A stretch of 64,000 bases of DNA, taken from NCBI GenBank assembly GCA_035532495.1, contig DATKQX010000062.1, positions 47,261 to 111,260 on the forward strand. Reading direction: 5' to 3'. Source of the DNA: Candidatus Saccharimonadales bacterium (GTDB lineage: Bacteria > Chloroflexota > Dormibacteria > Aeolococcales > Aeolococcaceae). The number at the start of each line of letters is the position of its first letter. The stretch's first letter is position 1. The notes beneath the pieces are model-generated. The model was not told where the DNA came from. It was given only the letters and a program-made list of their open reading frames with translations, and ran no database searches. This document shows positions 1-64,000 of this stretch, piece after piece. The translations under genes were made by a program, and so were the position numbers.

Positions 1-1196
1 TGCGACGCCAGACCCGGCCTGCCTGGCAGCCATGCCGAGCAGACGAGCGCGCCGCAGAGCAGGATGCCGGCGCCGCACCAGAACGGCAGGCCGGCATTGA
101 CGCCGTACAAGGAACCGAGCACCGCCGCACCGAACGCCATCCCGGAGAATTGGTACAGGCCGCCGAGGCCCATCGCACGCCCGCGCAACGCCTCCGGCGT
201 GCTGTCGCCGATCACGGCGAACAGGCTCGGTTCGAGGATCACAGTGGCAACGGCCTCGATGGCGCCGATCACCAGAATCACGGCGAGGATGCGCAGAAAC
301 GGATATGTCGACGCGCAGACTGCGACCACGAGCAGGCCCGCGGTCACGAGCTTGCGCCGGTCGACACGGTCCGCCAGGCGCCCGCCGGCTCGAGCGAGCA
401 GCAGGATCGGCAGCGCGAACAGGCTCACCGAGAGCCCGATGATGAGCGGACTGTTGCCTCTCGCCGCGAGGTACTGCGGCCAGACGACGTCGTACATCGA
501 CCAGATGGTGCCCACGGCAAAGAGCACGGCGATCGGCACCACGATGCCGCGAAGCCGCCACCAGCGAAACCGTTCTTTCTCGACAACGCTCGTCGCGGGC
601 GCTGCGCGTGTCTCCGGCACGCGAAGCATCGGCCCGATGCCGATGAACATCGCGAGGCCGGTGACCCCGAACACCGCCGAATCCTGCCAGAGCGCGGCGG
701 CGCCGCCGATGAGCGGCCCGACGAGCAGCCCGACCATCTCGTAGGCCTGGAGCTGCGAGAACCGTTGCGCGCGCTGATCCGGGTCGCTGAGGTCGGTGAG
801 CGCGGCGCGCAGTGCGGGGACGTAGGCTCCGGCGCACGCTCCCATGAGAACCCGGAGCGCGGTCAGCACCGGCAACGTGCCGATATTGAAGAACAGGAAG
901 AACGCGAGCACGGCGTAGACGAGGCGCGGTCCCACGAGAAAGGGCTTGCGACCCCAGCGATCGCAGAGGCGCCCCGCCGGCACCTGCACCAGGGTGTTGG
1001 CAACGAGGGGCCCGGCGATGAAGATCGCGACGGCGACCGAGTTCCCGCCGCGGTGTGCGACGTAGAGCGGGGCGATCGGAAACACCGCGGCGACCCCGGT
1101 GAACATCACGAGCTGGCCCATGAGCAACCAGAACGCGGGGTCGCCCTGGCGCTGACCGGTGCGCGCGACGACGTCAGTGCCGGCCATCGGCGTCAT
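1..1196 (-). CDS. MFS transporter (C-terminal end lies left of the window)
   Basis: Not in the ORF track because it leaves the window. Manual reverse translation from ATG (plus-strand CAT 1194-1196) gives MTPMAGTDVVARTGQRQGDPAFWLLMGQLVMFTGVAAVFPIAPLYVAHRGG..., many hydrophobic helices and the MFS TM2-TM3 loop motif GRLCDRWGRKP. Plus-strand ORFs 64..744 and 150..1250 are Arg/Pro-rich antisense shadows. Confidence 0.75.
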   Translation of the reverse strand, partial: MTPMAGTDVVARTGQRQGDPAFWLLMGQLVMFTGVAAVFPIAPLYVAHRGGNSVAVAIFIAGPLVANTLVQVPAGRLCDRWGRKPFLVGPRLVYAVLAFFLFFNIGTLPVLTALRVLMGACAGAYVPALRAALTDLSDPDQRAQRFSQLQAYEMVGLLVGPLIGGAAALWQDSAVFGVTGLAMFIGIGPMLRVPETRAAPATSVVEKERFRWWRLRGIVVPIAVLFAVGTIWSMYDVVWPQYLAARGNSPLIIGLSVSLFALPILLLARAGGRLADRVDRRKLVTAGLLVVAVCASTYPFLRILAVILVIGAIEAVATVILEPSLFAVIGDSTPEALRGRAMGLGGLYQFSGMAFGAAVLGSLYGVNAGLPFWCGAGILLCGALVCSAWLPGRPGLAS

Positions 1197-1250
1197 TCTC
1201 GGCCTGGGTCCTCAGGTTTTGCTCCGGGGCTCTTGGACTACGATGGCTGT

Positions 1251-1709
1251 ATGGCAGTTGGCTACACGCCTGTCGACGACGATCTCTACCGCGAGATCAT
1301 TCTCGACCATTACCGCAATCCGCGTCACCACCAGACGGTGGTCCCTGCCGACCGCATCATCGAGGCGAACAATCCTCTGTGCGGCGATGAGATCGACCTG
1401 AGTTACCGCCTCGCGGACGGGACGGTTGCGGCCATCGGTTTCACAGGGCGTGGATGCTCGATCAGCCAGGCGTCCGCGAGCATGCTGTGTGAAGCGGTGA
1501 GCGGCATGAGCGTCGACGATGCGGCGCACCTTGCCGAGGTGTTCCGCGCAATGCTCACCGGCAACGGCGAGACGGGCACGACCGACATCGGCGACCTCGA
1601 GGCGCTGCGCGGTGTGCGCGCCTATCCGGTGCGCGTCAAATGCGCGACCCTGGTCTGGAACGCACTGCTCGAGGGCCTCACGGAAACGGAAACGAGGACG
1701 GGAACATGA
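1251..1709 (+). CDS. sufU: SUF-type Fe-S cluster scaffold SufU (NifU N-terminal family)
   Basis: In-frame ATG at 1251 inside track ORF 150..1709. Hallmark motifs NPLCGDEIDL, GRGCSISQASASM and VKCATLVW (three Cys ligands). Confidence 0.85.
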   Translation: MAVGYTPVDDDLYREIILDHYRNPRHHQTVVPADRIIEANNPLCGDEIDLSYRLADGTVAAIGFTGRGCSISQASASMLCEAVSGMSVDDAAHLAEVFRAMLTGNGETGTTDIGDLEALRGVRAYPVRVKCATLVWNALLEGLTETETRTGT

Positions 1710-2047
1710 CCACGACCGAGTCGACCACGCCGCCTGAGGCCAAGGCGTCCGATGAGCTCATCCGCGCGGCGCTCGGTGAGGTCTACGACCCCGAGATTGG
1801 GATCGACATCGTGTCGCTGGGCCTGATCTACGGCACGAACATCGATGACGAGGGACTGCTGACGATCGACATGACCCTGACCACCCCGTACTGCCCGATG
1901 GGTCCGATCATCGAAACCCAGGCGCACGCGGTCTGCGCGCCCCTCCCTGGGGTTCGCGATGTCCACATCAACCTCGTGTGGTCGCCACCGTGGGACCCGC
2001 GCACGATGGCGTCCGACGAAGCGCAGCTCGAGCTCGGCATCTACTGA
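1706..2047 (+). CDS. sufT: DUF59/MIP18-family Fe-S assembly protein (SufT-like)
   Basis: ATG 1706 overlaps the sufU stop (ATGA). Signature LGEVYDPEIGIDIVSLGLIY and TTPYCPMG. Confidence 0.8.
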   Translation: MTTTESTTPPEAKASDELIRAALGEVYDPEIGIDIVSLGLIYGTNIDDEGLLTIDMTLTTPYCPMGPIIETQAHAVCAPLPGVRDVHINLVWSPPWDPRTMASDEAQLELGIY

Positions 2048-2074
2048 CGTCGACGCCGACCGGGCCGGTCTGGC

Positions 2075-2455
2075 ATGGTTGCCGCCATGGAGCGCGTCTT
2101 CACCCACGCAGAGGCAACCGCGATGATCCCTGAGCTGACGGAGTTGCTCACCGCGCTCCGTGTTGCGCACCGCCGCTCTGCCGGACGGTCGGCCGAGAGC
2201 ACCGCGCACGGGGTTTCGGCGAATGGGTCCGCTACGGCCGCCGTGACGGCCTCAGGGCCGTTCCATGAGGCCCAACGCCTCAGCAGCCGGATAGAGGGGC
2301 TCGGCGTCATCCTGCGCGATCCTGAGACGGGTCTCGTCGACTTCGCTGCCGTCCGCAACGATGAGCCGATCTACCTCTGCTGGCGGCTCGGCGAGGAACG
2401 CATCGGGTACTGGCATCCGCGCGATACCGGGTTCATGGGCCGCATGCCGCTCTGA
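2075..2455 (+). CDS. DUF2203-like protein
   Basis: C-terminal GVILRDPETGLVDFAAVRNDEPIYLCWRLGEERIGYWHPRDTGFMGR resembles the DUF2203 family as I recall it. Start could also be ATG 2087. Confidence 0.55.
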   Translation: MVAAMERVFTHAEATAMIPELTELLTALRVAHRRSAGRSAESTAHGVSANGSATAAVTASGPFHEAQRLSSRIEGLGVILRDPETGLVDFAAVRNDEPIYLCWRLGEERIGYWHPRDTGFMGRMPL

Positions 2456-2463
2456 GGAGTTCC

Positions 2464-3141
2464 TCAGCCGGGTGTTTCGGACTCCGCGAGCTTCACCACC
2501 TCGTCGCGCGTCATGCGCAGGAAGAGCGCCAGATCATCGCTGCGATCGAGGAAGCGCACCTGCACGACGATGTCGTGCTTGAAGAAGCCGGCCGGCCGGA
2601 CCACGATGCCGACCAGCTCCCCGTCGTCGAACAGCACGTCCTCGACGGTCCCGAGCCTGTCGCCGTCGTGTCCGATCATCACGTTCTCACCGTGCCGGAT
2701 CTCGACGTCGCCCGGCAGCTTGTCAGCGGTCTCATCAATGCGCGGAAACAGCGGCCCGGCGCCGATGGGCCCGCCGATCATCGCTGCGGTGTAGCGCCAC
2801 TGGTCTCCGGCCTCCAGCGGCTTGTACTGATAGCTGAGATAGGGCGGCAGGTTGCGAGTGGCGCGCTTGTCGAGCTTGAGCCGCACTTCGCCCGGCGTGA
2901 TGCTGTCCACCGCGTCGAGCGGGACGATCACCTCGGCGACCATCAATCCGGCACCGGGGGCGAGGACCTTCCCGGAGAACCACTCGGTCTCACGCACGAT
3001 CAGTGCATGCGGGTCCCAGGTCTCGCCGTCGACGACGATGCGTTGCAGCGTGCCCGCGTGGTGCCCGTCGGACGTGTGCACCGATGCACCCAGGTGAAAG
3101 TCGTCGAGCCGTCGGCCGGACTGCTCAGACCCGGCACTCAC
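2464..3141 (-). CDS. PRC-barrel domain protein (two PRC-like repeats)
   Basis: GTG start. Two repeats of the pattern G..V...DG..(A/L)GT(L/V)..(I/V)(V/L).D (HLGASVHTSDGHHAGTLQRIVVD and VMIGHDGDRLGTVEDVLFDD). GGAG lies 9 nt upstream of the start. Confidence 0.6.
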   Translation of the reverse strand: MSAGSEQSGRRLDDFHLGASVHTSDGHHAGTLQRIVVDGETWDPHALIVRETEWFSGKVLAPGAGLMVAEVIVPLDAVDSITPGEVRLKLDKRATRNLPPYLSYQYKPLEAGDQWRYTAAMIGGPIGAGPLFPRIDETADKLPGDVEIRHGENVMIGHDGDRLGTVEDVLFDDGELVGIVVRPAGFFKHDIVVQVRFLDRSDDLALFLRMTRDEVVKLAESETPG

Positions 3142-3265
3142 GACACAACTCCGAACCGGGATACACTTTGCGTGCGTCTCTCGGCCCGGACCCGCCCCGC
3201 CTTAAACACACGACGCAATGCGGAAGCGGTGCCGTGGCACTCAGGCAAAAGGAGGACCATCGCCA

Positions 3266-3322
3266 ATGAACGATTGTTCGAGTACCACGTCCTTCCCGAC
3301 CAGCGCTTGGGTGGAGAACTGA
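3266..3322 (+). CDS. candidate 18-codon small ORF (MNDCSSTTSFPTSAWVEN)
   Basis: ATG 3266 is preceded by AAGGAGG (3249-3255) with a 10-nt spacer. It lies in a ~300-bp intergenic gap between two minus-strand genes. There is no homology evidence. Confidence 0.2.
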   Translation: MNDCSSTTSFPTSAWVEN

Positions 3323-3399
3323 CCGCAGGGAGCCAGGTCACCACTCGGAGAGAGGCGCAAACCGTCGCATTCGGCGGTCTCTCCACTCACTCGCGCTAA

Positions 3400-3416
3400 C
3401 CGCGGCACAGCCGCGG
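3400..3416 (-). terminator. perfect 6-bp GC hairpin CCGCGG-cacag-CCGCGG downstream of gene 3439..4089
   Basis: Seen directly. A second imperfect hairpin GGAGAGA...TCTCTCC spans 3347-3384. No U-tract follows either, so intrinsic-terminator status is uncertain. Confidence 0.3.
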
Positions 3417-3438
3417 ATTGAGCCAATCACCGGCTTCA

Positions 3439-4089
3439 TCAGGTGAAACGCGCCGTCTCGACCTGCGCCTCGCGGGTCGAGACGGACGGGGCCGGAACGA
3501 TCTGATCCGTTTCGACCCAGCCCTCGTCCGCGCCCGCGCCGGCGACGCGTACCTTCACGAACTGCCCTGCGCGCTCCGCGAGCGCCTCGACCTCGGTCGC
3601 GGTGAAGATCTCCCGCCCCCGCGGCGCGTCATGACGTGGCTCGTCGAAGAGGCGGTATGGCATGCCCGCCCACGAGGCGACCAGCGTTACCGGCCCTGGC
3701 GGAATGCGCCGGTCGCGATAGACGGTCCGCGGGTCGCCCGCGCCGGCGGTGAGGAGCCGGACCACCTGCAGGGCCCGGCTGGTCGGGCCTCCGTCGGCCT
3801 TGCCCATCGCCTTGGCGATGAGGCCGCCACCCGAACTCGCCTCGACTTCGACCTCCGTGCCCTCGGTGACCTCCGCTGCCCGAACGCGCACCCAGCGGAT
3901 GCGCACTTTCGGCTTCGCCCAGTTGCCGAACAGGCCGCGCCGGCGATGCTCAACGATCCGCGCCTCGCTCTCGCCGACGATCTCGTAGCGGTACGGTGGG
4001 GTGCCGATCAGCTGTTCCACGGCCGCGAACACCTCGCGCGGCGGAGCGGCGGCGATGAGCCGCCACGTGTGAGCGGAGGGAGCCAGCAT
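3439..4089 (-). CDS. hypothetical protein, possible C-terminal SH3-like domain
   Basis: Balanced amino-acid composition from the internal ATG 4089 (MLAPSAHTWRLIAAAPPREVF...). The upstream 54 aa of the track ORF are Ser/Arg-rich and overlap the next gene's 3' end. The opposite-strand ORF 3418..4104 is Arg-rich shadow. Confidence 0.55.
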   Translation of the reverse strand: MLAPSAHTWRLIAAAPPREVFAAVEQLIGTPPYRYEIVGESEARIVEHRRRGLFGNWAKPKVRIRWVRVRAAEVTEGTEVEVEASSGGGLIAKAMGKADGGPTSRALQVVRLLTAGAGDPRTVYRDRRIPPGPVTLVASWAGMPYRLFDEPRHDAPRGREIFTATEVEALAERAGQFVKVRVAGAGADEGWVETDQIVPAPSVSTREAQVETARFT

Positions 4090-4114
4090 CGCCCCGGATT
4101 GTAGCCGGGTGCGC

Positions 4115-4588
4115 TCAAGCACCCGGTGGCGCGGTCGGCCCCCGAGGCGGCGCGCGGTCGATCCTATAGCGCTCGCACATGCCGTCAAAGCGGTCGGCGG
4201 TGTACGTGTCGAGGAGGCCGCGATGGCGCTCGATGAGCGGGACGATCTCATCGCGAAGGTAGCGACCTCGAGCTGACCACTGGTAGTAGGAACGACCGCC
4301 GTGGTGGTAGGGGCCGTAGAGCCGGCTCCCGGCGAACGTCCGCGTCAGCCACTCGAAGGTCCGTTCGTGGCGGACGTGCATGCGCAGGGTCACCTGCGGC
4401 TGGCGGCCGTCGCCACCGAAGTGCCCCTCGCCGACGAGCAGCCCCACCAGGAACCCGGTCGCGAGCTCGTCGGCCGGAAGCTCGTCGGCCGGAGGCTCGT
4501 CGGGTGGGCGCTGTTGGGGTCGGAGCTCCTGGGGTGGGCCCGAGCTCGGCCCGAATCCGCCTTCGTCGTCCCCGTCGACACCGGGCAT
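4115..4588 (-). CDS. free-standing single-motif LAGLIDADG homing-endonuclease-like protein
   Basis: Motif GFLVGLLVGEGHFGG matches LAGLIDADG (acidic residue retained) at the start of a ~110-aa domain. The N-terminus is an acidic/Pro-rich low-complexity extension. Confidence 0.6.
   Translation of the reverse strand: MPGVDGDDEGGFGPSSGPPQELRPQQRPPDEPPADELPADELATGFLVGLLVGEGHFGGDGRQPQVTLRMHVRHERTFEWLTRTFAGSRLYGPYHHGGRSYYQWSARGRYLRDEIVPLIERHRGLLDTYTADRFDGMCERYRIDRAPPRGPTAPPGA
4464..4508. repeat. 15-bp tandem repeat x3 (AGCTCGTCGGCCGGA, two identical copies plus one degenerate)
   Basis: Read directly. It encodes PADELPADEL in the N-terminal extension of the LAGLIDADG-like gene. Confidence 0.8.
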
Positions 4589-4764
4589 GAAGCCAACGGT
4601 AGTCGACGGCGTGTTTCACCGGCAAGTTTGGTGTGCAACATTCCCTGGGCGGCTGTGTGCGGCATCTTTGAGTTTTCCACAGGTTGCGCAGCTTTTCGAC
4701 AACCCTCCAACTCGGAGAGGTGCGAAGTTGCGGTTCCATGCCTGGGGAAACTCGGGATAACTCG

Positions 4765-5622
4765 ATGTCCAGGTGGTCGCCTGAGCGATCCGCCCATAAT
4801 CACCCGCTAACCGTGCCACCCACCATCCTCGCCGTCGCAAATCAGAAGGGCGGTGTCGGCAAGACCACCACGGCCGTCAGCGTGGGCGCGGCCCTGGCCG
4901 AGATGGGCCGGAAGGTGCTCCTGATCGACATCGACCCCCAGGCGAACGCCACCTCGGGCGTCGGCATCGATCGCAGCCGCGTGGAAACGAGCATCTACGA
5001 CGTCGTCGTCCTCGGCAGGTCGCTCTCTGACGCGCGGCTCCCAACCGCCGTTCCAGGGCTGGATATCGTTCCATCCGACATCGCGCTGGCCGGCTCCGAG
5101 ATCGAACTCGTCGATCTGGCCCGCCGCGAACGCCGGCTGCAGTACGCGCTCGAGTCGCTGGCCTCCGACGACGACTACGTGATCATCGATGCGCCGCCAA
5201 GCCTCGGGCTGCTCACGGTCAACGCCGTGGTCGCCGCCGAGGCGCTGCTCATCCCGATCCAGTGCGAGTTCTATGCACTCGAGGGGCTCGGACTGCTCAT
5301 GCACACGCTGGCGCTGCTCCGCCGAGAGCTCAATCCGACCCTGGGCGTGGCCGGGATCGTCATGACCCTCTTCGATGCCCGCCTCGCCCTCGCGCACCAG
5401 GTGGTGGACGAGGTCCGGACCCGTTTCGGCGATCAGCTGCTCACCCCGCTCATTCCGCGCAACGTGCGGCTCAGCGAAGCGCCGAGCCACGGCATGCCGA
5501 TCACCCTCTACGACCCGACCTGCCGCGGTGCGATCGCGTACCGCGAGCTGAGCGCCAATCTCGACGCCCGCATCCAGGGCGGGAAAGCCCTTGCGACATC
5601 AGGAATTTCGAGCCCCGTATGA
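4765..5622 (+). CDS. parA: chromosome partitioning ATPase ParA/Soj
   Basis: Deviant Walker A ANQKGGVGKTTT with ParA-like sequence throughout. Start is uncertain (ATG 4765 or GTG 4813, the latter giving VPPTILAVANQKGG). Confidence 0.9.
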   Translation: MSRWSPERSAHNHPLTVPPTILAVANQKGGVGKTTTAVSVGAALAEMGRKVLLIDIDPQANATSGVGIDRSRVETSIYDVVVLGRSLSDARLPTAVPGLDIVPSDIALAGSEIELVDLARRERRLQYALESLASDDDYVIIDAPPSLGLLTVNAVVAAEALLIPIQCEFYALEGLGLLMHTLALLRRELNPTLGVAGIVMTLFDARLALAHQVVDEVRTRFGDQLLTPLIPRNVRLSEAPSHGMPITLYDPTCRGAIAYRELSANLDARIQGGKALATSGISSPV

Positions 5623-6533
5623 CTGACGAGACGGTGCCACCACGCTCGTTTCGACGCCGGGGGCTGGGGCGTGGCCTCGAGGCGCTGCTCAGCAGCGAAT
5701 CCGAAGCCGCGGCCGAAGGTCCGGCGCTCGTCAACGTCGACCCGCGCTCGGTCGCGCCCAACCCGGAGCAGCCACGCCGCGCGTTCGACGCCGATTCACT
5801 CCAGGCGCTTGGCGATTCGATCCGCCTCCACGGTTTGCTCCACCCCATCGTGGTCCAGCGCGACGGTGATACCTACCGATTGGTGGCGGGAGAGCGCCGT
5901 TTGCGCGCGGCCCAGCTTGCCGGCGTCTCGGCGATCCCTGCCATCGTCCGGCCGGCCGCCGTCTCCGGGCGCCAGTCCCTCGAGGTGGCGCTCACCGAGA
6001 ACCTCGTGCGCAGCGATCTCAATCCAATGGAGGAGGCCGCCGCCTACGCGCGGCTGTCGGACGCATTCGGGCTCACCCACGAGGCGATCGCGCTCCGCCT
6101 CGGTCGCACGCGATCGGGGGTTTCCAACGCAATCCGCCTGCTCAACCTGCCCGCCCCCGTCCAGGAGGCGGTGGCCGAATCGCGCCTGACGGCCGGCCAC
6201 GCGCGTGCGCTGCTCGTCCTGACGAATGCCTCAGACCAGGAGGCGGTCGCTGCGGTCGTCATCGCGGACGGCCTCAGCGTCCGCGAGACCGAGCAGGCCG
6301 TCCGCGCGCGCCTCGAGCGCGACAGCGCGCCGGCTCGTCCGCGAACGAGCACTTCCGAGCCGGTGCGGCTGACGCCTGACGACGCCGCGTTGCGACGCGG
6401 CCTGGAGCAAGCGCTGGGCGTGTCCGTGCGGCTGCAACGCCGCAAGGGGGGCGGCGGCAGGATCGTCATCGACTGGGCAGAGGACGCGGACCTGGACGCG
6501 CTCTACGAGAGGTTGGGCGGCCCGCCACTCTGA
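5619..6533 (+). CDS. parB: chromosome partitioning protein ParB/Spo0J
   Basis: ATG 5619 overlaps the parA stop (ATGA). Motifs RGLGRGLEALL, GLLHPIVV and LVAGERRLRAAQLAG. Confidence 0.9.
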   Translation: MTDETVPPRSFRRRGLGRGLEALLSSESEAAAEGPALVNVDPRSVAPNPEQPRRAFDADSLQALGDSIRLHGLLHPIVVQRDGDTYRLVAGERRLRAAQLAGVSAIPAIVRPAAVSGRQSLEVALTENLVRSDLNPMEEAAAYARLSDAFGLTHEAIALRLGRTRSGVSNAIRLLNLPAPVQEAVAESRLTAGHARALLVLTNASDQEAVAAVVIADGLSVRETEQAVRARLERDSAPARPRTSTSEPVRLTPDDAALRRGLEQALGVSVRLQRRKGGGGRIVIDWAEDADLDALYERLGGPPL

Positions 6534-6544
6534 CAGCCCCGGGA

Positions 6545-7171
6545 TCAGCCGACCGGACGGTCCGCTGCCCCGGTAAACCGCGCCTCGGCTGCGTCGGCGT
6601 CAAAGTTGGCGAGGAACGCCTCGATGTACTTCGGACGATCCGCCGGCTTGTAGTCGAGCAGAAACGCATGCTCCCAGACGTCCATCACGACGATCGGCCT
6701 GAAGCCGGCGATGTTGCCGTCCTCGTGCAGTGTGATCCAGTGATTGCTGAGACGCCCGGTTGCCGTGTCGAGGTATGTGACTGCCCAGCCCACGCCGCGC
6801 ATCCCACCGATCGCGGTGAAATCCTTGCGCCACGTGTCGATGTCTCCGAACGACTCGCCCAGCGCGCGACCGAGCGGCGACGACGACGAGATGCCGCCAC
6901 CAGTCGCCTTGGTGAGGTTACCGAAGTACCACTCGTGCAGCACCATCCCGTTGTATTCAAAGCCGAGTCTGCGAGTCAGTTCCGCGTACGCAGGGTTCGA
7001 GGACTGTCCTGACGTCTGCATCGTCACAAGCTGCTCGTTGAGAAGGTTGACGTTTTTGACATAACCGCCATAAAGTCCGAAATGGACCTCGAGCGTGTTG
7101 TCGGAGATGCCGGTCAGCCCGGAAAGGTCGAAGGTTCGCGCCTTGTAGGGGGTCTGGGTCAGCAGGGCCAT
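6545..7171 (-). CDS. Fe/Mn-family superoxide dismutase-like protein
   Basis: C-terminal DVWEHAFLLDYK motif and central HEWYF motif of the Fe/Mn SOD fold. The N-terminal His pattern is atypical (LEVHFGLYGGYV). Confidence 0.7.
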   Translation of the reverse strand: MALLTQTPYKARTFDLSGLTGISDNTLEVHFGLYGGYVKNVNLLNEQLVTMQTSGQSSNPAYAELTRRLGFEYNGMVLHEWYFGNLTKATGGGISSSSPLGRALGESFGDIDTWRKDFTAIGGMRGVGWAVTYLDTATGRLSNHWITLHEDGNIAGFRPIVVMDVWEHAFLLDYKPADRPKYIEAFLANFDADAAEARFTGAADRPVG

Positions 7172-7253
7172 CTCTCGCCTCGTGTGTGACGCTGAATCCC
7201 TTGCGGGAGTTTTCGTTCGCCCCCATTTTGGCAGCGCCGTACGACGGCTCGCA

Positions 7254-9311
7254 TCACGCGGGTGGCGCGTCTATCGCCACCGGCTGGTTGTAGCTCGTGT
7301 AGGTGTCGGTCATGAAGTGACCCGGCGCGTCCATCTCGACCTTCCGCACGCGGCCGGCGCCGTCGATCCAGAAGGTGAACCACGTGGGCGTCGATGACTT
7401 GTTCCCGAAACTGGCGACGAGCGTGGTAGGGACACCACCGACGACTGCCCGACCAAGGATGTGCGGGTTGCTCAGCGGCGAGAAGAAGTCCCATGCGAAC
7501 GACGGAACGGTGTTCCGCGAGAGGCCGGCGTCGGCGTGCCAGGGATCGCCCGGCGCGCTGCGCGTGTATTGCGTGTCGCCGATGAAGATCGTCTGGCTCG
7601 TGCCCCCCACGGTCCACGTCGTCTTGTCAGGCGCCTCTGACGAGTAGTCAGCGCTGATTGTCGTGGTCCCCGAGCTCAGCACCTCGCTGTACCGATATGC
7701 GGACAGCCCGTGCATGGCAGCGTCCAGCTGAGCCAGCATCTGCGCACCGGAGGGCGCCGGAAGCGACGGAATCGTGAACGTCGCCTCGCCACCCCCCGGG
7801 TTCACCACGTCGACCGCGACAGTATCCCCGGCCTTGATGGTGATGGTCGCCCGGCGGCACGTATCCCCGCAGGGGACGAGTGCCTTGAACGCGTTGTTCA
7901 CCGAGATGTTCGCCAGCAGCGACTTGGCGGCGGCGGTTCCGGTGATGGGCAGGACGTACACGGTGGCCTTGTTCGGTCCCGCCGTGCCCGGCGAAAGGCT
8001 GAGACCCACCAGGACGCTCCCTGCCGGCGCGGCCATCGTCAGTTCCCCCGCTGCCGGCAGACCTGCCGTCGGCGCCAGCGCCGCGGCTTCGGCAGCCTGC
8101 TGCTCCGCACTGGTCGGTGGGGTCGGGAAGGACGCGAGCAGCGCAGCCGCTCCGATCGCGCAGGCTGCGATGCCGGCCTCCGCTCGGACATGCGGTCGCC
8201 CCAGTCGCCACGCCATCCACGAGAGCGGCAGCATGCACGCGATCAGCGCCATCTTTGCGAGCAGCACGCGGCCGTAATCGGTGCCGAACAGTGACTGCAG
8301 CGATCCGAGTTGCTCGATCGCCTCGAGACCACCGGCGACAACCGTTGTGCCGAAGGCCGCCAGCGCCACCGGCGTGAAGCGCCCGATCAGGCGGCGTGCG
8401 TCGGCTGACCGCCATCCCTCGGGGGGTCGCAACGCCGCAAGCGCGCCGATGCCACCTGCCCAGACGCCGGCTGCCACGAGGTGGACGGCGTCGAGAGCGA
8501 CCCCGAGCCACGCGGGTTGCACGCCCGCGGCATGACCCGCGGCGGCGAGGAGCACGAGCGTCGCAGCCAGGAAGACCGGGAGGACACGCCAGACACGCAC
8601 CACCGCGAGCAGGGTGAACGCCTCGAGGACGAGGCGGGCGATCAGGACCACGCCCGACCATCCAGCACCGAAAAACGCGAGGTACTCGGGGATGCTGTGG
8701 CCACCCGACGCGACGGTCGCCTGCGCCCAGACCACGACCAGTCCGGCTGACAACGCGATGCTCGCTGCCCGAAAGCCGGGTCGAACCCACAGCAACGGCG
8801 GGTCGCGGCGCGCCAGACGGCTCATCAGCACCTGCCCGGTCAGGAAGAGCAGCGCGAGCGCTTCAACCCATTTGACGATGCCGATCGCGATGTCCGATGT
8901 CTGCGGCCCCGGCACCGTGTTCTCCGCGTCCTGGGGCGACAGCCCGACCACGCCGACGTCGAAGGTGAACGCGCCGGTGATCCGATGGCCGTCGACCTGG
9001 CTCACCGATGCCCAGTTGACGGTGTAGATACCGGGGATGTTGGTCGCGAGTGGGACCCGGACCTCCTCGCCGCTGTCGACCTCGCCCTTCCAGTTGTGGC
9101 CGCTGGGATCGACGACGAAGGCGGAGGAGAGCTGTGCGTTGAGGGTCTGCGTGAACTCGAGGACCACCACGCCAGGCGTCGTCCCGAGGTGCGCGCCGGC
9201 CTGGGGGGAGGAGGAGCCGAGCTCCGCATGCGCTGAGACGGCGATCGGAAGGGCGAGGGCGGCGACCACGGCGATCAGGAGCGCGACGGCGCGGCGGACT
9301 CCCCGTGTCAC
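7254..9311 (-). CDS. CopC-CopD fusion copper resistance/transport protein with extra C-terminal domain
   Basis: Signal peptide from GTG 9311 (VTRGVRRAVALLIAVVAALALPIAVSAHA). CopC-like HAELGSSSPQAGAHL...SVSQVDGHRITGAFTFDV. It is followed by multiple TM helices (CopD-like) and a ~250-aa soluble tail. Confidence 0.75.
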   Translation of the reverse strand: MTRGVRRAVALLIAVVAALALPIAVSAHAELGSSSPQAGAHLGTTPGVVVLEFTQTLNAQLSSAFVVDPSGHNWKGEVDSGEEVRVPLATNIPGIYTVNWASVSQVDGHRITGAFTFDVGVVGLSPQDAENTVPGPQTSDIAIGIVKWVEALALLFLTGQVLMSRLARRDPPLLWVRPGFRAASIALSAGLVVVWAQATVASGGHSIPEYLAFFGAGWSGVVLIARLVLEAFTLLAVVRVWRVLPVFLAATLVLLAAAGHAAGVQPAWLGVALDAVHLVAAGVWAGGIGALAALRPPEGWRSADARRLIGRFTPVALAAFGTTVVAGGLEAIEQLGSLQSLFGTDYGRVLLAKMALIACMLPLSWMAWRLGRPHVRAEAGIAACAIGAAALLASFPTPPTSAEQQAAEAAALAPTAGLPAAGELTMAAPAGSVLVGLSLSPGTAGPNKATVYVLPITGTAAAKSLLANISVNNAFKALVPCGDTCRRATITIKAGDTVAVDVVNPGGGEATFTIPSLPAPSGAQMLAQLDAAMHGLSAYRYSEVLSSGTTTISADYSSEAPDKTTWTVGGTSQTIFIGDTQYTRSAPGDPWHADAGLSRNTVPSFAWDFFSPLSNPHILGRAVVGGVPTTLVASFGNKSSTPTWFTFWIDGAGRVRKVEMDAPGHFMTDTYTSYNQPVAIDAPPA

Positions 9312-9384
9312 GTTCCCATGATGGAGCAGCGCGTCCCGGCCACAGACGTGGCGCTCATGAGCGTTCGCCTCATAATCGGGCCGA

Positions 9385-10152
9385 GTGACCCAGGTAGCGT
9401 CGCCTCCGGAAGGATCGATCGCGCCCCTCCCCTGGTGGCGCGGAGCATGGCTCAGAGACACCATCGAGGTGTTGCTGATCGCAGTCGTGCTCTACATAGC
9501 GATCGCGTTCGCACTACAGACGGTTCGCGTCGACGGCGAGAGCATGGTGGGCACCCTCCAGAACCAGGACCTGCTGCTGGCCAGCAAGATCTCCTACGAC
9601 TTCGGGCAGAACCCGCAGCGCGGCGACATCGTGATCCTCATCCCACCGGCCGACCCGGCGCAGGATTTCATCAAGCGCGTCGTCGGCCTGCCCGGCGACG
9701 TCATCGAGATCAATGGCGATCACACGCCAACGCAGGTGCTCATCAAGCCGGGTGGGAAGGGCGCGTTCCAGGTGCTCGACGAGCCATATCTGCCGCAGGC
9801 GTGGACGACGCTCAAGGACTGCTGCATGACCAGCGGCCAGGCGTCATCGACGCCGCAGCCGATCACGATCCCGGCCAGCGAGTACTTCGTCATGGGCGAC
9901 AATCGCAACTTCTCGAGCGACTCGCGCGTGTTCGGGCTCGTTCCCCGCAAGAACATTCTGGCCAAGGCAATCCTGCGCATCTGGCCCCTCGACCACTTCG
10001 GCGGTCTCGGCGCGGGGCCGACATTCGAGCCGGCCTCGACCACCGAGATTGCCTTGCCCGCGCTCGGAATCGCCGCCTTCGAGTCGTGGCGGTGGCGGCG
10101 CCGGCGGATGCGCAGACGGGCTGCCGCACGCACAGCGCCCATCAACGACTGA
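9385..10152 (+). CDS. lepB: signal peptidase I
   Basis: Motifs VDGESM, RGDIV, IKRVVGLPGD and YFVMGDNRNFSSDSR. It has a C-terminal hydrophobic/basic extension. Confidence 0.9.
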   Translation: MTQVASPPEGSIAPLPWWRGAWLRDTIEVLLIAVVLYIAIAFALQTVRVDGESMVGTLQNQDLLLASKISYDFGQNPQRGDIVILIPPADPAQDFIKRVVGLPGDVIEINGDHTPTQVLIKPGGKGAFQVLDEPYLPQAWTTLKDCCMTSGQASSTPQPITIPASEYFVMGDNRNFSSDSRVFGLVPRKNILAKAILRIWPLDHFGGLGAGPTFEPASTTEIALPALGIAAFESWRWRRRRMRRRAAARTAPIND

Positions 10153-10164
10153 CGGACGGACGCC

Positions 10165-10620
10165 TCAGCCGCTGACCCACGTGCTGTCGGCGGCGCTCCA
10201 CTCGATGAGCTCGTCGGGTGTGAAGAAGAGGGCCACCTCGACGGCACCGCGCTCCGGGGCATCGCTGCCGTGCACCACGTTATTGCCAATGTTGACTGCA
10301 AGATCGCCGCGGATGCTGCCGGCGGCTGCGGCTGACGGGTTCGTCGCTCCCATCATGGCGCGCACCTGCGCGACGGCATCCACGCCCTCCCAGACCATCG
10401 CGACGACGGGAGCGGACGTGATGAACGCGACGAGGCCGTCGAAGAACGGCTTGCCGCGGTGCTCCGCGTAGTGGCGCTCGGCGAGGCTCCGGTCGATCCG
10501 CATCAGCTTCATCGCGACGACGTGCAGGCCGCGGCGCTCCAAGCGTCCGATCACCTCGCCGATGAGATGGCGCTGGACGCCGTCGGGCTTCACGAGGACG
10601 AGGGTTCGTTCGCTGCTCAC
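10165..10620 (-). CDS. ndk: nucleoside-diphosphate kinase
   Basis: ERTLVLVKPDGVQR, GATNP and NVVHGSD active-site region. GTG 10620 is preferred because it avoids overlap with the upstream gene. Confidence 0.9.
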   Translation of the reverse strand: MSSERTLVLVKPDGVQRHLIGEVIGRLERRGLHVVAMKLMRIDRSLAERHYAEHRGKPFFDGLVAFITSAPVVAMVWEGVDAVAQVRAMMGATNPSAAAAGSIRGDLAVNIGNNVVHGSDAPERGAVEVALFFTPDELIEWSAADSTWVSG

Positions 10621-10645
10621 GGCGCGCAAGTCTGACACGCGCGCA

Positions 10646-11917
10646 TCACGCGATCGCCTTCTCGAACTTGGCCTCACTGCGGAACGGCCCGACGACTGCC
10701 GCGCGCAGACCGGACGAGAGCAGCCGGCCCGCGAGCGCTCGCACGTCGGCTGCGTCGACCGCCTCCAGCCGGGAGACGAGCTCCTCGGGCTCGACGATGT
10801 GACCCTGGAGGAGCAGCTGCTGGCCCGCGTACTCGCAGAGCGCCGACGTGCTCTCGAGCCCGAGGAGCAGACGCCCCTTGGTGTATTCGATGGCCTTGGT
10901 CAGCTCGGCGTCGCCCACGGGCTCCTCCGCAAGTCTGCGGAGCTCCGCGATCGCGGCCTCGAGCGCGGTCGCCGCCCGGCGCGGCTCGCACGCGAGGCCG
11001 ATGCCGAGCACCCCTGTGTCCGACAGCCGCGACATGAACGAGTGCACGTCGTAGACAAGCCCGCGATGCTCGCGCAACTCAAGGAACAGCCGGCTCGACA
11101 TCCCCTCGCCGAGGATGACGTTGAGGATGTCGGCGACGTGGCGCTCCGGGTCGTTGTACGACGGCGCGCGGACGCCGACAAGGATGTTCGCCTGCTCTGC
11201 GCTTCGCCTGATCAGGCGAAGGCCCGGGCCGGACGGCGGTGTCGCGGGCACCGCGGCCTCCGGTGTCGCGCGCGCCGCCGTCGCCCACGGTCCGATCGCG
11301 TCATTGATCATCTCCGCCGCCTGGGTTGTCTCGAAACCGCCGGCGACGCTGACGACAAGCGTCGAGGGGAGCAGATGTTGCTCGAGGTGGACGCGGCAGT
11401 CCTCGCCGGTGAACTCGGCGACGGTTTCCTCCCGGCCGGCGACGTCCCAGCCAAGCGGGTGGTCCGGCCACATCACCTCGTCGAAAAGGATCTGCACGTA
11501 GTCCTGGGGGTTGTCCTGGTACATGCGAAGCTCTTCGATCACGACCTGGCGCTCCTTGATGACCTCGGCAGGGTCGAGCGTGGGGCTGAGCAGCATGTCG
11601 CCGAGCACCGATACGGCGACCCCGAGCTTGTCCGCGGGCACCCGCGTCCAGAACACGGTTGCCTCACGATCGGTCGCGGCATTGAGGACACCGCCGACGC
11701 CCTCGATGGCCTCGCTGACGTCCCGCGCCGTCGGATAGCGCGCTCCGCCTTTGAAGACCATGTGCTCGACGAAGTGGCTGATCCCGCTGTTGGAGAGCCG
11801 CTCGTACCGCGATCCGACCGCGACCATGAACGCCACCGCGACCGAGGTGCGGCCGGGCAGCGGGACAGCGGTGAGGCGCGTCCCTCCGGCGAGGGGCTCG
11901 ACGGCGAATCCGGTCAG
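10646..11917 (-). CDS. M16 (pitrilysin/insulinase) family zinc peptidase
   Basis: HxxEH zinc motif in GISHFVEHMVFKG. Family-typical sequence (GTRLTAVPLPGRTSVAVAFMVAVGSRYE) continues upstream of the track start (GTG 11836) with no ATG/GTG/TTG. CTG 11917-11915 overlaps the jag stop as CTGA. Confidence 0.8.
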   Translation of the reverse strand: MTGFAVEPLAGGTRLTAVPLPGRTSVAVAFMVAVGSRYERLSNSGISHFVEHMVFKGGARYPTARDVSEAIEGVGGVLNAATDREATVFWTRVPADKLGVAVSVLGDMLLSPTLDPAEVIKERQVVIEELRMYQDNPQDYVQILFDEVMWPDHPLGWDVAGREETVAEFTGEDCRVHLEQHLLPSTLVVSVAGGFETTQAAEMINDAIGPWATAARATPEAAVPATPPSGPGLRLIRRSAEQANILVGVRAPSYNDPERHVADILNVILGEGMSSRLFLELREHRGLVYDVHSFMSRLSDTGVLGIGLACEPRRAATALEAAIAELRRLAEEPVGDAELTKAIEYTKGRLLLGLESTSALCEYAGQQLLLQGHIVEPEELVSRLEAVDAADVRALAGRLLSSGLRAAVVGPFRSEAKFEKAIA

Positions 11918-12672
11918 TACGACCGCCCGGCTGAGCGGCCCTGGCGGGCTCCTTCGAATCGTTCCGGCGGGCCACCCTGTGCCGGGCCCGTGGGATTGAT
12001 GACCACGCGCCGTGCGGGCTCCGCCCCGGAGCTCTCCGTGGTGACACCCGGATCGTCGGCGAGGGTCATGTGAATGACGCGACGCTCGTATGCGTGCATC
12101 GGATCCAGCGTGTACGCCTCGCCGGTCCGCTTCACCCGAAGCGCGAGGCGCTCGGCGAGCTCGCGCACCTGGTCCTCACGGCGCGCGCGGTAGCGCTCGA
12201 CGTCGAGGATGACCCGGCGGCTCTCCACGCCCTCCTCCCCGATCATCAGATTGAGCGCGGTCTGCAGGGATCGCAACGTCTCGCCCCGCCAGCCGATCAA
12301 CAGGCCGAGATCGTCGCCGGCTATGTCGAGGATCACAGGACCCCCCGATGACGAGCCGGCCGTGCCGGTTCCACGTCGAACGCTCACCCGGCACGGCACC
12401 TCCATGCGCGTGAGCAACTCCTCGAGCAGCGCTCTGGCGTTCGCGGCATGCTCGTCGATCCGGTACACGCGAACACGTCGCTCTCCAGTCGACAGTCGCT
12501 CGCCGGGGAGCGCGCGACTCTCTGCGGAAAGCACCTGCACTTCCACCTGCTCGCGATTCGCACCGAGCTGCGCGAGCGCATTGCTCACCGCCTCCTCGAT
12601 CGTCGCCCCTCGCGCCTCGACCCCGTCCTCGGACTCCACTGCCGTCTCCGGAAACCTTCTCTCACTCACCAC
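11914..12672 (-). CDS. jag: Jag/KhpB-type RNA-binding protein (Jag_N, KH, R3H)
   Basis: Position after yidC. VEARGATIEEAVSNALAQLG (Jag_N-like), LLIGWRGETLRSLQ (KH GxxG) and YERRVIHMTL (R3H). GTG 12672 lies 19 nt after the yidC stop. Confidence 0.8.
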   Translation of the reverse strand: MVSERRFPETAVESEDGVEARGATIEEAVSNALAQLGANREQVEVQVLSAESRALPGERLSTGERRVRVYRIDEHAANARALLEELLTRMEVPCRVSVRRGTGTAGSSSGGPVILDIAGDDLGLLIGWRGETLRSLQTALNLMIGEEGVESRRVILDVERYRARREDQVRELAERLALRVKRTGEAYTLDPMHAYERRVIHMTLADDPGVTTESSGAEPARRVVINPTGPAQGGPPERFEGARQGRSAGRSY

Positions 12673-12691
12673 GTACTCTCCCAGCGCCGTG

Positions 12692-13846
12692 TCAGCGACG
12701 CCGCCTCCGTCTATTCGGCCGGTTGGGTCGGGCCAGCGAGCGCGCCTGGGCGCTTGGCGACCGTCCTGATTCGTCTGCATCCTCGGCCGGAGCGGCGCCG
12801 TTGGCATCGGCCGCGGCGCTGCCGTTCCTGGTCCCATTCCTGGTGCCGTTCTTGGCGCCCGGACCTGCGATCTTCCTCGTGGCACTCGTGGCGTTCTTGC
12901 CGTCTCCGTCGATGAGCGCCGCCTTTTTGGCGCCGGCTGACCCCTTGGTCGGCGTGGCCGGCGTGCGCGGAATCGTCAGCGCCGTCACGCGGCGGGCCCC
13001 CGGGAACCACGCCGGCACCTTGAGGCCGTTCCAGCCGAGCAGGTGGTATTGCTGCGCGACCATGAACATCGTGCCGGTCACCCAGTAGATCGCAAGCCCC
13101 TCCGGGAAGAGGAAGCTGAACGCGAAGATCATCACCGGGAAGATCAGCGACATCTGCTTGGTCACGCCCTGCATCGAGCGCTCCTGGTCGGACATGTCGG
13201 GGCGCGACGGCGGCATCATCATTCGCGACTGGGCGAAGGTGAACGCGCCGGCGAGAAGCGGCAGGATGAGCAGTTGGGGCTGGGTGAGGAGTCCGGCAAG
13301 CCCGTGCGGCGCGTTGCAGCAGGCTTCCTGGGCGGAAAGGGTGACGTTGTGGATCCAGAGGAATCCGCTGTTGCCCGGCGGAATCACGCCATGTCCGGGT
13401 GTGGTGGTGTTGGTGAAAGCACGGATCGACTGGTAGAGGCCGATCAGCACCGGCATCTGGACGAGAGCCGGGATGCACCCGGTGAGGCTCGAGAACGGGC
13501 TGATGCCGTGCTCCTTGTAGAGCGCGTTCATCTCCTGGCTCAGCCGCTGCGGCTCTTTCTTGTACTTCTTGCGCAGCTCCTGCAACTGTGGGGCGACGAG
13601 TCGTTGCTCTGCCTGGATCCGCCGTGATGTGCGCAGCTGCCATCCGAAGACCGGGAACAGCACCGCTCGGATCGCGATCGTCAGCGTCATCACCGCGAGG
13701 CCGAACGCGCCGATGGCCTTCAGCGGCCCAACGGTCGCATAGAAGTTGACAAGCTGCTGGAGCGCGATCTGGAACGGGGTCTCGAGGATGGAGAAGATCG
13801 AGAGCGGGTTGAACCCGCCGGACGTGGGGACGGCGGCGCCAATCAC
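12692..13846 (-). CDS. yidC: membrane protein insertase YidC with basic C-terminal tail
   Basis: [32 protein letters not shown] and PVLIGLYQ motifs. GTG 13846 overlaps the yidD stop (GTGA). Confidence 0.9.
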
Positions 13847-14127
13847 GCCGCGCTCCCGGGCTGCGTCGCGTCGCGATGATGCCGACGCGCCGCGCGCCAG
13901 CTCACGTAGGTCTCGGGCACTGGATCGAAGCCGCCTTCGTGAAATGGATGGCAGCGGGAAATGCGACGGATCGCCAGCCACCAGCCGCGACGCGCCCCGA
14001 AGCGCTGGATCGCCTCATAGCCGTAGTGCGAGCAGGTCGGCTCATAGCGACAGCTGCTCATCATCCCGAAGAGCGGCCCGATGGTCACCTGGTACGCTCG
14101 GATGAACAGCAGGCTGAGGCGTCTCAC
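13843..14127 (-). CDS. yidD: membrane protein insertion efficiency factor YidD
   Basis: [19 protein letters not shown]...[20 protein letters not shown] 14127 overlaps the rnpA stop (GTGA). Confidence 0.85.
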
Positions 14128-14459
14128 GTGTGCACCCTGGGTGCGACCGTCCCGATGGCGGTCGCGAGCGCGGCCCGAAGATCGGTGAAGGGCATCTCGC
14201 TGGCGCTGCCCGGCAAACTCACGACAAGGTCGAGTCTGGGCCACTCCAGCAGCAGTGGGGCGATTGCAGCGCGAAGCCGGCGCTTCGCCCGGTTGCGACG
14301 GATGGCCCCGCCGGCGCCGGGCACGGCGAATGCCACGCGTGACGTGGCCTCATGTCCTTCGACCGCTCGAAGGCGAATCACTCCTGAACGGGCCTCACTG
14401 CCAGCTTCACGCACCACGGCAATCCGGCGTCGCCCGGAAAGGCGATGCCGCCGGTTCAT
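14124..14459 (-). CDS. rnpA: ribonuclease P protein component
   Basis: [13 protein letters not shown]... and [12 protein letters not shown] motif. ATG 14459 overlaps the rpmH stop (ATGA). Confidence 0.85.
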
Positions 14460-14602
14460 CGCGTCGGAGCCGGCGTCAGGCGCTTGCGGCCCTTGCGGCG
14501 ACGTGCCTTCAGCACCTGGCGCCCTCCGGGCGTCGACATGCGGATACGAAACCCGTGCGTCTTGCGCCGGTATTTCTTCTTGGGTTGGTACGTCCGCTTG
14601 AT
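14456..14602 (-). CDS. rpmH: 50S ribosomal protein L34, apparent ATC start codon
   Basis: Too short for the track. Manual translation gives (I)[47 protein letters not shown]. The codon at the conserved Met position is ATC, with GGGGAG 6 nt upstream. There is no in-frame ATG/GTG/TTG back to the upstream TGA. Confidence 0.85.
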
Positions 14603-14675
14603 GGCCGTCTCCCCGAGACATTGATCGCGTCGGGGGCGCTCAAGGCGCCGCTGAGCCCGACGGGGTTGCCGGGCG

Positions 14676-14684
14676 AGTATACCA
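14676..14684 (-). promoter_or_regulatory. extended -10-like element TGgTATACT upstream of rpmH
   Basis: Reverse complement of 14676-14684 reads TGGTATACT, about 75 nt upstream of the rpmH start. No clear -35 was identified. Confidence 0.4.
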
Positions 14685-14864
14685 AGGCGACAGGCCGCGA
14701 CCCGTCAGAGCGGCTCCCAACGGGACTGATCGACCGCCGTCGAGGTGACGCGCTCGCGCCGCTTGTGACTGGGGCCGCGCATTGTTAGACTCCGCAGGCT
14801 GCAGCGGGAGCGGGAGTTCTTCCATTCGTCTCACCAAGCCCCCCGGCCACCAGCGGCCATGCAT

Positions 14865-14895
14865 TTATCCACTTCTGTGCACAAGTTGTGGACAA
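14865..14895. promoter_or_regulatory. two DnaA-box-like 9-mers upstream of dnaA
   Basis: TTATCCACT (14865-14873, 8/9 to TTATCCACA) and TGTGGACAA (14887-14895, reverse complement TTGTCCACA, the form I recall for high-GC Gram-positives). Confidence 0.6.
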
Positions 14896-15014
14896 CTGCC
14901 CTGTGTCGGAATGGCGAACCCGAGGAACGAGTGGATCGAACAGTGGCCGGTATCGTTGGCGACCAGCCGGTGCGGCCGGAGCCCGTTTTGGACAGCGTGA
15001 GCTCGACCGCGAGC

Positions 15015-16367
15015 ATGGACCCGCAGCAGCTCTGGCAGGTCGCCCAGGAGGAGTTGCGCTTCCAGGTGGTCAAACCCGGATACGAAGCGTGGCTCGCGAA
15101 CGCAGTCCTCGTGGATTCTGATGGGCACACGTTCACGGTGGGAGTACCGACGATCTTCGCCCGTGATTGGGTGAGCGAGCGTTACGTGCCCATCATTCGC
15201 GAGACCCTGTCGGGTGTCCTCGGCCGCGACTGCGAGGTCGTCATCACCGTCGATCCCGAATCGTCGCCGCCGCCTGAGGCGCCGCCGCATCTTCCGGACC
15301 CGACGTACGCACACGTCAGCGAGCCCGAGGATGGCGCCAACGACTCGCGGCTGAACCCCAATTTCACCTTCAGCACATTTGTCGTCGGCAACTCATCGCG
15401 TTTCGCGCATGCGGCCTGTCGCGCCGTTGCCGAGGCACCGGGCAAAGCGTACAACCCGTTGTTCCTGTACGGCGGTGTCGGTCTCGGCAAGACGCATCTC
15501 ATGCATGCGATCGGACATGCGGTGCGCGAGACGCACCGGCATGCGAAGGTCGCCTACGTCACGTCCGAGAAATTCATGAACGAGATGGTCGCGTCGATCG
15601 TCGAGAACCGCCCGGCGGAATTTCGTATGCGGTACCGGGGTGTCGACGTGCTGCTCATCGACGACATCCAGTTCCTCGCCGGCAAGGACCACACCCGTGA
15701 GGAGTTCTTTCACACCTTCAACGCCCTGCAGGAATTCCAGAAGCAGATCGTGGTGAGCAGCGACCGGCCGCCGAAGGATATCCCGACACTCGAGGACCGT
15801 CTGCGGAGCCGGTTCGAAGGCGGGTTGATGGCGGACATCCAGCCGCCGGATTTCGAGACCCGGCTTGCGATTCTCAACACCAAGCTCGGGCCGTACAGCA
15901 AGCTCGTCCCCGACGAGGTGTGCTCGTTCATAGCCCACCGCATTCAGAAGAACATTCGCGAGCTGGAGGGTGCGCTCATCCGCGTGCTCGCGCACGCGTC
16001 GATCAACGGTCAGCAGATCACCCTTGAAGCGGCGCAACAGATCCTCAAGGACGTCATCCCTGTGCACGACTCCACACCGCTCAGCATCGAGACCATCCAG
16101 CTGTCAGTCGCAGCCCACTACGGCATTTCCGTCGAGGAGATGAAGGGAAAACGTCGCGACAAGAACATCGTCTTCCCGCGCCAGGTTGCGATGTACCTGA
16201 TCCGCGAGGAAACGGAGTCGTCGCTGCCGGTGATCGGCACCGCATTCGGTGGCCGTGACCACACCACCGCATTGCACGCGATCGAGAAGATCACCGAGCT
16301 CATGCGCGAGGACGTCCGTCTTCAGGGTGAGGTGCGCGTCATCCGTGAGCACCTCCACAGCCGTTGA
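15015..16367 (+). CDS. dnaA: chromosomal replication initiator DnaA
   Basis: Walker A GGVGLGKTHL, FRMRYRGVDVLLIDDIQF, and C-terminal DNA-binding region KRRDKNIVFPRQVAMYL...GGRDHTTALHA. Start is ATG 15015 (or GTG 14997). The upstream part of the track ORF covers the DnaA boxes and is probably non-coding. Confidence 0.95.
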   Translation: MDPQQLWQVAQEELRFQVVKPGYEAWLANAVLVDSDGHTFTVGVPTIFARDWVSERYVPIIRETLSGVLGRDCEVVITVDPESSPPPEAPPHLPDPTYAHVSEPEDGANDSRLNPNFTFSTFVVGNSSRFAHAACRAVAEAPGKAYNPLFLYGGVGLGKTHLMHAIGHAVRETHRHAKVAYVTSEKFMNEMVASIVENRPAEFRMRYRGVDVLLIDDIQFLAGKDHTREEFFHTFNALQEFQKQIVVSSDRPPKDIPTLEDRLRSRFEGGLMADIQPPDFETRLAILNTKLGPYSKLVPDEVCSFIAHRIQKNIRELEGALIRVLAHASINGQQITLEAAQQILKDVIPVHDSTPLSIETIQLSVAAHYGISVEEMKGKRRDKNIVFPRQVAMYLIREETESSLPVIGTAFGGRDHTTALHAIEKITELMREDVRLQGEVRVIREHLHSR

Positions 16368-16625
16368 CATCCCTGTGGGCGCGCAGCGCGCAGAGATGTG
16401 GACAACGTGCACGACCGCGTTCCCGGTGGACAACCGGTGGACAACAGCACCCACTTCCGCACAGGCCATACATGACATTGAGGCCGCTGTGAGATCGACC
16501 GTGCGGTTGTCCCCCGTGTCCCCACTACTACATCGTCTACTGGTTTCTAGACTCTGGAAGTCATACTCATTAACCCTGGTGATACACCACTCGGTGACAA
16601 CGCACGATCCGGAGAGGAGCCGTCC
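16368..16625. other. candidate oriC (dnaA-dnaN intergenic region)
   Basis: TGTGGACAA 16397-16405, and GGTGGACAA at 16425-16433 and 16436-16444. Degenerate boxes TTGTCCCCC and GTGTCCCCA sit near 16506-16523. CTA-CTA-CAT-CGT-CTA-CTG runs 16525-16542. The locally AT-richest stretch of the window is ~16540-16590. Confidence 0.7.
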
Positions 16626-17741
16626 ATGAAAGCAACCGTCTCGTCCTCCACGCTGAGTGGTGCCCTTGGGCTCGTCTCGAGGGCCGTATCCCCTCGATCA
16701 ACGCTCCCCGTGCTCAGCAATGTCCTGCTCGAAACGGCGGCGGAAGGTCTGCGCGTCACGGCGACGAACCTTGACCTCACGATCACCGTGGTCGTTCCCG
16801 CCACGGTGCTCGAGGAGGGCAGGACGACGGTTCCCGCGCGGCTCCTGGGTGAGTTCGTCTCCTCGCTCGGCGACGCTCCATGCTCCATGGAGCTGGACCC
16901 GACGTCACAGGTGCTGAAGCTCGCCGGTGGCGTGCATCACGCGAATCTCCACGGCATCGACGCGGTGGAGTTCCCTCCGCTGCCGGCACGTGACACGGAC
17001 ACCGTCATCGAGGTCGACGCCCCGACCCTCCAGGGCGCCATCGCGCAGACCGTGATGGCCGCGAGCTCGGACGAGGCATCACCCGTGCTCACGGGTGTGC
17101 TGCTCCAGATCGATGGCAACCGGCTGACCATGGCGGCAACCGACCGGCACCGACTGGCGGTCAAGACCATCGATGTGACAGTGCACGGCGCACCGCCGGT
17201 GACCTCGGTCATCGTCCCGTCGCGTCATCTCACCGAGGTGGCGCGTGCCGTGAACCCGAGCCGCCCCACAGTCGGCATCGCCTTTGCGCACGCGCGCAAC
17301 CAGGTCTTCTTCACCTTGAAGGACGTCGAGATCTCCTCTCGGTTGATCGAGGGGACATATCCCAACTACACGCAGGTGATTCCCGGTGAGTCGACCACCA
17401 CGGTCAGCCTCTCGACGGCGTCGTTGCTGCGCGAGGCGAAGACCGCTGCGGTCCTGGCGCGCGACGCGGCGAACCCCGTTCGCCTTCGCATCGGCGACGG
17501 CACCCTGACGCTGCTTGCGCAGACGGCTGAAGTCGGCGACGACGAGGCGCCGCTCACCGCAACGGTGAAAGGCGACGACGTGCAGATCGCGTTCAACGCG
17601 CGCTACATGCTCGACGCGCTGTCGGCGCTCGACTCTGACGAGGTGATCCTGTCGTTCAACGGATCGTTGCAGCCTGGCGTCATCCGACCCGTGGGGAGCG
17701 ACGACTACCTCTGCATCATCATGCCGGTGCGCGTCGCATAA
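16626..17741 (+). CDS. dnaN: DNA polymerase III beta sliding clamp
   Basis: Position after dnaA. Sequence is typical of DnaN throughout (LPVLSNVLLE..., ATDRHRLA, RLIEGTYPNY, IMPVRV). GGAGAGGAG RBS. Confidence 0.95.
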   Translation: MKATVSSSTLSGALGLVSRAVSPRSTLPVLSNVLLETAAEGLRVTATNLDLTITVVVPATVLEEGRTTVPARLLGEFVSSLGDAPCSMELDPTSQVLKLAGGVHHANLHGIDAVEFPPLPARDTDTVIEVDAPTLQGAIAQTVMAASSDEASPVLTGVLLQIDGNRLTMAATDRHRLAVKTIDVTVHGAPPVTSVIVPSRHLTEVARAVNPSRPTVGIAFAHARNQVFFTLKDVEISSRLIEGTYPNYTQVIPGESTTTVSLSTASLLREAKTAAVLARDAANPVRLRIGDGTLTLLAQTAEVGDDEAPLTATVKGDDVQIAFNARYMLDALSALDSDEVILSFNGSLQPGVIRPVGSDDYLCIIMPVRVA

Positions 17742-17757
17742 AGGCTTCGCACACCGG

Positions 17758-18045
17758 TCACATCGCTGAGAATCGAATGCGGCGCACCAGGTTCTGGCCG
17801 ACCTGACGATTCAGCGCGTCGACGACGCGCGGCGCATCCATCTGCAGTTGATGTGCGAGCGCGGTGTTCGCCGTCGCGATGAGAAGGACACCGCGGTCGA
17901 GCCGTTCGGCGCGGCAGAGCGACGCGAGACTGGCGCCGACGACTTCCGCAAGCGCCAGGCGCAGACGTTCCTCGCGGACCTGGCCGCGCACACCCAGACC
18001 GCGTAGCGCAGGGTCGATGAGGTCCGAAAGTCGCTCCTCGGTCAT
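17758..18045 (-). CDS. DUF721 (DciA-like) protein
   Basis: ATG 18045 overlaps the recF stop (ATGA). ~95-aa protein with the RAERLDRGVLLIATANTALAHQLQM pattern typical of DUF721, which follows recF in many genomes. Confidence 0.65.
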   Translation of the reverse strand: MTEERLSDLIDPALRGLGVRGQVREERLRLALAEVVGASLASLCRAERLDRGVLLIATANTALAHQLQMDAPRVVDALNRQVGQNLVRRIRFSAM

Positions 18046-19202
18046 GCGCGCTCGTCCTGCGTCACAACGCCGGCACGCACGGTGTGATACATGACCTCGG
18101 CGAAATCCGCCACGCCTGGGAATGGCTCGGCGGTGGTCACGAACACCTGGTTGCGTCCACCTGCCGCGAGGAGCGCGAGCAGCTGTGCGCGACGTCCGGG
18201 ATCGAGCTCGCTGAGCACATCGTCCAGAAGGATGACCGGAGCAACGCCCGCCGTGTCCTGGAGGTAGCGCACCTCGGCGAGCTTGCACGCGAGCACGATG
18301 CTGCGCTGCTGACCCTGCGACGCTGTGCCGCGCGCGGCGCGGTCGTCGAGGTCGACCGCGACATCGTCGCGGTGCGGACCCGCGAGCGTGATGCCGCGCG
18401 TGATCTCCTCGGTGGCCCGCGTGCGGAGTGTGTCCAGGAGCGCCTGCTCGGCGTCCGCCAGGTCGTCGGGGATGGCTGCCGTGTGCGCCGGTGCGTAGCG
18501 CAGGGCGATGTGCTCACGCCGGCCGCTCAGATCATGGAGTGCAGCGGCCGCCAACGGAGCCAGCGCGACGACGAGCCTCGAGCGCGCCTGCGCAAGCCAT
18601 GCGCCGTGGCGAGCCAGCTCGCTCGTGAAGCCGTTGAGCGCCTCACGACCGCCGCCACCGCCACGCAGCTGATGGAGCAACGCGTTGCGCTGTTCGAGCA
18701 CCCGCCGGTAGCGCGACATGTGAGCGGCAGAATGCGGATCCGTCTGCGCGAGGATGACGTCGAGAAATCTGCGCCGGCCCTCGGGCCCGCCGCGCACGAG
18801 CGCAAGATCCTCGGGCCAGAAGAGCACGACGGGACAGACGCCGAGGACAGAACGCGCCGCACGTGGCTTGCCGTCGATGATCGCTGTTCGAGTCACCCTG
18901 CCCGACGCCGGCTCACGCAGGAACCTGGCCGCGAGCGTGACGTTCGTGGGAGGCCGCTGAATGTCAGCCTCAGCAAGACCCTCGTCGTGACCCCAGAGCA
19001 ACAGGTCGCCGGTCGTCGTTGCTCGCGGCGATCGACTCAACGCGAGAGTCGCGATGGCCTCGAGCAGATTCGTCTTTCCCTGCGCGTTCTGCCCGTGGAT
19101 GATGTTCAGACCCGGCCCGAAGTGCACCGTCGCCTCCGCGTAGTTGCGAAAGCAATGCACGCGCAGTCGCGTGATCGTGCACCTGGGGACCGCCGCGGTC
19201 AC
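18042..19202 (-). CDS. recF: DNA replication/repair protein RecF
   Basis: LRVHCFRNY, Walker A GQNAQGKTNLLEAI, and signature/Walker B region SQGQQRSIVLACKLA...PVILLDDVLSELD. GTG 19202 overlaps the upstream gene's stop (GTGA). Confidence 0.9.
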   Translation of the reverse strand: MTAAVPRCTITRLRVHCFRNYAEATVHFGPGLNIIHGQNAQGKTNLLEAIATLALSRSPRATTTGDLLLWGHDEGLAEADIQRPPTNVTLAARFLREPASGRVTRTAIIDGKPRAARSVLGVCPVVLFWPEDLALVRGGPEGRRRFLDVILAQTDPHSAAHMSRYRRVLEQRNALLHQLRGGGGGREALNGFTSELARHGAWLAQARSRLVVALAPLAAAALHDLSGRREHIALRYAPAHTAAIPDDLADAEQALLDTLRTRATEEITRGITLAGPHRDDVAVDLDDRAARGTASQGQQRSIVLACKLAEVRYLQDTAGVAPVILLDDVLSELDPGRRAQLLALLAAGGRNQVFVTTAEPFPGVADFAEVMYHTVRAGVVTQDERA

Positions 19203-20347
19203 GCGGGAGCGCCGGCCGCCATCCCGGCGATCAACGCCGCGATGCGACGTGTGGCGTCCGGTCGGGCAGCGGCGCGCACCGCCTCGCGCATCGAGGCGAG
19301 CGTTGCTGAGCCGGGGACCGCAAGCTCGGTCACGGCATCGACGAGCTGCTCGACATGGGGCACGAAGCGTCCGGCGCCGATGTCGACCACCCACTCGACG
19401 TTGCCGCGCTCCTGTCCGGGGAGATACCAGACCAGCAGCAGCGGCAGTCCGCAGCAGAGCGCTTCCGCAATGGTTCCCGGCCCGGCCTTGGACACGATGA
19501 TGTCGCTTGCGCGCATCCATCTGGGCATGTCGGTCACGTAGCCCAGCACGCGGACCTCGCGCCCCGCGGCCGTACGCAACCCGGCAAGCGCCGAATGAGC
19601 GCGCTCATTGCGACCGCAGATCACCACGAGATCGAGGTCGATGGTGGTGGCGGCGATGGCCTGTGCGTTGCGCACGAGCCCCCCGGAGCCGTCGGCACCA
19701 CCGCACACAAGGACGACGAAGCTGTCGGGGCGCAACCCGAGCTGGCGACGGAGCGCGGCGATGCCGGCGGGGTCGCTCGGCAGGTCGGTGAAACGCCGGT
19801 CCACCGCGAGGCCGATGTCGTGGCAGCGCGATGCGGGGATGCCCGCCCGGCGGCAGCGTTCAAAGCCTCCAGGCGATGGCACGACCACGGCGTCGACATC
19901 AGGGCACGCCCACGATGCGTGGATGTCGACCAGGTCGGTGATGACCGTGATCACCGGCACGCGTCGCTCGTGGGCCTGTGCCGCGCGCACGCTGATGTGG
20001 TTGAGCAGCGGGTGAAACGACACCACGCAGTCGGGCTGCAGCCGGCGGATGGCGTCGTCGACCGCGCGGGTCACCGAGCGCAGCACCGTGCGCTCGAGCA
20101 GGCTCACGGCGGGCCGGCTGTTCGTGGCGTGATAGAGGCCGGCCCAGAGCCATCGGGCGTGGCGCGTGATCGGCCCGTAGAGGCCGGCGGTCCCGCCGAT
20201 GATCCGTTGTGGGGCCGCAGCAAACGGATCGAGGATGGTGATCTCGAACTCGCCAGGGGCGGCGTCGGCCATCTGGCGCTCCACAGCAGTGGCTGCTGCA
20301 CGATGGCCCCCGCCGGTGTCGGCGATCAGGAAGAGCAGGCGCCTCAT
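19199..20347 (-). CDS. MGDG-synthase-type (GT28-like) diacylglycerol glycosyltransferase
   Basis: N-terminal LFLIADTGGGHRAAA motif and C-terminal SKAGPGTIAEAL...P..GQE..N pattern of the MGDG synthase/UgtP/MurG-like family. Confidence 0.7.
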   Translation of the reverse strand: MRRLLFLIADTGGGHRAAATAVERQMADAAPGEFEITILDPFAAAPQRIIGGTAGLYGPITRHARWLWAGLYHATNSRPAVSLLERTVLRSVTRAVDDAIRRLQPDCVVSFHPLLNHISVRAAQAHERRVPVITVITDLVDIHASWACPDVDAVVVPSPGGFERCRRAGIPASRCHDIGLAVDRRFTDLPSDPAGIAALRRQLGLRPDSFVVLVCGGADGSGGLVRNAQAIAATTIDLDLVVICGRNERAHSALAGLRTAAGREVRVLGYVTDMPRWMRASDIIVSKAGPGTIAEALCCGLPLLLVWYLPGQERGNVEWVVDIGAGRFVPHVEQLVDAVTELAVPGSATLASMREAVRAAARPDATRRIAALIAGMAAGAPA

Positions 20348-21999
20348 CCGTTCACCGTGACCGCCGCGGCGATCAGCGTGCGGGCGGCAAAGCTGGTGAT
20401 CTGCAGGGCATGGCTGCCGTCCGCGTTCTCGACGTACGCCTGCACGATGTCGTTGGCGTCGGGCGAGAGATAGACGAGCTGACGGCCGGACGGGGCGATC
20501 ACCGCCGTGTTCAGGAAGCCGTTCGCCGGGCCGGACGCGATCGGTATCTGCACATCCCCCGCAACACTGACGAGCACGAGGCTCGGGGCGCCGACCGCAG
20601 GCTGGCTGATCCCCACGAGCGTCCCCGGAGCGGTGAACCCGATCGGACTGAGCGCCTGATCGAGCAATCGCGGCGAGCTCGACGCCGGCCCGAGTCCCGC
20701 GATCCAGGTCCCCAGCGCCGGTGGCGTGGAACGCAGGAATGCGAGCTGCGCTCCGTCAGGCGAGATCGCCGCGCCACTCGATGCCCCGGTCACACCGGGC
20801 AGGGCGTAGCGAGCAAGGACCACGGAGTCCGCCAGCTCGAGATGCTCGAGATCGTTCGTGCCCGCGACGTCGAGGACGAGCCCCTCGCCGAGGGGGCTCC
20901 ACCGTGCGGGAGCCACGAGCGGATCCCCGGCCGGCAGGCTCGTCAGCTTCCCGGTCCCGGTGGCGAAGAAGGACACCGATCCCGCGTGTGAGAACGCCAT
21001 CGTCGAACCGTCCGGAGACCATGAAGGCAGCGACGAGTGCGTGAAGCTCGCGAGCACGAACCCGGTCGCCGGATTGAGCACGACGAGCACCGGCTGAGGC
21101 GCCGCGATGGTGGCATCCAGCTCGACCACCGCAAGCCACAGGCCCCCGGGTGAGAGCGCCGCGGCCGTGTACGTGTAGAGCGGAGCCGCGCGGGCCGCCT
21201 CACCGCACCCCGAAGTGTTCTGGCATCGGGGAGCGACGAGCACCGCCTCCGCCGAGATCGGTTCGCCCGCCTGCAGCGGCGCCAGCGGCGAGAAGAGCAC
21301 CGTCGTCGCACCGTCCTCTCCGTCTGCCCGGGCCAGCACCACCGCGTGTGGACCCGGTGAGAGCCCTCCGGTGGTGAAGCTCACCGATTCGCCGGCGACG
21401 AGCGGTTGCTGGTGGATGTCCGCCGCGGTCGCCGCGATGCTGAGGGTGTAGGTCACCCCTGATTCGAGCATGCCGCCGGGAAGCACCACGAACCGGCTCG
21501 GGTCAACGCTGTTGCGGACGACCCGCGTGCCGGGGACCGCCGGCGCCAATGTGATCGCTGCCTCGGTCGGAGCCGCCGCCATGCTCGTCGAGAAGCTCAC
21601 CGATATCGGTGTATCGACCGGGACGCGGGTCGCCCCGGTGGCCGGCTCGATGCTCCGGATCACCGGCGCCTGCCCCGTCGTGATCGTCCAGTGGTGGTCC
21701 ACGGAGTTGACGACGCCGCTGGGATCCCGGATTCCGCCCGCGAGCGTGAAGGTGTATGCGGTGCTCGGAGCCAGGATCGCCCGAGGATGGAGGAGGGTGA
21801 ACCCCGTATCCCCGCTGAGCCACACGATCCGGCAGGGTGCCAGCGGTCCAGCGGTGAACGCCGCGTCGAGGTCGCAGGACGGGATCGCACGGTTCACCGA
21901 GAAACGTCCTTGCACTGAGGTCGTGTCGACAGGGCGGTCGAACTCGACGGTGATGGGCGCATCAGCGGACACGCCCACCGAGCCGCGATTGGGGATCAA
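20344..21999 (-). CDS. secreted/lipoprotein with two SbsA-type Ig-like domains and a TolB-like beta-propeller region
   Basis: Two repeats of the pattern P..G...V.....I.V.F...(M/V)........(I/F).(L/V), then WSPDG/ISPDG-type propeller blades. A lipoprotein signal (RRSAGARRTALGAAAGLIVASLSGC) is encoded in frame upstream of the track start (TTG 21999) without a canonical start codon. Confidence 0.6.
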   Translation of the reverse strand: MIPNRGSVGVSADAPITVEFDRPVDTTSVQGRFSVNRAIPSCDLDAAFTAGPLAPCRIVWLSGDTGFTLLHPRAILAPSTAYTFTLAGGIRDPSGVVNSVDHHWTITTGQAPVIRSIEPATGATRVPVDTPISVSFSTSMAAAPTEAAITLAPAVPGTRVVRNSVDPSRFVVLPGGMLESGVTYTLSIAATAADIHQQPLVAGESVSFTTGGLSPGPHAVVLARADGEDGATTVLFSPLAPLQAGEPISAEAVLVAPRCQNTSGCGEAARAAPLYTYTAAALSPGGLWLAVVELDATIAAPQPVLVVLNPATGFVLASFTHSSLPSWSPDGSTMAFSHAGSVSFFATGTGKLTSLPAGDPLVAPARWSPLGEGLVLDVAGTNDLEHLELADSVVLARYALPGVTGASSGAAISPDGAQLAFLRSTPPALGTWIAGLGPASSSPRLLDQALSPIGFTAPGTLVGISQPAVGAPSLVLVSVAGDVQIPIASGPANGFLNTAVIAPSGRQLVYLSPDANDIVQAYVENADGSHALQITSFAARTLIAAAVTVNG

Positions 22000-22117
22000 C
22001 TGGATGATCTGCGGTGGGCTGGCGAAACACCCGGACAGGGACGCGACGATCAGCCCGGCTGCAGCCCCGAGCGCCGTGCGTCGAGCGCCGGCGGAACGAC
22101 GACCGCGCGCAGCGGCG

Positions 22118-23440
22118 CTAGTAGGCGCGGTTGAGCGCTGCGTCGACGTCGATGGCGGCGATGGCCCCGTCGCCGCCCTTCACCTCGATGCTCGACTGCC
22201 GATCCTTGGCCAGGGTCGCGACCGCAGTCGTCGCCTTGTCGAGGGATCGCTGGGTTTCCGTGTAGGTCCCGAGGATGTCGCCATCGCGAAGCAGGATGAT
22301 CCCGGCCTCGTTGGGGGTCTGCACGACCACCGAGCCGCTGACGTGTTCCTCCGAGAGGTACTCGAGCAGCGCATCGAGATTGACGAACCGGCCGAGCAGA
22401 CCGCTGTAGAGGTATGGCGATGTGAACAGCTGGGCAAGCGCGGTGACGGTTTCTCCGTCGAGTTCGATGACGTCGATGACGCCGTCGCCTGCATCCATAT
22501 GGCGGCGGATCTGGAGGAACGCCGATTCACCCTGGACGGCGGTGCCGTTGCTGCAAAGCGCCTGCAGGGCCTGACCGTCGTTGAGGAGGATGACCCCCGA
22601 ATACCCGGTCCCGCTCAGGTTCACATACCCGGTGTGCCGATCCGACCGCAACGTCCGCAGCAGACGTGGGAAGTCGACGAACGCGCTTTTCAGCCCCTCG
22701 TAATGGGCGCGGCCCGAGGGAAGTGGGTACACCCGCACGGGCTGAACAGTAGACGATGCGGCACCGCCTGATGTGCCCACCGGGCGATCTGGGGAAGCGG
22801 CGGGTGCCGGCGCCACGGGTGTCGAGGCCGCGGGCGCCGGTGCGTACGAAATCGGCTCGGGCGCCGGGGTGACCGCCGGTACCGCGTGGAACTCAGCGGC
22901 CGAGGCCGGCTCCGGCTCTGGCTCGGATTCCGGTTCCGGCGCGGGTTCGGCGTGCGCCGCCGGGGCGGGTGCTTCCGTCTCGGCAACGGGCTCCGCAGCC
23001 GGCGTGGACATGGCGTACGCAGGCTCTTCGATCGGAGCGGGGAGACTCGCGGCCGGGGCCGAGTAGGCGTCGGACGTCGAATATGCGGGCGCGGTCTCGG
23101 GCCACGATGAGGTGCCGGTCGATGCGGCGGCCGCCGGGGCGTGCCGGCTCTCCGCGGCGGCGATCAGCTCCGCCGGCGAGGCCTTGATGGTCTCCTCGGC
23201 AGGCAACTTGGCGCGTGGATCGAACTGGTATGACCCGTCGTCCCAGCCAAGGGCGTCGATCACCACCTCTTCGCCTTGCCCACTCGGTCCGCTGGCGTGG
23301 AACAGGTGTCCGAAGAGGAAGTACAGCGAGCAACTGTCTCCGCCGTTGTCGATGGTCAGCGTTCCGGTGGCCCGCTCTGCCTGCATCGATTGGAGCAGCG
23401 TCGCGAGTCCGCCGTCACGAAGAGAACCCTGGGTCTGCAC
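22118..23440 (-). CDS. DUF4388 (PATAN-like) domain protein with Pro/Ala/Glu-rich linker
   Basis: GTG 23440 with GGAGAG 8 nt upstream. LRDGGLATLLQSMQAERATGTLTIDNGGDSCSLYFLFGHLFHA resembles DUF4388. The C-terminal half has two similar modules. Track ORF residues upstream of 23440 are antisense to the response regulator. Confidence 0.55.
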   Translation of the reverse strand: MQTQGSLRDGGLATLLQSMQAERATGTLTIDNGGDSCSLYFLFGHLFHASGPSGQGEEVVIDALGWDDGSYQFDPRAKLPAEETIKASPAELIAAAESRHAPAAAASTGTSSWPETAPAYSTSDAYSAPAASLPAPIEEPAYAMSTPAAEPVAETEAPAPAAHAEPAPEPESEPEPEPASAAEFHAVPAVTPAPEPISYAPAPAASTPVAPAPAASPDRPVGTSGGAASSTVQPVRVYPLPSGRAHYEGLKSAFVDFPRLLRTLRSDRHTGYVNLSGTGYSGVILLNDGQALQALCSNGTAVQGESAFLQIRRHMDAGDGVIDVIELDGETVTALAQLFTSPYLYSGLLGRFVNLDALLEYLSEEHVSGSVVVQTPNEAGIILLRDGDILGTYTETQRSLDKATTAVATLAKDRQSSIEVKGGDGAIAAIDVDAALNRAY

Positions 23441-23587
23441 GGTGGCGGCTCTCCAGTTGTATGAATGGAGACCGTCCCTGAAGGGGGCGGTCCGAATTGG
23501 AGTCGGCCCGTATAGTACCAACCCTTCGCCGTTTCGAACGAGGATTGGAATAGTCAGAATGGCGCGGGGGCACTTCGAGGAATAGGC

Positions 23588-24301
23588 GTGGATGGTCAGC
23601 AGGTGCGGGTGCTTGTGGTCGACGACGACGCACTCGTCCGTCGAGCGGTGCGCCTGACGTGTGAGAGCGAGGGATACACCGTTCAGGAAGCAGAACGGGC
23701 CACCGAGGCGCTGGCACGCCTCGAAACCTTCCATCCGGACGTCGTGATCCTCGACCTCGTCCTCCCCGACCTGTCCGGCTTCGACGTGTGCAGGGAGATC
23801 CGCCGCTCCGGTCATCGCATGCCCGTGATCATCCTGAGCGCGAAGCACGACGAGATCGACGTTGTCCTCGGGCTCGAGATCGGAGCGGACGATTACATCG
23901 CCAAGCCGTTCCGTCCCCGCGAGCTCCTGGCGCGCATCGGCGCCCATCTCCGCAAGGCCAAGGAGTTGCGTGGCGAGGACAAGCCGTCGGACGGGCGCCT
24001 CGTCTTCCGCGACCTCGTCATCGATACCGCCGAGCGGCGAGTGACCCGAGCGGAACGCGACATCGTCCTGACCCACACCGAGTTCGATCTCCTCTCGTAC
24101 CTGGCGTCGAACGCGGGCAAGGTGCTCTCCCGTGAGCGGATCCTCAGCGCGGTCTGGGGCTACGAGCACCCCATCGAGACGCGGGTGATCGACGTCCACG
24201 TGCGCAATCTGCGGCGCAAGATCGAGCCGGAACCGGGCCGGCCCCGGCACATCCTCGCCGTGCCGGGCATCGGCTACCGATTCGCCGGCCTCAGACGCTG
24301 A
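23588..24301 (+). CDS. OmpR-family response regulator (receiver plus winged helix)
   Basis: VLVVDDD, phospho-acceptor context VVILDLVLPDLSGF, DDYIAKPF, and C-terminal THTEFDLLSYL...GIGYRF. Confidence 0.9.
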   Translation: MDGQQVRVLVVDDDALVRRAVRLTCESEGYTVQEAERATEALARLETFHPDVVILDLVLPDLSGFDVCREIRRSGHRMPVIILSAKHDEIDVVLGLEIGADDYIAKPFRPRELLARIGAHLRKAKELRGEDKPSDGRLVFRDLVIDTAERRVTRAERDIVLTHTEFDLLSYLASNAGKVLSRERILSAVWGYEHPIETRVIDVHVRNLRRKIEPEPGRPRHILAVPGIGYRFAGLRR

Positions 24302-24315
24302 TCCACGTCGCTGAC

Positions 24316-24603
24316 GTGGGGGGGCCGCAAAGTACACTCGGCATCGTGCGTACACCCCCAATGCTCGATTCCCGCGGGTCCGCCGCCGGTCGCGACCAGC
24401 CCGATCCGGTGCTCTCCATCACCGTCGGGGCGTTGTCCGTCATCGCCGTTGCGCTCCTCGCTGCCGCGGTGCTGGCGACCTACACGTACTCGACGCCCGA
24501 TGTTGAGCTGCCGCTGGTGATCGCGATCGCGCTCTTCTTCGTCGTGGTCGTCGGCGCCAACCTCGTGCGAATCGCCGTTCGCCACTTCCGCCCGGGTTCC
24601 TGA
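24316..24603 (+). CDS. small membrane protein (two predicted TM helices)
   Basis: Two hydrophobic segments: ITVGALSVIAVALLAAAVLATY and LPLVIAIALFFVVVVGANLV. Start is uncertain (GTG 24316 or ATG 24361). Confidence 0.4.
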   Translation: MGGPQSTLGIVRTPPMLDSRGSAAGRDQPDPVLSITVGALSVIAVALLAAAVLATYTYSTPDVELPLVIAIALFFVVVVGANLVRIAVRHFRPGS

Positions 24604-24607
24604 GCTC

Positions 24608-25267
24608 ATGGCGGAACATCCCGGCGCCGGACAGGCCGGGTCGGAGCAGCAGCCGGCCGACAGACCGACGTTCCCATCGTATGAGGAGTTCGCCTCCGAC
24701 CTCCTCGAAGCCGTCGACGGCGTGGGGTTGAGCATCGAGGATGTCCGTCACCACCTCGAGCCGGGTCTCGGCGAACGCCGTTTCGAGTGCACGGTGCGGC
24801 TCACCGGCGATCCGCCGCCGCGCTACCACGTGCACGTCAGCTACACGTGGGACGCGCTCCTGACGTTCATCTCCGCGTATGGCCCCGGTGCGGACTGCGA
24901 GCTGTATCACGACGACGACGAAGCGCAGGACTGCCCGCATCAGCAGATCACTCCGCAGGCCTTCGTCGATGTCGAGGCTGAGTTCGTGCTCGGCGACGGC
25001 GGATACGAGCTCCATGATCTCGACGAGGTCGGCGGCTGGGTCGAGATCGTGCAGACGTTGCTGGGCAAGGCATTCTCCGATGACGACAAGCCCAGCGTGC
25101 ACGTTGGAATCGCCGTGCTCGGCACGACGACGCTCGTCGAGAAGTTCACCGCCGAGCACTCCTGGTTCCTCGATTTCGAGAAGCAGCCGGACCTCGCCGC
25201 GCTCGCGAAGCAGATCGACACCGCGCTGAAGCTGGTGCCGCAGCTCGCCGATCGCCTGCCGATCTAG
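24608..25267 (+). CDS. acidic hypothetical protein
   Basis: Protein-like composition with no family recognised. The antisense ORF 24440..25159 is Arg-rich shadow. Confidence 0.5.
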   Translation: MAEHPGAGQAGSEQQPADRPTFPSYEEFASDLLEAVDGVGLSIEDVRHHLEPGLGERRFECTVRLTGDPPPRYHVHVSYTWDALLTFISAYGPGADCELYHDDDEAQDCPHQQITPQAFVDVEAEFVLGDGGYELHDLDEVGGWVEIVQTLLGKAFSDDDKPSVHVGIAVLGTTTLVEKFTAEHSWFLDFEKQPDLAALAKQIDTALKLVPQLADRLPI

Positions 25268-25728
25268 GAGGACCAGCTCCCCGCCTGGAGGGCATCGAAA
25301 CCGGCTTCGTCAAGCAGTCGCCGCTCGAACGGACGGTGTGCCAGCTCGGGATGCGGAACGGTCAGATCCGGTTCCCGCACCTGGATTTCGCCGTGCACAC
25401 CGAGGAGCAGGATGTCGGCGTCGGCGACGCGCGGGCCCCATCGATACGTGGGGCGCCGGCCGGCGGCGCGCTCCCCGCTGACACAGTGCTCGAGCCACCG
25501 CCGGGGCGTCCACGGCACCGGGCTCCGCAGGCGGACGACCTGGTTGTGAAAATCGCCCTGCGCGGTCACGCCGACAGGGAGCGTCAGGATTTCCGGCGAA
25601 GCCGCACTGATCGACACGCCGCCGTCGGTGAGCGCATCGCGGAGCCGGGCGAGGTTGCGGCCACGGTGTCCGACGTTGCTCCCCAGCGATACCCAGGCGG
25701 TGTCGGTGGACTCCCCGTTGGAGCTCAT
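25264..25728 (-). CDS. folK: 2-amino-4-hydroxy-6-hydroxymethyldihydropteridine diphosphokinase
   Basis: AWVSLGSNVG, WGPRVADADILL and TVPHPELAHRPF motifs. ATG overlaps the folP stop (ATGA). Confidence 0.85.
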   Translation of the reverse strand: MSSNGESTDTAWVSLGSNVGHRGRNLARLRDALTDGGVSISAASPEILTLPVGVTAQGDFHNQVVRLRSPVPWTPRRWLEHCVSGERAAGRRPTYRWGPRVADADILLLGVHGEIQVREPDLTVPHPELAHRPFERRLLDEAGFDALQAGSWSS

Positions 25729-26969
25729 CCGGTGGGACCGGGAATCGGCGCACCCCGGAGCGACTCCGGTGTACCGCGCACAACAGCGTCGGCGACGCGC
25801 AGCGCGCGCAGCGTCGCCGCAACATCGTGCACACGAACCATGTGCGCTCCTGCGCGTACAGCAAGTGTTGCGAATGCCAGGCTGCCCTCGAGCCGCTTGC
25901 TCTGATCCGCCCCGTCGGTGAGCAGGCCGATGGTTGATTTCCGCGATGGACCGACGAGGACGGGGCGACCGAGCCCGAGCAGCTCGCCCAGACGGCGAAT
26001 CAATTCGAGGTTGTGTGCCGGCGTTTTCGCGAACCCGAACCCCGGGTCGATGATCACGCGCTCGACGGGGATTCCCGCTGCCTCGGCGGCGGCGACACTC
26101 TCGCGGAGTCCGAGGCAGACATCGTCGAGGAGGTCGCCGTACTCGGTGCCGTGCTGGTTGTGCATGACGACGAGCCCGGTGCCGGGGTGCGCTGCAACGA
26201 CCCGAACCATGTCTGGATCACCGCGCAGGCCCCAGACGTCGTTGACGATGACGGCGCCCACGTCGAGCGCCGCGTCCGCGACGGCGGCTTTGCGAGTGTC
26301 GATGCTCATCGGGACCGTCAGCCGTCCCGCGAGCTCGCGGATCACCGGGATGACGCGGGTCATCTCGACGTCGACTGATACGGGCTCACGTGTCTTCGAC
26401 GGACGCGTGCTCTCGCCGCCGATATCGATGATATCCGCGCCTTCCTCGGCCAGCATCAGCGCGCGCCGCACGGCTGCGCCGGTATCGTCGCCGACACCGT
26501 CGCCGGAGAACGAGTCCGGCGTGACGTTGAGGATGCCCATGACCAGCGTGCGCGCTCCGAAGTCGAGGCGGTGGCCGGAGATCTCGAGCGGTTGGGGCGC
26601 GGTGCATCGGGACATGAGCACTGCTCCGATGGCGGCGCCGACCTCGCCTGTTCGCTCACTCCAGCCCGCGAGCTCGTCGGGGAGGGTGCCGGCGGCGAGC
26701 AGCGGCATGAGCACCACCGCGCGGTCCCCGTCGGTGTTGGTGAGCATCTCTCCACCGCCCCGGGCCACCAGCCGTTCCATCACACGGGCCTGGTCCTGGG
26801 TCAGCCCCCGGAGCGCCAGCGCCTCGACGGCGCCGCGGTGGGCCAGCACCATGAGCTTCTCGGCGGGAACGCCGAGGCGCAGCACGGCGTCGCGCAGCGC
26901 ATCGTCGGGTCCGGGCAGCAGCGCGCGCACGCTGTACCGAGCGGCGATCCGCGCGCTGACCGCGCACAT
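25725..26969 (-). CDS. folP: dihydropteroate synthase with ~130-aa N-terminal extension
   Basis: LVMGILNVTPDSFSGDG, DIGGESTRP, SIDT, INDVWG, DPGFGFAKT and VGPSRKS. Confidence 0.9.
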   Translation of the reverse strand: MCAVSARIAARYSVRALLPGPDDALRDAVLRLGVPAEKLMVLAHRGAVEALALRGLTQDQARVMERLVARGGGEMLTNTDGDRAVVLMPLLAAGTLPDELAGWSERTGEVGAAIGAVLMSRCTAPQPLEISGHRLDFGARTLVMGILNVTPDSFSGDGVGDDTGAAVRRALMLAEEGADIIDIGGESTRPSKTREPVSVDVEMTRVIPVIRELAGRLTVPMSIDTRKAAVADAALDVGAVIVNDVWGLRGDPDMVRVVAAHPGTGLVVMHNQHGTEYGDLLDDVCLGLRESVAAAEAAGIPVERVIIDPGFGFAKTPAHNLELIRRLGELLGLGRPVLVGPSRKSTIGLLTDGADQSKRLEGSLAFATLAVRAGAHMVRVHDVAATLRALRVADAVVRGTPESLRGAPIPGPTG

Positions 26970-26970
26970 C

Positions 26971-27465
26971 TCAGCCTGCGCCGGCGGGGATGTCCGGGGG
27001 TTGCAGCGCTCCTGCTTCGCGCTTGGGCACCATCACACGGCGCTTGAAGATGCAGACGCGCTCACCGTGCTGGTTGAACGCGCGTGTCTCGACGGTGACA
27101 ATCCCCCGGTCAGGCTTCGTCGATGACTCGCGCTTCTCGAGCACCGTGGTTTCCGCGTAGATGGTGTCGCCGTGGAACGTCGGGTGCTCGTGCTTGAGCG
27201 ACTCCACCTCGAGGTTGGCTATCGCCTTGCCGCTGATGTCCGCGACACTCATCCCGATCGCGAGGCTGTACACGAGGTTTCCGACGACCACGTTGCGCCC
27301 GAACTCGGTCTTCGTCTCCGCGTAGTGCGCGTCGGTGTGGAGCGGATGGTGATTCATGGTGATCAGGCAGAAGAGGTGGTCGTCTGCCTCGGTGATCGTC
27401 TTGCCGGGCCAGTGCCGGTACGTGGCGCCGACGTCGAACTCCTCGAAGTAGCGGCCGAACTGCAC
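26971..27465 (-). CDS. MaoC-like (R)-specific enoyl-CoA hydratase/dehydratase (hotdog fold)
   Basis: NHHPLHTDAHYA motif and hotdog-fold length. Resembles small mesaconyl-CoA/enoyl-CoA hydratases. Confidence 0.75.
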   Translation of the reverse strand: MQFGRYFEEFDVGATYRHWPGKTITEADDHLFCLITMNHHPLHTDAHYAETKTEFGRNVVVGNLVYSLAIGMSVADISGKAIANLEVESLKHEHPTFHGDTIYAETTVLEKRESSTKPDRGIVTVETRAFNQHGERVCIFKRRVMVPKREAGALQPPDIPAGAG

Positions 27466-27471
27466 GGTGGG

Positions 27472-28020
27472 TCAGGCCGCAGCGGACGGTGCGTCCGCTG
27501 CCCGCAGCGCGGCGAGCACACGGTCGAGCGGTGCGTGGTCACCGGCGGTGGCGCTGACGTGCCGGTAGAGCACCGTGTTCGCCGGCGCGATCACCAGGAC
27601 ACCACCCTGCTGGAACGGGTGGCCCTTGGTGGTCGTCTGACGGGCGCCGGTGCTGAACGCGCGCAGTCCGGCTCCCCATGCCTTCGGTCCGAGCGTCGAC
27701 ATGAGCCCCGAGCGGGCGCCGATCGCTCTGTACGTGACCAGGTCCGGGTCCGTCACGACGGTGGAGTCGGGCGCGAAGCGCTTCTGGAACCAGGCCGCGG
27801 CGCGTGGCGTGCCGTTGCCCACGAACACGATGCCCCCGTGGAGCGCCTCGATGTCCGGTCGAGCGGCGCGAACCTCGGCGACGTGCTCCCGGCAGAACAC
27901 GCAGCCGAAGTGGCGCAGCCAGACGACAACCGCTGGGTGGTCGCGCCATGCGTCGGCGAGACGGACGGGCTCACCGTCGGTGCCCTGGACGGAAGCGGCA
28001 ACGAGTGCACGTGTATCCAT
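27472..28020 (-). CDS. peroxiredoxin-like thioredoxin-fold protein
   Basis: HFGCVFC (CxxC) after a beta strand (AVVVWLR), AhpC/TSA-like layout. Confidence 0.6.
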   Translation of the reverse strand: MDTRALVAASVQGTDGEPVRLADAWRDHPAVVVWLRHFGCVFCREHVAEVRAARPDIEALHGGIVFVGNGTPRAAAWFQKRFAPDSTVVTDPDLVTYRAIGARSGLMSTLGPKAWGAGLRAFSTGARQTTTKGHPFQQGGVLVIAPANTVLYRHVSATAGDHAPLDRVLAALRAADAPSAAA

Positions 28021-28046
28021 GCTTCACCCTACTGTACGTGCCTGCG

Positions 28047-28910
28047 ATGCGATCCCGCCCCGACGCGTCGGACTCGTCCGCCACTCTTGTGCATGGCGAG
28101 GCACTCGATGTCCTCCGCACCCTGCCGGCGGGATGTGCCGGCCTCGTGTACGTCGATCCCCCGTTCAACACCGGCGGTCCGCGCCAGGGGCTGCGCACCA
28201 CCGCGACGCTGGATGCCGAGGGGTCGCGATTCGGGTTCGCGGGCCGCCGCTACCGGACCGAACGGAGGGACGGCGCGCGTTTCGATGATCGCTTCGACGA
28301 TTACGCCGGGTGGTTGCGACCGCGACTCGTCGAGACGCGCCGGATCCTGGCGCCCCACGGCAGCCTCTATTTCCACATCGATCCTCGCGAGTCGCACTAC
28401 TGCAAGGTGCTGCTCGACGAGATCTTCGGCCGCGAGTGCTTCCTCAACGAGGTGGTGTGGGCGTACGACTACGGCGCACGAACGAAACGGCGATGGCCGG
28501 CAAAGCACGACGTCATCCTCGTCTACGTGCGCGACCCGCGCCTCTATCACTTCGACGCGAGCGAGGTGCCGCGCGAGCCGTACATGGCACCTCGGCTGCA
28601 GACACCTGAGCGGGCAGCGCGCGGCAAAACACCCACCGACGTCTGGTGGCACACCATCGTGCCGACGTCGTCGCGAGAGCGCACCGGATACCCCACGCAG
28701 AAGCCGCTCGGCATCCTGCGCAGGATCGTGGCCGCCTCGTCGCGACCGGGGGAGTTGGTGGTCGACTGGTGCGCGGGCAGCGGCACCACCGGTGTCGCCG
28801 CAGCCGAGCTCGGGAGAAGGTTCCTGCTCATCGATGATCAGGAGGCCGCGATTGCCGTCATGCGCTCGCGACTCGCCCACGTCCCTGGGCTGGAGATCAT
28901 CAAGCGCTGA
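28047..28910 (+). CDS. beta-class N6-adenine/N4-cytosine DNA methyltransferase (orphan)
   Basis: Motif IV VYVDPPFNTG precedes GYPTQKP and motif I VVDWCAGSGTTG (beta-class order). ATG 28047 lies inside track ORF 27804..28910. Confidence 0.85.
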   Translation: MRSRPDASDSSATLVHGEALDVLRTLPAGCAGLVYVDPPFNTGGPRQGLRTTATLDAEGSRFGFAGRRYRTERRDGARFDDRFDDYAGWLRPRLVETRRILAPHGSLYFHIDPRESHYCKVLLDEIFGRECFLNEVVWAYDYGARTKRRWPAKHDVILVYVRDPRLYHFDASEVPREPYMAPRLQTPERAARGKTPTDVWWHTIVPTSSRERTGYPTQKPLGILRRIVAASSRPGELVVDWCAGSGTTGVAAAELGRRFLLIDDQEAAIAVMRSRLAHVPGLEIIKR

Positions 28911-30063
28911 TGCGGTAGCGCTCCAGGAGACCTTTGGCGATGATGACGCGCTGAATCTCGTTGGTCCCCTCGCCGATGATCAGCAGTGGCGCATCCCGAT
29001 AGAGACGCTCCACCTCGTACTCCTTCGAGAATCCGTAGCCGCCGTGCACGCGCATCGCCTCGCTGACAACCTCGAAGCAGGTCTCGGTGGCGAAAAGCTT
29101 GGCCATGCCGCACTCGATGTCGGCCCGCTCGCCGGCGTCCTTCTTGCGCGCCGCAAAGTTCGTGAGGAGTCGCGCCGCCTGGATCTTCGTCGCCATGTCG
29201 GCGAGCTTGAACTGGATGGCCTGATGCTCGGCGATGGGCACGCCAAAGGCATGACGCTGCTGCGCATATGCGATGGAAAGCTCGAAAGCACGCTGGGCAA
29301 CGCCCACGCCGCGCGCGGCAACGTTCACGCGCCCGAGCTCGATCGCCGCCATCATCTGCTTGAACCCCTGGCCCTCGGCGCCACCGAGCAGATTCGAGGC
29401 CGGTTGACGGTTGCTGTCGAAGACGAGCTCCGTGGTCTCGACACCGCGATACCCGAGCTTCTCGATATGGCGTGACGCTGTGAACCCCGGGTACTGCTTC
29501 TCGGCGAGGATGCAGGACATCCCGCGGTGCGGTGGTGCGGCGCCGGGGTCAGTCTTCACGAGGGTTGCGACCACCGTCGAGTGCGCCCCGTTGGTGGCCC
29601 ACATCTTGGTGCCGTTGATGACATAGTCGCCGTTGTCGAGGACGGCACGCGTCTGGATCGCCTGCACGTCGGAGCCGCAGTTGGGCTCGCTCATCGAGAA
29701 TCCACCGTGGAATTCCCCGGTCGCCATGCGCGGCAGGAATCGCTGCCGCTGTTCGTCCGTGCCGAACTTCTCGATCAGGAAGCTGACGATGAAATGGGTG
29801 TTGATGATCCCGGTGATCGACATCCAGCCGCGAGCGATCTCCTCACAGACCATGGCGTAGGTCGCGTAGTCGAGCCCGGTGCCGCCGTACTCCTCGGGCA
29901 CAGCGAAGCCGAAGAATCCGAGCCGCTTCATCTGCGCAACGATCCCTTCCGGGTAGGTGTCGTCGTGCTCCAGGTCGTGCGCGACCGGGATGATCTCCCG
30001 CTCCACGAAATCCCGGACCATGCCGACGATCTCGCGCTGCTCGGTCGTCAGATCGATGGACAC
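28900..30063 (-). CDS. acyl-CoA dehydrogenase
   Basis: Full-length ACAD pattern: GFSMSEPNCGSD, KMWATNG, YAQQRHAFGVPIAEHQAIQFKLADM and IGEGTNEIQR. Confidence 0.9.
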   Translation of the reverse strand: MSIDLTTEQREIVGMVRDFVEREIIPVAHDLEHDDTYPEGIVAQMKRLGFFGFAVPEEYGGTGLDYATYAMVCEEIARGWMSITGIINTHFIVSFLIEKFGTDEQRQRFLPRMATGEFHGGFSMSEPNCGSDVQAIQTRAVLDNGDYVINGTKMWATNGAHSTVVATLVKTDPGAAPPHRGMSCILAEKQYPGFTASRHIEKLGYRGVETTELVFDSNRQPASNLLGGAEGQGFKQMMAAIELGRVNVAARGVGVAQRAFELSIAYAQQRHAFGVPIAEHQAIQFKLADMATKIQAARLLTNFAARKKDAGERADIECGMAKLFATETCFEVVSEAMRVHGGYGFSKEYEVERLYRDAPLLIIGEGTNEIQRVIIAKGLLERYRISA

Positions 30064-30079
30064 GACACGAGTCTAGTCG

Positions 30080-30805
30080 TCAGGCCCGTGCGACCCCGAG
30101 GATGTGCACCCGGGCGCTCTCCAGCGCGGGCATTGCGAGGACGCGCTCGATACCGAACGAGGTCTCGAGCAGCGCCCGGTTGAATGCGATGTACGACGGA
30201 TCGCCGTTGTACATGAGGCGACTCCGCTCAAAGCCGGCCGCGTTCAGCAGTCGGTGCAACCGGGCACTGCTGTTGGCCCGATAGCGGACCGGGTAGGCAT
30301 CGCCCTCGCCGCGGCCGTAGAGGCGCCGGGTCAGCGCTGCATGCCATCGATGCGGCACGGCCCGGATCATCCATGCGTTGTAGTTCCGCGCGTTCGGCGT
30401 CACGAAGACGAACCGTCCGCCGTCGACGAGCACGCGGCGGACCTCGGAGAACACCAGGCCGGGATGGTCGAGATGCTCGAGCACCCAGGCTGACGCGACG
30501 ATGTCGAAGGAGGCGGCTGCGAAGGGCAGATCCTCGCCTGAGCCAACCACTCGATGCGACACCACCGCGTTGCCCGCGAGCGCGTCCGGGTCAGGGTCGA
30601 CGCCGACGACGGTGGTCTCGGGCGCACAGGAAAGGTCGTCCCCGTGCAGGCCGTTGCGTCCGCAGCCGAGGTCGAGCATCCGTGCACCCGGGTGCGCGAC
30701 GCTCCCGATCAGGGAGCGGTAGCGGGTCACGCTGTCGACCCATGACGGGTTGCGACGGCGGTACTCGTCTCGCGCGCGAACCTGTCTCTCGAAGCCTCCC
30801 GCCAT
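30080..30805 (-). CDS. class I SAM-dependent methyltransferase (Methyltransf_11-like)
   Basis: Motif I MLDLGCGRNG, post-I VGVDPD, and LEHLDHP...VLVDGGRFVFVTPN. Confidence 0.75.
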   Translation of the reverse strand: MAGGFERQVRARDEYRRRNPSWVDSVTRYRSLIGSVAHPGARMLDLGCGRNGLHGDDLSCAPETTVVGVDPDPDALAGNAVVSHRVVGSGEDLPFAAASFDIVASAWVLEHLDHPGLVFSEVRRVLVDGGRFVFVTPNARNYNAWMIRAVPHRWHAALTRRLYGRGEGDAYPVRYRANSSARLHRLLNAAGFERSRLMYNGDPSYIAFNRALLETSFGIERVLAMPALESARVHILGVARA

Positions 30806-30852
30806 TCGGTTGGCAGTGTAGGGCGGAGCTGCGCTGCTAGAGTTGCCGAGAT

Positions 30853-31701
30853 GTGCGAACGGCCGTTCGCGAGATGATCGCCCGCCCGCTTGACGGAGCC
30901 GAGGCGGTATCCAACGCTGCGATGGGAAGCTTCGACATCCGCACGCAGGACTGCATCGCGTTGCTTCGCGATCGGGCGGATTCGTCCGTCGACGTCATCG
31001 TCACCGACCCCGCGTACTCAGGCATGAATCAGCACATGCGCTTCGGGCACGGCCGCATCGTCGGCAGCTATGGCAAGCCGGACAACGAACGGTGGTTCCA
31101 CGAGTTCTCCGACGACCCGGAGACGTATCGGGTCTTCCTTGCGGAGTGCGCGCGCGTGCTCCGTCCGGACCGGCACGTCTACATCATGTTCGACAGCTTC
31201 TCGATGCTCTCGCTGGGTGCGCTCGTGCGCGAGTACTTCGATGTGAAAGGCGTGATCGTCTGGGACAAGGTGCATCTTGGGATGGGTCACTACTTCCGCC
31301 GCCGCCACGAGCAGATCGTGTTCGCGAGCAAGGGTCGGCGCAAGGTCGCGCGCCGGGATCTGGCTGACGTCTGGGCCGTACCGCGCATGCATCGCGCCGC
31401 GTACCCGACGCAGAAACCCGTGCGGCTCTTCGAGATGATGCTCGAGGCCAGCGCCGAGCCAGGGTTCACGGTGTGCGACCCCTTCTGTGGCAGTGGTTCC
31501 TCGGCGGTTGCCGCTGTGCGTCTCGGATGCGACTTCATCGGAGCCGACATCGATCCGCGCGCGGTCGAGATGGCGCGCGACCGACTGACGGCGGTGGTGG
31601 CCACCGGCCGCGACCCGCTGGAGCCGGCCCGCCTCCGGCCGGGCCCCACGTCGAGCGACCCCATATCAGTCGGCCGTCGACTCCCTGGGCTGCGCAGCTG
31701 A
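30853..31701 (+). CDS. beta-class DNA methyltransferase with atypical DPAY motif IV (orphan)
   Basis: VDVIVTDPAYSG precedes AYPTQKP and motif I VCDPFCGSGSS. Start is GTG 30853 or ATG 30922. Confidence 0.8.
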   Translation: MRTAVREMIARPLDGAEAVSNAAMGSFDIRTQDCIALLRDRADSSVDVIVTDPAYSGMNQHMRFGHGRIVGSYGKPDNERWFHEFSDDPETYRVFLAECARVLRPDRHVYIMFDSFSMLSLGALVREYFDVKGVIVWDKVHLGMGHYFRRRHEQIVFASKGRRKVARRDLADVWAVPRMHRAAYPTQKPVRLFEMMLEASAEPGFTVCDPFCGSGSSAVAAVRLGCDFIGADIDPRAVEMARDRLTAVVATGRDPLEPARLRPGPTSSDPISVGRRLPGLRS

Positions 31702-32616
31702 GGGCGTGAGTCCAGCCGCCATGCCGCGCGCGTAGAAACCCATCGCGATCTTTCGCGACGCCTCATCGATCATCTCGTCGCCGAGCATCACCGCGCCTCG
31801 GCGGTCCACCTCGGTCGCACGCCGATATGCCTCGAGGATCTGTGCCGCCTTGTCGAAGTCGGCCTGCGCCGGCGTGAACGCCTCATTCGCCGGCTCGATC
31901 TGCGACGGATGCAGCGCCCACTTACCGTCGTAGCCCAGTGCTGCCGCTCGTGCCGCCGACGCTCGGTATCCGGCAACGTCGTGGATCGCGAGGTACGGCC
32001 CATCGATCACCTGGATGCCCGCCGCTCGGGCGGCGACCGCGAGCTTGAAGAGCACGTAGTGGAAGATGTCGCCGGGGTACGTGTCGTTGTTCCGCACCGT
32101 CAGCGACGGCAGCTGCATCGACGCCGAGAAGTCGGCGGGCCCGAAGGTCAACGTCTCCAGGCGCGCGCTGGAGAAGGCGATCTCATCCGCGCGCATGAGC
32201 CCTTCCGCGTCCTCGATCTGCGCCTCGATGCCGATACGGCCGGCGGGAAACCCCAGGGATTGCTCCAGCTGGAGCAGCGCGCGATCGACGAATGCGACAT
32301 CCCCGGGGTTGCGCACCTTGGGGACCATGATGCAGTCGATGACATCGCCGGCACCGCCGATGACCTCGCGCAGATCGTCGAAGGCGAATTCGCTCGTGAC
32401 CTGGTTGATGCGCACGACCCGCGTCTTGCCGTGCCAGTCGTGGGTGCGCAGCGCCTCGACGATCCTGCCGCGCGCCGCCGGCTTCTCGAGTGGCGCGCAC
32501 GCGTCCTCGAGGTCGAGGAAGACCTCGTCGGCCGCGCTCGCCGCGGCCTTCTCCATCATCCGCGGGTTACTGCCAGGAACGGCGAGAACGGAACGGCGAA
32601 GTCGGGCCGCGGACAC
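31666..32616 (-). CDS. HpcH/HpaI-CitE family CoA-ester lyase (malyl-CoA/citryl-CoA lyase-like)
   Basis: RSVLAVPGSNPRMMEKA, VFLDLEDA, VRIN, MVPKV, IEAQIEDAEG and FGPADF. Confidence 0.8.
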   Translation of the reverse strand: MSAARLRRSVLAVPGSNPRMMEKAAASAADEVFLDLEDACAPLEKPAARGRIVEALRTHDWHGKTRVVRINQVTSEFAFDDLREVIGGAGDVIDCIMVPKVRNPGDVAFVDRALLQLEQSLGFPAGRIGIEAQIEDAEGLMRADEIAFSSARLETLTFGPADFSASMQLPSLTVRNNDTYPGDIFHYVLFKLAVAARAAGIQVIDGPYLAIHDVAGYRASAARAAALGYDGKWALHPSQIEPANEAFTPAQADFDKAAQILEAYRRATEVDRRGAVMLGDEMIDEASRKIAMGFYARGMAAGLTPSAAQPRESTAD

Positions 32617-32622
32617 GCTCAG

Positions 32623-33129
32623 CTAGTCCTTTGAAGGAGCCGGCCGGTCGTCGGAAGGAGAGTCGCGATCGTCGAACGGAGTGTCGTCGCGCGGCTTGCG
32701 ATCCTTCGGCGGTGACGGTCGATCGTCCGGCGGCACGTTGGCGTCGGGGGTGATGCCCTCCATCCCCGGCATGCCCCCGAACAGGCCGCCGAGCATCTGC
32801 TGGAACTGCTCGGGACCCCCGAGGTCGTCCTGGACGCGCTCGAACATGCGGGCCATGAGGTCCTGGAGCTGCGGATCCTCCGAGAGCTTCTCCTGCAGCC
32901 CACCGAGCTGGGACATCAACTGTTCCATCTGCACTTCCTGCGCGACCTGCATGAGCACCGGCTGGGATGCCGCCGCGGCAACGACCTGCACCTGCTGGCG
33001 GATCACCTCGAAGCCTTTGCAGGCCATGCATGTGCCCTGGTGCTGGCACCGGCACAGCTGCGACTTGAGCTTGTCGAGCTCGGAATGGATGCCGCTGAGA
33101 TCGACGCCGGGGGTTGGGTTGTCGGCCAT
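32623..33129 (-). CDS. hypothetical Cys-cluster/Gln-Met-rich protein with acidic Pro-rich tail
   Basis: Preferred start ATG 33129 (MADNPTPGVDLSG...). Features CRCQHQGTCMACKG, then a Q/M/L-rich segment and DDRPSPPKDRKPRDD repeats. No family recognised. Confidence 0.45.
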   Translation of the reverse strand: MADNPTPGVDLSGIHSELDKLKSQLCRCQHQGTCMACKGFEVIRQQVQVVAAAASQPVLMQVAQEVQMEQLMSQLGGLQEKLSEDPQLQDLMARMFERVQDDLGGPEQFQQMLGGLFGGMPGMEGITPDANVPPDDRPSPPKDRKPRDDTPFDDRDSPSDDRPAPSKD

Positions 33130-33169
33130 GCACTGATCGTAGTGGAGACAACCCTTCACACCGTTGACG

Positions 33170-33197
33170 TTGCACCGTTGCTCCGATCGGGTATAGT
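33170..33197 (+). promoter_or_regulatory. sigma70-like promoter candidate TTGCAC-16 nt-TATAGT upstream of the helicase gene
   Basis: Read directly: -35 at 33170-33175 and -10 at 33192-33197. It lies ~110 nt upstream of the first possible helicase start. Confidence 0.3.
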
Positions 33198-33308
33198 CGC
33201 TGACAGACGGGAGCCCTCGGGCGTCCCCGCGGTTGACGTCGATCGGATCGTCGCCCCGCGTGCAAAAGCACCGCCCGAAGCCGTCCCGAAGTCCATTCAT
33301 TTGCGCCG

Positions 33309-35936
33309 GTGGACAGGGCCACCGCCGCGTCCGAGGTTGACAGTCCGCTGATAGCCCCAGACCTCGCGCTCGATCGTCTGCACCTGATCGTGCCCGACGG
33401 CAGCGATGCCATGGTTGTCCTGGAAGCGTGGGCCCATGGTTCGCAGCCCGGTGCCGACCCGCGCACCGTCTTTGCCGAGCGTATCGGTGAAGTCGGACAC
33501 GTCTCCGTCTCGTTCGGTGACGAGGATCCGCCGCACCTGCGCCTCGACCTGCCCGATCTCGTCCTGCAATGCGTCGCGCAGCCGGGACCCGACGGCACCC
33601 GCGAGCACCTCGGCCTGCGGGTCGTCACGATCCGCCCGACGGGAGGCCAGCCGGAGGGCGCAAAGCTCCTCACGATCACCACCCGCGAACCGGTGGTGAC
33701 CGAGGCAAACGGCGTCGTCAGCGACACGTTCCGGCTGCTCGACTGGCGCGTCTCGACGCAGCACGCCGCTCGCTCCGAGCAGCTCTACGCAACCCTGAAG
33801 CTCGTCGACAGCCTGGAGCGCGCGGAGAAGCAGCGAGCGCAGTCGCAGCGAACCCGCTTCAACGGCGCTCGCGAGTACTGGCGCTGCAAGTCGTGCCGGG
33901 CGCTGTGGCGTCCGGAGAGCCATGAGCGCTGCCCGTCCTGCGGCCGCGAGTTCACCGATGCCGACCGCAAATCCCCCGAGGTCGGCAAGGTCGAATTCCA
34001 GATCCCGATCGGAGAGCCGATCAACCTGACACCAGATGCGGCAGTCCTCATCGAGCCCGACGACGAGACCAATTTCGTCGGCCGCGTCGCTCGCATCGAC
34101 CACCAGCGTCACGTCGTCGAGATCGTCACGCGAACGTTCGAGCACTCGGGCAGCGAGGGCTACATCGCTCCCTCGTTCAACAAGGCGCTCTATCAGGCGA
34201 AGCGCTCGGTGCTCGCCGCCATCGCGACCAAGGATTTCGGCGTCGGGCTGCTTGCGCAACTCCTCGTGAGTCCGGAAACCATCGTTGCGCCCAAGGACGA
34301 GTCGGACGCCGAGTCCTCGTGGCTCACCAGCGGGATGCGCCCGAACAAACCGCAGAACCGCGCCGTGGGGCTGCTGAGCAGGCTGAGCGCCGGCCAGGCC
34401 GTGTTCATCCAGGGACCGCCTGGCACCGGCAAGACGACGGTCATCGTCGAGGCCGTCAAGCGCCGTCTTGCGGCCAACCCGGATGAGCGCATCCTGGTCA
34501 CGTCGCACAGCAACCTCGCGGTCGACAACGCGCTCGAACGGCTCGCCGGAACGCCTGGCATGCGCGCCGTCCGCGTTGCGCGGGCCGAGCGCGTGCACCC
34601 CGCCGTGGACAAATTCCGCTGCGACGACGAAGACGACCCGCGCCTGCTCGAAGCCAACTGCTATTTCGCCACGTGCGCGACGGCGGCGACATCGGGCATC
34701 ACGGACATGAACTTCGACATCGTCATCCTCGACGAGGCCAACAAGGCACGCGCCGACGAAGCGCTGCCGGCGCTGCGTCTCGGCCGAAGCCTCGCACTCG
34801 TCGGCGACCACAAGCAACTCCCACCGGTCGAGGACGACGCGCTCTACGGCATCGTCGAGATCGACCCGGCACTCGAGGACCTCGTCAACCGCAGCCTCTT
34901 CGAGCAGTGCTGGGACGGCGGGTTGCCGGCCGAAGCGCAGTGTCTCCTCACCATCCAACACCGCATGCATCCGGACATCGCCGCGTACGTCTCGGCTGCC
35001 TCGTACGACAACCAGCTCGAGAACGCGCCCGAGGTCGAGGCATACGACTACATCACGCGCAAGCCGTTCCCGGTCGCGCTCCACTTCGTCGACACCGAGG
35101 GGATGCGCGGCGGCCGCGAGCGCCGCGGACCTGGCGGTGCGTTGCGGAACGAGGCCGAGGTCCGCGTGGCCGCGCAGGTCGTTCGTCTCCTCGATGAGCG
35201 CGCGCCGCGCGAGCTCAGCATGGCCGTGATCGCGATGTACGCGGAGCAGGTCGAGCGTCTCCGCCAGGCACTCGGGCGTCGCAAGTTCAAGCGCACGGTG
35301 AAGATCGATACCGTCGACTCGTTCGAGGGGCGCGAGGAGGACATCGTCGTCATCTCCCTGGTGCGCTCGAACGAACGCGGGCGCATCGGCTTCCTGCGCG
35401 TGCCGAACCGGCTCAACGTCGCCATCTCGCGCGCCAAGCGCCTGGTTGCGTGCATCGGTGACAGCGCAACGCTGCGCAGCGGTGACGAGTCGATGTACGG
35501 AGTGCTCGTCGAAGCGTCTCGATCGACCGGCGGCTGGCTCAGCGCGCTCGAGCTTGTCTCGCAACCCAAGCCGAACCGGGGCGCCCCGCGCCCGCAGCAG
35601 GACGGCGCATCGGTCGAAACGGGCGACGGCACCGATCCGGAGCGCGCCGCCAAGCGCCGCCGCCGCCGCCGCCGCGGGCGCCGTGGGGCTCCGCAGCCGG
35701 GGCTCGCGGCAACGGACCGGGGCACGACGGCGGTGACCCCGCCCACCCCGGGCGAGGCGCAACCGCAGGACGGGACCCAGCGCAAGCGTCGCCGGCGCCG
35801 CCGCCGCGGCCGCGGGCGTGGGGCGGCCACCGGCCTGCCCACGGGTCAGATGGCCGAGGACGGTCAGGCGCCACCTCCCGGCGAGTCACAGCCGTCCGTG
35901 GCGCCGCCCATCGCCGGTGACCCACCGGAGGGCTGA
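33309..35936 (+). CDS. Upf1/DNA2-like SF1 helicase (AAA_11/AAA_12-type) with N-terminal zinc ribbon and poly-Arg tail
   Basis: Walker A GPPGTGKTT, VILDEA, TIQHRMHP, VDSFEGREEDIVVIS and NVAISRAKR. Zinc ribbon CKSC..x14..CPSC. Two RRRRRRRG tracts at the C-terminus. Start is uncertain (GTG 33309 or ATG 33411). Confidence 0.85.
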   Translation: MDRATAASEVDSPLIAPDLALDRLHLIVPDGSDAMVVLEAWAHGSQPGADPRTVFAERIGEVGHVSVSFGDEDPPHLRLDLPDLVLQCVAQPGPDGTREHLGLRVVTIRPTGGQPEGAKLLTITTREPVVTEANGVVSDTFRLLDWRVSTQHAARSEQLYATLKLVDSLERAEKQRAQSQRTRFNGAREYWRCKSCRALWRPESHERCPSCGREFTDADRKSPEVGKVEFQIPIGEPINLTPDAAVLIEPDDETNFVGRVARIDHQRHVVEIVTRTFEHSGSEGYIAPSFNKALYQAKRSVLAAIATKDFGVGLLAQLLVSPETIVAPKDESDAESSWLTSGMRPNKPQNRAVGLLSRLSAGQAVFIQGPPGTGKTTVIVEAVKRRLAANPDERILVTSHSNLAVDNALERLAGTPGMRAVRVARAERVHPAVDKFRCDDEDDPRLLEANCYFATCATAATSGITDMNFDIVILDEANKARADEALPALRLGRSLALVGDHKQLPPVEDDALYGIVEIDPALEDLVNRSLFEQCWDGGLPAEAQCLLTIQHRMHPDIAAYVSAASYDNQLENAPEVEAYDYITRKPFPVALHFVDTEGMRGGRERRGPGGALRNEAEVRVAAQVVRLLDERAPRELSMAVIAMYAEQVERLRQALGRRKFKRTVKIDTVDSFEGREEDIVVISLVRSNERGRIGFLRVPNRLNVAISRAKRLVACIGDSATLRSGDESMYGVLVEASRSTGGWLSALELVSQPKPNRGAPRPQQDGASVETGDGTDPERAAKRRRRRRRGRRGAPQPGLAATDRGTTAVTPPTPGEAQPQDGTQRKRRRRRRRGRGRGAATGLPTGQMAEDGQAPPPGESQPSVAPPIAGDPPEG

Positions 35937-35941
35937 CGCTT

Positions 35942-36553
35942 GTGAGCGAGACGGTCACGGTCTTCGTCCGCCCGGGCGACCCCGCGTCGGAGGCGACGCT
36001 TCGCTATCTGGATCAGCGCGGCATCGCGTACCTAAAGCGCGACGTGCTCAGCGATCCGTCGGCGACCGCCATCCTCTTCGGGCGTCTCGGCAAGGTCGTG
36101 GCACCCGTCGTCCAGGTGGGGGAGCGGCTGCTCGTCGGCCACGATCCCGTACAGCTCGCGCGCTTTCTCCCTCGCCCGGAGAGCGAGGAACAGCACGTGG
36201 CCTTTGGAGCCTCGGTGCGGACCGTGACCGCCGATATCGCCACTGAGAAGGGGCTCCCCTCCACATTCGGCGTCGAGGTCGGGCAGGTCAAGCCGGGCTC
36301 GCCCGCCGAGGCCGCGGGCATTGAGGGAGGCGACGTGATCACCGGCATCGGTCCGTACACGGTCAACGGTGGCGCTGAACAATTCCGGCGCGCGGTGTCG
36401 CTCCGACAGCCCGGCGACACGATGATGCTGACCATCTGGCGGGCCGCTGACGCGTTCGAAGTCGCGGTCGCCTTTCCCAACGAGATTCCCGGCGAGGTTG
36501 CTCCCGACGGAGCCGGTCCCGACGGCGCCGCTCAGGAAGCACCACCGGCCTGA
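35942..36553 (+). CDS. glutaredoxin/NrdH-like fold (no CxxC) fused to a PDZ domain
   Basis: VTVFVRPGDPASEATLRYLDQRGIAYLKRDV...APVVQVGERLLVGHDP is Grx-like with the CxxC replaced. GVEVGQVKPGSPAEAAGIEGGDVITGI is a PDZ motif. It starts 5 nt after the helicase stop. Confidence 0.6.
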   Translation: MSETVTVFVRPGDPASEATLRYLDQRGIAYLKRDVLSDPSATAILFGRLGKVVAPVVQVGERLLVGHDPVQLARFLPRPESEEQHVAFGASVRTVTADIATEKGLPSTFGVEVGQVKPGSPAEAAGIEGGDVITGIGPYTVNGGAEQFRRAVSLRQPGDTMMLTIWRAADAFEVAVAFPNEIPGEVAPDGAGPDGAAQEAPPA

Positions 36554-36600
36554 TCCGGACGGCGGCTCACACACGCTCCGGCCTGCGCGTTTGATATGCA

Positions 36601-37083
36601 GTGAGCACGGTGCGATCGATCCAACTCCCTCCGTTCCAGCGCGTCTTTGACGATCACTCCGGCGCGGTGCTCTCGTTCCTCGTCGGCGCGATCGGTCCGG
36701 CGGACGCCGAGGACTGCTTCCAGGAGACGATGCTCAGCGCGCTGCGCGCCTATCCGCGTCTCGTCGACGCCTCGAACCTGCGCGGCTGGCTGTTCACGAT
36801 CGCGCGCCGCAAGGTGATCGATGCCCGCCGCGCGATGGCCCGCAGGCCCACTCCCGTCGCCGACCCCGATCCAGGGGCCACCCCAGGCGCCCAGTCGGTT
36901 CTTGATGAAGGCCTTTGGGACGACGTGCGCCGGCTTCCGGTGAAGCAACGCCGCGCGGTCGTGCTCCGATTCGCCGGCGACCGCAGCTACCCGGAGATCG
37001 CGGCGGCGATGTCGACCACACAGGACTCGGCGCGCCAGAGCGTGCATGAGGGCCTGAAGAAGCTCAGGAGGGACCGCACGTGA
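36601..37083 (+). CDS. ECF-type RNA polymerase sigma factor
   Basis: Region 2 (DAEDCFQETMLSALRAY...NLRGWLFTIARRKVIDARR) and region 4 (LPVKQRRAVVLRFAGDRSYPEIAAAMSTTQDSARQSVHEGLKKLR). Confidence 0.85.
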   Translation: MSTVRSIQLPPFQRVFDDHSGAVLSFLVGAIGPADAEDCFQETMLSALRAYPRLVDASNLRGWLFTIARRKVIDARRAMARRPTPVADPDPGATPGAQSVLDEGLWDDVRRLPVKQRRAVVLRFAGDRSYPEIAAAMSTTQDSARQSVHEGLKKLRRDRT

Positions 37084-37652
37084 CCGTTGACCAAGCGCCC
37101 GTCGACGAAGGCCTGGCGTCGAGATTCGCCGACCGAGCGGAGGCGGGCGGGCTCATCGACGTGGCGGTCACGACGATGGACAGCCCGATCGGAACGCTGC
37201 TGCTCATGGCAACGCGTCGCGGGCTGGTTCGCATCGCGTTCGAGAGCGAGAACCGTGACGAGGTCCTTGGTGAAGTGGCGGCTCAGCTCTCGCCGCGGAT
37301 CCTCGAGGCACCGCGCCGGCTCGATCCGGCGCGCCGCGAGCTGGACAGCTACTTCAACGGACAGCTTCGCGACTTTGACCTCGACCTCGACTGGTCGCTC
37401 GTGGGACCGTTCGCCCGGCGCGTGCTCCGCAGAACCGCGCGCATTCCGTACGGGGGGGTCGCCAGCTACGGCGATGTCGCGCACGAGATCGGCTCGCCGC
37501 GCGCGGCGCGAGCGGTCGGCAACGCGCTCGGCTCGAACCCGATTCCCGTGGTCGTGCCGTGCCACCGCGTCGTCCGCACCGGCGGCAACATCGGCGGCTA
37601 CGGCGGCGGGCTACTCCGCAAGCGCTGGCTGCTGGACCTCGAAACGCGCTGA
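37080..37652 (+). CDS. ogt: methylated-DNA--protein-cysteine methyltransferase
   Basis: IPYGGVASYGDVA, NPIPVVVPCHRVV active site and GGYGGGL. GTG 37080 overlaps the sigma factor stop (GTGA). Confidence 0.9.
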   Translation: MTVDQAPVDEGLASRFADRAEAGGLIDVAVTTMDSPIGTLLLMATRRGLVRIAFESENRDEVLGEVAAQLSPRILEAPRRLDPARRELDSYFNGQLRDFDLDLDWSLVGPFARRVLRRTARIPYGGVASYGDVAHEIGSPRAARAVGNALGSNPIPVVVPCHRVVRTGGNIGGYGGGLLRKRWLLDLETR

Positions 37653-37662
37653 GAGGCGCCGG

Positions 37663-37917
37663 CTACCAGCCGGGAGGAGGCTCGCTTCGATTGAGCAGGC
37701 GAACGAAATCCTCGGCACGCGCGACCGCCTCCCACCGCCGCGAGAAGAAGTCCTGAGTGATCATCCGGTTGTCGGCTATCGACGTCACAGTGACCGCCCA
37801 TTGGTTGAGGGCTCGGGAGACCTCGACCTCGTGGGTGCCGCCGTCATTGCGCATGACCACACCGCTTGCGGCCGGCCGGCGTCCACGGTCGTTGCGTCGA
37901 GAGGACGCCATGGCCAT
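37663..37917 (-). CDS. small hypothetical protein (84 aa)
   Basis: ATG 37917 is preceded by GGAGGTG with a 6-nt spacer. Upstream track residues overlap the DUF72 gene's 3' end. Confidence 0.5.
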   Translation of the reverse strand: MAMASSRRNDRGRRPAASGVVMRNDGGTHEVEVSRALNQWAVTVTSIADNRMITQDFFSRRWEAVARAEDFVRLLNRSEPPPGW

Positions 37918-37990
37918 CGTGAACACCTCCAATACAAATTCCGCCCGGCAGAGCCGGTTCGCCCCCACCATTGTCCCCCAAACGGGTACC

Positions 37991-38986
37991 TCATAGCGAG
38001 AGGCTGAGTTGGTCCCCCTCTTCCTCCGATGCACCGCCGCCGCCAGTGTCCGGAGGGGGCGTCGGGACCGGCGCGGAGGTCTCCACCCACGCGGGGACGG
38101 CTCCGTCTCGCTCGCGGAGCGTGTCGATCACCGGCTGGGGCGGGCGAGGCAGTCCGGCACCCAGCATCGCGCCGAAATCGAAGGCGTTGACCACCGCGTA
38201 GTTGCTTCTGTTGTTGTTCATCAGGACGTGCACCGGCACACCGTCGTCGCTCGCGGCGCGTATCGCCGGAACCCACTCCGCAAGCTCGGCAGGCGTGTAC
38301 AGGTAGTTGAAGCGATCCCCGCTGGTCGGCCCGCCCGAGTACCACGTCTGGCGATTGCGACCGTGGAAGCGGGCGATGCAGAGGCGGCGTGAGGTGATGG
38401 CGAGCAGAGGCGGGGCGGTGGCGCTGCCGATCTGCGGGGAGTCGACGCCGACGGAGACGCACTCCAGCTCACGGAGGAGGTCCTCCGTCGCCGGCCATGC
38501 GTCACCGTCGTACCAGGAGCGGTGCCGGAACTCGATCGCGAGGAGATCGTCGGGGTGGCGGTCACGCGCTGCCAGGAGCCAGTCGCGGGCCTCGGGACGG
38601 TTGGTGAACCAGGGCGGGAACTGGTAGTGGACAGCGACCAGCTTGCCGCCTGCGCGAAGTGGAGCCAGGGCGGCCATGAAGTCATGCTGTTCCTCGGGCG
38701 TCGGCCGCCGAGGCCGGCCATCCTCGCGCTCGTGCCCGGTGAGGCTGCGGTACGCCTTGATGTTGAACCGGAAGTTCGCCGGGGTCCGATCGACCCATGC
38801 CTCGACCACGGGCGGCCGGGGGATCCCGTAGAAGGTGGTGTCGATCTCGACGATGGGGAAGTACTGCGCGTAGTGGGTCAGCTTTTCGCGCTGCCGGCGC
38901 CCGCGCTCCAGCTCCGGTGGATAGAAGTCGGTGTGGTCGGCCCAGTTGCACGTGCCGATTGCGATGGTGGCGGCCAATTTGAACAA
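37991..38986 (-). CDS. DUF72 (UPF0759) family protein
   Basis: IGTCNWAD, YFPIVEIDTTFYGIP, FRFNIKAY and FEFRHRSW patterns typical of DUF72. TTG start (38986 or 38977). Confidence 0.8.
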   Translation of the reverse strand: MFKLAATIAIGTCNWADHTDFYPPELERGRRQREKLTHYAQYFPIVEIDTTFYGIPRPPVVEAWVDRTPANFRFNIKAYRSLTGHEREDGRPRRPTPEEQHDFMAALAPLRAGGKLVAVHYQFPPWFTNRPEARDWLLAARDRHPDDLLAIEFRHRSWYDGDAWPATEDLLRELECVSVGVDSPQIGSATAPPLLAITSRRLCIARFHGRNRQTWYSGGPTSGDRFNYLYTPAELAEWVPAIRAASDDGVPVHVLMNNNRSNYAVVNAFDFGAMLGAGLPRPPQPVIDTLRERDGAVPAWVETSAPVPTPPPDTGGGGASEEEGDQLSLSL

Positions 38987-39083
38987 ACAGTAACGAAGCC
39001 GTCACCGAAGCTGGCGATTGCATTGGAGCAACTCGCCATACGATCGCGGCGGTGCTGTGTAAGGCGGAGATTTCAACGACGCG

Positions 39084-41693
39084 ATGACGCCACCGGTGCA
39101 TCGCCTTCGGGCTGCGTTCAGCCGGCGGACCCGTATCGATCCGCGACTGTGGCTTGTTGGCGCCCTCCTCCTCGCGATTGGGACAGCGCTCTGGATCGGC
39201 TACGACGCAGGTCAGACGGCGTACAGATCGCCGAGCCTGCCCTGGTGGGCATATGCTGCGGCGTTCTTCCTCACTGCTCGACTCGCGGCGATGGACAGCC
39301 CGCGACGGGGCACGCAGGCGATCACGTTGGCGGCCGCACCCTTTGTGGTCGGGCTCTTCCACGCGACCCCGACGGATCTCCTCCTCGGCTATGTCGTCGG
39401 AACCGGCCTGTCGTCGGTGATGCGCCGGCCACTCGGGCTCTGGCAAACAGCGTTCGACCTCGCGCGTTTCGTGGTCTTCGCCTCGATCGGCATCTGGGTC
39501 TTCCGGCTCATCGCAGGAAGCCCAACCCTCCCCGTCTGGCACAGCGCACTCGCGGCCATCGCGGCGACCATCATCACCGTGCTGCGTCGCGGCATCTCCG
39601 ACGCGATCCTGCTCCGCCCCCGCGATCGCAACTCGTGGATCGCCGTCGGCTATCACCTCGGCTCGGCGTACGTCGCTGCCGTCACGTCGATGTGCATCGG
39701 GCTCATCGCCGTTCGGCTCATTCCGGTCGACCGTGCGGCACTCGTTCCGCTCTCGGTCGTCACCATCGCCGTCCTCATGACCCACCGGGCATGGGTACGC
39801 GAGCACTACGACCACGAGGCCGCAGAGTTCCTGATCGGGGCCGTCGACGCCCTGGCCGGCCGTGAGCTGGAGCCGTCGATCGTGCTGTTGCTCAACCGCG
39901 CCCGGGCGATCTATCACGCCGAGATCGCGCAGCTCACCGTCTTCCCATCGCAGCCCAACGAGAAGGCGTTTCGCACGACAGTCCGCAACGGATTCCCCGA
40001 CGAGGTGATGGTGCCGCTCGGTCTCGGCGAGCTCGACGACGTCCTGGAAGCCGAAACCGCCGGCGTGATCGTTCGCGCGGGGAGAGCCGACGATCCCAGC
40101 GCGCAGATGCTCGAGCGCCGTGGGGTGCGCGAGGCGATGGTCGCGCTGCTGCGCGGCGAGTCGCGAATGATCGGCAGCCTGATGGTCGGCGGTCACCTCG
40201 ACGCGCGCGACTTCGACCAGCGCGACCTCAAGCTCTTTCGCACGCTCGCAACGCGCACGACCGTGATCCTCGAGAACAGCCGCATGGAGCGCTCGATCGC
40301 GCGACTCACCGAGCTCCAGGAACAGCTGACGCATCAGGCGTATCACGACTCGCTGACCGACCTCGCGAACCGGACGCTGTTTGGACAGCACATCGAGACG
40401 GCATTGACGCGAAGCGCGGAAGGCGTCTCGAGCGTCGCGGTCATCTTCCTGGACATCGACGACTTCAAAGGCATCAACGACACGCTCGGGCACGCCGCAG
40501 GCGACGCGATGCTCGTCGAGGTGGCGGCGCGGATTCGCTCGTGTCTGCGCCGTCCGGACACGGCCGCGCGCCTGGGCGGCGACGAGTTCGCGGTCCTCAT
40601 CGAAGGGGTCGACAGCGTCGTCGAAGCGGAGCACGTCGCGCGCCGCGTGCTCGAGACATTGCACCGGCCGTTCGTGCTCAGCGGCAACACGATCACGGTG
40701 CGCGCCTCACTCGGTATCGCTGTTGCAGACAATGTTGCCGATAACGCGACCAGCCTCATGCGCCATGCCGACGTGGCGATGTACGCCGCCAAGGGCACGG
40801 GACGTGATCGATACATCGTCTTCGCACCGGGGATGGAAAGCGACGTCGTTCACCGGCGGCAGCTGCGCGGAGAGCTCGAGCGCGCGATGGAGAAGGAGCA
40901 GTTCAGCCTCCACTACCAACCGGTCGTCAACCTCATCACCGGTGAGATCTCCGCGGTCGAGGCGCTCGTCCGATGGCGCCATCCCACGCGCGGCATCGTC
41001 GCCCCGGGCGAGTTCATCCACGTCGCCGAGGAGAGCCGCCTCATCCTGCCGCTCGGCGCGTTCGTGCTCCACAGCGCCTGCGCGACGGCGCTCCGCCTCC
41101 AGCAGGAGTGCCCGCAGGAGCCGCCGCTGTCGGTGTGCGTGAACGTATCGGTGATCCAGCTCAACAGCCCGACGTTCGTCCAGGACGTCCTTGTCATCGT
41201 CAAGGACGTCGGGCTGCCTCCCGACACCCTCATCCTCGAGCTCACCGAGTCGATGCTGCTCGAGGACACCGCGATGGTCTCCGCGAAGCTCGAGGCGCTG
41301 CGCCGCCAGGGCATTCGCATCGCCATCGACGATTTCGGGACGGGCTACTCGTCGTTGAGCTACCTGCGCCGTCTCCCGGTGGACATCCTCAAGATCGCGA
41401 AGCCGTTCGTCGACGATCTCGGCAGCGGTGCCGATGAGGACTTCACGCGCGCCATCGTGAGCCTCGCTGAGGCGCTTCAGGTGCAGGTCATCGCCGAGGG
41501 GATCGAGGCGGCGTCACAGGTGACCCGGCTGCTCCAGCTCGGGTGTCTCGCCGGTCAGGGCTTTCATCTCTGCCACCCGCTGCCGGAGCACGAGGTCGAG
41601 CAACTCCTCCGCCAAGGCGGCGTTGACCGGGCGCGGCTCAACACGGAGCCGGTCGCCGCCGGCAACGTGGTTCCCCTGCGGCTGAGCCGTTGA
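39084..41693 (+). CDS. membrane-anchored GAF-GGDEF-EAL c-di-GMP turnover protein
   Basis: ~6 N-terminal TM helices, a GAF-like region, RRPD I-site 5 aa before GGDEF (RLGGDEFAVL), and an EAL domain (EALVRWRHP, DDFGTGYSSLSYL, KIAKPF). Confidence 0.9.
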   Translation: MTPPVHRLRAAFSRRTRIDPRLWLVGALLLAIGTALWIGYDAGQTAYRSPSLPWWAYAAAFFLTARLAAMDSPRRGTQAITLAAAPFVVGLFHATPTDLLLGYVVGTGLSSVMRRPLGLWQTAFDLARFVVFASIGIWVFRLIAGSPTLPVWHSALAAIAATIITVLRRGISDAILLRPRDRNSWIAVGYHLGSAYVAAVTSMCIGLIAVRLIPVDRAALVPLSVVTIAVLMTHRAWVREHYDHEAAEFLIGAVDALAGRELEPSIVLLLNRARAIYHAEIAQLTVFPSQPNEKAFRTTVRNGFPDEVMVPLGLGELDDVLEAETAGVIVRAGRADDPSAQMLERRGVREAMVALLRGESRMIGSLMVGGHLDARDFDQRDLKLFRTLATRTTVILENSRMERSIARLTELQEQLTHQAYHDSLTDLANRTLFGQHIETALTRSAEGVSSVAVIFLDIDDFKGINDTLGHAAGDAMLVEVAARIRSCLRRPDTAARLGGDEFAVLIEGVDSVVEAEHVARRVLETLHRPFVLSGNTITVRASLGIAVADNVADNATSLMRHADVAMYAAKGTGRDRYIVFAPGMESDVVHRRQLRGELERAMEKEQFSLHYQPVVNLITGEISAVEALVRWRHPTRGIVAPGEFIHVAEESRLILPLGAFVLHSACATALRLQQECPQEPPLSVCVNVSVIQLNSPTFVQDVLVIVKDVGLPPDTLILELTESMLLEDTAMVSAKLEALRRQGIRIAIDDFGTGYSSLSYLRRLPVDILKIAKPFVDDLGSGADEDFTRAIVSLAEALQVQVIAEGIEAASQVTRLLQLGCLAGQGFHLCHPLPEHEVEQLLRQGGVDRARLNTEPVAAGNVVPLRLSR

Positions 41694-43711
41694 TGGGAAC
41701 GACAGTGCTCGCCGTGCTCGTGGTCGCGATCCTTGCCATCGGCATCGGCGCCGTCGCGTGGGTGACGGTGCATCGCGAGCAGACGAACCTTGGCTTCCTC
41801 CACAGCGCGGGTGTCGGCCTCCTCGAGGCGCGTGACCTGGATGCCGCATCGGTCGACCTCCTCCGTCGCGCGACGGCGAAGTTCAACGCACATTGCGCTG
41901 AGCTCACGCTCATCCCCGAAGCGGGGAGCCCCGCCGCGTTCAGGACCACGCTCCGCGGGTCCGAGCCCGTGGATGTCCTGCGTGCCGTCGACGTCGAGGA
42001 CGACGGGACCGCCGCGTTGGCGCCGCCGATCTTCGGCGTCGTTCATCTCGCTGCGGCGACGGCAGACCCCTGGGTCACCCGCCTGGCGATGCGTCTCAAC
42101 ATCACGGGCGGCCTGGCAGTCTCACTGCGCGTCGAGGGACGCACGATCGGATACCTCGCTCTCGGGATCAGACGGCTCGACCGTGCGTCGGCGCGCGCTG
42201 ACGACCAGACCCTCCAGGAACTCGCGAACCTCGCCGCGCTGACGATCGATCGGAGCCGTCTTCACGACGCGCTCTTGCGACTGACGGCACTGCAGAACGA
42301 GCTCGCAGACCGCGCCTTCCACGACCCCCTCACGCATCTCGCCAATCCCGCGCTGTTCGTCGACCGGATGGAGCGCGCGCTCCTCGAGCGCGACCCGGAG
42401 CGCCACGTGGTCAGCGTCGTCTATGTCGATCTCGCGGGCTTCCGCAGGATCAACGCCAAGGAAGGGCATGCGACCGGCGACGCCATTCTCATCGAGGTCG
42501 GCCGGCGGTTGCGCGAGTGCCTCCGCCGCACCGATACCGCCGCGCGGCTGGGAGGCGACGAGTTCGCGCTGCTCCTGCCTGAGGTGATCCATCCGCGTGA
42601 GGCGGAGCTGATCTCGCAGCGCGTCGTCGAGGCGCTGGCGGTGCCGATCGAGATCGACGGTGGTCAAGTGTCCGTCGGCGCGTCTGTCGGGCTCGCGTCC
42701 GCGAACAGTCCCGACATCTCTGCTGCACTCCTCCTCCGCAATGCCACTGACGCGGCCAAAGAGGCGCGCGACGCCGGTTCGACCGGCTTCCGCGTCCACG
42801 GCGGGATCACGGCGGAACCCGTCGACTCGGATCTGCCGAAGGAGTTGCAGGCGGCCCTCGACAACGGGGAGTTCGTGGTCCATTACCAACCGATCGTCGA
42901 GCTGAAGACCGGCCGCATCCTTGGCGCCGAGGCGCTGGTGCGCTGGGAGCACCCTGTCAGGGGACTGCTCGCCCCGATCGATTTCCTCTCCGTCGCCGAG
43001 GAGTGCAATCTGGCCGAGCAGATCGAGGAGTTCGTCTTGAGAAGGGCATGCCAGCAGCTTCGCCGCTGGCAGAACGCCTATCCCGCCACCCCGGAGCTCG
43101 CGATCTCCGTCAACGTCTCCGCCGGCGCGCTCGGTAAGCGCGAGCTCGTCCAGCGCGTCAGCCGATGCCTCGAGGAGGCGCAGGTGGATCCCGCCTGTCT
43201 GATCCTCGAGGTGACAGAGAACGTCGTCCTCCAGGACCTCCACGGCACCATCGCCGCCTTCGACGCGCTGCAGCGGGCGGGCGTGCACGTCGCCATCGAC
43301 AACGTTGGCACCGGCTACACCTCGCTCGCATATTTGCGCCGCCTGCCCATCGACATCCTCAAGATCGCCCGTCCGCTCGTCGCCGAGCTGGGAGACCCGA
43401 CGTCGAGCGGAGAGCTCGCCGCAACCGTCGTCCGCCACGGCGAGGCGCTCCGCCTAGCGCTCGTGGCCGAAGGTGTGGAGACGCCGCTGCAGGTCGAGCG
43501 CCTCAACGCGCTCGGCTGCGGCATGGCGCAGGGGTTCCACCTCGCACGCCCGTGCGACGTCGAGGCCATGGAGACATTGCTCGCCCGCGGCGGCCTCGAC
43601 CCCTCGGCGTTCATGCGGACGGCGCCGCTCGCGCGCTCGATCCCTCGCAAGAGGGCACCTCGACCACGGCGCGTACCCTCAACGCGTGCAGCAGCGCGAA
43701 ACCCTGCGTGA
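41693..43711 (+). CDS. GAF-GGDEF-EAL c-di-GMP turnover protein (single N-terminal TM), tandem paralogue
   Basis: RRTD I-site plus RLGGDEFALL. EALVRWEHP, DNVGTGYTSLAYL and KIARPL. The start overlaps the preceding stop (TGATG). Confidence 0.9.
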   Translation: MGTTVLAVLVVAILAIGIGAVAWVTVHREQTNLGFLHSAGVGLLEARDLDAASVDLLRRATAKFNAHCAELTLIPEAGSPAAFRTTLRGSEPVDVLRAVDVEDDGTAALAPPIFGVVHLAAATADPWVTRLAMRLNITGGLAVSLRVEGRTIGYLALGIRRLDRASARADDQTLQELANLAALTIDRSRLHDALLRLTALQNELADRAFHDPLTHLANPALFVDRMERALLERDPERHVVSVVYVDLAGFRRINAKEGHATGDAILIEVGRRLRECLRRTDTAARLGGDEFALLLPEVIHPREAELISQRVVEALAVPIEIDGGQVSVGASVGLASANSPDISAALLLRNATDAAKEARDAGSTGFRVHGGITAEPVDSDLPKELQAALDNGEFVVHYQPIVELKTGRILGAEALVRWEHPVRGLLAPIDFLSVAEECNLAEQIEEFVLRRACQQLRRWQNAYPATPELAISVNVSAGALGKRELVQRVSRCLEEAQVDPACLILEVTENVVLQDLHGTIAAFDALQRAGVHVAIDNVGTGYTSLAYLRRLPIDILKIARPLVAELGDPTSSGELAATVVRHGEALRLALVAEGVETPLQVERLNALGCGMAQGFHLARPCDVEAMETLLARGGLDPSAFMRTAPLARSIPRKRAPRPRRVPSTRAAARNPA

Positions 43712-44465
43712 GCTCGCCGTCGCGGCCGCCGCGTCGGCGGCGGCGCTCGTGGTCCGGGCCCACGCCGGCGCCGGGCCGCGGACCGCGGAGGTCAAGAGCC
43801 CCGGCGACTACGTGACCGACGTCGACCGCGCCGCTGAGCAGGCGGCGATCACGGTGCTCCGTGCGGGAGCCCCGGACATCGCCATCCTCGCGGAGGAGGC
43901 CGGCGGGGACAGCGCCGACCGGATGTGGGTCGTCGATCCGATCGACGGCACGACCAATTTCCTGCGCGGCTTCCCCGTTGTCGGCGTGAGCGTCGCGCTC
44001 GTCGAGGCCGGCCAACCCGTGGTTGGAGCGGTGAACGCGCCGCTGCTCGGCGCTTCCTGGAGCGCCGCCGCGGGTCAGGGGGCGACCGACGACCGTGGTC
44101 GGCGCCTCTCGGTGTCCGCGCACCCTGGCGCCGGCATCGTCGCAACCGGGTTCCCGTTCCGCCGTAAGGAGCGCCTGCCGCGCTATTTCCGCGTCTTCGA
44201 GCGGGCATTGACCACGTTCGAGGATCTGCGCAGAGCCGGCGCCGCGAGCCTCGATCTCGCCTACGTGGCCGCCGGCGTCTTCGATGGGTTCTTCGAACTC
44301 GGTCTGGGGATATGGGACATCGCCGCCGGGGCTCTGCTTGTCCGCGAAGCTGGCGGCGTCGTGACCGACTGGGCCGGCAACGCCGACGCCGTTTTCGTCA
44401 GCGGTGACATCCTCGCCGGCACACCGGCGTGGCACGAGGCAATGCTCGAGATCGTTGCTGCGTAA
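43686..44465 (+). CDS. inositol monophosphatase family protein (SuhB-like)
   Basis: ILAEEAG, WVVDPIDGTTNF and WDIAAG motifs. GTG 43686 inside track ORF 43473..44465 (26-nt overlap with the preceding gene, so the start is tentative). Confidence 0.8.
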   Translation: MQQRETLRELAVAAAASAAALVVRAHAGAGPRTAEVKSPGDYVTDVDRAAEQAAITVLRAGAPDIAILAEEAGGDSADRMWVVDPIDGTTNFLRGFPVVGVSVALVEAGQPVVGAVNAPLLGASWSAAAGQGATDDRGRRLSVSAHPGAGIVATGFPFRRKERLPRYFRVFERALTTFEDLRRAGAASLDLAYVAAGVFDGFFELGLGIWDIAAGALLVREAGGVVTDWAGNADAVFVSGDILAGTPAWHEAMLEIVAA

Positions 44466-44538
44466 CTGCGCCGGCCCTCCACAGCCTTATGCCTTGACGA
44501 CACTCATCCCTCTCCGAGGCTTATAAGGTACTTCGCTT

Positions 44539-45366
44539 GTGACTAGCCCAGGGACCAAACCGACCACCGACCTTCTGCGCGGGAAACGCATCCTCGTCAC
44601 CGGGGTGCTCACCCCGAAGAGCATCGCGTTCGCCATCGCCGCCGCATGCCAGGGGGCCGGAGCGGAGGTGGTGCTCACGTCGTTTGGGCGGGCCATGAGC
44701 CTCACTCAGCGCAGCGCTCACCGTCTCGACCCGGTGCCTGAGGTCCTCGAGCTCGACGTCACCGACGTCACCCAGGCGCAGGCCGTTGCCGACCACATCC
44801 GCGGCACCCAAGGCGGTCTGGACGGGGTGGTCCATGCAATCGGGTTCGCTCCCGAGGACTGTCTCGGCGGCGGCTTCCTCGACGCTCCGTGGAGCTCCGT
44901 GTCGACGGCGTTCCACGTCAGCAGCTACTCACTGCGCACACTTGCCGCCGCGTTCGTGCCATTGATGCCCGAAACCGGTGGATCGCTGGTCGCGCTCACG
45001 TTCGACGCCCGCATCGCCTGGCCGCTCTACGACTGGATGGGCCCGGCGAAAGCGGCGCTCGAGTCCATAGCGCGCTACCTGGCGCGCGAGCTCGGCCCGC
45101 GCAAGGTTCGGGTCAACACCATCGCCGCCGGACCGCTGGAGACGATCGCCGCGCGCTCCATCCCGGGGTTCGAGGTCTTGAAGTCCTCGTGGGGCAAGCA
45201 GGCGCCGCTCGGATGGAACAGCGCCGACAGCGGTCCGGTCGCCGACGTCACCGCCTTTCTGCTCAGCGACCTCTCGCGGGCGATCACCGGCGAGATGATC
45301 CACGTCGACGGCGGTTATCACTCCCAGGGCGCGCAACTGATCCCGCACGCGGAGGTGCACGAATGA
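44539..45366 (+). CDS. fabI: enoyl-ACP reductase (FabI/InhA type)
   Basis: LRGKRILVTGV..KSIAFAIA, catalytic YDWMGPAKAALES and VNTIAAGP. Confidence 0.85.
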   Translation: MTSPGTKPTTDLLRGKRILVTGVLTPKSIAFAIAAACQGAGAEVVLTSFGRAMSLTQRSAHRLDPVPEVLELDVTDVTQAQAVADHIRGTQGGLDGVVHAIGFAPEDCLGGGFLDAPWSSVSTAFHVSSYSLRTLAAAFVPLMPETGGSLVALTFDARIAWPLYDWMGPAKAALESIARYLARELGPRKVRVNTIAAGPLETIAARSIPGFEVLKSSWGKQAPLGWNSADSGPVADVTAFLLSDLSRAITGEMIHVDGGYHSQGAQLIPHAEVHE

Positions 45367-46628
45367 GCAGCACGAATGGAAACGGCGGCGGACCTCGCGT
45401 CGCGATCACGGGCATCGGCGCTGTGACGCCGCTCGGTCTCGACGCCGAGTCGACGTGGCAGTCGTGCCGTCGTGGTCAGGGTGGTATCGGTCCGATCACG
45501 GCGTTCGATGCCTCCCACCTCACCACGCAGATCGCCGGGCAGGTCAAGGATTTCGACCCCGAGGCGATCCTCGGCAAGAAGGAGGCGCGCCGGATGAGTC
45601 GCTGCACGCAGATCGGCGTCTTCGCGGCGCGACAGGCCATTGAGGACTCCGGCCTGGACATCCGGTCGATGGCCGAGGACGTCGGTGTGCTCGTCGCCTC
45701 CGGCGTCGGTGGTATCGAGGTGATCGAGCGCAATGTCCTCGCCCTCTACAACGAGGGACCGCGACGCGTTTCGCCGTTCACCGTGCCGTCGATGATCATC
45801 GACATGCCTGCCGGCGCCATCGCCATCGAGTGCGGTGCGAAAGGCGTGAACTACGCCATCGTCAGCGCGTGCGCCTCATCGGGCCACGCGATCGGCGAGG
45901 CGGCGGAGTGGATCCGGCGGGGCGAGGCGACGGCCATCATCACCGGCGGCACCGAGGCGTCGATCACCAACATCAGCGTCGCGGCCTTCGACGCCATGCA
46001 GGCACTGTCGACTCGCAACGACGAGCCGGAGCGCGCGTCGCGACCGTTCGACAAGGATCGCGACGGCTTCGTCATGGGTGAGGGCGCGGGCATGTTCGTC
46101 CTCGAGGACTGGGGACACGCTGTGGCGCGTGGCGCGCACATCTACGGCGAGGTTGCCGGCTACGGCGCAACCGCCGACGCGTATCACATCACGCAGCCGG
46201 ACGCGCAGGGCGACGGTGCACGGCGCTGCATCCTGCGCTCACTCAAGCGAGCGGGCCGCGGACCGGGCGAGGTCGACTACATCAACGCGCACGGCACCTC
46301 GACACAGATGAACGACGCCGCCGAGACCAAGGCGGTCAAGGCGGCGCTCGGCGACCTTGCGGCGACGATCCCGATGTCGTCGACCAAGTCGATGCACGGG
46401 CATCTCCTCGGCGCCGCCGGCGCGGTGGAGGCGGTGATCACGGTTCTTGCCATTCGTGACCAGTTCGTGCCACCGACGATCAACCTGGACGAACCCGACC
46501 CCGAGTGCGACCTGGATTACGTTCCGAATCACGGTCGCGACGCGCGCGTCGATTTCGCGCTCAGCACGTCGTATGGATTTGGCGGCCACAACGTGTGCCT
46601 GGCGCTGGCCCGCGCGGATGGAGCCTGA
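45363..46628 (+). CDS. fabF: beta-ketoacyl-ACP synthase II
   Basis: ATG 45363 overlaps the fabI stop (ATGA). VAITGIGAVTPLG, active-site SACASSGHAIG, NAHGTSTQ and KSMHGHLLGAAG. Confidence 0.9.
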   Translation: MSSTNGNGGGPRVAITGIGAVTPLGLDAESTWQSCRRGQGGIGPITAFDASHLTTQIAGQVKDFDPEAILGKKEARRMSRCTQIGVFAARQAIEDSGLDIRSMAEDVGVLVASGVGGIEVIERNVLALYNEGPRRVSPFTVPSMIIDMPAGAIAIECGAKGVNYAIVSACASSGHAIGEAAEWIRRGEATAIITGGTEASITNISVAAFDAMQALSTRNDEPERASRPFDKDRDGFVMGEGAGMFVLEDWGHAVARGAHIYGEVAGYGATADAYHITQPDAQGDGARRCILRSLKRAGRGPGEVDYINAHGTSTQMNDAAETKAVKAALGDLAATIPMSSTKSMHGHLLGAAGAVEAVITVLAIRDQFVPPTINLDEPDPECDLDYVPNHGRDARVDFALSTSYGFGGHNVCLALARADGA

Positions 46629-47157
46629 CCGGCTCGCTCGCGACGTCGGCCCGGGGCGCATCACCATTCGCCGTGCCGACATCACGACACTGCACGTCGA
46701 CGCCATCGTCAACGCGGCCAACAGCTCGCTCGCCGGCGGCGGCGGCGTGGACGGAGCGATGCATCGGGCTGCCGGCCGCGAGCTGCTCATGGAGCTGCGC
46801 GAGCGCTACGCAGGGTGTCCGACCGGGTCGGCGGTGATCACCTCCGCCGGGCGCCTCAATGCCCGCTATGTCATCCACGCCGTCGGCCCGCGCTGGCGCG
46901 ACGGGGACCGAGACGAGCCGGCGGTGCTCGCCTCGACGTATCGATCCGCGTTCGCGCTGGCCGCCGAGCACGGCTGCCTCACCGTCGCCGCGCCGTCGAT
47001 CAGCACGGGGATCTACGGGTTCCCGATCGAGCGCGCCGCGCCGATCGCGATCGAGGAGGCGAGCTCGGCGTTGAGCCTGGATGGGACGTCGTTGCGTGAG
47101 ATCACGTTCGCGCTCTTCTCCCAGGCCGATCTCGAGGTCTTCGCGAGGGCCCTGTGA
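46618..47157 (+). CDS. macro domain protein (O-acetyl-ADP-ribose deacetylase/YmdB-like)
   Basis: DITTLHVDAIVNAANSSLAGGGGVDGAMHRAAG, VIHAVGP and ISTGIYGFP. ATG 46618 overlaps the fabF 3' end by 11 nt. Confidence 0.85.
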   Translation: MEPDRLARDVGPGRITIRRADITTLHVDAIVNAANSSLAGGGGVDGAMHRAAGRELLMELRERYAGCPTGSAVITSAGRLNARYVIHAVGPRWRDGDRDEPAVLASTYRSAFALAAEHGCLTVAAPSISTGIYGFPIERAAPIAIEEASSALSLDGTSLREITFALFSQADLEVFARAL

Positions 47158-47208
47158 CGCCACCTTGACGGTGGCGTCGGCACTCTGGCCATAGAGTGGG
47201 CAGGGCCA

Positions 47209-48462
47209 GTGTCAGCTCGTCCGCGGTGGTTCGCCGCCGCCCTCATCACCGTCGCCTCGATCGTCCTCGCGCACTACGCGCAGGTCTGGACCGTCGTGCC
47301 CTCCTCGCTGGCCCCCACGAGCGACTTTGCGGGCACATACGTGGCCGCAACACTGATCCGGACCGGGCACGCAGCGCAGATGTACGACCCGGTGATCGAG
47401 CAGCGAGCCCTCGTCCAGAGCGGCGCTCCCGCGGGACACGACGACATCCCCTTCGAGAATCCGCCGGGAGCCGCTGTCGTGGCATTGCCCTTCAGCCTCC
47501 TCAACGCCGGGGCTGCCTGGCGCGCCTGGTCCCTGCTCCAGCTGTTGCTCGTGGCGCTCTCGCTGTGGATGGTCGCGCGGGCGGCCCCCTGGCCTGCGGC
47601 GATGGCACGGCTTCCCCGGGTGGCGATCGCGCTCCTCGCACTGGCTGGATTCGGGACCGGCTTGGTCCTCCTGGAGGGGCAGTGGGACGGCGTCTCCGTC
47701 GTGGGGTTGGCGATCGCCTACGTCGCGTGGCGGCATGGCAGACCGGCTCTGGCAGGTTTCGCGTTGGGGTTCACGGCGGCGATCGCGAAGCCGCAGCTCG
47801 TGATCGGCATCGCCGCGTATATGCTCGGCAGGCGTGACTGGCGCGGGATCGCAGGCGCCCTCGCCGGAGCGGCGGTCACCATGGTGATCGGGCTGCTCGC
47901 CGACGGCCCTCACGGGCTCGTGGCGTTCGTCTCGGCGATCGCGACTCCGCATGACTCACCGACGGCGGAGATGCAGGGGAGCAGCGGCCTCTTCGGGTCA
48001 CTGCTGGGACAGGCACCCGGCGTCTACTTCCTCTCGATCGGGGCCGGACTGGCAGCAGCCGTTGTGGCGGGGTGGCTCGGTGCGATCACGCGCCGTCGTG
48101 CCGACCTTTTCGAGCCCTCGCTCTGCGCCGCGGTCGCACTCTCGCTCTTCGCGTCGCCGCATCTCCTCGGGCATGACCTCACGCTGCTCGCGCCCGTCCT
48201 GGTCGGTGGCCTCGCCTGGTTGGCTGGACGGCCAACCGAGGCGGCGTGGCCGGGTCCGAACACCCTCCTCGCGATCGCCGGGTGGGCACTCCTTTCGGTG
48301 GCGACCATGACCGACCTTGCCCAGAGCACCGTCGGCCTCCCGGGCCGCGCGACTCCTTGGGCGCTCCTGCTCGTGGCCGCGCTCTGGTGCGCGCTGACAA
48401 TGACCGCGCTGCGCGCCGGCGCGGCTCGGCCTGCATTCGAACGCCGATCCGCCGTAGCGTAG
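47209..48462 (+). CDS. polytopic membrane protein, DUF2029/GT87-like glycosyltransferase
   Basis: ~10 TM helices. YDP...F.NPP near the N-terminus and overall topology resemble polyprenol-phosphate-sugar-dependent GT87 proteins. Assigned from memory of the family. Confidence 0.5.
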   Translation: MSARPRWFAAALITVASIVLAHYAQVWTVVPSSLAPTSDFAGTYVAATLIRTGHAAQMYDPVIEQRALVQSGAPAGHDDIPFENPPGAAVVALPFSLLNAGAAWRAWSLLQLLLVALSLWMVARAAPWPAAMARLPRVAIALLALAGFGTGLVLLEGQWDGVSVVGLAIAYVAWRHGRPALAGFALGFTAAIAKPQLVIGIAAYMLGRRDWRGIAGALAGAAVTMVIGLLADGPHGLVAFVSAIATPHDSPTAEMQGSSGLFGSLLGQAPGVYFLSIGAGLAAAVVAGWLGAITRRRADLFEPSLCAAVALSLFASPHLLGHDLTLLAPVLVGGLAWLAGRPTEAAWPGPNTLLAIAGWALLSVATMTDLAQSTVGLPGRATPWALLLVAALWCALTMTALRAGAARPAFERRSAVA

Positions 48463-48481
48463 GCGTTGATCTGACCGACAC

Positions 48482-49639
48482 ATGGGTACCTTCACGAGCA
48501 TGAGAGGCGTCCCCCTCGGGCGAATAGCCGGGATCAAGATCACGGCTGACTGGAGCGTGCTCGTCATCGGCGCGCTCCTGGCATGGGGCGTTGCCGCCGC
48601 GGTAGTGCCGGGCGAGGCTCCCGGCACGCCGGAGTGGCTGGCCTGGATGGTCGGCGCCGTCGTCGCGGTGCTGTTGCTCGCGTCGCTCAGCGCACACGAG
48701 CTGGGTCATGCACTCCTGGCCAGACGCCGCGGCATCGCGGTCGAGGGCATCCGCCTCTGGCTGTTCGGTGGAGTCGCCCAGATGGGCAGCGACTGGATGA
48801 CCGGCAAGACCGAGATGCTCGTCGCTGCGATCGGCCCAGCGATCACGTTCGTGATCACCGCGGCATTCGGCGCCGCCACCTGGCTGTTCCTGTCGGTGAG
48901 CGCGCCGACGCTTGTGGTGGTCGTGGCGGAGTGGCTCGCGGCCGTCAACCTGCTGTTGCTCCTGTTCAACCTCATCCCCGCCTTTCCGCTCGACGGGGGG
49001 CGGATCCTCCGCGGCTTCATCTGGACGCGCACCAACAACAGGATCTCGGCCACCGTCGCGGCCGCACGTGTCGCGCGCGTCTTCGCCGTCGCCCTGGTCG
49101 GCCTGGGTCTCGTCGACGCCTTCTTCTACGACCCGGTCGGCGGCGTCTGGCTGATGTTGATCGGCTGGTTCCTCGACAACACCGCGCGTGGCGAGTCGCA
49201 GAACGAGCAGGCTCGCCAGGCGCTCGAGGGACTCCTCGTCGGCGAGGTCATGTCGAAGGACCCGGTCGTGGTGCCGTCATGGATCACCGTTGAGCTCCTC
49301 GTCAATCAGTACGCCGCAGGTCATCAGGTGAGCTCCTTCCCGACCCACAGCATCGACGGCCGCGTCGACGGGCTCGTGACGACGCGCGGGATCAAGAGAG
49401 TCCCTCTGCAGCAACGCGGCCGGCGCCGTGCCATCGACATCGCGATCCCGGCGGCGAACGTGCCCATTGCCCGCCGCGACGAGCGGCTGACGGATCTGCT
49501 CAAGCGTCTCGGTCCTGGATCCGACGGTCGCGCGATGGTCTACGACTCCGACCGCCTCGTCGGCATCGTCTCCCCGAGCGACATCTACCGCAGGCTCCAT
49601 GGCGGAGCACCACGCCCCACGGCTCCCACCGCCGCGTAG
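48482..49639 (+). CDS. M50 site-2 protease family protein with C-terminal CBS pair
   Basis: HELGHALLARRRG (HExxH), NLIPAFPLDGGRIL, then two CBS-like repeats. Confidence 0.85.
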   Translation: MGTFTSMRGVPLGRIAGIKITADWSVLVIGALLAWGVAAAVVPGEAPGTPEWLAWMVGAVVAVLLLASLSAHELGHALLARRRGIAVEGIRLWLFGGVAQMGSDWMTGKTEMLVAAIGPAITFVITAAFGAATWLFLSVSAPTLVVVVAEWLAAVNLLLLLFNLIPAFPLDGGRILRGFIWTRTNNRISATVAAARVARVFAVALVGLGLVDAFFYDPVGGVWLMLIGWFLDNTARGESQNEQARQALEGLLVGEVMSKDPVVVPSWITVELLVNQYAAGHQVSSFPTHSIDGRVDGLVTTRGIKRVPLQQRGRRRAIDIAIPAANVPIARRDERLTDLLKRLGPGSDGRAMVYDSDRLVGIVSPSDIYRRLHGGAPRPTAPTAA

Positions 49640-49673
49640 CGCTCGCCGCCGGGCGCCTGGATGCGCCAATCGG

Positions 49674-50699
49674 TCAGCCGGTGGTGTCCTCGAGTCCGAG
49701 GATGAGCTTTCCGAAATGCTCGCCGCGGAAGAGTTTCAGGAGGGTGTCCGGGAACGACTCGAGCCCGGTGACAACGTCCTCCAGCGATCGCAGCCGGCCG
49801 TCCGCGAGCCACCCGGCCATCTCCGCCCCCGCCTCCGGGTAGCGCGAGGCGAAGTCGAAAACGAGGAACCCCTCCATGCGAGCGCGGTCCACGAGGAGCG
49901 CCATGTAGTTGGCCGGTCCGCGTGCCGGACCGTCGTTGTTGTACTGCGAGATCGAGCCGCAGATGACGATGCGGGCGTGGCGCGCAAGACGGGTCAGTGC
50001 GGCATCAAGGATGTCGCCGCCGACGTTGTCGAAGTAGACGTTGATCCGGTCGGGGCACTGATCGCGCAGCGCGACGCGGACGTCCTCGTGCTTGTAGTCG
50101 ATCGCGGCGTCGAACCCGAGCTCCTCCACGATGAAGCGGCACTTCTCCGGGCCGCCGGCGATGCCGATCACGCGGCAGCCCTTGATCTTGGCGATCTGCC
50201 CGACAACCATGCCGACCGCCCCTGCGGCGCCCGACACGACCACCGTCTCGCCGGCGACTGGTGTGCCGATGTCGAGCAGACCGAAGTACGCCGTCATCCC
50301 GGTCATCCCGAGCACGCTGAGATACGTCGTCAGCGGAGCTGCGGCTGTGGAGACCCGGCTGACTCCCGAGCCGTCGCTCAACGCGTATGCCTGCACACCG
50401 AAGCTGCCCGTCACCTGGTCGCCGGCGGCGAAGCCGGGGTGCCGCGATTCGATCACCTCGCCGGCCCCAAGAGCGCGCATCACCTCACCGATGCCGACCG
50501 GTGGGATGTACGAGCGTCCGGCATTCATCCAGCCGCGCATGGCCGGATCGAGTGAGATATAGAGCACCCGCACGAGGAGCTCGCCCTCGCCGGGGCTTGG
50601 TACCGCCTCGTCCCGGAACTCCCAGTCGGACAGAACGGGGAGCCCACGTGGGCGTGCGGCAAGGCGCCACTGACGGTTGGTCACGGATGCGTCGCTCAT
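49674..50699 (-). CDS. NADP-dependent oxidoreductase (MDR superfamily, YncB/PTGR-like)
   Basis: NRQWRLAARPRG, YISLDPAMRGWM and VVVSGAAGAVGMVVGQIAK. Confidence 0.8.
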   Translation of the reverse strand: MSDASVTNRQWRLAARPRGLPVLSDWEFRDEAVPSPGEGELLVRVLYISLDPAMRGWMNAGRSYIPPVGIGEVMRALGAGEVIESRHPGFAAGDQVTGSFGVQAYALSDGSGVSRVSTAAAPLTTYLSVLGMTGMTAYFGLLDIGTPVAGETVVVSGAAGAVGMVVGQIAKIKGCRVIGIAGGPEKCRFIVEELGFDAAIDYKHEDVRVALRDQCPDRINVYFDNVGGDILDAALTRLARHARIVICGSISQYNNDGPARGPANYMALLVDRARMEGFLVFDFASRYPEAGAEMAGWLADGRLRSLEDVVTGLESFPDTLLKLFRGEHFGKLILGLEDTTG

Positions 50700-50741
50700 A
50701 TCCGCATCAGATTACGCGCGAGTGGCTGATAGGCTTCGTCG

Positions 50742-51623
50742 ATGCTGAGTGCGGGTCTCATCCTGTTTCTGGCCGCCCTCCAGGGCGTCACCGAGCTCTT
50801 TCCCGTGTCGTCGCTCGGTCATGCGGTCGTGGTGCCGCCGCTCATCGGCCTGAACTTCCGCGAGACCGACCCGGCCTTCGTGCCGGTGCTCACCGTGCTC
50901 CACCTCGGCACCGCCGGGGCGCTCCTCTTCCTGTACCGGCGCGACTGGGCGCGGATTATCGTGGGGTTCTTCCGAGCGGCCGTACGGGGCCGTATTGACG
51001 ACCCCGACCAGCGCCTCGCCATCATGCTCGTGGTCGGAACCGTGCCGGCGGGAATCATCGGCCTGCTCCTCCAGGATCCGCTCAAGACGCTCTTCGGGAA
51101 CCCGCGCCTCGCGTCGGTCTTCCTCGTCGTCAACGGCGGCATCCTCTTCGCGGCGGAGATGTTCCGGCGCCGGGACGAGCGGCGGCGCGCCGCTACCGAG
51201 CCCGCCCACGCCGCCCTGGCACACGAGGACGGTGATCCCCGGTTTGCGCGGGTCGAGGGATTGAGCCTCCGCACGACGCTGTTCGTCGGCATCTTCCAGG
51301 CGGGTGCGTTGCTGCCCGGCATCTCGCGCTCCGGGATCACGATGGCCGCGGGGCTGGTCGCCGGGCTGCGCCACGAGGAAGCGGCCCGGTTCTCGTTTCT
51401 GCTGGCGACGCCGATCATCCTCGCGGCCGGACTCCTCGAAGTGCCCTCGCTGGGCACCGACTCGCCGACGGCGCTGGTCGCGATCGGGGCCGCCATCGTC
51501 GCCGGGGTCGTGGCATACGCCAGCGCCCGCTTCCTGCTCCGCTACCTTCGATCGGGACGTCTCGACCCCTTCGCGTATTACTGTGCGGCTCTCGGGGCCG
51601 CAGGCCTCGTCTTCATCCACTGA
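50742..51623 (+). CDS. uppP: undecaprenyl-diphosphate phosphatase
   Basis: LQGVTELFPVSSLGH and PGISRSGITM motifs in a polytopic protein. Confidence 0.9.
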   Translation: MLSAGLILFLAALQGVTELFPVSSLGHAVVVPPLIGLNFRETDPAFVPVLTVLHLGTAGALLFLYRRDWARIIVGFFRAAVRGRIDDPDQRLAIMLVVGTVPAGIIGLLLQDPLKTLFGNPRLASVFLVVNGGILFAAEMFRRRDERRRAATEPAHAALAHEDGDPRFARVEGLSLRTTLFVGIFQAGALLPGISRSGITMAAGLVAGLRHEEAARFSFLLATPIILAAGLLEVPSLGTDSPTALVAIGAAIVAGVVAYASARFLLRYLRSGRLDPFAYYCAALGAAGLVFIH

Positions 51624-51662
51624 GTACGCGCACTGGGGATTCGCTCTGAACGCACGTACGAC

Positions 51663-51893
51663 ATGCATCGGGGGATCGGTATGAAAGGCAGCCGCCCACT
51701 CGCGCTCGCGCTCGTGGTCCTCGCCGTGATCTTCGCCATCGCTGCCGTTTTCTTCTTCACGGTGAAGACGACCTTCCTGACCACTGGCACGCATCCGGCG
51801 GTCCACTGGAAGCACGCGATCGTCTTCGCCGTGCTCGCCGTCCTGTCGCTGGTCGCCGCCAACTTCGCGAGGCCGAAGGCAGCCGTCAGGTAG
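51663..51893 (+). CDS. small two-TM membrane protein
   Basis: Two hydrophobic helices. Start is ATG 51663 or 51681. No family recognised. Confidence 0.4.
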   Translation: MHRGIGMKGSRPLALALVVLAVIFAIAAVFFFTVKTTFLTTGTHPAVHWKHAIVFAVLAVLSLVAANFARPKAAVR

Positions 51894-51899
51894 GCGACG

Positions 51900-52400
51900 G
51901 TGCCGGCGATGCCGATCACGCCACGCAGCACGGTCGCCGTCTACCGGCGCGCATTTCAGGACACTCGGCGCGAGCGGCTGTTCCTGTCGTCCGTGTCATT
52001 TTTCGCAACGTTCGCGGCGGCCCGGACGATCACCCATGCGATCCGCGGCGGCGTCGGTCCGTTTCACGACCTGACGGCGGGCGGCAGGCATCTCCATCAC
52101 CTCGTCTTCGGGATCGCCGGGCTTCTGGGAAGCGGCTACCTGTGGTTGATCCACGTGGAGCAGGACCGCACAGGTCAGGGCGATGACGCGCTCGCGAAAT
52201 GCAACGCCGTGCTGTACGGCGGTGCATCGGCACTGACACTCGATGAGTTCGCGCTCTGGCTCGACCTCGCGGACGTGTACTGGACCAAGCAGGGACGCGC
52301 CAGCCTCGACGCAGTGATGCTGTTCGGCGGCGCGCTCTCGATCGGCCTCTGGGGACAACCGTTTTTCAAAGAACTCATCAAGGAAGTCCGCCATATCTGA
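51900..52400 (+). CDS. hypothetical membrane protein
   Basis: GTG start. 3-4 hydrophobic segments and protein-like composition. The antisense ORF is Arg-rich. Confidence 0.5.
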   Translation: MPAMPITPRSTVAVYRRAFQDTRRERLFLSSVSFFATFAAARTITHAIRGGVGPFHDLTAGGRHLHHLVFGIAGLLGSGYLWLIHVEQDRTGQGDDALAKCNAVLYGGASALTLDEFALWLDLADVYWTKQGRASLDAVMLFGGALSIGLWGQPFFKELIKEVRHI

Positions 52401-52481
52401 CCACGACCACGTTCGGAGCCGCGCGCTCGCTGCTCGGAGCGCTGCTCTGCGTGACGGCGCTCGTGCTTCGGCGGCACGCGC

Positions 52482-54065
52482 TCACCATGAGTCCACGTAT
52501 CGCGGCCGCCGCGCTTCGCGCGACGTCGCACTCCGCTCGTCGTCGGGACGCAGGATCACTGCCGCAACCAGCGCGCGCGTCTCCGCCGGGTCGATCACAT
52601 CGTCGATCTCGAAGTAGGTGGCGGTGTTGATCGCCGCACCTCTCGCGTACGACTCCGCAACCATCGCCTCGTAGGTCGACTGCCGCTCGTCTGCGTCGAC
52701 GATCGCTTCCAGCTCCTTGCGATAGGCGAGCTTCACCGCTCCTTCGAGGCCCATGCCTCCGAATTCGCCAGTTGGCCATGCCACGGTCATCAGCGGTGCG
52801 CGAAAGCTTCCGCCGGCCATGGCCTGCGCGCCGAGCCCGTACCCTTTGCGCAGCACCACGGTCATGAATGGCACAGTCAGCGCTGCGCCGGCGAGGAACA
52901 ACCGGCTCGCGTGACGCACGAGCGCGGAGCGCTCCGCGTCGGGGCCGACCATGATGCCGGGCGTGTCACACAGGAAGAGGACTGGCAGCGAGAATGCCTC
53001 GCAGAGCTGAAGAAAGCGCGCCGCCTTGTCGGCGCAGTCGCTCGTGATCGCGCCCGCCAGGTGTATCGGATTGTTGGCGACGATCCCCATGGGGCGCCCC
53101 TCGATGTGCGCGAGCGCCGTCACCATGCCACGCGCGAAACCCGCGCGCAACTCGAGCATGGAGCCGGTATCTGCGATCAGATCGAGCGCGCGATGGACGT
53201 CGTAAGCGCGCCGCCGGTTCTCGGGGACGACGTCGCGCAACCCCATCTGGTCCGGCGCTTCCCATGTTGCGATCGATCCCTGAAAGAACGCGATCGACTG
53301 ACGCGCGAGGCGAACCGCATCGGCCTCATCTGTTGCGGCGACATCGATGACTCCGTTGCGCACCTGCATATCGAACGGCCCGACATCATCTGCGTCGACG
53401 AGCCCGAGACCACCGCCTTCGATCATGGCGGGGCCGCCCATGCCGATGCTGGCGTCCGGTGTCGCGATGACGAGGTCGCAGCAGCCGAGGAGCAGCGCAT
53501 TGCCGGCGAAGCACCGGCCGGAGGCGATCCCAATACGCGGGACGACCCCCGAGAGTCGCGCCCAGAGCGCGAACGCCATGACGTCAAGGCCCGCGACCAT
53601 CGCGTTATCGGTATCACCGGGTCGCCCGCCGCCGCCTTCGGCGAAGAGGACGACCGGCAACCGTCTGCGTTCGATGACATCGAAGAGCCGGTCCTTCTTG
53701 CGATGGCCCATGACTCCCTGCGTCCCCGCAAGCACTGTGTAGTCGTACGAGAGCACCGCGCAGTCCGCACGATCGGCGCCGACGAGTGCGCCATTGACGC
53801 GCGCGGTGCCGCCGATGAGTCCGTCGGCGGGCGTGCGCCGTATCAAATCGTCGACGGTCCGACGTCCCCGCTGCGCCGCGATCGCCAGGCCGCCGTACTC
53901 GACGAACGATCCGACGTCGCAGAGGGCGGCGAGGTTCTCCCGAGCCGTGCGCCGGCCGGCGGCGTGACGCGACGCTGCAACGTCAGCGCGATTCGCATCG
54001 CCGGTCATCCGGCGGCGGCGCACCGCCTCGTCGAGGTCGGTCCGTGTGGTCTCGGAGTCAGGCAT
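52482..54065 (-). CDS. acyl-CoA carboxylase carboxyltransferase subunit (PccB/AccD-like)
   Basis: ATG 54065 (MPDSETTRTDLDEA...). Carboxyl-transferase patterns are GTQGVMGHRK, FAEGGGGRPGD, GPAMIEGGGLG and PGIMVGP. The upstream 122 aa of the track ORF are discarded. Confidence 0.85.
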   Translation of the reverse strand: MPDSETTRTDLDEAVRRRRMTGDANRADVAASRHAAGRRTARENLAALCDVGSFVEYGGLAIAAQRGRRTVDDLIRRTPADGLIGGTARVNGALVGADRADCAVLSYDYTVLAGTQGVMGHRKKDRLFDVIERRRLPVVLFAEGGGGRPGDTDNAMVAGLDVMAFALWARLSGVVPRIGIASGRCFAGNALLLGCCDLVIATPDASIGMGGPAMIEGGGLGLVDADDVGPFDMQVRNGVIDVAATDEADAVRLARQSIAFFQGSIATWEAPDQMGLRDVVPENRRRAYDVHRALDLIADTGSMLELRAGFARGMVTALAHIEGRPMGIVANNPIHLAGAITSDCADKAARFLQLCEAFSLPVLFLCDTPGIMVGPDAERSALVRHASRLFLAGAALTVPFMTVVLRKGYGLGAQAMAGGSFRAPLMTVAWPTGEFGGMGLEGAVKLAYRKELEAIVDADERQSTYEAMVAESYARGAAINTATYFEIDDVIDPAETRALVAAVILRPDDERSATSREARRPRYVDSW

Positions 54066-54118
54066 CCGCGGCGAGCTTAGTCCAGGTGCCCACGCGGCAC
54101 CAGCCCGACAACCAACCC

Positions 54119-54778
54119 TCAGCGGACGCCGGATCGACGCGACGGACGTTCCCCGCTCGGGAGGAACGTGAAGAGGCGAACGTCCGGTTCGAACGCGCGC
54201 GGCGAAACGGTGAGACGAGCCGCGCCCACAGCGGCGGTGGTCTCGGGAATGGCGACGAACGCGAGCTCCGAGAATCCCGCCGCCTCGAACCACCGGCGAA
54301 TCGTGGGAGTGAGGTCCGGCTCGAACGTTCCCCGCGTCCAGATGACCGTGGCGCCCGGAGCGCACAGGGTGGGCAACCGATTCACGGTGTCCTCGATGTC
54401 CTCGTCGGTGACATTGCCGAAGACACCGCACACCAACAGGATGTCAGCAGGAGCGACGCCCGCATACGCGCTCGTGAGGGACGCGTCGCCGTCGACGACC
54501 TCGATGGCGGGGGAGATGCCTGCCGCGCGCTCGCGCCCGTGTGCGGCAAGGTCTGTGTCGAGCTCGACCAGGCGCCCGATCACGTCGCTGCCGCGCGGAT
54601 GGTCCTCGAGCACGCCGAGCACGTCGCGACCATCTCCGGCGCACATGCTGATGACACGAATCTCGCCGGGTGGGCAAGCGTCCAACGCCGTGCGAATCAG
54701 GTCCTGCACGACGGCGAGACGCCGCGCCAACGGCGAACCCGGCCGGTACCCCTCGTGCCACTCAACCCACTCGCTCAT
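54119..54778 (-). CDS. class I SAM-dependent methyltransferase
   Basis: Motif I-like VISMCAGDGRD, LVELD and LLVCGVFGN. Assignment is moderate. Confidence 0.55.
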   Translation of the reverse strand: MSEWVEWHEGYRPGSPLARRLAVVQDLIRTALDACPPGEIRVISMCAGDGRDVLGVLEDHPRGSDVIGRLVELDTDLAAHGRERAAGISPAIEVVDGDASLTSAYAGVAPADILLVCGVFGNVTDEDIEDTVNRLPTLCAPGATVIWTRGTFEPDLTPTIRRWFEAAGFSELAFVAIPETTAAVGAARLTVSPRAFEPDVRLFTFLPSGERPSRRSGVR

Positions 54779-54886
54779 CGCAAAAGCCTACAAAACGACG
54801 CCCGGCTCGGCTAGGGTTCGCACCGTCGATCATTGGCGAGGTGAGGTAGGAACCGTGGACGGCACTGCTGTGACGACGGAGTCCCC

Positions 54887-56152
54887 ATGACCGCTCGGTC
54901 GGTCCTCACGACCCCAGCGCTCAGTGTCGAGCCGGGCTCAGAGGCCGTCGCGCAGCTCACCATCCGCAATACCGGCAGCGTCGTCGACCACTTCCACGTG
55001 CAGGTGCTCGGTGACGCGGCTCGCTGGGCGACGGTCACGCCAGAGACTCTGCCGCTCTTCCCCGACGGTGAAGGGGTGGTCAGCATCTCGTTCCGCCCGG
55101 CACGCGTCTCGGCGGCTCGTGCGGGAGCGACTCCGTTCGGCATCAAGGTGACCTCGGAAGTCGATCCGTCGGACACCAGTGTCGAGGAGGGCTCGCTCCA
55201 GATCGGGGCGTTCACCGAACTGGCCGGCGAGCTCGTTCCCCTGATCTCGCACGGCAGCCGCACCGGTAAGCATCAGCTGGCGTGCGACAACAAGGGCAAC
55301 ACGCCGCTCACGCTCGCGTTCGGCGGCGTCGACCAGGAGGAGGCGCTGCGGTTCGCATTCGATCCGACGAGCGTGGTCGCCGAACCCGGGACGGCGACCA
55401 TCGTCACGGTACGAGCGCATCCGCGAAAGCGGTTCCTGACAGGGACGGCCAAGACCCACCGTTTCCAGACGATCATCCAGCCGCGCGAGGCGCCGCCGGT
55501 GACCGTGGACGGGTCGATGGTGCAGACCCCGATCCTGCCAACGTGGCTGCCGAAGGCGCTCGCCGCATTGGTGGTGCTCGCCATCGCGGCAGTCGTGCTC
55601 TGGTTGACGGTGCTGAATCCCGCAATCAAGTCAACAGCGACGACCGCCGCCAACAACGCACTCTCGGCGGCGGGCATCAAGCCCGGTGGCGGCGGTGGCG
55701 GTGGCGGCGGGAGCCCAACGCCGACCCCGTCGGGCTCCACGGTAACCCCACCGCCCGGGAGCACGGGCGGCGGACCTGCGAGCGGCAGGCTGACGGTGCG
55801 CGCCGGCGCCGGCAACACGCCGCAATGCCCGGGCAACAACGCCGGACAGTTCAACGTTCCAAACGGGAACACGTTCTCGCTCACCGACCTCGTCTTCCAG
55901 AACCCGAACGGCGACACGGGCATCCTCACGCTGAGCCGTGGCTGCGGAAACGGGAGCGTGCTCTTCCAGGAGCAGCTGAGTAACTTCCGCGACCTCGACT
56001 TTCACTTCGTGAACCCGTTCACGTTCGCGTCGGGCCAGGGGATGGTCCTGCAGCTCCAGTGCACCGCTCCGGGGCCGCCACCGCCTGCCACGGCGAACGG
56101 TCAGTGCTCCGACGCCATGGTGTGGTCGGGGTCGCTGAAGCCGAACAGCTGA
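54887..56152 (+). CDS. bitopic membrane protein: two N-terminal Ig-like (CARDB-type) repeats, TM helix, Gly/Pro/Thr linker, Cys-containing C-terminal domain
   Basis: No signal peptide. Repeats LSVEPGSEAVAQLTIRNTGSVVDHFHVQV and VVAEPGTATIVTVRAHP. TM helix LPKALAALVVLAIAAVVLWLTVL, then GGGGGGGGSPTPTPSGS. GGAG RBS 6 nt upstream of the ATG. Confidence 0.7.
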   Translation: MTARSVLTTPALSVEPGSEAVAQLTIRNTGSVVDHFHVQVLGDAARWATVTPETLPLFPDGEGVVSISFRPARVSAARAGATPFGIKVTSEVDPSDTSVEEGSLQIGAFTELAGELVPLISHGSRTGKHQLACDNKGNTPLTLAFGGVDQEEALRFAFDPTSVVAEPGTATIVTVRAHPRKRFLTGTAKTHRFQTIIQPREAPPVTVDGSMVQTPILPTWLPKALAALVVLAIAAVVLWLTVLNPAIKSTATTAANNALSAAGIKPGGGGGGGGGSPTPTPSGSTVTPPPGSTGGGPASGRLTVRAGAGNTPQCPGNNAGQFNVPNGNTFSLTDLVFQNPNGDTGILTLSRGCGNGSVLFQEQLSNFRDLDFHFVNPFTFASGQGMVLQLQCTAPGPPPPATANGQCSDAMVWSGSLKPNS

Positions 56153-56160
56153 GGTCGAGT

Positions 56161-56844
56161 TCAGCCCTTTCGGCGCGTCGTGTGCGTTACCGCGGGGCCT
56201 GATGCGCCGGCCGGAGCAAGCGCTTCGCGACGACGTTCGTCGGCGATCGAGGTGGGAACGACTTCGGCGGCACCGTTGGGCGCGGCCACGGTGATGCGGC
56301 GCTCGCGTACCGGCGTGGCGACAGTCGCCGGCACCGGGCGTGGGAGTGGCGCAGTCACCACCAGGTCGAGCGCGGGCCGCGGTGCGATGCCCAGTCCCGT
56401 CCAGAGATCCGACGGCGCGTCCTCGCCGGGACTCGGCAACGCGATGGTGAGAAACACGGGCAGCCCCTCGTCGAGGAGATCGCCGCTGATGTGCTCCGCA
56501 GGGATGGCCTGCTCGTCGGCGAGCGCCGTCAGCAGCGACGACAGCAACCGGTGCTCATCGGCGACATTGGCGGCCCATGCGGTGACGAGGTATCGCAGCC
56601 GATAGCGGTGGAGCGGCGGCCGGCGTCCGACTACCCGCCCCTCATCGTTGCGAACGTCCTCCCAGTCGTTCTGGCGCCGGCTCACGTCCTCGCGAATCTC
56701 CCAGAGGTGAGCGTTGACGACGCTTCCCGAGACGTGATCGTGCCACTGTTGCGTGGGCGAGTCGAAGACGACATCCACGTCGGAGCCGTGGAGCGCGGTC
56801 GCGCGCAGCAGCGAGCGCAGCGACGCGTCGACGTCGGCGATCAT
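56161..56844 (-). CDS. DUF4255 (Pvc16/Afp16-like) CIS tail terminator/cap protein
   Basis: ATG 56844. MIADVDASLRSLL...VDVVFDSP...VNAHLWEIRED...YRLRYLVTAWA matches the DUF4255 N-terminal pattern. It is divergent from the sheath gene. Confidence 0.7.
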   Translation of the reverse strand: MIADVDASLRSLLRATALHGSDVDVVFDSPTQQWHDHVSGSVVNAHLWEIREDVSRRQNDWEDVRNDEGRVVGRRPPLHRYRLRYLVTAWAANVADEHRLLSSLLTALADEQAIPAEHISGDLLDEGLPVFLTIALPSPGEDAPSDLWTGLGIAPRPALDLVVTAPLPRPVPATVATPVRERRITVAAPNGAAEVVPTSIADERRREALAPAGASGPAVTHTTRRKG

Positions 56845-56886
56845 CCATCTGAGGCTGGCGCGCAGCGCGACGTGCCGCAACGGCAC

Positions 56887-56922
56887 AAGGTGCAGCCGGA
56901 AGGGCGCGCCGGGCTGCACCTT
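56887..56922. repeat. 11-bp inverted repeat AAGGTGCAGCC-n14-GGCTGCACCTT in the divergent cap/sheath promoter region
   Basis: Read directly. Arms are 56887-56897 and 56912-56922. Confidence 0.8.
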
Positions 56923-57029
56923 CGGGCAGACGCGTGTTCCCGGACGCCGGCCCCTGCGTGCCTCGCGGATCGACCGGGCCGGTGCGAAGCTCGACACACC
57001 TACGCGTTCGAGTGGTGAGGAGACTGCGC

Positions 57030-58559
57030 ATGCCAAGCTATCTGTCGCCCGGCGTCTATGTTCAGGAGGTGTCGTCGGGTTCGAAACCCATCGAGGGTGT
57101 CGGCACCGCGGTCGCCGCGTTCGTCGGCCTCACCGAGAAAGGCCCGGCCAACACGCCGACTCTCGTCACCAACTGGACGCAGTTCAACACGATGTTCGGC
57201 GACTTCGTCGAGGGTTCGTATCTCGCGCACGCGGTGTACGGATACTTCCTCAACGGCGGTGGATCGGCGTACGTCGTGCGCATCGGTTCCGACGGCGACG
57301 CGGCGCAGCCGAGCGCGAACGCGGAGCTGGCCGGCAGGGGCGAGCCCGGCCGTCCCGTGTATCGCGTGACTGCCGCTGAAGGCGGTCCCGCGGGCGACGA
57401 CATCAGCGTCGAGATCGGAGAACCGGGAGAGCCCGGGGAAGACACGTTCAAGGTGTCGGTCTCGAAGGGCGGCAAGGTCGAGGAAACATTCGACAACGTC
57501 AGCGCGAAGCGCGGTCCCACCAACGCCGTGACCGTCGTCAAGGCTCGCTCGAAGCTCATCCGGCTCGAGGAGATCGGGGGTGGCGGGACCATGACGGTTC
57601 CCGAGAAGGCCAACGTCAAGCTCAGCGGCGGCACCGCGGTCACCTCCGTGCACGTCACCGCTGACGACTACGTCGGCAACTCCGCCGACCGCACCGGCTT
57701 TGCGGGCCTCGAAGCCGTCGACGAAGTGACCATGCTGAGCGTCCCGGACGTGATGGCCGCCTATCAGCGCGGCATCATCGATCTCGAGGCTGTGCAGGCG
57801 GTGCAGCTCGCGATGATCGCCCACTGCGAGCTGATGGGCGATCGTGTCGCCATCCTCGACGCGCCGCCCTCGCTGAACGCGCAGCAGGTCAAGGAATGGC
57901 GCATGGACAAGGCCGGCTACGACTCGAAGTACGCAGCGCTGTACTGGCCCTGGATCAAGGTCTTTGATCCCATCAAGGGCCAGGGCATGATGATTCCGCC
58001 GAGCGGGCACATCGCCGGCATCTGGGCGCGCAACGACGATACGCGTGGCGTGCACAAGGCGCCCGCGAACGAGGTCGTCCGCGGCGCGATCGCGCTCGAG
58101 CTCCAGATCACCAAGGGTGAGCATGATCAGCTCAATCCCTCGGGCATCAACTGCATCCGCGCGTTCCCCGGTCGTGGCGTCCGTGTCTGGGGTGCGCGCA
58201 CCATCTCGAGTGACCCGGAGTGGCGGTACCTCAACGTTCGCCGGCTCTTCAACTTCGTCGAGGAGTCGATTCTCGAGGGCACGCAGTGGGTCGTGTTCGA
58301 GCCCAACGATCCGCGCCTCTGGGACGCGGTCAAGCGCAACGTCTCCGCGTTTCTGCGCAGGGTCTGGCGTGACGGCGCGCTCTTCGGCCTCACGCCCGCC
58401 GAGGCGTTCTTCGTCAAATGTGACGCCGAGAACAACACCCAGGACACGATCGACATCGGTCAGCTGATCATCGATGTGGGCATCGCTCCCGTGAAACCCG
58501 CCGAATTCGTCGTGTTCCGCATCGCACAGTTCGCCGGCGGCGCAGCCGTCAGCGAGTGA
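57030..58559 (+). CDS. contractile tail sheath protein
   Basis: ATG 57030 with GAGGAG RBS. N-terminus MPSYLSPGVYVQEV, then IPPSGHIAGIWARNDDTRGVHKAPAN and NCIRAFPGRGVRVWGARTIS, typical of the phage/CIS sheath family. Confidence 0.9.
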   Translation: MPSYLSPGVYVQEVSSGSKPIEGVGTAVAAFVGLTEKGPANTPTLVTNWTQFNTMFGDFVEGSYLAHAVYGYFLNGGGSAYVVRIGSDGDAAQPSANAELAGRGEPGRPVYRVTAAEGGPAGDDISVEIGEPGEPGEDTFKVSVSKGGKVEETFDNVSAKRGPTNAVTVVKARSKLIRLEEIGGGGTMTVPEKANVKLSGGTAVTSVHVTADDYVGNSADRTGFAGLEAVDEVTMLSVPDVMAAYQRGIIDLEAVQAVQLAMIAHCELMGDRVAILDAPPSLNAQQVKEWRMDKAGYDSKYAALYWPWIKVFDPIKGQGMMIPPSGHIAGIWARNDDTRGVHKAPANEVVRGAIALELQITKGEHDQLNPSGINCIRAFPGRGVRVWGARTISSDPEWRYLNVRRLFNFVEESILEGTQWVVFEPNDPRLWDAVKRNVSAFLRRVWRDGALFGLTPAEAFFVKCDAENNTQDTIDIGQLIIDVGIAPVKPAEFVVFRIAQFAGGAAVSE

Positions 58560-58570
58560 GGGGTTAAGAA

Positions 58571-59035
58571 ATGCCAGCTGGTCTTGGTCCGAGCATGCCC
58601 AACGACGCCATCTCGGCGGCGCGGTTCTCCATCACCGTCGACGGCTACGAGATCGCGCAATTCTCGGAGCTCACCGGAATCACCACCGAGGTCGAGGTCA
58701 TCGACTTCATGGAGAACGGTTCCAGTGGCGCGAACATCCTCAAGAAGCTTCCCGGCAAGCGCAAGCCCCCGACGATCACGCTCCGGCGAGGCAAGAACAC
58801 GTCGATGGAGCTGTGGGCGTGGCACGAGTCGGTGATGCACGGCGACATCGTCGGCGCACGCAAGAGCGGGTCCATCGTCATGTACGGGTACGACGGCTCT
58901 CCGGTTGCGCGCTACCACTTCCATGACGGGTGGCCCGCGAAGATCGCGATCAGTCCTCTGAAGGCCGGCTCCAGTGAGGTCCTGATGGAGGAGGTCACGA
59001 TCGTCTGCGAGTCGCTCGAGCGGGTGGCTCCGTGA
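58571..59035 (+). CDS. CIS tail tube protein (T4 gp19-like), paralogue 1
   Basis: FSITVDGYEIAQFSELTGI...ITLRRG...W...V...GWPAKI...L.A..SEVLMEEVTI pattern of the gp19-like tube family. Confidence 0.85.
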   Translation: MPAGLGPSMPNDAISAARFSITVDGYEIAQFSELTGITTEVEVIDFMENGSSGANILKKLPGKRKPPTITLRRGKNTSMELWAWHESVMHGDIVGARKSGSIVMYGYDGSPVARYHFHDGWPAKIAISPLKAGSSEVLMEEVTIVCESLERVAP

Positions 59036-59442
59036 GCCTCGCGGCACGGGACCTGGTCGCGGTTCGTCCCGCGCTGACCACCGAGTTTCCGTTCGTGCTG
59101 CCGCGCGGCTACGTCGACCGCAAGGGCGTCGTGCATCGCGACGGCGTCATGCGACTTGCGACGGCGCGCGACGAGATCGGACCGCAGAGCGATCCGCGCG
59201 TTCGCCAGAACGCGGCGTACATGACGGTGTTGCTGCTGGAGCGCACCGTCACGCGTCTCGGCACGCTGAGCGAGGTGGACTCGTACGTCATCGAAGGGCT
59301 GTTCGCGTCGGACCTCGCGTTTCTGCAGGACCTCTACCGACGCGTCAACCAGGACGGTCACACCGAGGCGTTCGTGAGCTGTCCCGCGTGCCACCACGAG
59401 TTCACCGTCGATATAGCGGGTGACCGACCGGGGGAAGCATGA
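59032..59442 (+). CDS. CIS-associated protein with C-terminal zinc-ribbon-like CPACHHEF (possible assembly factor)
   Basis: The start overlaps the tube stop (GTGA). It sits where tail assembly chaperones lie in phage-tail-like loci. No motif-level family assignment. Confidence 0.55.
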   Translation: MSLAARDLVAVRPALTTEFPFVLPRGYVDRKGVVHRDGVMRLATARDEIGPQSDPRVRQNAAYMTVLLLERTVTRLGTLSEVDSYVIEGLFASDLAFLQDLYRRVNQDGHTEAFVSCPACHHEFTVDIAGDRPGEA

Positions 59443-59603
59443 CGTACGCGGTCGACCAGCTCTTCGAGGAGGTCGCGTACGTCGCTTACTACTTCCACTG
59501 GGAACTCGACACGATCCTGGATCTGCCGCACTCCCAGCGTCTGCGCTTCATCGAAGAGATCGGCCGTATCCACCGGCAGATGGGCGAGACGGGTGAGTTC
59601 TGA
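59439..59603 (+). CDS. 54-aa CIS-associated small protein (DUF6760-like)
   Basis: Not in the track (shorter than 60 aa). ATGA overlap upstream and TGATG overlap downstream. Translation is MTYAVDQLFEEVAYVAYYFHWELDTILDLPHSQRLRFIEEIGRIHRQMGETGEF. Family name is from memory. Confidence 0.6.
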   Translation: MTYAVDQLFEEVAYVAYYFHWELDTILDLPHSQRLRFIEEIGRIHRQMGETGEF

Positions 59604-61237
59604 TGCGCATGCCATGGCAGCGGCGAAGCGCCGGTCGCGCTGAGCGCGAGACCGCCACTGCGCCAGAGGCGCTGCCGCACGCGTGGCGCTCGGCGCCGCC
59701 GCTTGCGGGGAGCGCCGGTGGTGCACCCCCACTCACGGCACGATCGGTCGAGATAGCCGACGCGTTGAGCAGGCGCCTGCGCTCGACGCGTGAGCGCCCG
59801 CCGCTGCTCCATCGCGCGGGGCTTCCCGACCCGGCGGCGCCGGGGACGGTGCGCGGTATCGCCATTGCCTCGCCGCGCGCGGTGCAGCGGACGCGATCGG
59901 CGTCGGGCGCCGCGCTCAGCGACAGTGAGACTGCGTTCGACACTTCGCTAGAGACTGCGGTGCCGATCGCCACGGCGCCTCCGGTCAAGGCGCGGCGGAG
60001 CACGGAGCGCTCACTCACCTCAGTTGACCCCGCGGCGCTGATCTTTCCAGCCGGCGAGACCGCGCAGCCGGCGCACGAGGAACCCGAGTCGAGCGACACC
60101 ACCGGTGCCGAGGCGTCGCCACTCTCACTGGGCCTGCCACCAGGTCTGCAGCGAACAGTGGTCCGGCGCCGGATGGGCGCACCGGGCGCACGTCCCCTCG
60201 GGCTCCAGGCTCCACTCGACGATGCCGCAACGCAGGCGGCAGCGGTGCGCAGCGCTGAGTTCGAACGCGCTGCGCATCAGGCTTCAACCGAGCCGGCGCC
60301 GCACGCCGTTGCGTCGGAGGTCGGTCGCCTGCATCGCGCCGACGTCGGCAACGTTCGCGTCCATCGCGGCGAGGAAGCAGAGCGCGTGGCAGCGGATGCG
60401 CACGCGCGAGCGGTGACCCGCGGTGGCGAGGTGTTCATCCCTGATGCGGCCGGACGTCTCGACACCGGCAGCGGTCGTGGCCTGCTCGCGCATGAGCTCA
60501 CCCACGTGATTCAGCAGCGGCGCCTCGGGACGTCCGTGCCGCTCGAGCATTCGCCCGCCGGCCGCCGCCTCGAGTCTGAAGCCTCGATAACCGAGCGGCA
60601 TATCCGTGGCGATGCCGGAGCGCCGGCGCCCACGCCTGCCGCCGCGCAACCGGCTGCGCCGGCGCCGGCCGCGGCGCCACCCGCGTCCCCCGCGGGAGAC
60701 GACGACGCGAAGGCAACCGCTCGCGAACTACAGGACGAAATGGTCGCTTCGGGGCACGCCTTTCGCATGCCCGACGGTTCGATCGTCTTCCCAGGGTCCG
60801 GTATGCATCTTCCCCAGCAGCGACCGTCGCAGACGCAGCCTGCTGTTGCGATACAGCGCGCCCCCGACGACCCCGTCCCGATGCCGGCTGATGCGGCGGC
60901 GCCGGGAGACGGCAGCGTCGACACGCCGCCGCCCGATACCGGGTATCTGCCCATGCCGGACATGACGGCCGCAGCCGGCGCACCGGTGCCTGCGTCGAGT
61001 GCTCCGGCTCCCATACAGACCTGGTCCGCGCCTGTGGCTGCTGTCGCACCGTCAGCCCCGGCACCGGCACCAGGAGCGGCGCCCGCACCGATAGCACCGG
61101 CGCCGGCAGCCGAGCCGGCACCACCCATAGACCTCGACGACCTTGCGCGCCGGGTCTACGGGCAGGTGCGAACCCAGTTGCGATCCGAATTGCTGATCGA
61201 CCGCGAGCGCGCGGGACTGTTGACGGATTTTCGATGA
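59603..61237 (+). CDS. DUF4157 ('eCIS core domain') protein with HExxH motif
   Basis: VRVHRGEEAERVAADAHARAVTRGGEVFI...LLAHELTHVIQQ matches the DUF4157 core. It has long Ala/Pro/Arg-rich flanks and a conserved-looking C-terminal IDLDDLARRVYGQVRTQLRSELLIDRERAG. Confidence 0.8.
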   Translation: MRMPWQRRSAGRAERETATAPEALPHAWRSAPPLAGSAGGAPPLTARSVEIADALSRRLRSTRERPPLLHRAGLPDPAAPGTVRGIAIASPRAVQRTRSASGAALSDSETAFDTSLETAVPIATAPPVKARRSTERSLTSVDPAALIFPAGETAQPAHEEPESSDTTGAEASPLSLGLPPGLQRTVVRRRMGAPGARPLGLQAPLDDAATQAAAVRSAEFERAAHQASTEPAPHAVASEVGRLHRADVGNVRVHRGEEAERVAADAHARAVTRGGEVFIPDAAGRLDTGSGRGLLAHELTHVIQQRRLGTSVPLEHSPAGRRLESEASITERHIRGDAGAPAPTPAAAQPAAPAPAAAPPASPAGDDDAKATARELQDEMVASGHAFRMPDGSIVFPGSGMHLPQQRPSQTQPAVAIQRAPDDPVPMPADAAAPGDGSVDTPPPDTGYLPMPDMTAAAGAPVPASSAPAPIQTWSAPVAAVAPSAPAPAPGAAPAPIAPAPAAEPAPPIDLDDLARRVYGQVRTQLRSELLIDRERAGLLTDFR

Positions 61238-61246
61238 GGAGATGGC

Positions 61247-61687
61247 ATGGCTGACGACACGACTTTCGGACTCGCGCTTCGATTCACCGTCGATGTCGGC
61301 AACACCAGCCTCGGGACGTGGTCGAAGTGCGAGGGCATCGAGATGCACTTCGACACCGTGAGATACCAGGAGGGTGGGGCTCCCGGAGCGACGTGGAATT
61401 ACACCCACTACGCCACGGGCCGTGCCAACTACGTCCCGATCAAGCTGACCCGTGCGGTGACCCCGCAGGCGTCGACGGCACTCTTGAAGTGGCTGTCGAC
61501 TCAAGCGAGCTCGCCCGCTTCGCCGCAGCCCGCGACCATCACGCTGCTTGACACGAACGGACAGCAGGTGCAGCAGTGGACCTTCCAGGAAGTGTTCCCC
61601 ACCAAGTACGTCGGTCCGCGCCTCGATGCCGCCCAGGCGCAGGTCGCGACGGAGGAGCTCGAGCTCACCCATCAGGGATTCATGTAA
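61247..61687 (+). CDS. CIS tail tube protein (gp19-like), paralogue 2
   Basis: FTVDVGNTSLGTWSKCEGI...IKLTR...W...FPTKYVGPRLDA...VATEELEL. Confidence 0.8.
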   Translation: MADDTTFGLALRFTVDVGNTSLGTWSKCEGIEMHFDTVRYQEGGAPGATWNYTHYATGRANYVPIKLTRAVTPQASTALLKWLSTQASSPASPQPATITLLDTNGQQVQQWTFQEVFPTKYVGPRLDAAQAQVATEELELTHQGFM

Positions 61688-61719
61688 TGCCGGCCGCGTC
61701 CACCCGGAGGTTCTGACAA

Positions 61720-62154
61720 ATGCCGCCCGGATCGACCGCGCCGCGTGGTCTCGCCGCGCGCTTCCAGGTGACCATCGACGGCCAGAATCTGGGCGCCTGG
61801 TCGAAGTGCACGGGGCTCAGCGTCGATTTCCAGCATGAGGTCTACAAGGAACTTGGCAACAATTCATTCGTGCATCTCCTTCCCATGGGAGCGAAGTACG
61901 AGCCGATCACGCTCGAGCGGGCATGCACGGCAGCGGAGTCGGTTCGCCTCCAGGGGTGGCTCGCGAGCATGGTGACGCAGCCCAAGAAGGGAACGGCCAG
62001 CATCACGCTTCACGATGCCGCGCAGCAGGAAGTCATCACCTGGACGCTCTCCGGTGTGTTCCCCGCGAAGTGGACGGGCCCGCACCTCGAGGGGAAGTCC
62101 ACCGAGGTGGCATTCGAGGCCCTCGTGCTTGCGCACGAAGGCTTCCTGGACTGA
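61720..62154 (+). CDS. CIS tail tube protein (gp19-like), paralogue 3
   Basis: FQVTIDGQNLGAWSKCTGL...ITLER...W...FPAKWTGPHLEG...VAFEALVL. Confidence 0.8.
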   Translation: MPPGSTAPRGLAARFQVTIDGQNLGAWSKCTGLSVDFQHEVYKELGNNSFVHLLPMGAKYEPITLERACTAAESVRLQGWLASMVTQPKKGTASITLHDAAQQEVITWTLSGVFPAKWTGPHLEGKSTEVAFEALVLAHEGFLD

Positions 62155-62158
62155 CGCG

Positions 62159-62878
62159 ATGGCAAGCGTGTCGGTGACGGTGGGATTGCAGCGGGCGATG
62201 CTGATCGGACCTGGGCCGCCCGTTGTGCTTATGCTCAACCCAACGACCCTGAAGCTCGTCCTGTCATCGACATGGCATGCCCCGAAGAATCGCAGCGGCG
62301 GGGCGGCGCAGCCTTCGGCTGCGACGACCGGGAAGGCACTCGGCAATGTTCCGGCCGGGTACTCATCACCGCAGTACACCGGTGGCCAGCCGGCAAAGTT
62401 GTCGATGACCGTCTGGTTCGATCAATCCTTCGAACCCGATGGCGACATCACTGACGAAGTCAACCAACTCCAGTACTGGACGTATCCGACCGAAGAGATC
62501 GTGCCCGGCGTACAGAATCCGCCAATGGTGACGTTTACATGGGGCAGCCTCACCTTCGACGGAAACATTTCGTCGCTGACGATCACCTACAAGCTGTTCG
62601 GCACGAACGGGAGGCCGGTCCGTGCCCAGGCTGATATCACCATCAGCGAGAATCCCCTGGAAATCCCGGGCACCAACCCGACATCCGGGGGCATCTCCGG
62701 GCGCCGCGTGCACGTGGTTTCGGCGGGCGACTCGCTGCACTCGATCGCCTACGCCGAGTACGGCAGCGCTGGACTCTGGCGCGTGCTCGCCGAGGCCAAC
62801 GCGATTGACGACCCGCTGCGAGTGGGCCCCGGCACGACGTTGCTCATACCGCCCGCTCCGTCGTCGGGCACCTCCTGA
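62159..62878 (+). CDS. tube-initiator-like protein with C-terminal LysM domain (Afp7/Pvc7-like)
   Basis: ATG 62159 inside track ORF 62015..62878. Tube-like N-terminal domain, then LysM HVVSAGDSLHSIAYAEYGSAGLWRVLAEANAIDDPLRVGPGTTLLIP. Confidence 0.75.
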   Translation: MASVSVTVGLQRAMLIGPGPPVVLMLNPTTLKLVLSSTWHAPKNRSGGAAQPSAATTGKALGNVPAGYSSPQYTGGQPAKLSMTVWFDQSFEPDGDITDEVNQLQYWTYPTEEIVPGVQNPPMVTFTWGSLTFDGNISSLTITYKLFGTNGRPVRAQADITISENPLEIPGTNPTSGGISGRRVHVVSAGDSLHSIAYAEYGSAGLWRVLAEANAIDDPLRVGPGTTLLIPPAPSSGTS

Positions 62879-64000
62879 TGCCGACGACCATGGCGACGCG
62901 CTGGCCGGATGTCGAGATCGACGGCGCCGCACTCGCCGATCGCATCCGCCCGCGACTCGCCGAGGTTGTCGTCGACAACCATCTGCACCTTCCTGACATG
63001 TTCGCGTTGGTTTTCGACGACCCTCAGCACACCCTGCTCGCCGACACGGGTGTCAAGGTGGGCTCGACGGTGAAGATCGGGGTGGCGAGCCCCGGTGCGG
63101 GCGCCTTGGATGCGCTCATCAGCGGCGAGGTGACGGCGCTGGAGGCTGACTACGACGGTGGCTGGGACCGCACCGTCGTCCGGGGGTATGACCACTCGCA
63201 TCGTCTCCATCGAGGCAGGCACACCAGCACATATCAGAACGTGAAAGTGTCGGATGTGGCACAAACGGTTGCGAGCCGCGCCGGGCTGACGGTAGGGAGC
63301 ATCGACGACAGCGGGTCAGTGCTCCCCTTCGTGTCACAAGTGAACACCACCGACTGGGACTTCCTCAAGGCGCGTGCTCGTGAGCTGGGCTTCGAGGTCG
63401 GTGTCACCGATGGCACGTTCTATTTCCGCAAACCGGTGCAGTCGGCAACGGGTCCACAGCCGGGCGACGCGGACTCGCAGGGAGAGACGCAGTTGGTCTA
63501 CGGCCGCGATCTCCTCAGCTTCCGGCCACGGGTCAGCTCGTCCGCGCAGGTCACTCAGATCAGCGTCCGATCGTGGGATCCAGCCACCAAGGCGACACTG
63601 GTCGGCTCGGCCGACGCGGCAGCCTCCCACGCCGACCTGGCTGAGGATCCTGCGAGCCTTGCCCAGATCTTCGGTTCGCCGGAGTACCTCGTGCACAACC
63701 GCCCGCTCACCTCGCAGGCGGACGTGGATGACACCGCGAAGGCTGTCGCCGAGCATATCGGCAGCACGTTCGCGGAGGCCCAGGGGGCGGTCACCGGCAA
63801 CCCCAAGCTCCACGCCGGGAGCGCGGTGAGCATCGCCCAGGTCTCCAACACGTTCTCGGGCAAATACACCCTGACCCGGACGCGACACGTCTTCGACGAC
63901 GACGGTTACCGGACTGAGTTCGAGATCAGCGGGATGCAGGATCGCTCCACCCTGGGGCTGGTGTCGCTCGGCGCGACCAACGATGCCACGGCGGGGGGCG
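62878..64000 (+). CDS. VgrG/phage late control gene D-like spike/hub protein (partial, continues right of the window)
   Basis: Not in the track (open to the window edge). ATG 62878 overlaps the preceding stop (TGATG). Manual translation gives MPTTMATRWPDVEIDGAALADRIRPRLAEVVVDNHLHLPDMFALVFDDP...VVRGYDHSHRLHRG...DWDFLKARARELGFEV...GKYTLTRTRHVFDDDGYRTEFEISG, typical of the gpD/VgrG family. Confidence 0.8.
   Translation, partial: MPTTMATRWPDVEIDGAALADRIRPRLAEVVVDNHLHLPDMFALVFDDPQHTLLADTGVKVGSTVKIGVASPGAGALDALISGEVTALEADYDGGWDRTVVRGYDHSHRLHRGRHTSTYQNVKVSDVAQTVASRAGLTVGSIDDSGSVLPFVSQVNTTDWDFLKARARELGFEVGVTDGTFYFRKPVQSATGPQPGDADSQGETQLVYGRDLLSFRPRVSSSAQVTQISVRSWDPATKATLVGSADAAASHADLAEDPASLAQIFGSPEYLVHNRPLTSQADVDDTAKAVAEHIGSTFAEAQGAVTGNPKLHAGSAVSIAQVSNTFSGKYTLTRTRHVFDDDGYRTEFEISGMQDRSTLGLVSLGATNDATAGG

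What the first reader, a model, noticed from the sequence alone, without database searches (positions are those of the whole stretch)
56161..64000. Chromosomal phage-tail-like contractile injection system (CIS/eCIS) locus, truncated by the window edge
The genes present are, in order:
- divergent DUF4255 cap
- sheath
- gp19-like tube
- Zn-ribbon protein
- 54-aa protein
- DUF4157 HExxH protein
- two more tube paralogues
- LysM tube-initiator
- gpD/VgrG-like spike (partial)

Nearly all are joined by 1- or 4-nt overlaps. No capsid, portal, terminase, integrase or lysis gene occurs in the 56 kb to the left, and the locus is embedded among housekeeping genes ~40 kb from oriC. This argues for a domesticated CIS rather than a prophage. 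The gene order, with DUF4157 in the middle, resembles the actinobacterial/cytoplasmic CIS type rather than the Afp/PVC order as I recall it. Baseplate (gp25/gp6-like), PAAR, AAA+ ATPase, fibre and effector genes should lie beyond 64000. Host lineage, cargo, and whether the particle is released or acts intracellularly are all open.
Basis: partly seen in the sequence, partly recalled or inferred. Interest (0 to 1): 0.8.

Follow-up and report, generated by a model that had tools for sequence, protein, structure and literature searches.

The report
Streptomyces-type contractile injection system, Dormibacterota
This is an intact phage-tail-like "contractile injection system" gene cluster of the same kind that kills its own cell from inside in Streptomyces, here in the chromosome of an uncultured soil or peat bacterium (Candidatus Dormibacterota); it is a new host for a known machine rather than a new machine.

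Summary
The locus is a lineage IId contractile injection system (CIS), the Streptomyces coelicolor CISSc type. The sheath matches the solved CISSc sheath over its full length (E 7.6e-203). Cap, Cis11 and Cis12 match the CISSc cryo-EM chains.

The host is not an actinobacterium. It is a Candidatus Dormibacterota bacterium, and the flanks are syntenic with Dormibacterota MAGs.

A 99.9%-identical metagenome contig continues past 64000 with the rest of VgrG, PAAR, gp25, Cis11 and Cis12. A homologue of the membrane protein CisA follows, which CISSc needs for firing. No fibre gene and no head, terminase, integrase or lysis gene follows.

The AAA+ ATPase (Cis15) is missing from the 64 kb window and from 10 kb downstream in two relatives. 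It lies next to the cap gene in 46 related loci.

The DUF4157 protein sits in the tape-measure position and ends in a C-terminal motif shared across about 60 loci. An upstream 421-aa bitopic membrane protein (54887-56152) belongs to an uncharacterised, CIS-linked family.

All genes are under purifying selection. Verdict: new member of a known kind, most likely a cytoplasmic, self-directed CIS. Moderate interest.

The parts
54887..56152 (+). It is a CIS-associated accessory protein. It has two N-terminal Ig/ASH-like domains, a TM helix, a Gly/Pro-rich linker, and a C-terminal jelly-roll domain with a conserved Cys pair.
   Evidence: Pfam Cep192_D3 and HYDIN Ig. AF2 pLDDT 87; C-terminal domain pLDDT 88. 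Family members occur in about 35 of 85 related CIS loci. Three of three independently sampled members lie within 10 kb of CIS genes. dN/dS is 0.08-0.12.
56161..56844 (-). Cis16 cap / tail terminator (Pvc16_N = DUF4255), 227 aa, divergent from the main operon.
   Evidence: Pfam E 1.8e-33. Matches CISSc Cis16 chain 9gts_0A at E 9.1e-37 over residues 1-222.
56845..57029 (.). 185-bp divergent intergenic region between cis16 and cis2, presumed to hold the promoters. It has conserved blocks, including TTCGGGCA and the ribosome-binding region GGTGAGGAGACTGCGCATG.
   Evidence: Alignment with five Dormibacterota loci. No sigma-70 consensus match was found.
57030..58559 (+). Cis2 sheath, 509 aa.
   Evidence: Pfam sheath domains. 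Matches CISSc sheath 8bky/9gtp at E 7.6e-203 over the full length.
58571..59035 (+). Cis1a main tube protein, 154 aa.
   Evidence: Pfam gp19 E 5.7e-29. Its best match among the Streptomyces tube proteins is Cis1a.
59032..59442 (+). 136-aa conserved protein, probably a tail-assembly-chaperone-like factor. By gene order it is the positional equivalent of sco4251. It has a single conserved C-terminal CxxC.
   Evidence: PHROG 508 tail assembly chaperone, E 4.1e-5. It is 62-75% identical across phyla. No Pfam, NCBIfam or PDB hit.
59439..59603 (+). 54-aa DUF6760 protein, translationally coupled to both of its neighbours.
   Evidence: Pfam E 1.2e-12. Present in 80 of 85 loci.
59603..61237 (+). 544-aa protein in the tape-measure position. 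The chain is disordered and rich in Ala/Pro/Arg, with four [VIL]Q[RQ] motifs. It carries an embedded DUF4157/eCIS_core domain (residues 231-307, HELTH) and a conserved C-terminal helix (about residues 510-544).
   Evidence: Pfam E 3e-19. The C-terminal motif is shared by the equivalent ORF in about 60 loci. It shares the VQR repeats and the 'RMPDGS(I/V)VF' motif with the Streptomyces counterpart. HExxH is invariant in 20 loci.
61247..61687 (+). Tube paralogue 2, 146 aa. It is a Cis1b-type duplicate.
   Evidence: Pfam gp19. 40% identical to tube 3, and 26% identical to Streptomyces Cis1b.
61720..62154 (+). Tube paralogue 3, 144 aa. It is the Cis1b-like tube initiator or adaptor ring.
   Evidence: Pfam gp19. 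36% identical to Streptomyces Cis1b, E 1.5e-25.
62159..62878 (+). Cis7 tube initiator with a C-terminal LysM, 239 aa.
   Evidence: Pfam CIS_tube E 4.5e-20 and LysM E 0.0048. NCBIfam LysM E 3.2e-5.
62878..64000 (+). Cis8 VgrG-like spike. The window holds the first 374 of 578 residues.
   Evidence: Pfam Phage_GPD. The full-length protein in L001 matches NCBIfam VgrG_rel at E 2.8e-172.

Best explanation
**What it is.** The locus is an intact, selectively maintained lineage IId (CISSc-type) contractile injection system. It lies in the chromosome of a Candidatus Dormibacterota bacterium, about 40 kb from dnaA.

**Transcription (inferred).** A divergent control region at 56845-57029 is presumed to drive cis16 leftwards and one tightly packed operon rightwards. 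The operon order is:
- cis2 sheath, cis1a tube, a chaperone-like 136-aa gene, and DUF6760;
- the 544-aa DUF4157 protein;
- two cis1b-type tube genes, cis7-LysM and cis8;
- beyond the window: cis10 PAAR, cis9 gp25, cis11, cis12 and a cisA homologue.

**Assembly (inferred from the solved CISSc structure).**
1. The VgrG trimer with its PAAR tip, the Cis7 and Cis1b rings, and gp25/Cis11/Cis12 wedges form the baseplate.
2. The 544-aa protein docks in the hub through its conserved C-terminal helix and lies in the tube lumen, carrying its DUF4157 metallopeptidase-like domain. The 136-aa and 54-aa proteins assist.
3. Cis1a tube and Cis2 sheath polymerise.
4. A Cis16 hexamer caps the particle.

**Action (inferred from Streptomyces genetics and from cryo-ET of lineage IId systems).**
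- The particle stays free in the cytoplasm.
- Under stress it is brought to the cytoplasmic membrane by the bitopic CisA-like protein. That protein has zinc-ribbon and proline-rich cytoplasmic parts, a TM helix and an extracytoplasmic NADase-type glycan-binding domain.
- The particle then fires from inside and kills or lyses the producer cell.

**The upstream 421-aa membrane protein.** It is a second, conserved accessory factor. It is either a membrane effector of the Sco4256-4258 style or a second membrane adaptor or sensor.
For: **Identity of the parts**
- Pfam hits for all structural genes.
- Sheath against CISSc 8bky/9gtp: E 7.6e-203, 678 bits. The next best unnamed structure scores 405 bits or less, and Anabaena tCIS, PVC, Afp and AlgoCIS score 181 bits or less.
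- Cis11 against 9gtp_1K: E 2.7e-226.
- Cis16 against 9gts: E 9e-37.
- Cis12 against 9gtp_E: E 5.7e-36.

**Continuation past 64000**
- Contig L001 is 99.906% identical to window 47030-64000.
- It continues with VgrG, PAAR, gp25, a 649-aa protein (Cis11, no precomputed Pfam hit) and Tail_P2_I.
- A + strand ORF follows, starting MIVCKKCGFNN.

**CisA homologue**
- The full-length relative is 626 aa (L087). It has NCBIfam NADase_discoid at E 7.3e-18.
- It aligns at E 9e-17 with the gene directly after cis12 in a Streptomyces cluster. That is the position of CisA/SCO4242, which is required for firing (PMC12237407).

**Mode of action**
- No fibre or lysis genes lie downstream in two relatives.
- Lineage IId systems in Streptomyces, Roseiflexus and Deinococcota are cytoplasmic by cryo-ET (PMC10066040; PMC12998442).

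**Function retained**
- dN/dS is 0.01-0.32 for all 16 genes against two sister species.

**Host**
- Sheath is 93-97% identical to Dormibacterota MAGs.
- The flanks are syntenic with those MAGs at about 80-84% nt identity.

**544-aa protein**
- Its position is after a chaperone-like gene and before the tube initiators.
- It has the shared C-terminal motif.
- DUF4157 proteins bind the tube initiator or spike in S. lividans and S. davawensis (PMC13277306, PMC11126660).
Against: - There is no expression, imaging or genetic evidence for this organism. Cytoplasmic action is inferred from relatives.
- The AAA+ ATPase Cis15 is required for CISSc-mediated cell death in S. coelicolor (PMC10020575). It was not found in the window or its flanks. 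Either it is encoded elsewhere or this system works differently.
- Equating the downstream gene with CisA rests on a positional orthologue in another Streptomyces genome. It was not compared directly with SCO4242.
- Casu et al. state that CISSc has no typical tape measure. A chain of about 550 aa could not span a 268-nm tube, so a ruler role for the 544-aa protein is doubtful.
- Dormibacterota are not known to be multicellular, so the benefit of self-killing is unclear.
Confidence: 0.6

Rival explanations
1. It is an extracellular CIS (Afp/PVC-like in behaviour). Particles would be released by lysis and would inject the DUF4157 protein into other organisms in soil or peat.
For: - It has the same conserved core as eCIS: Pvc16_N cap, eCIS_core domain, LysM initiator, VgrG and PAAR.
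- DUF4157 is a marker of eCIS toxins in the literature.
- The ISME J paper leaves an eCIS-like role open for Roseiflexus.
Against: - No tail-fibre gene was found. A CisA-like inner-membrane protein sits in the fibre position.
- No holin, endolysin or amidase gene lies nearby.
- The closest solved relative is the cytoplasmic CISSc.
- Lineage IId particles contract on lysis and are unstable outside cells.
Confidence: 0.2
2. It is a membrane-anchored, contact-dependent system that behaves like a T6SS. CisA-like and the 421-aa membrane protein would form a standing anchor, and the particle would fire outward into neighbouring cells.
For: - Two conserved bitopic membrane proteins flank the cluster.
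- Both have extracytoplasmic beta-sandwich domains of a fold class that includes glycan-binding modules.
- Haloarchaeal CIS act in this way (title and abstract).
Against: - There are no TssJLM-like genes and no ClpV. The sheath is not of the TssBC type.
Confidence: 0.12
3. It is a prophage tail remnant or an R-type tailocin.
For: All structural genes have phage-tail homologues: gp19, the sheath, gpD, gp25, baseplate J and P2 gpI.
Against: - It has the Pvc16_N cap and the eCIS_core domain, which mark CIS loci.
- Among the genes scanned in 64 kb plus the flanks there is no head, portal, terminase, integrase, lysis or fibre gene, and the window has no tRNA gene.
- The same chromosomal site is occupied in sister species.
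- Purifying selection acts on every gene.
Confidence: 0.03

Closest known systems
CISSc of Streptomyces coelicolor / S. venezuelae (cytoplasmic CIS, lineage IId; PDB 8bky, 8bl4, 9gtp, 9gts)
   Same: - Full-length homology of the sheath, Cis16, Cis11 and Cis12.
- Same gene order from the sheath to the gene after cis12. This includes the 136-aa protein, DUF6760, the VQR-repeat protein with the same C-terminal motif, Cis1b, Cis7, Cis8, Cis9, Cis11, Cis12 and a CisA-type protein.
- No fibre gene.
   Different: - The host phylum is different.
- The cap gene lies directly next to the sheath gene and is divergent from it.
- There is no Cis15 ATPase nearby.
- A DUF4157 domain is embedded in the tape-measure-position protein.
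- There is an extra Cis1b-type tube paralogue.
- PAAR is present, as in S. venezuelae but not in S. coelicolor.
- No Sco4256-4258 homologue was detected in the Streptomyces loci held here. A different single-TM family, the 421-aa protein, is present instead.
- The CisA-type protein is longer and has a long Pro-rich repeat region.
Roseiflexus / Thermogemmatispora / Deinococcota lineage IId CIS (PMC12998442)
   Same: - Lineage IId outside the Actinomycetota.
- Cytoplasmic particles.
- Chloroflexota-type relatives are the nearest non-Dormibacterota sheaths here, at about 70% identity.
   Different: - That paper reports no close cisA homologue in Roseiflexus. Here a cisA-type gene follows cis12.
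- The Chloroflexota-type loci fetched here keep cis15 next to cis16. This clade does not.
S. davawensis CIS with Tme, and S. lividans SLP with Sle1/Sle2
   Same: - A DUF4157-bearing protein sits immediately upstream of the tube-initiator and spike genes, in the tape-measure position, as defined for tme-like genes.
- DUF4157 proteins bind the tube initiator.
   Different: - The 544-aa protein has no predicted TM helices, coiled coil or nuclease domain. It is much shorter than Tme.
- Its DUF4157 domain is central rather than N-terminal.
- The sheath clusters with CISSc-type sheaths and not, as far as was tested, with the S. davawensis group. No S. davawensis sequence was available.
Afp / PVC / AlgoCIS extracellular CIS
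   Same: The shared core is the cap (Pvc16_N), sheath, gp19 tubes, LysM initiator, VgrG, PAAR, gp25, Afp11 and Afp12.
   Different: - No Afp13 fibre, no typical Afp14 tape measure and no Afp15 ATPase in the locus.
- One sheath gene rather than three.
- Much weaker sequence similarity, 125-177 bits against 678 bits.

Membership tests
CIS/eCIS superfamily (as opposed to a phage tail) | Tail terminator of the Pvc16_N (PF14065) family | tested here: met
   Pfam E 1.8e-33. Matches Cis16 at E 9e-37.
CIS/eCIS superfamily (as opposed to a phage tail) | An AAA+ ATPase (Afp15/Cis15) encoded in the locus. Vladimirov 2023 describes it as 'invariably' present. | tested here: not met
   tblastn with a Streptomyces Cis15 (WHD+AAA) hits 46 related loci. 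It does not hit the 64 kb window, L001-L010 or L087. The rest of the genome could not be searched.
CIS/eCIS superfamily (as opposed to a phage tail) | No head, portal, terminase, integrase or lysis genes adjacent | tested here: met
   Precomputed Pfam hits and my own Pfam scans of genes across 1-64 kb, plus the downstream flanks. Not every small ORF in 1-29 kb was scanned.
Lineage IId / CISSc-type cytoplasmic CIS | Sheath and baseplate proteins closest to CISSc | tested here: met
   Sheath 678 bits to 8bky against 181 bits or less for Anabaena tCIS, PVC, Afp and AlgoCIS. Cis11 E 2.7e-226 and Cis12 E 5.7e-36 to 9gtp. No formal tree against dbeCIS references was built.
Lineage IId / CISSc-type cytoplasmic CIS | Gene order sheath, tube, sco4251-like, DUF6760, VQR-repeat protein, cis1b, cis7, cis8, (cis10), cis9, cis11, cis12 | tested here: met
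   tblastn synteny across 85 loci. Streptomyces locus L088.
Lineage IId / CISSc-type cytoplasmic CIS | No conventional tail fibre (Afp13) and no typical tape measure (Afp14) | tested here: met
   The only genes after cis12 are the CisA-like gene, small ORFs and regulators. The tape-measure-position protein is a disordered Pro/Ala-rich chain with no tape-measure profile hit.
Lineage IId / CISSc-type cytoplasmic CIS | [quoted passage not shown] | tested here: met
   The ORF starts 17 nt after the cis12 stop in L001. The full-length relatives have a Zn ribbon, a TM helix and NADase_discoid. BLASTP E 9e-17 to the post-cis12 gene of Streptomyces. It lies outside the window, and SCO4242 itself was not available for comparison.
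Lineage IId / CISSc-type cytoplasmic CIS | Particles free in the cytoplasm, with firing linked to death of the producer | not testable with these tools
   This needs cryo-ET and genetics. The organism is uncultured.
Tme-type (S. davawensis) CIS group | The largest ORF of the cluster lies just upstream of the baseplate genes, with an N-terminal DUF4157, TM helices or coiled coil, and an effector domain | tested here: inconclusive
   Position and DUF4157 are met. However, the ORF is not the largest in the cluster, DUF4157 is central, and no effector domain hit was found. TM helices and coiled coils were not specifically predicted.
Type VI secretion system | TssB/TssC sheath, TssJLM membrane complex and ClpV | tested here: not met
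   No such Pfam families appear in the window or flanks. There are only weak TssF-like hits for Cis11.
R-type tailocin / prophage tail | Fibre genes, a lysis cassette and phage-type regulators next to the tail genes | tested here: not met
   None were found.

The most novel reading that the evidence does not exclude
This clade may represent an ATPase-independent form of the cytoplasmic CIS.

**The idea.** The DUF4157 'eCIS core' domain normally sits on separate adaptor or effector proteins. Here it has been built into the tape-measure-position protein, which enters the tube lumen by default during assembly. Cis15-dependent loading would then be dispensable, and the ATPase gene was lost.

**Support.** In the loci fetched here, an HExxH domain in that protein and a nearby cis15 tend to exclude each other:

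| | cis15 absent | cis15 present |
|---|---|---|
| HExxH present | about 18 loci | 5 loci |
| HExxH absent | about 7 loci | about 38 loci |

. The classification of ORFs was crude, and the counts are phylogenetically non-independent.

**Consequence.** If true, this would assign a function, cargo or adaptor loading, to the AAA+ ATPase of lineage IId systems. It would also define a minimal self-contained cell-death device with two dedicated membrane partners, the CisA-like protein and the 421-aa Ig-domain protein.
Probability: 0.15. Interest if true: 0.6.

Novelty: new member of a known kind. Interest (0 to 1): 0.4.

Why it matters
**A new host lineage.** Cytoplasmic CIS have been studied in Streptomyces and seen in Chloroflexota and Deinococcota. 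This locus extends the CISSc-type system to Candidatus Dormibacterota, an uncultured soil and peat lineage. No paper in the searched library links that lineage to contractile systems.

**Testable points for the field**
1. A cisA-type gene (zinc ribbons, TM helix, NADase-type glycan-binding domain) follows cis12 well outside the actinomycetes. This suggests that CisA-dependent firing is ancestral to much of lineage IId.
2. A second family of single-pass membrane proteins is tightly linked to these clusters. It has more than 300 members, and all are annotated as hypothetical.
3. The 'missing tape measure' position holds a conserved protein with an invariant C-terminal helix and optional DUF4157.
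4. Some IId clusters, including ones in cultured actinomycetes, lack a nearby Cis15. They offer natural experiments on what the ATPase does.

**Overall.** None of this changes the basic picture of what the locus is.

Tried and rejected
- **Promoters and terminators:** the sigma-70 promoter and intrinsic terminator scans of 54.7-58.7 kb found nothing.
- **RNA genes:** Rfam and tRNA scans of the window found nothing.
- **544-aa and 136-aa proteins:** PDB sequence searches gave no meaningful hit. NCBIfam gave nothing for the cap, the 136-aa, 54-aa or 544-aa proteins.
- **421-aa protein, whole model:** Foldseek gave only generic tandem Ig/ASH matches to Cep192 and HYDIN.
- **421-aa protein, C-terminal domain:** Foldseek gave only weak jelly-roll matches (CBM36, CBM4, BcsB, nucleoplasmin, viral capsids; TM 0.55 or less). 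No function could be assigned.
- **Same-strain contig beyond +4.5 kb:**
  - The exact protein was not a cluster representative.
  - Two relatives, L087 and L092, were used for the right flank instead.
- **dnaA look-up for context:** nothing on record.
- **Ruler function for the 544-aa protein:**
  - The Streptomyces counterpart in locus L088, about 550 aa, is from a species other than S. coelicolor.
  - A chain of that length could not span the 268-nm S. coelicolor particle even when fully extended.
- **Prophage or tailocin:** rejected (see the rival explanations).
- **Homology of the 421-aa protein to Sco4256-4258:**
  - A profile search found no member in the three Streptomyces loci held with upstream flank, L058, L080 and L083.
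- **Unused tool:** the single search of protein representatives was not used.

Full report
**1. Observation**

The ORF map and the sequence around the two starts give a compact cluster.

| Gene | Window coordinates | Strand |
|---|---|---|
| Cap | 56161-56844 | - |
| Intergenic region, 185 bp | 56845-57029 | . |
| Sheath | 57030-58559 | + |
| Tube | 58571-59035 | + |
| 136-aa gene | 59032-59442 | + |
| 54-aa gene | 59439-59603 | + |
| 544-aa gene | 59603-61237 | + |
| Tube paralogue | 61247-61687 | + |
| Tube paralogue | 61720-62154 | + |
| Tube initiator with LysM | 62159-62878 | + |
| Spike gene, running off the window | 62878 onwards | + |

- Pfam confirms Pvc16_N (the former DUF4255), both sheath domains, gp19 three times, DUF6760, eCIS_core (the former DUF4157), CIS_tube with a weak LysM, and Phage_GPD.
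- Four of the nine same-strand junctions are 4- or 1-nt overlaps. The rest are gaps of 4 to 32 nt. 'Nearly all overlap' is therefore an overstatement, though the genes are tightly packed.
- The 'Zn-ribbon' protein has only one conserved CxxC.

**2. Surroundings and host**

*Left of the cluster*
- The origin-region genes are:
  - parA, 4672-5622;
  - yidC, 12692-13981;
  - dnaA, 14859-16367;
  - dnaN, 16626-17741.
- The remaining genes scanned to the left encode transporters, peptidases, regulators, lipid and one-carbon enzymes, two GGDEF-EAL proteins, a GT87 glycosyltransferase, BacA and a carboxyltransferase.
- No head, portal, terminase, integrase or lysis family was seen. There is no tRNA gene in the window.

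*Host*
- A scan of one genome per species returned 583 sheath relatives.
- The best are 93-97% identical and are all Candidatus Dormibacterota MAGs.
- Next, at about 70% identity, come Limnocylindria and other Chloroflexota, and Acidimicrobiia. Actinomycetes, including Streptomyces, are at about 61%.
- The housekeeping flanks are colinear with three of the Dormibacterota MAGs at about 80-84% nt identity.
- The host is therefore a Dormibacterota bacterium, and the cluster sits at a conserved chromosomal site in the clade.

**3. What lies beyond 64000**

Contig L001 carries exactly the window's sheath protein. It is 99.906% identical to window 47030-64000 and continues for 4.5 kb. The continuation encodes:
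- the rest of VgrG (578 aa; NCBIfam VgrG_rel E 2.8e-172);
- a PAAR protein;
- gp25;
- a 649-aa baseplate protein (TIGR02243 E 2e-151);
- a P2-gpI-like protein.

Seventeen nucleotides after the cis12 stop, a + strand ORF starts MIVCKKCGFNN and runs off the held sequence.

In two relatives, L087 and L092, this ORF is 626 and 601 aa. Its parts, in order, are:
- an N-terminal zinc ribbon;
- a long proline-rich repeat region;
- a second zinc ribbon;
- a TM helix;
- a C-terminal NADase-type glycan-binding (discoidin-like) domain, NCBIfam E 7.3e-18.

Behind it lie three small minus-strand genes, a GerE-type regulator and a large MalT/SARP-like regulator. Housekeeping genes follow. There is no fibre, no AAA+ ATPase and no lysis cassette.

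**4. Which CIS**

- The sheath matches the solved S. coelicolor and S. venezuelae CIS sheaths over its full length:
  - E 7.6e-203 and 7.5e-200 for the two CIS sheaths;
  - 678 bits, against 181 bits or less for the Anabaena tCIS, PVC, Afp and AlgoCIS sheaths.
- The 649-aa protein matches Cis11 of the extended CISSc structure at E 2.7e-226.
- The cap matches Cis16 at E 9e-37.
- The gpI-like protein matches the chain I take to be Cis12, the 190-aa 'secreted protein' of 9gtp, at E 5.7e-36.
- CISSc is the first structurally characterised member of lineage IId (PMC12237407).
- Gene order is colinear with a Streptomyces cluster (L088) from the sheath to the gene after cis12.
- From that colinearity I infer the following correspondence to S. 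coelicolor gene numbers. It follows from gene counting, not from a direct comparison.

| This locus | Inferred S. coelicolor equivalent |
|---|---|
| 136-aa protein | sco4251 |
| DUF6760 protein | sco4250 |
| 544-aa protein | sco4249 |
| Gene after cis12 | sco4242 (cisA) |

**5. CisA**

[quoted passage not shown] Its N-terminus is cytoplasmic and largely unstructured.
- It is required for contraction in situ and for cell death, and it is predicted to contact Cis11.
- The Streptomyces gene in that position in L088 has the same build as the Dormibacterota protein. Both have a zinc ribbon, a Pro-rich region, a second zinc ribbon, a TM helix and an NADase_transloc domain.
- It aligns with the Dormibacterota protein at E 9e-17 across the second zinc ribbon, the TM helix and the C-terminal domain.
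- The N-terminal zinc-ribbon signature is found directly after cis12 in more than 20 further loci from Chloroflexota, Acidimicrobiia and actinomycetes.
- The fibre position is therefore occupied by a cisA-type gene in this clade too.

**6. The tape-measure position**

*The 136-aa protein*
- It is the best-conserved small protein of the cluster, 62-75% identical across phyla.
- It weakly matches a phage tail assembly chaperone family, PHROG 508 at E 4e-5.

*The ORF downstream of the 136-aa gene and DUF6760, across the related loci*
- It is 450-1160 aa long and compositionally biased.
- In about 60 loci it ends in the same motif, roughly L..RLY.R.R.RLR.ELL.DRER.G.L.D.R.

*Shared features of the window's 544-aa protein and the Streptomyces counterpart*
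- Repeated [VIL]Q[RQ] motifs.
- An 'RMPDGS(I/V)VF' motif.
- The C-terminal helix.

*The DUF4157 domain*
- The Dormibacterota protein, and about 20 others, carry an additional embedded DUF4157 domain with an invariant AHE.xH..Q motif.
- In loci without it, DUF4157 occurs on separate small proteins.
- Published work shows that DUF4157 proteins bind the tube initiator or spike in S. lividans (Sle2) and S. davawensis (Tme).

*My reading (inference)*
- This is a hub-anchored protein that lies in the tube lumen and brings the DUF4157 module into the particle.
- A classical ruler role is unlikely, because a chain of about 550 residues cannot span a 268-nm tube. This agrees with Casu et al., who find no typical tape measure.

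**7. The missing ATPase**

- A Streptomyces Cis15 (WHD+AAA) finds homologues in 46 related loci, usually next to cis16. One of these is another Dormibacterota MAG, L017.
- It finds nothing in the 64-kb window, in the close clade L001-L010, or in L087.
- Vladimirov et al. call the ATPase invariable in eCIS regions. They show that S. coelicolor without it makes normal particles but loses CIS-dependent cell death.
- Its absence here is the main departure from the family definition. It cannot be called a genome-wide absence with these tools.
- Cis15-less loci also occur in cultured actinomycetes: Actinokineospora, Solihabitans, Micromonospora antibiotica and Kribbella.
- These loci tend to be the ones with DUF4157 embedded in the tape-measure-position protein. 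The association is crude and phylogenetically confounded.

**8. The upstream 421-aa gene (54887-56152)**

*Structure*
- AlphaFold2 with 59 homologues gives a confident model, pLDDT 87.
- Its parts are two N-terminal Ig/ASH-like sandwiches, a long TM helix, a disordered Gly/Pro-rich linker, and a C-terminal eight-stranded jelly roll with a conserved Cys pair.
- There is no signal peptide. This suggests a cytoplasmic N-terminus and an extracytoplasmic C-terminus (inference).
- Fold searches give only generic matches.

*Distribution*
- The family has more than 300 members, and every one that carries a source name is annotated as hypothetical.
- It occurs in about 35 of the 85 related loci, in varying positions and orientations. 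One locus has three tandem paralogues.
- Three members chosen independently of CIS content all lie within 10 kb of sheath, cap or Cis15 genes. All three are next to a divergent GerE regulator gene.

*Interpretation*
- It is a genuine CIS-associated accessory gene.
- Its build is a conserved N-terminal module, one TM helix, and a C-terminal part that is often not conserved. This recalls the Sco4256-4258 effectors of CISSc. Homology could not be tested.

**9. Functional state**

- Against two sister species, all 16 genes have dN/dS of 0.01-0.32 and none is disrupted.
- The 544-aa protein, one Cis1b-type tube, Cis7 and VgrG are markedly more divergent (57-82% aa identity) than their neighbours (about 87-100%). 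This suggests a co-evolving hub-and-cargo module.

**10. Verdict**

- The locus is a new member of lineage IId in a host lineage for which no report was found.
- It most likely acts from the cytoplasm in a CisA-dependent way.
- Three features differ in detail from CISSc and would be worth a specialist's follow-up:
  - there is no nearby Cis15;
  - DUF4157 is fused into the tape-measure-position protein;
  - a second conserved membrane protein is present.
- None of these makes it a new kind of system.

Noticed in passing
window 4672-5622, 12692-13981, 14859-16367, 16626-17741: These are replication-origin neighbourhood genes: parA, yidC, dnaA and dnaN. Three of the four DnaA-box-like matches in the window (one mismatch allowed) lie at 14865, 14887 and 16397, next to dnaA. 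The total count is not above chance (4 matches against 2.0 expected). The cumulative GC skew shows no clear turning point in the window.
   Followed up: partly
window 59603-64000, compared with L006 and L007: Divergence is mosaic within the cluster. The 544-aa protein, tube paralogue 3, Cis7 and VgrG are 57-82% identical to the sister species. The sheath, tube 1, tube 2, PAAR, gp25, Cis11 and Cis12 are about 90-100% identical. This may reflect a co-evolving or recombining hub-and-cargo module.
   Followed up: partly
loci L001-L085 (table): Across related loci, an HExxH/DUF4157 domain inside the tape-measure-position protein and a nearby cis15 ATPase gene tend to be mutually exclusive. The counts are about 18 and 5 loci with HExxH (cis15 absent and present), against about 7 and 38 without it. 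ORF assignment was crude and the loci are not phylogenetically independent.
   Followed up: partly
window 59603-61237; L088 2341-4026: Repeated short [VIL]Q[RQ] motifs are spread along the disordered chain: 4 copies in the window protein and about 10 in the Streptomyces counterpart. There is also a shared 'RMPDGS(I/V)VF' motif. Their role is unknown. They could be binding or processing sites.
   Followed up: no
L087 12462-17231; L092 11849-17873; L089-L091 around 9100-9850: A GerE/LuxR-type regulator of about 210 aa and a large MalT/SARP-like STAND regulator recur near these clusters. The GerE gene lies directly and divergently next to members of the 421-aa family in three unrelated loci. These are candidate cluster regulators. 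Three small conserved minus-strand ORFs of 158, 90 and about 140-150 aa lie between cisA and the regulators in the relatives. The 158-aa ORF has a weak CARDB hit.
   Followed up: no
window 39084-41693 and 41690-43711: Two adjacent large GGDEF-EAL proteins of 869 and 672 aa overlap by 4 nt.
   Followed up: no
window 18045-19520 (-): A 492-aa SMC_N/AAA_23 ATPase ORF lies on the strand opposite to dnaN, where recF is usually found co-oriented. A + strand ORF of similar size overlaps it. Which of the two is the real gene was not resolved.
   Followed up: no
L017 (Dormibacterota MAG MFD00731.bin.1.225): A second, more distant Dormibacterota lineage carries a Chloroflexota-like version of the cluster. 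Its sheath is 71% identical, cis15 sits next to cis16, and the tape-measure-position protein has no DUF4157. The phylum therefore holds at least two cluster variants.
   Followed up: partly
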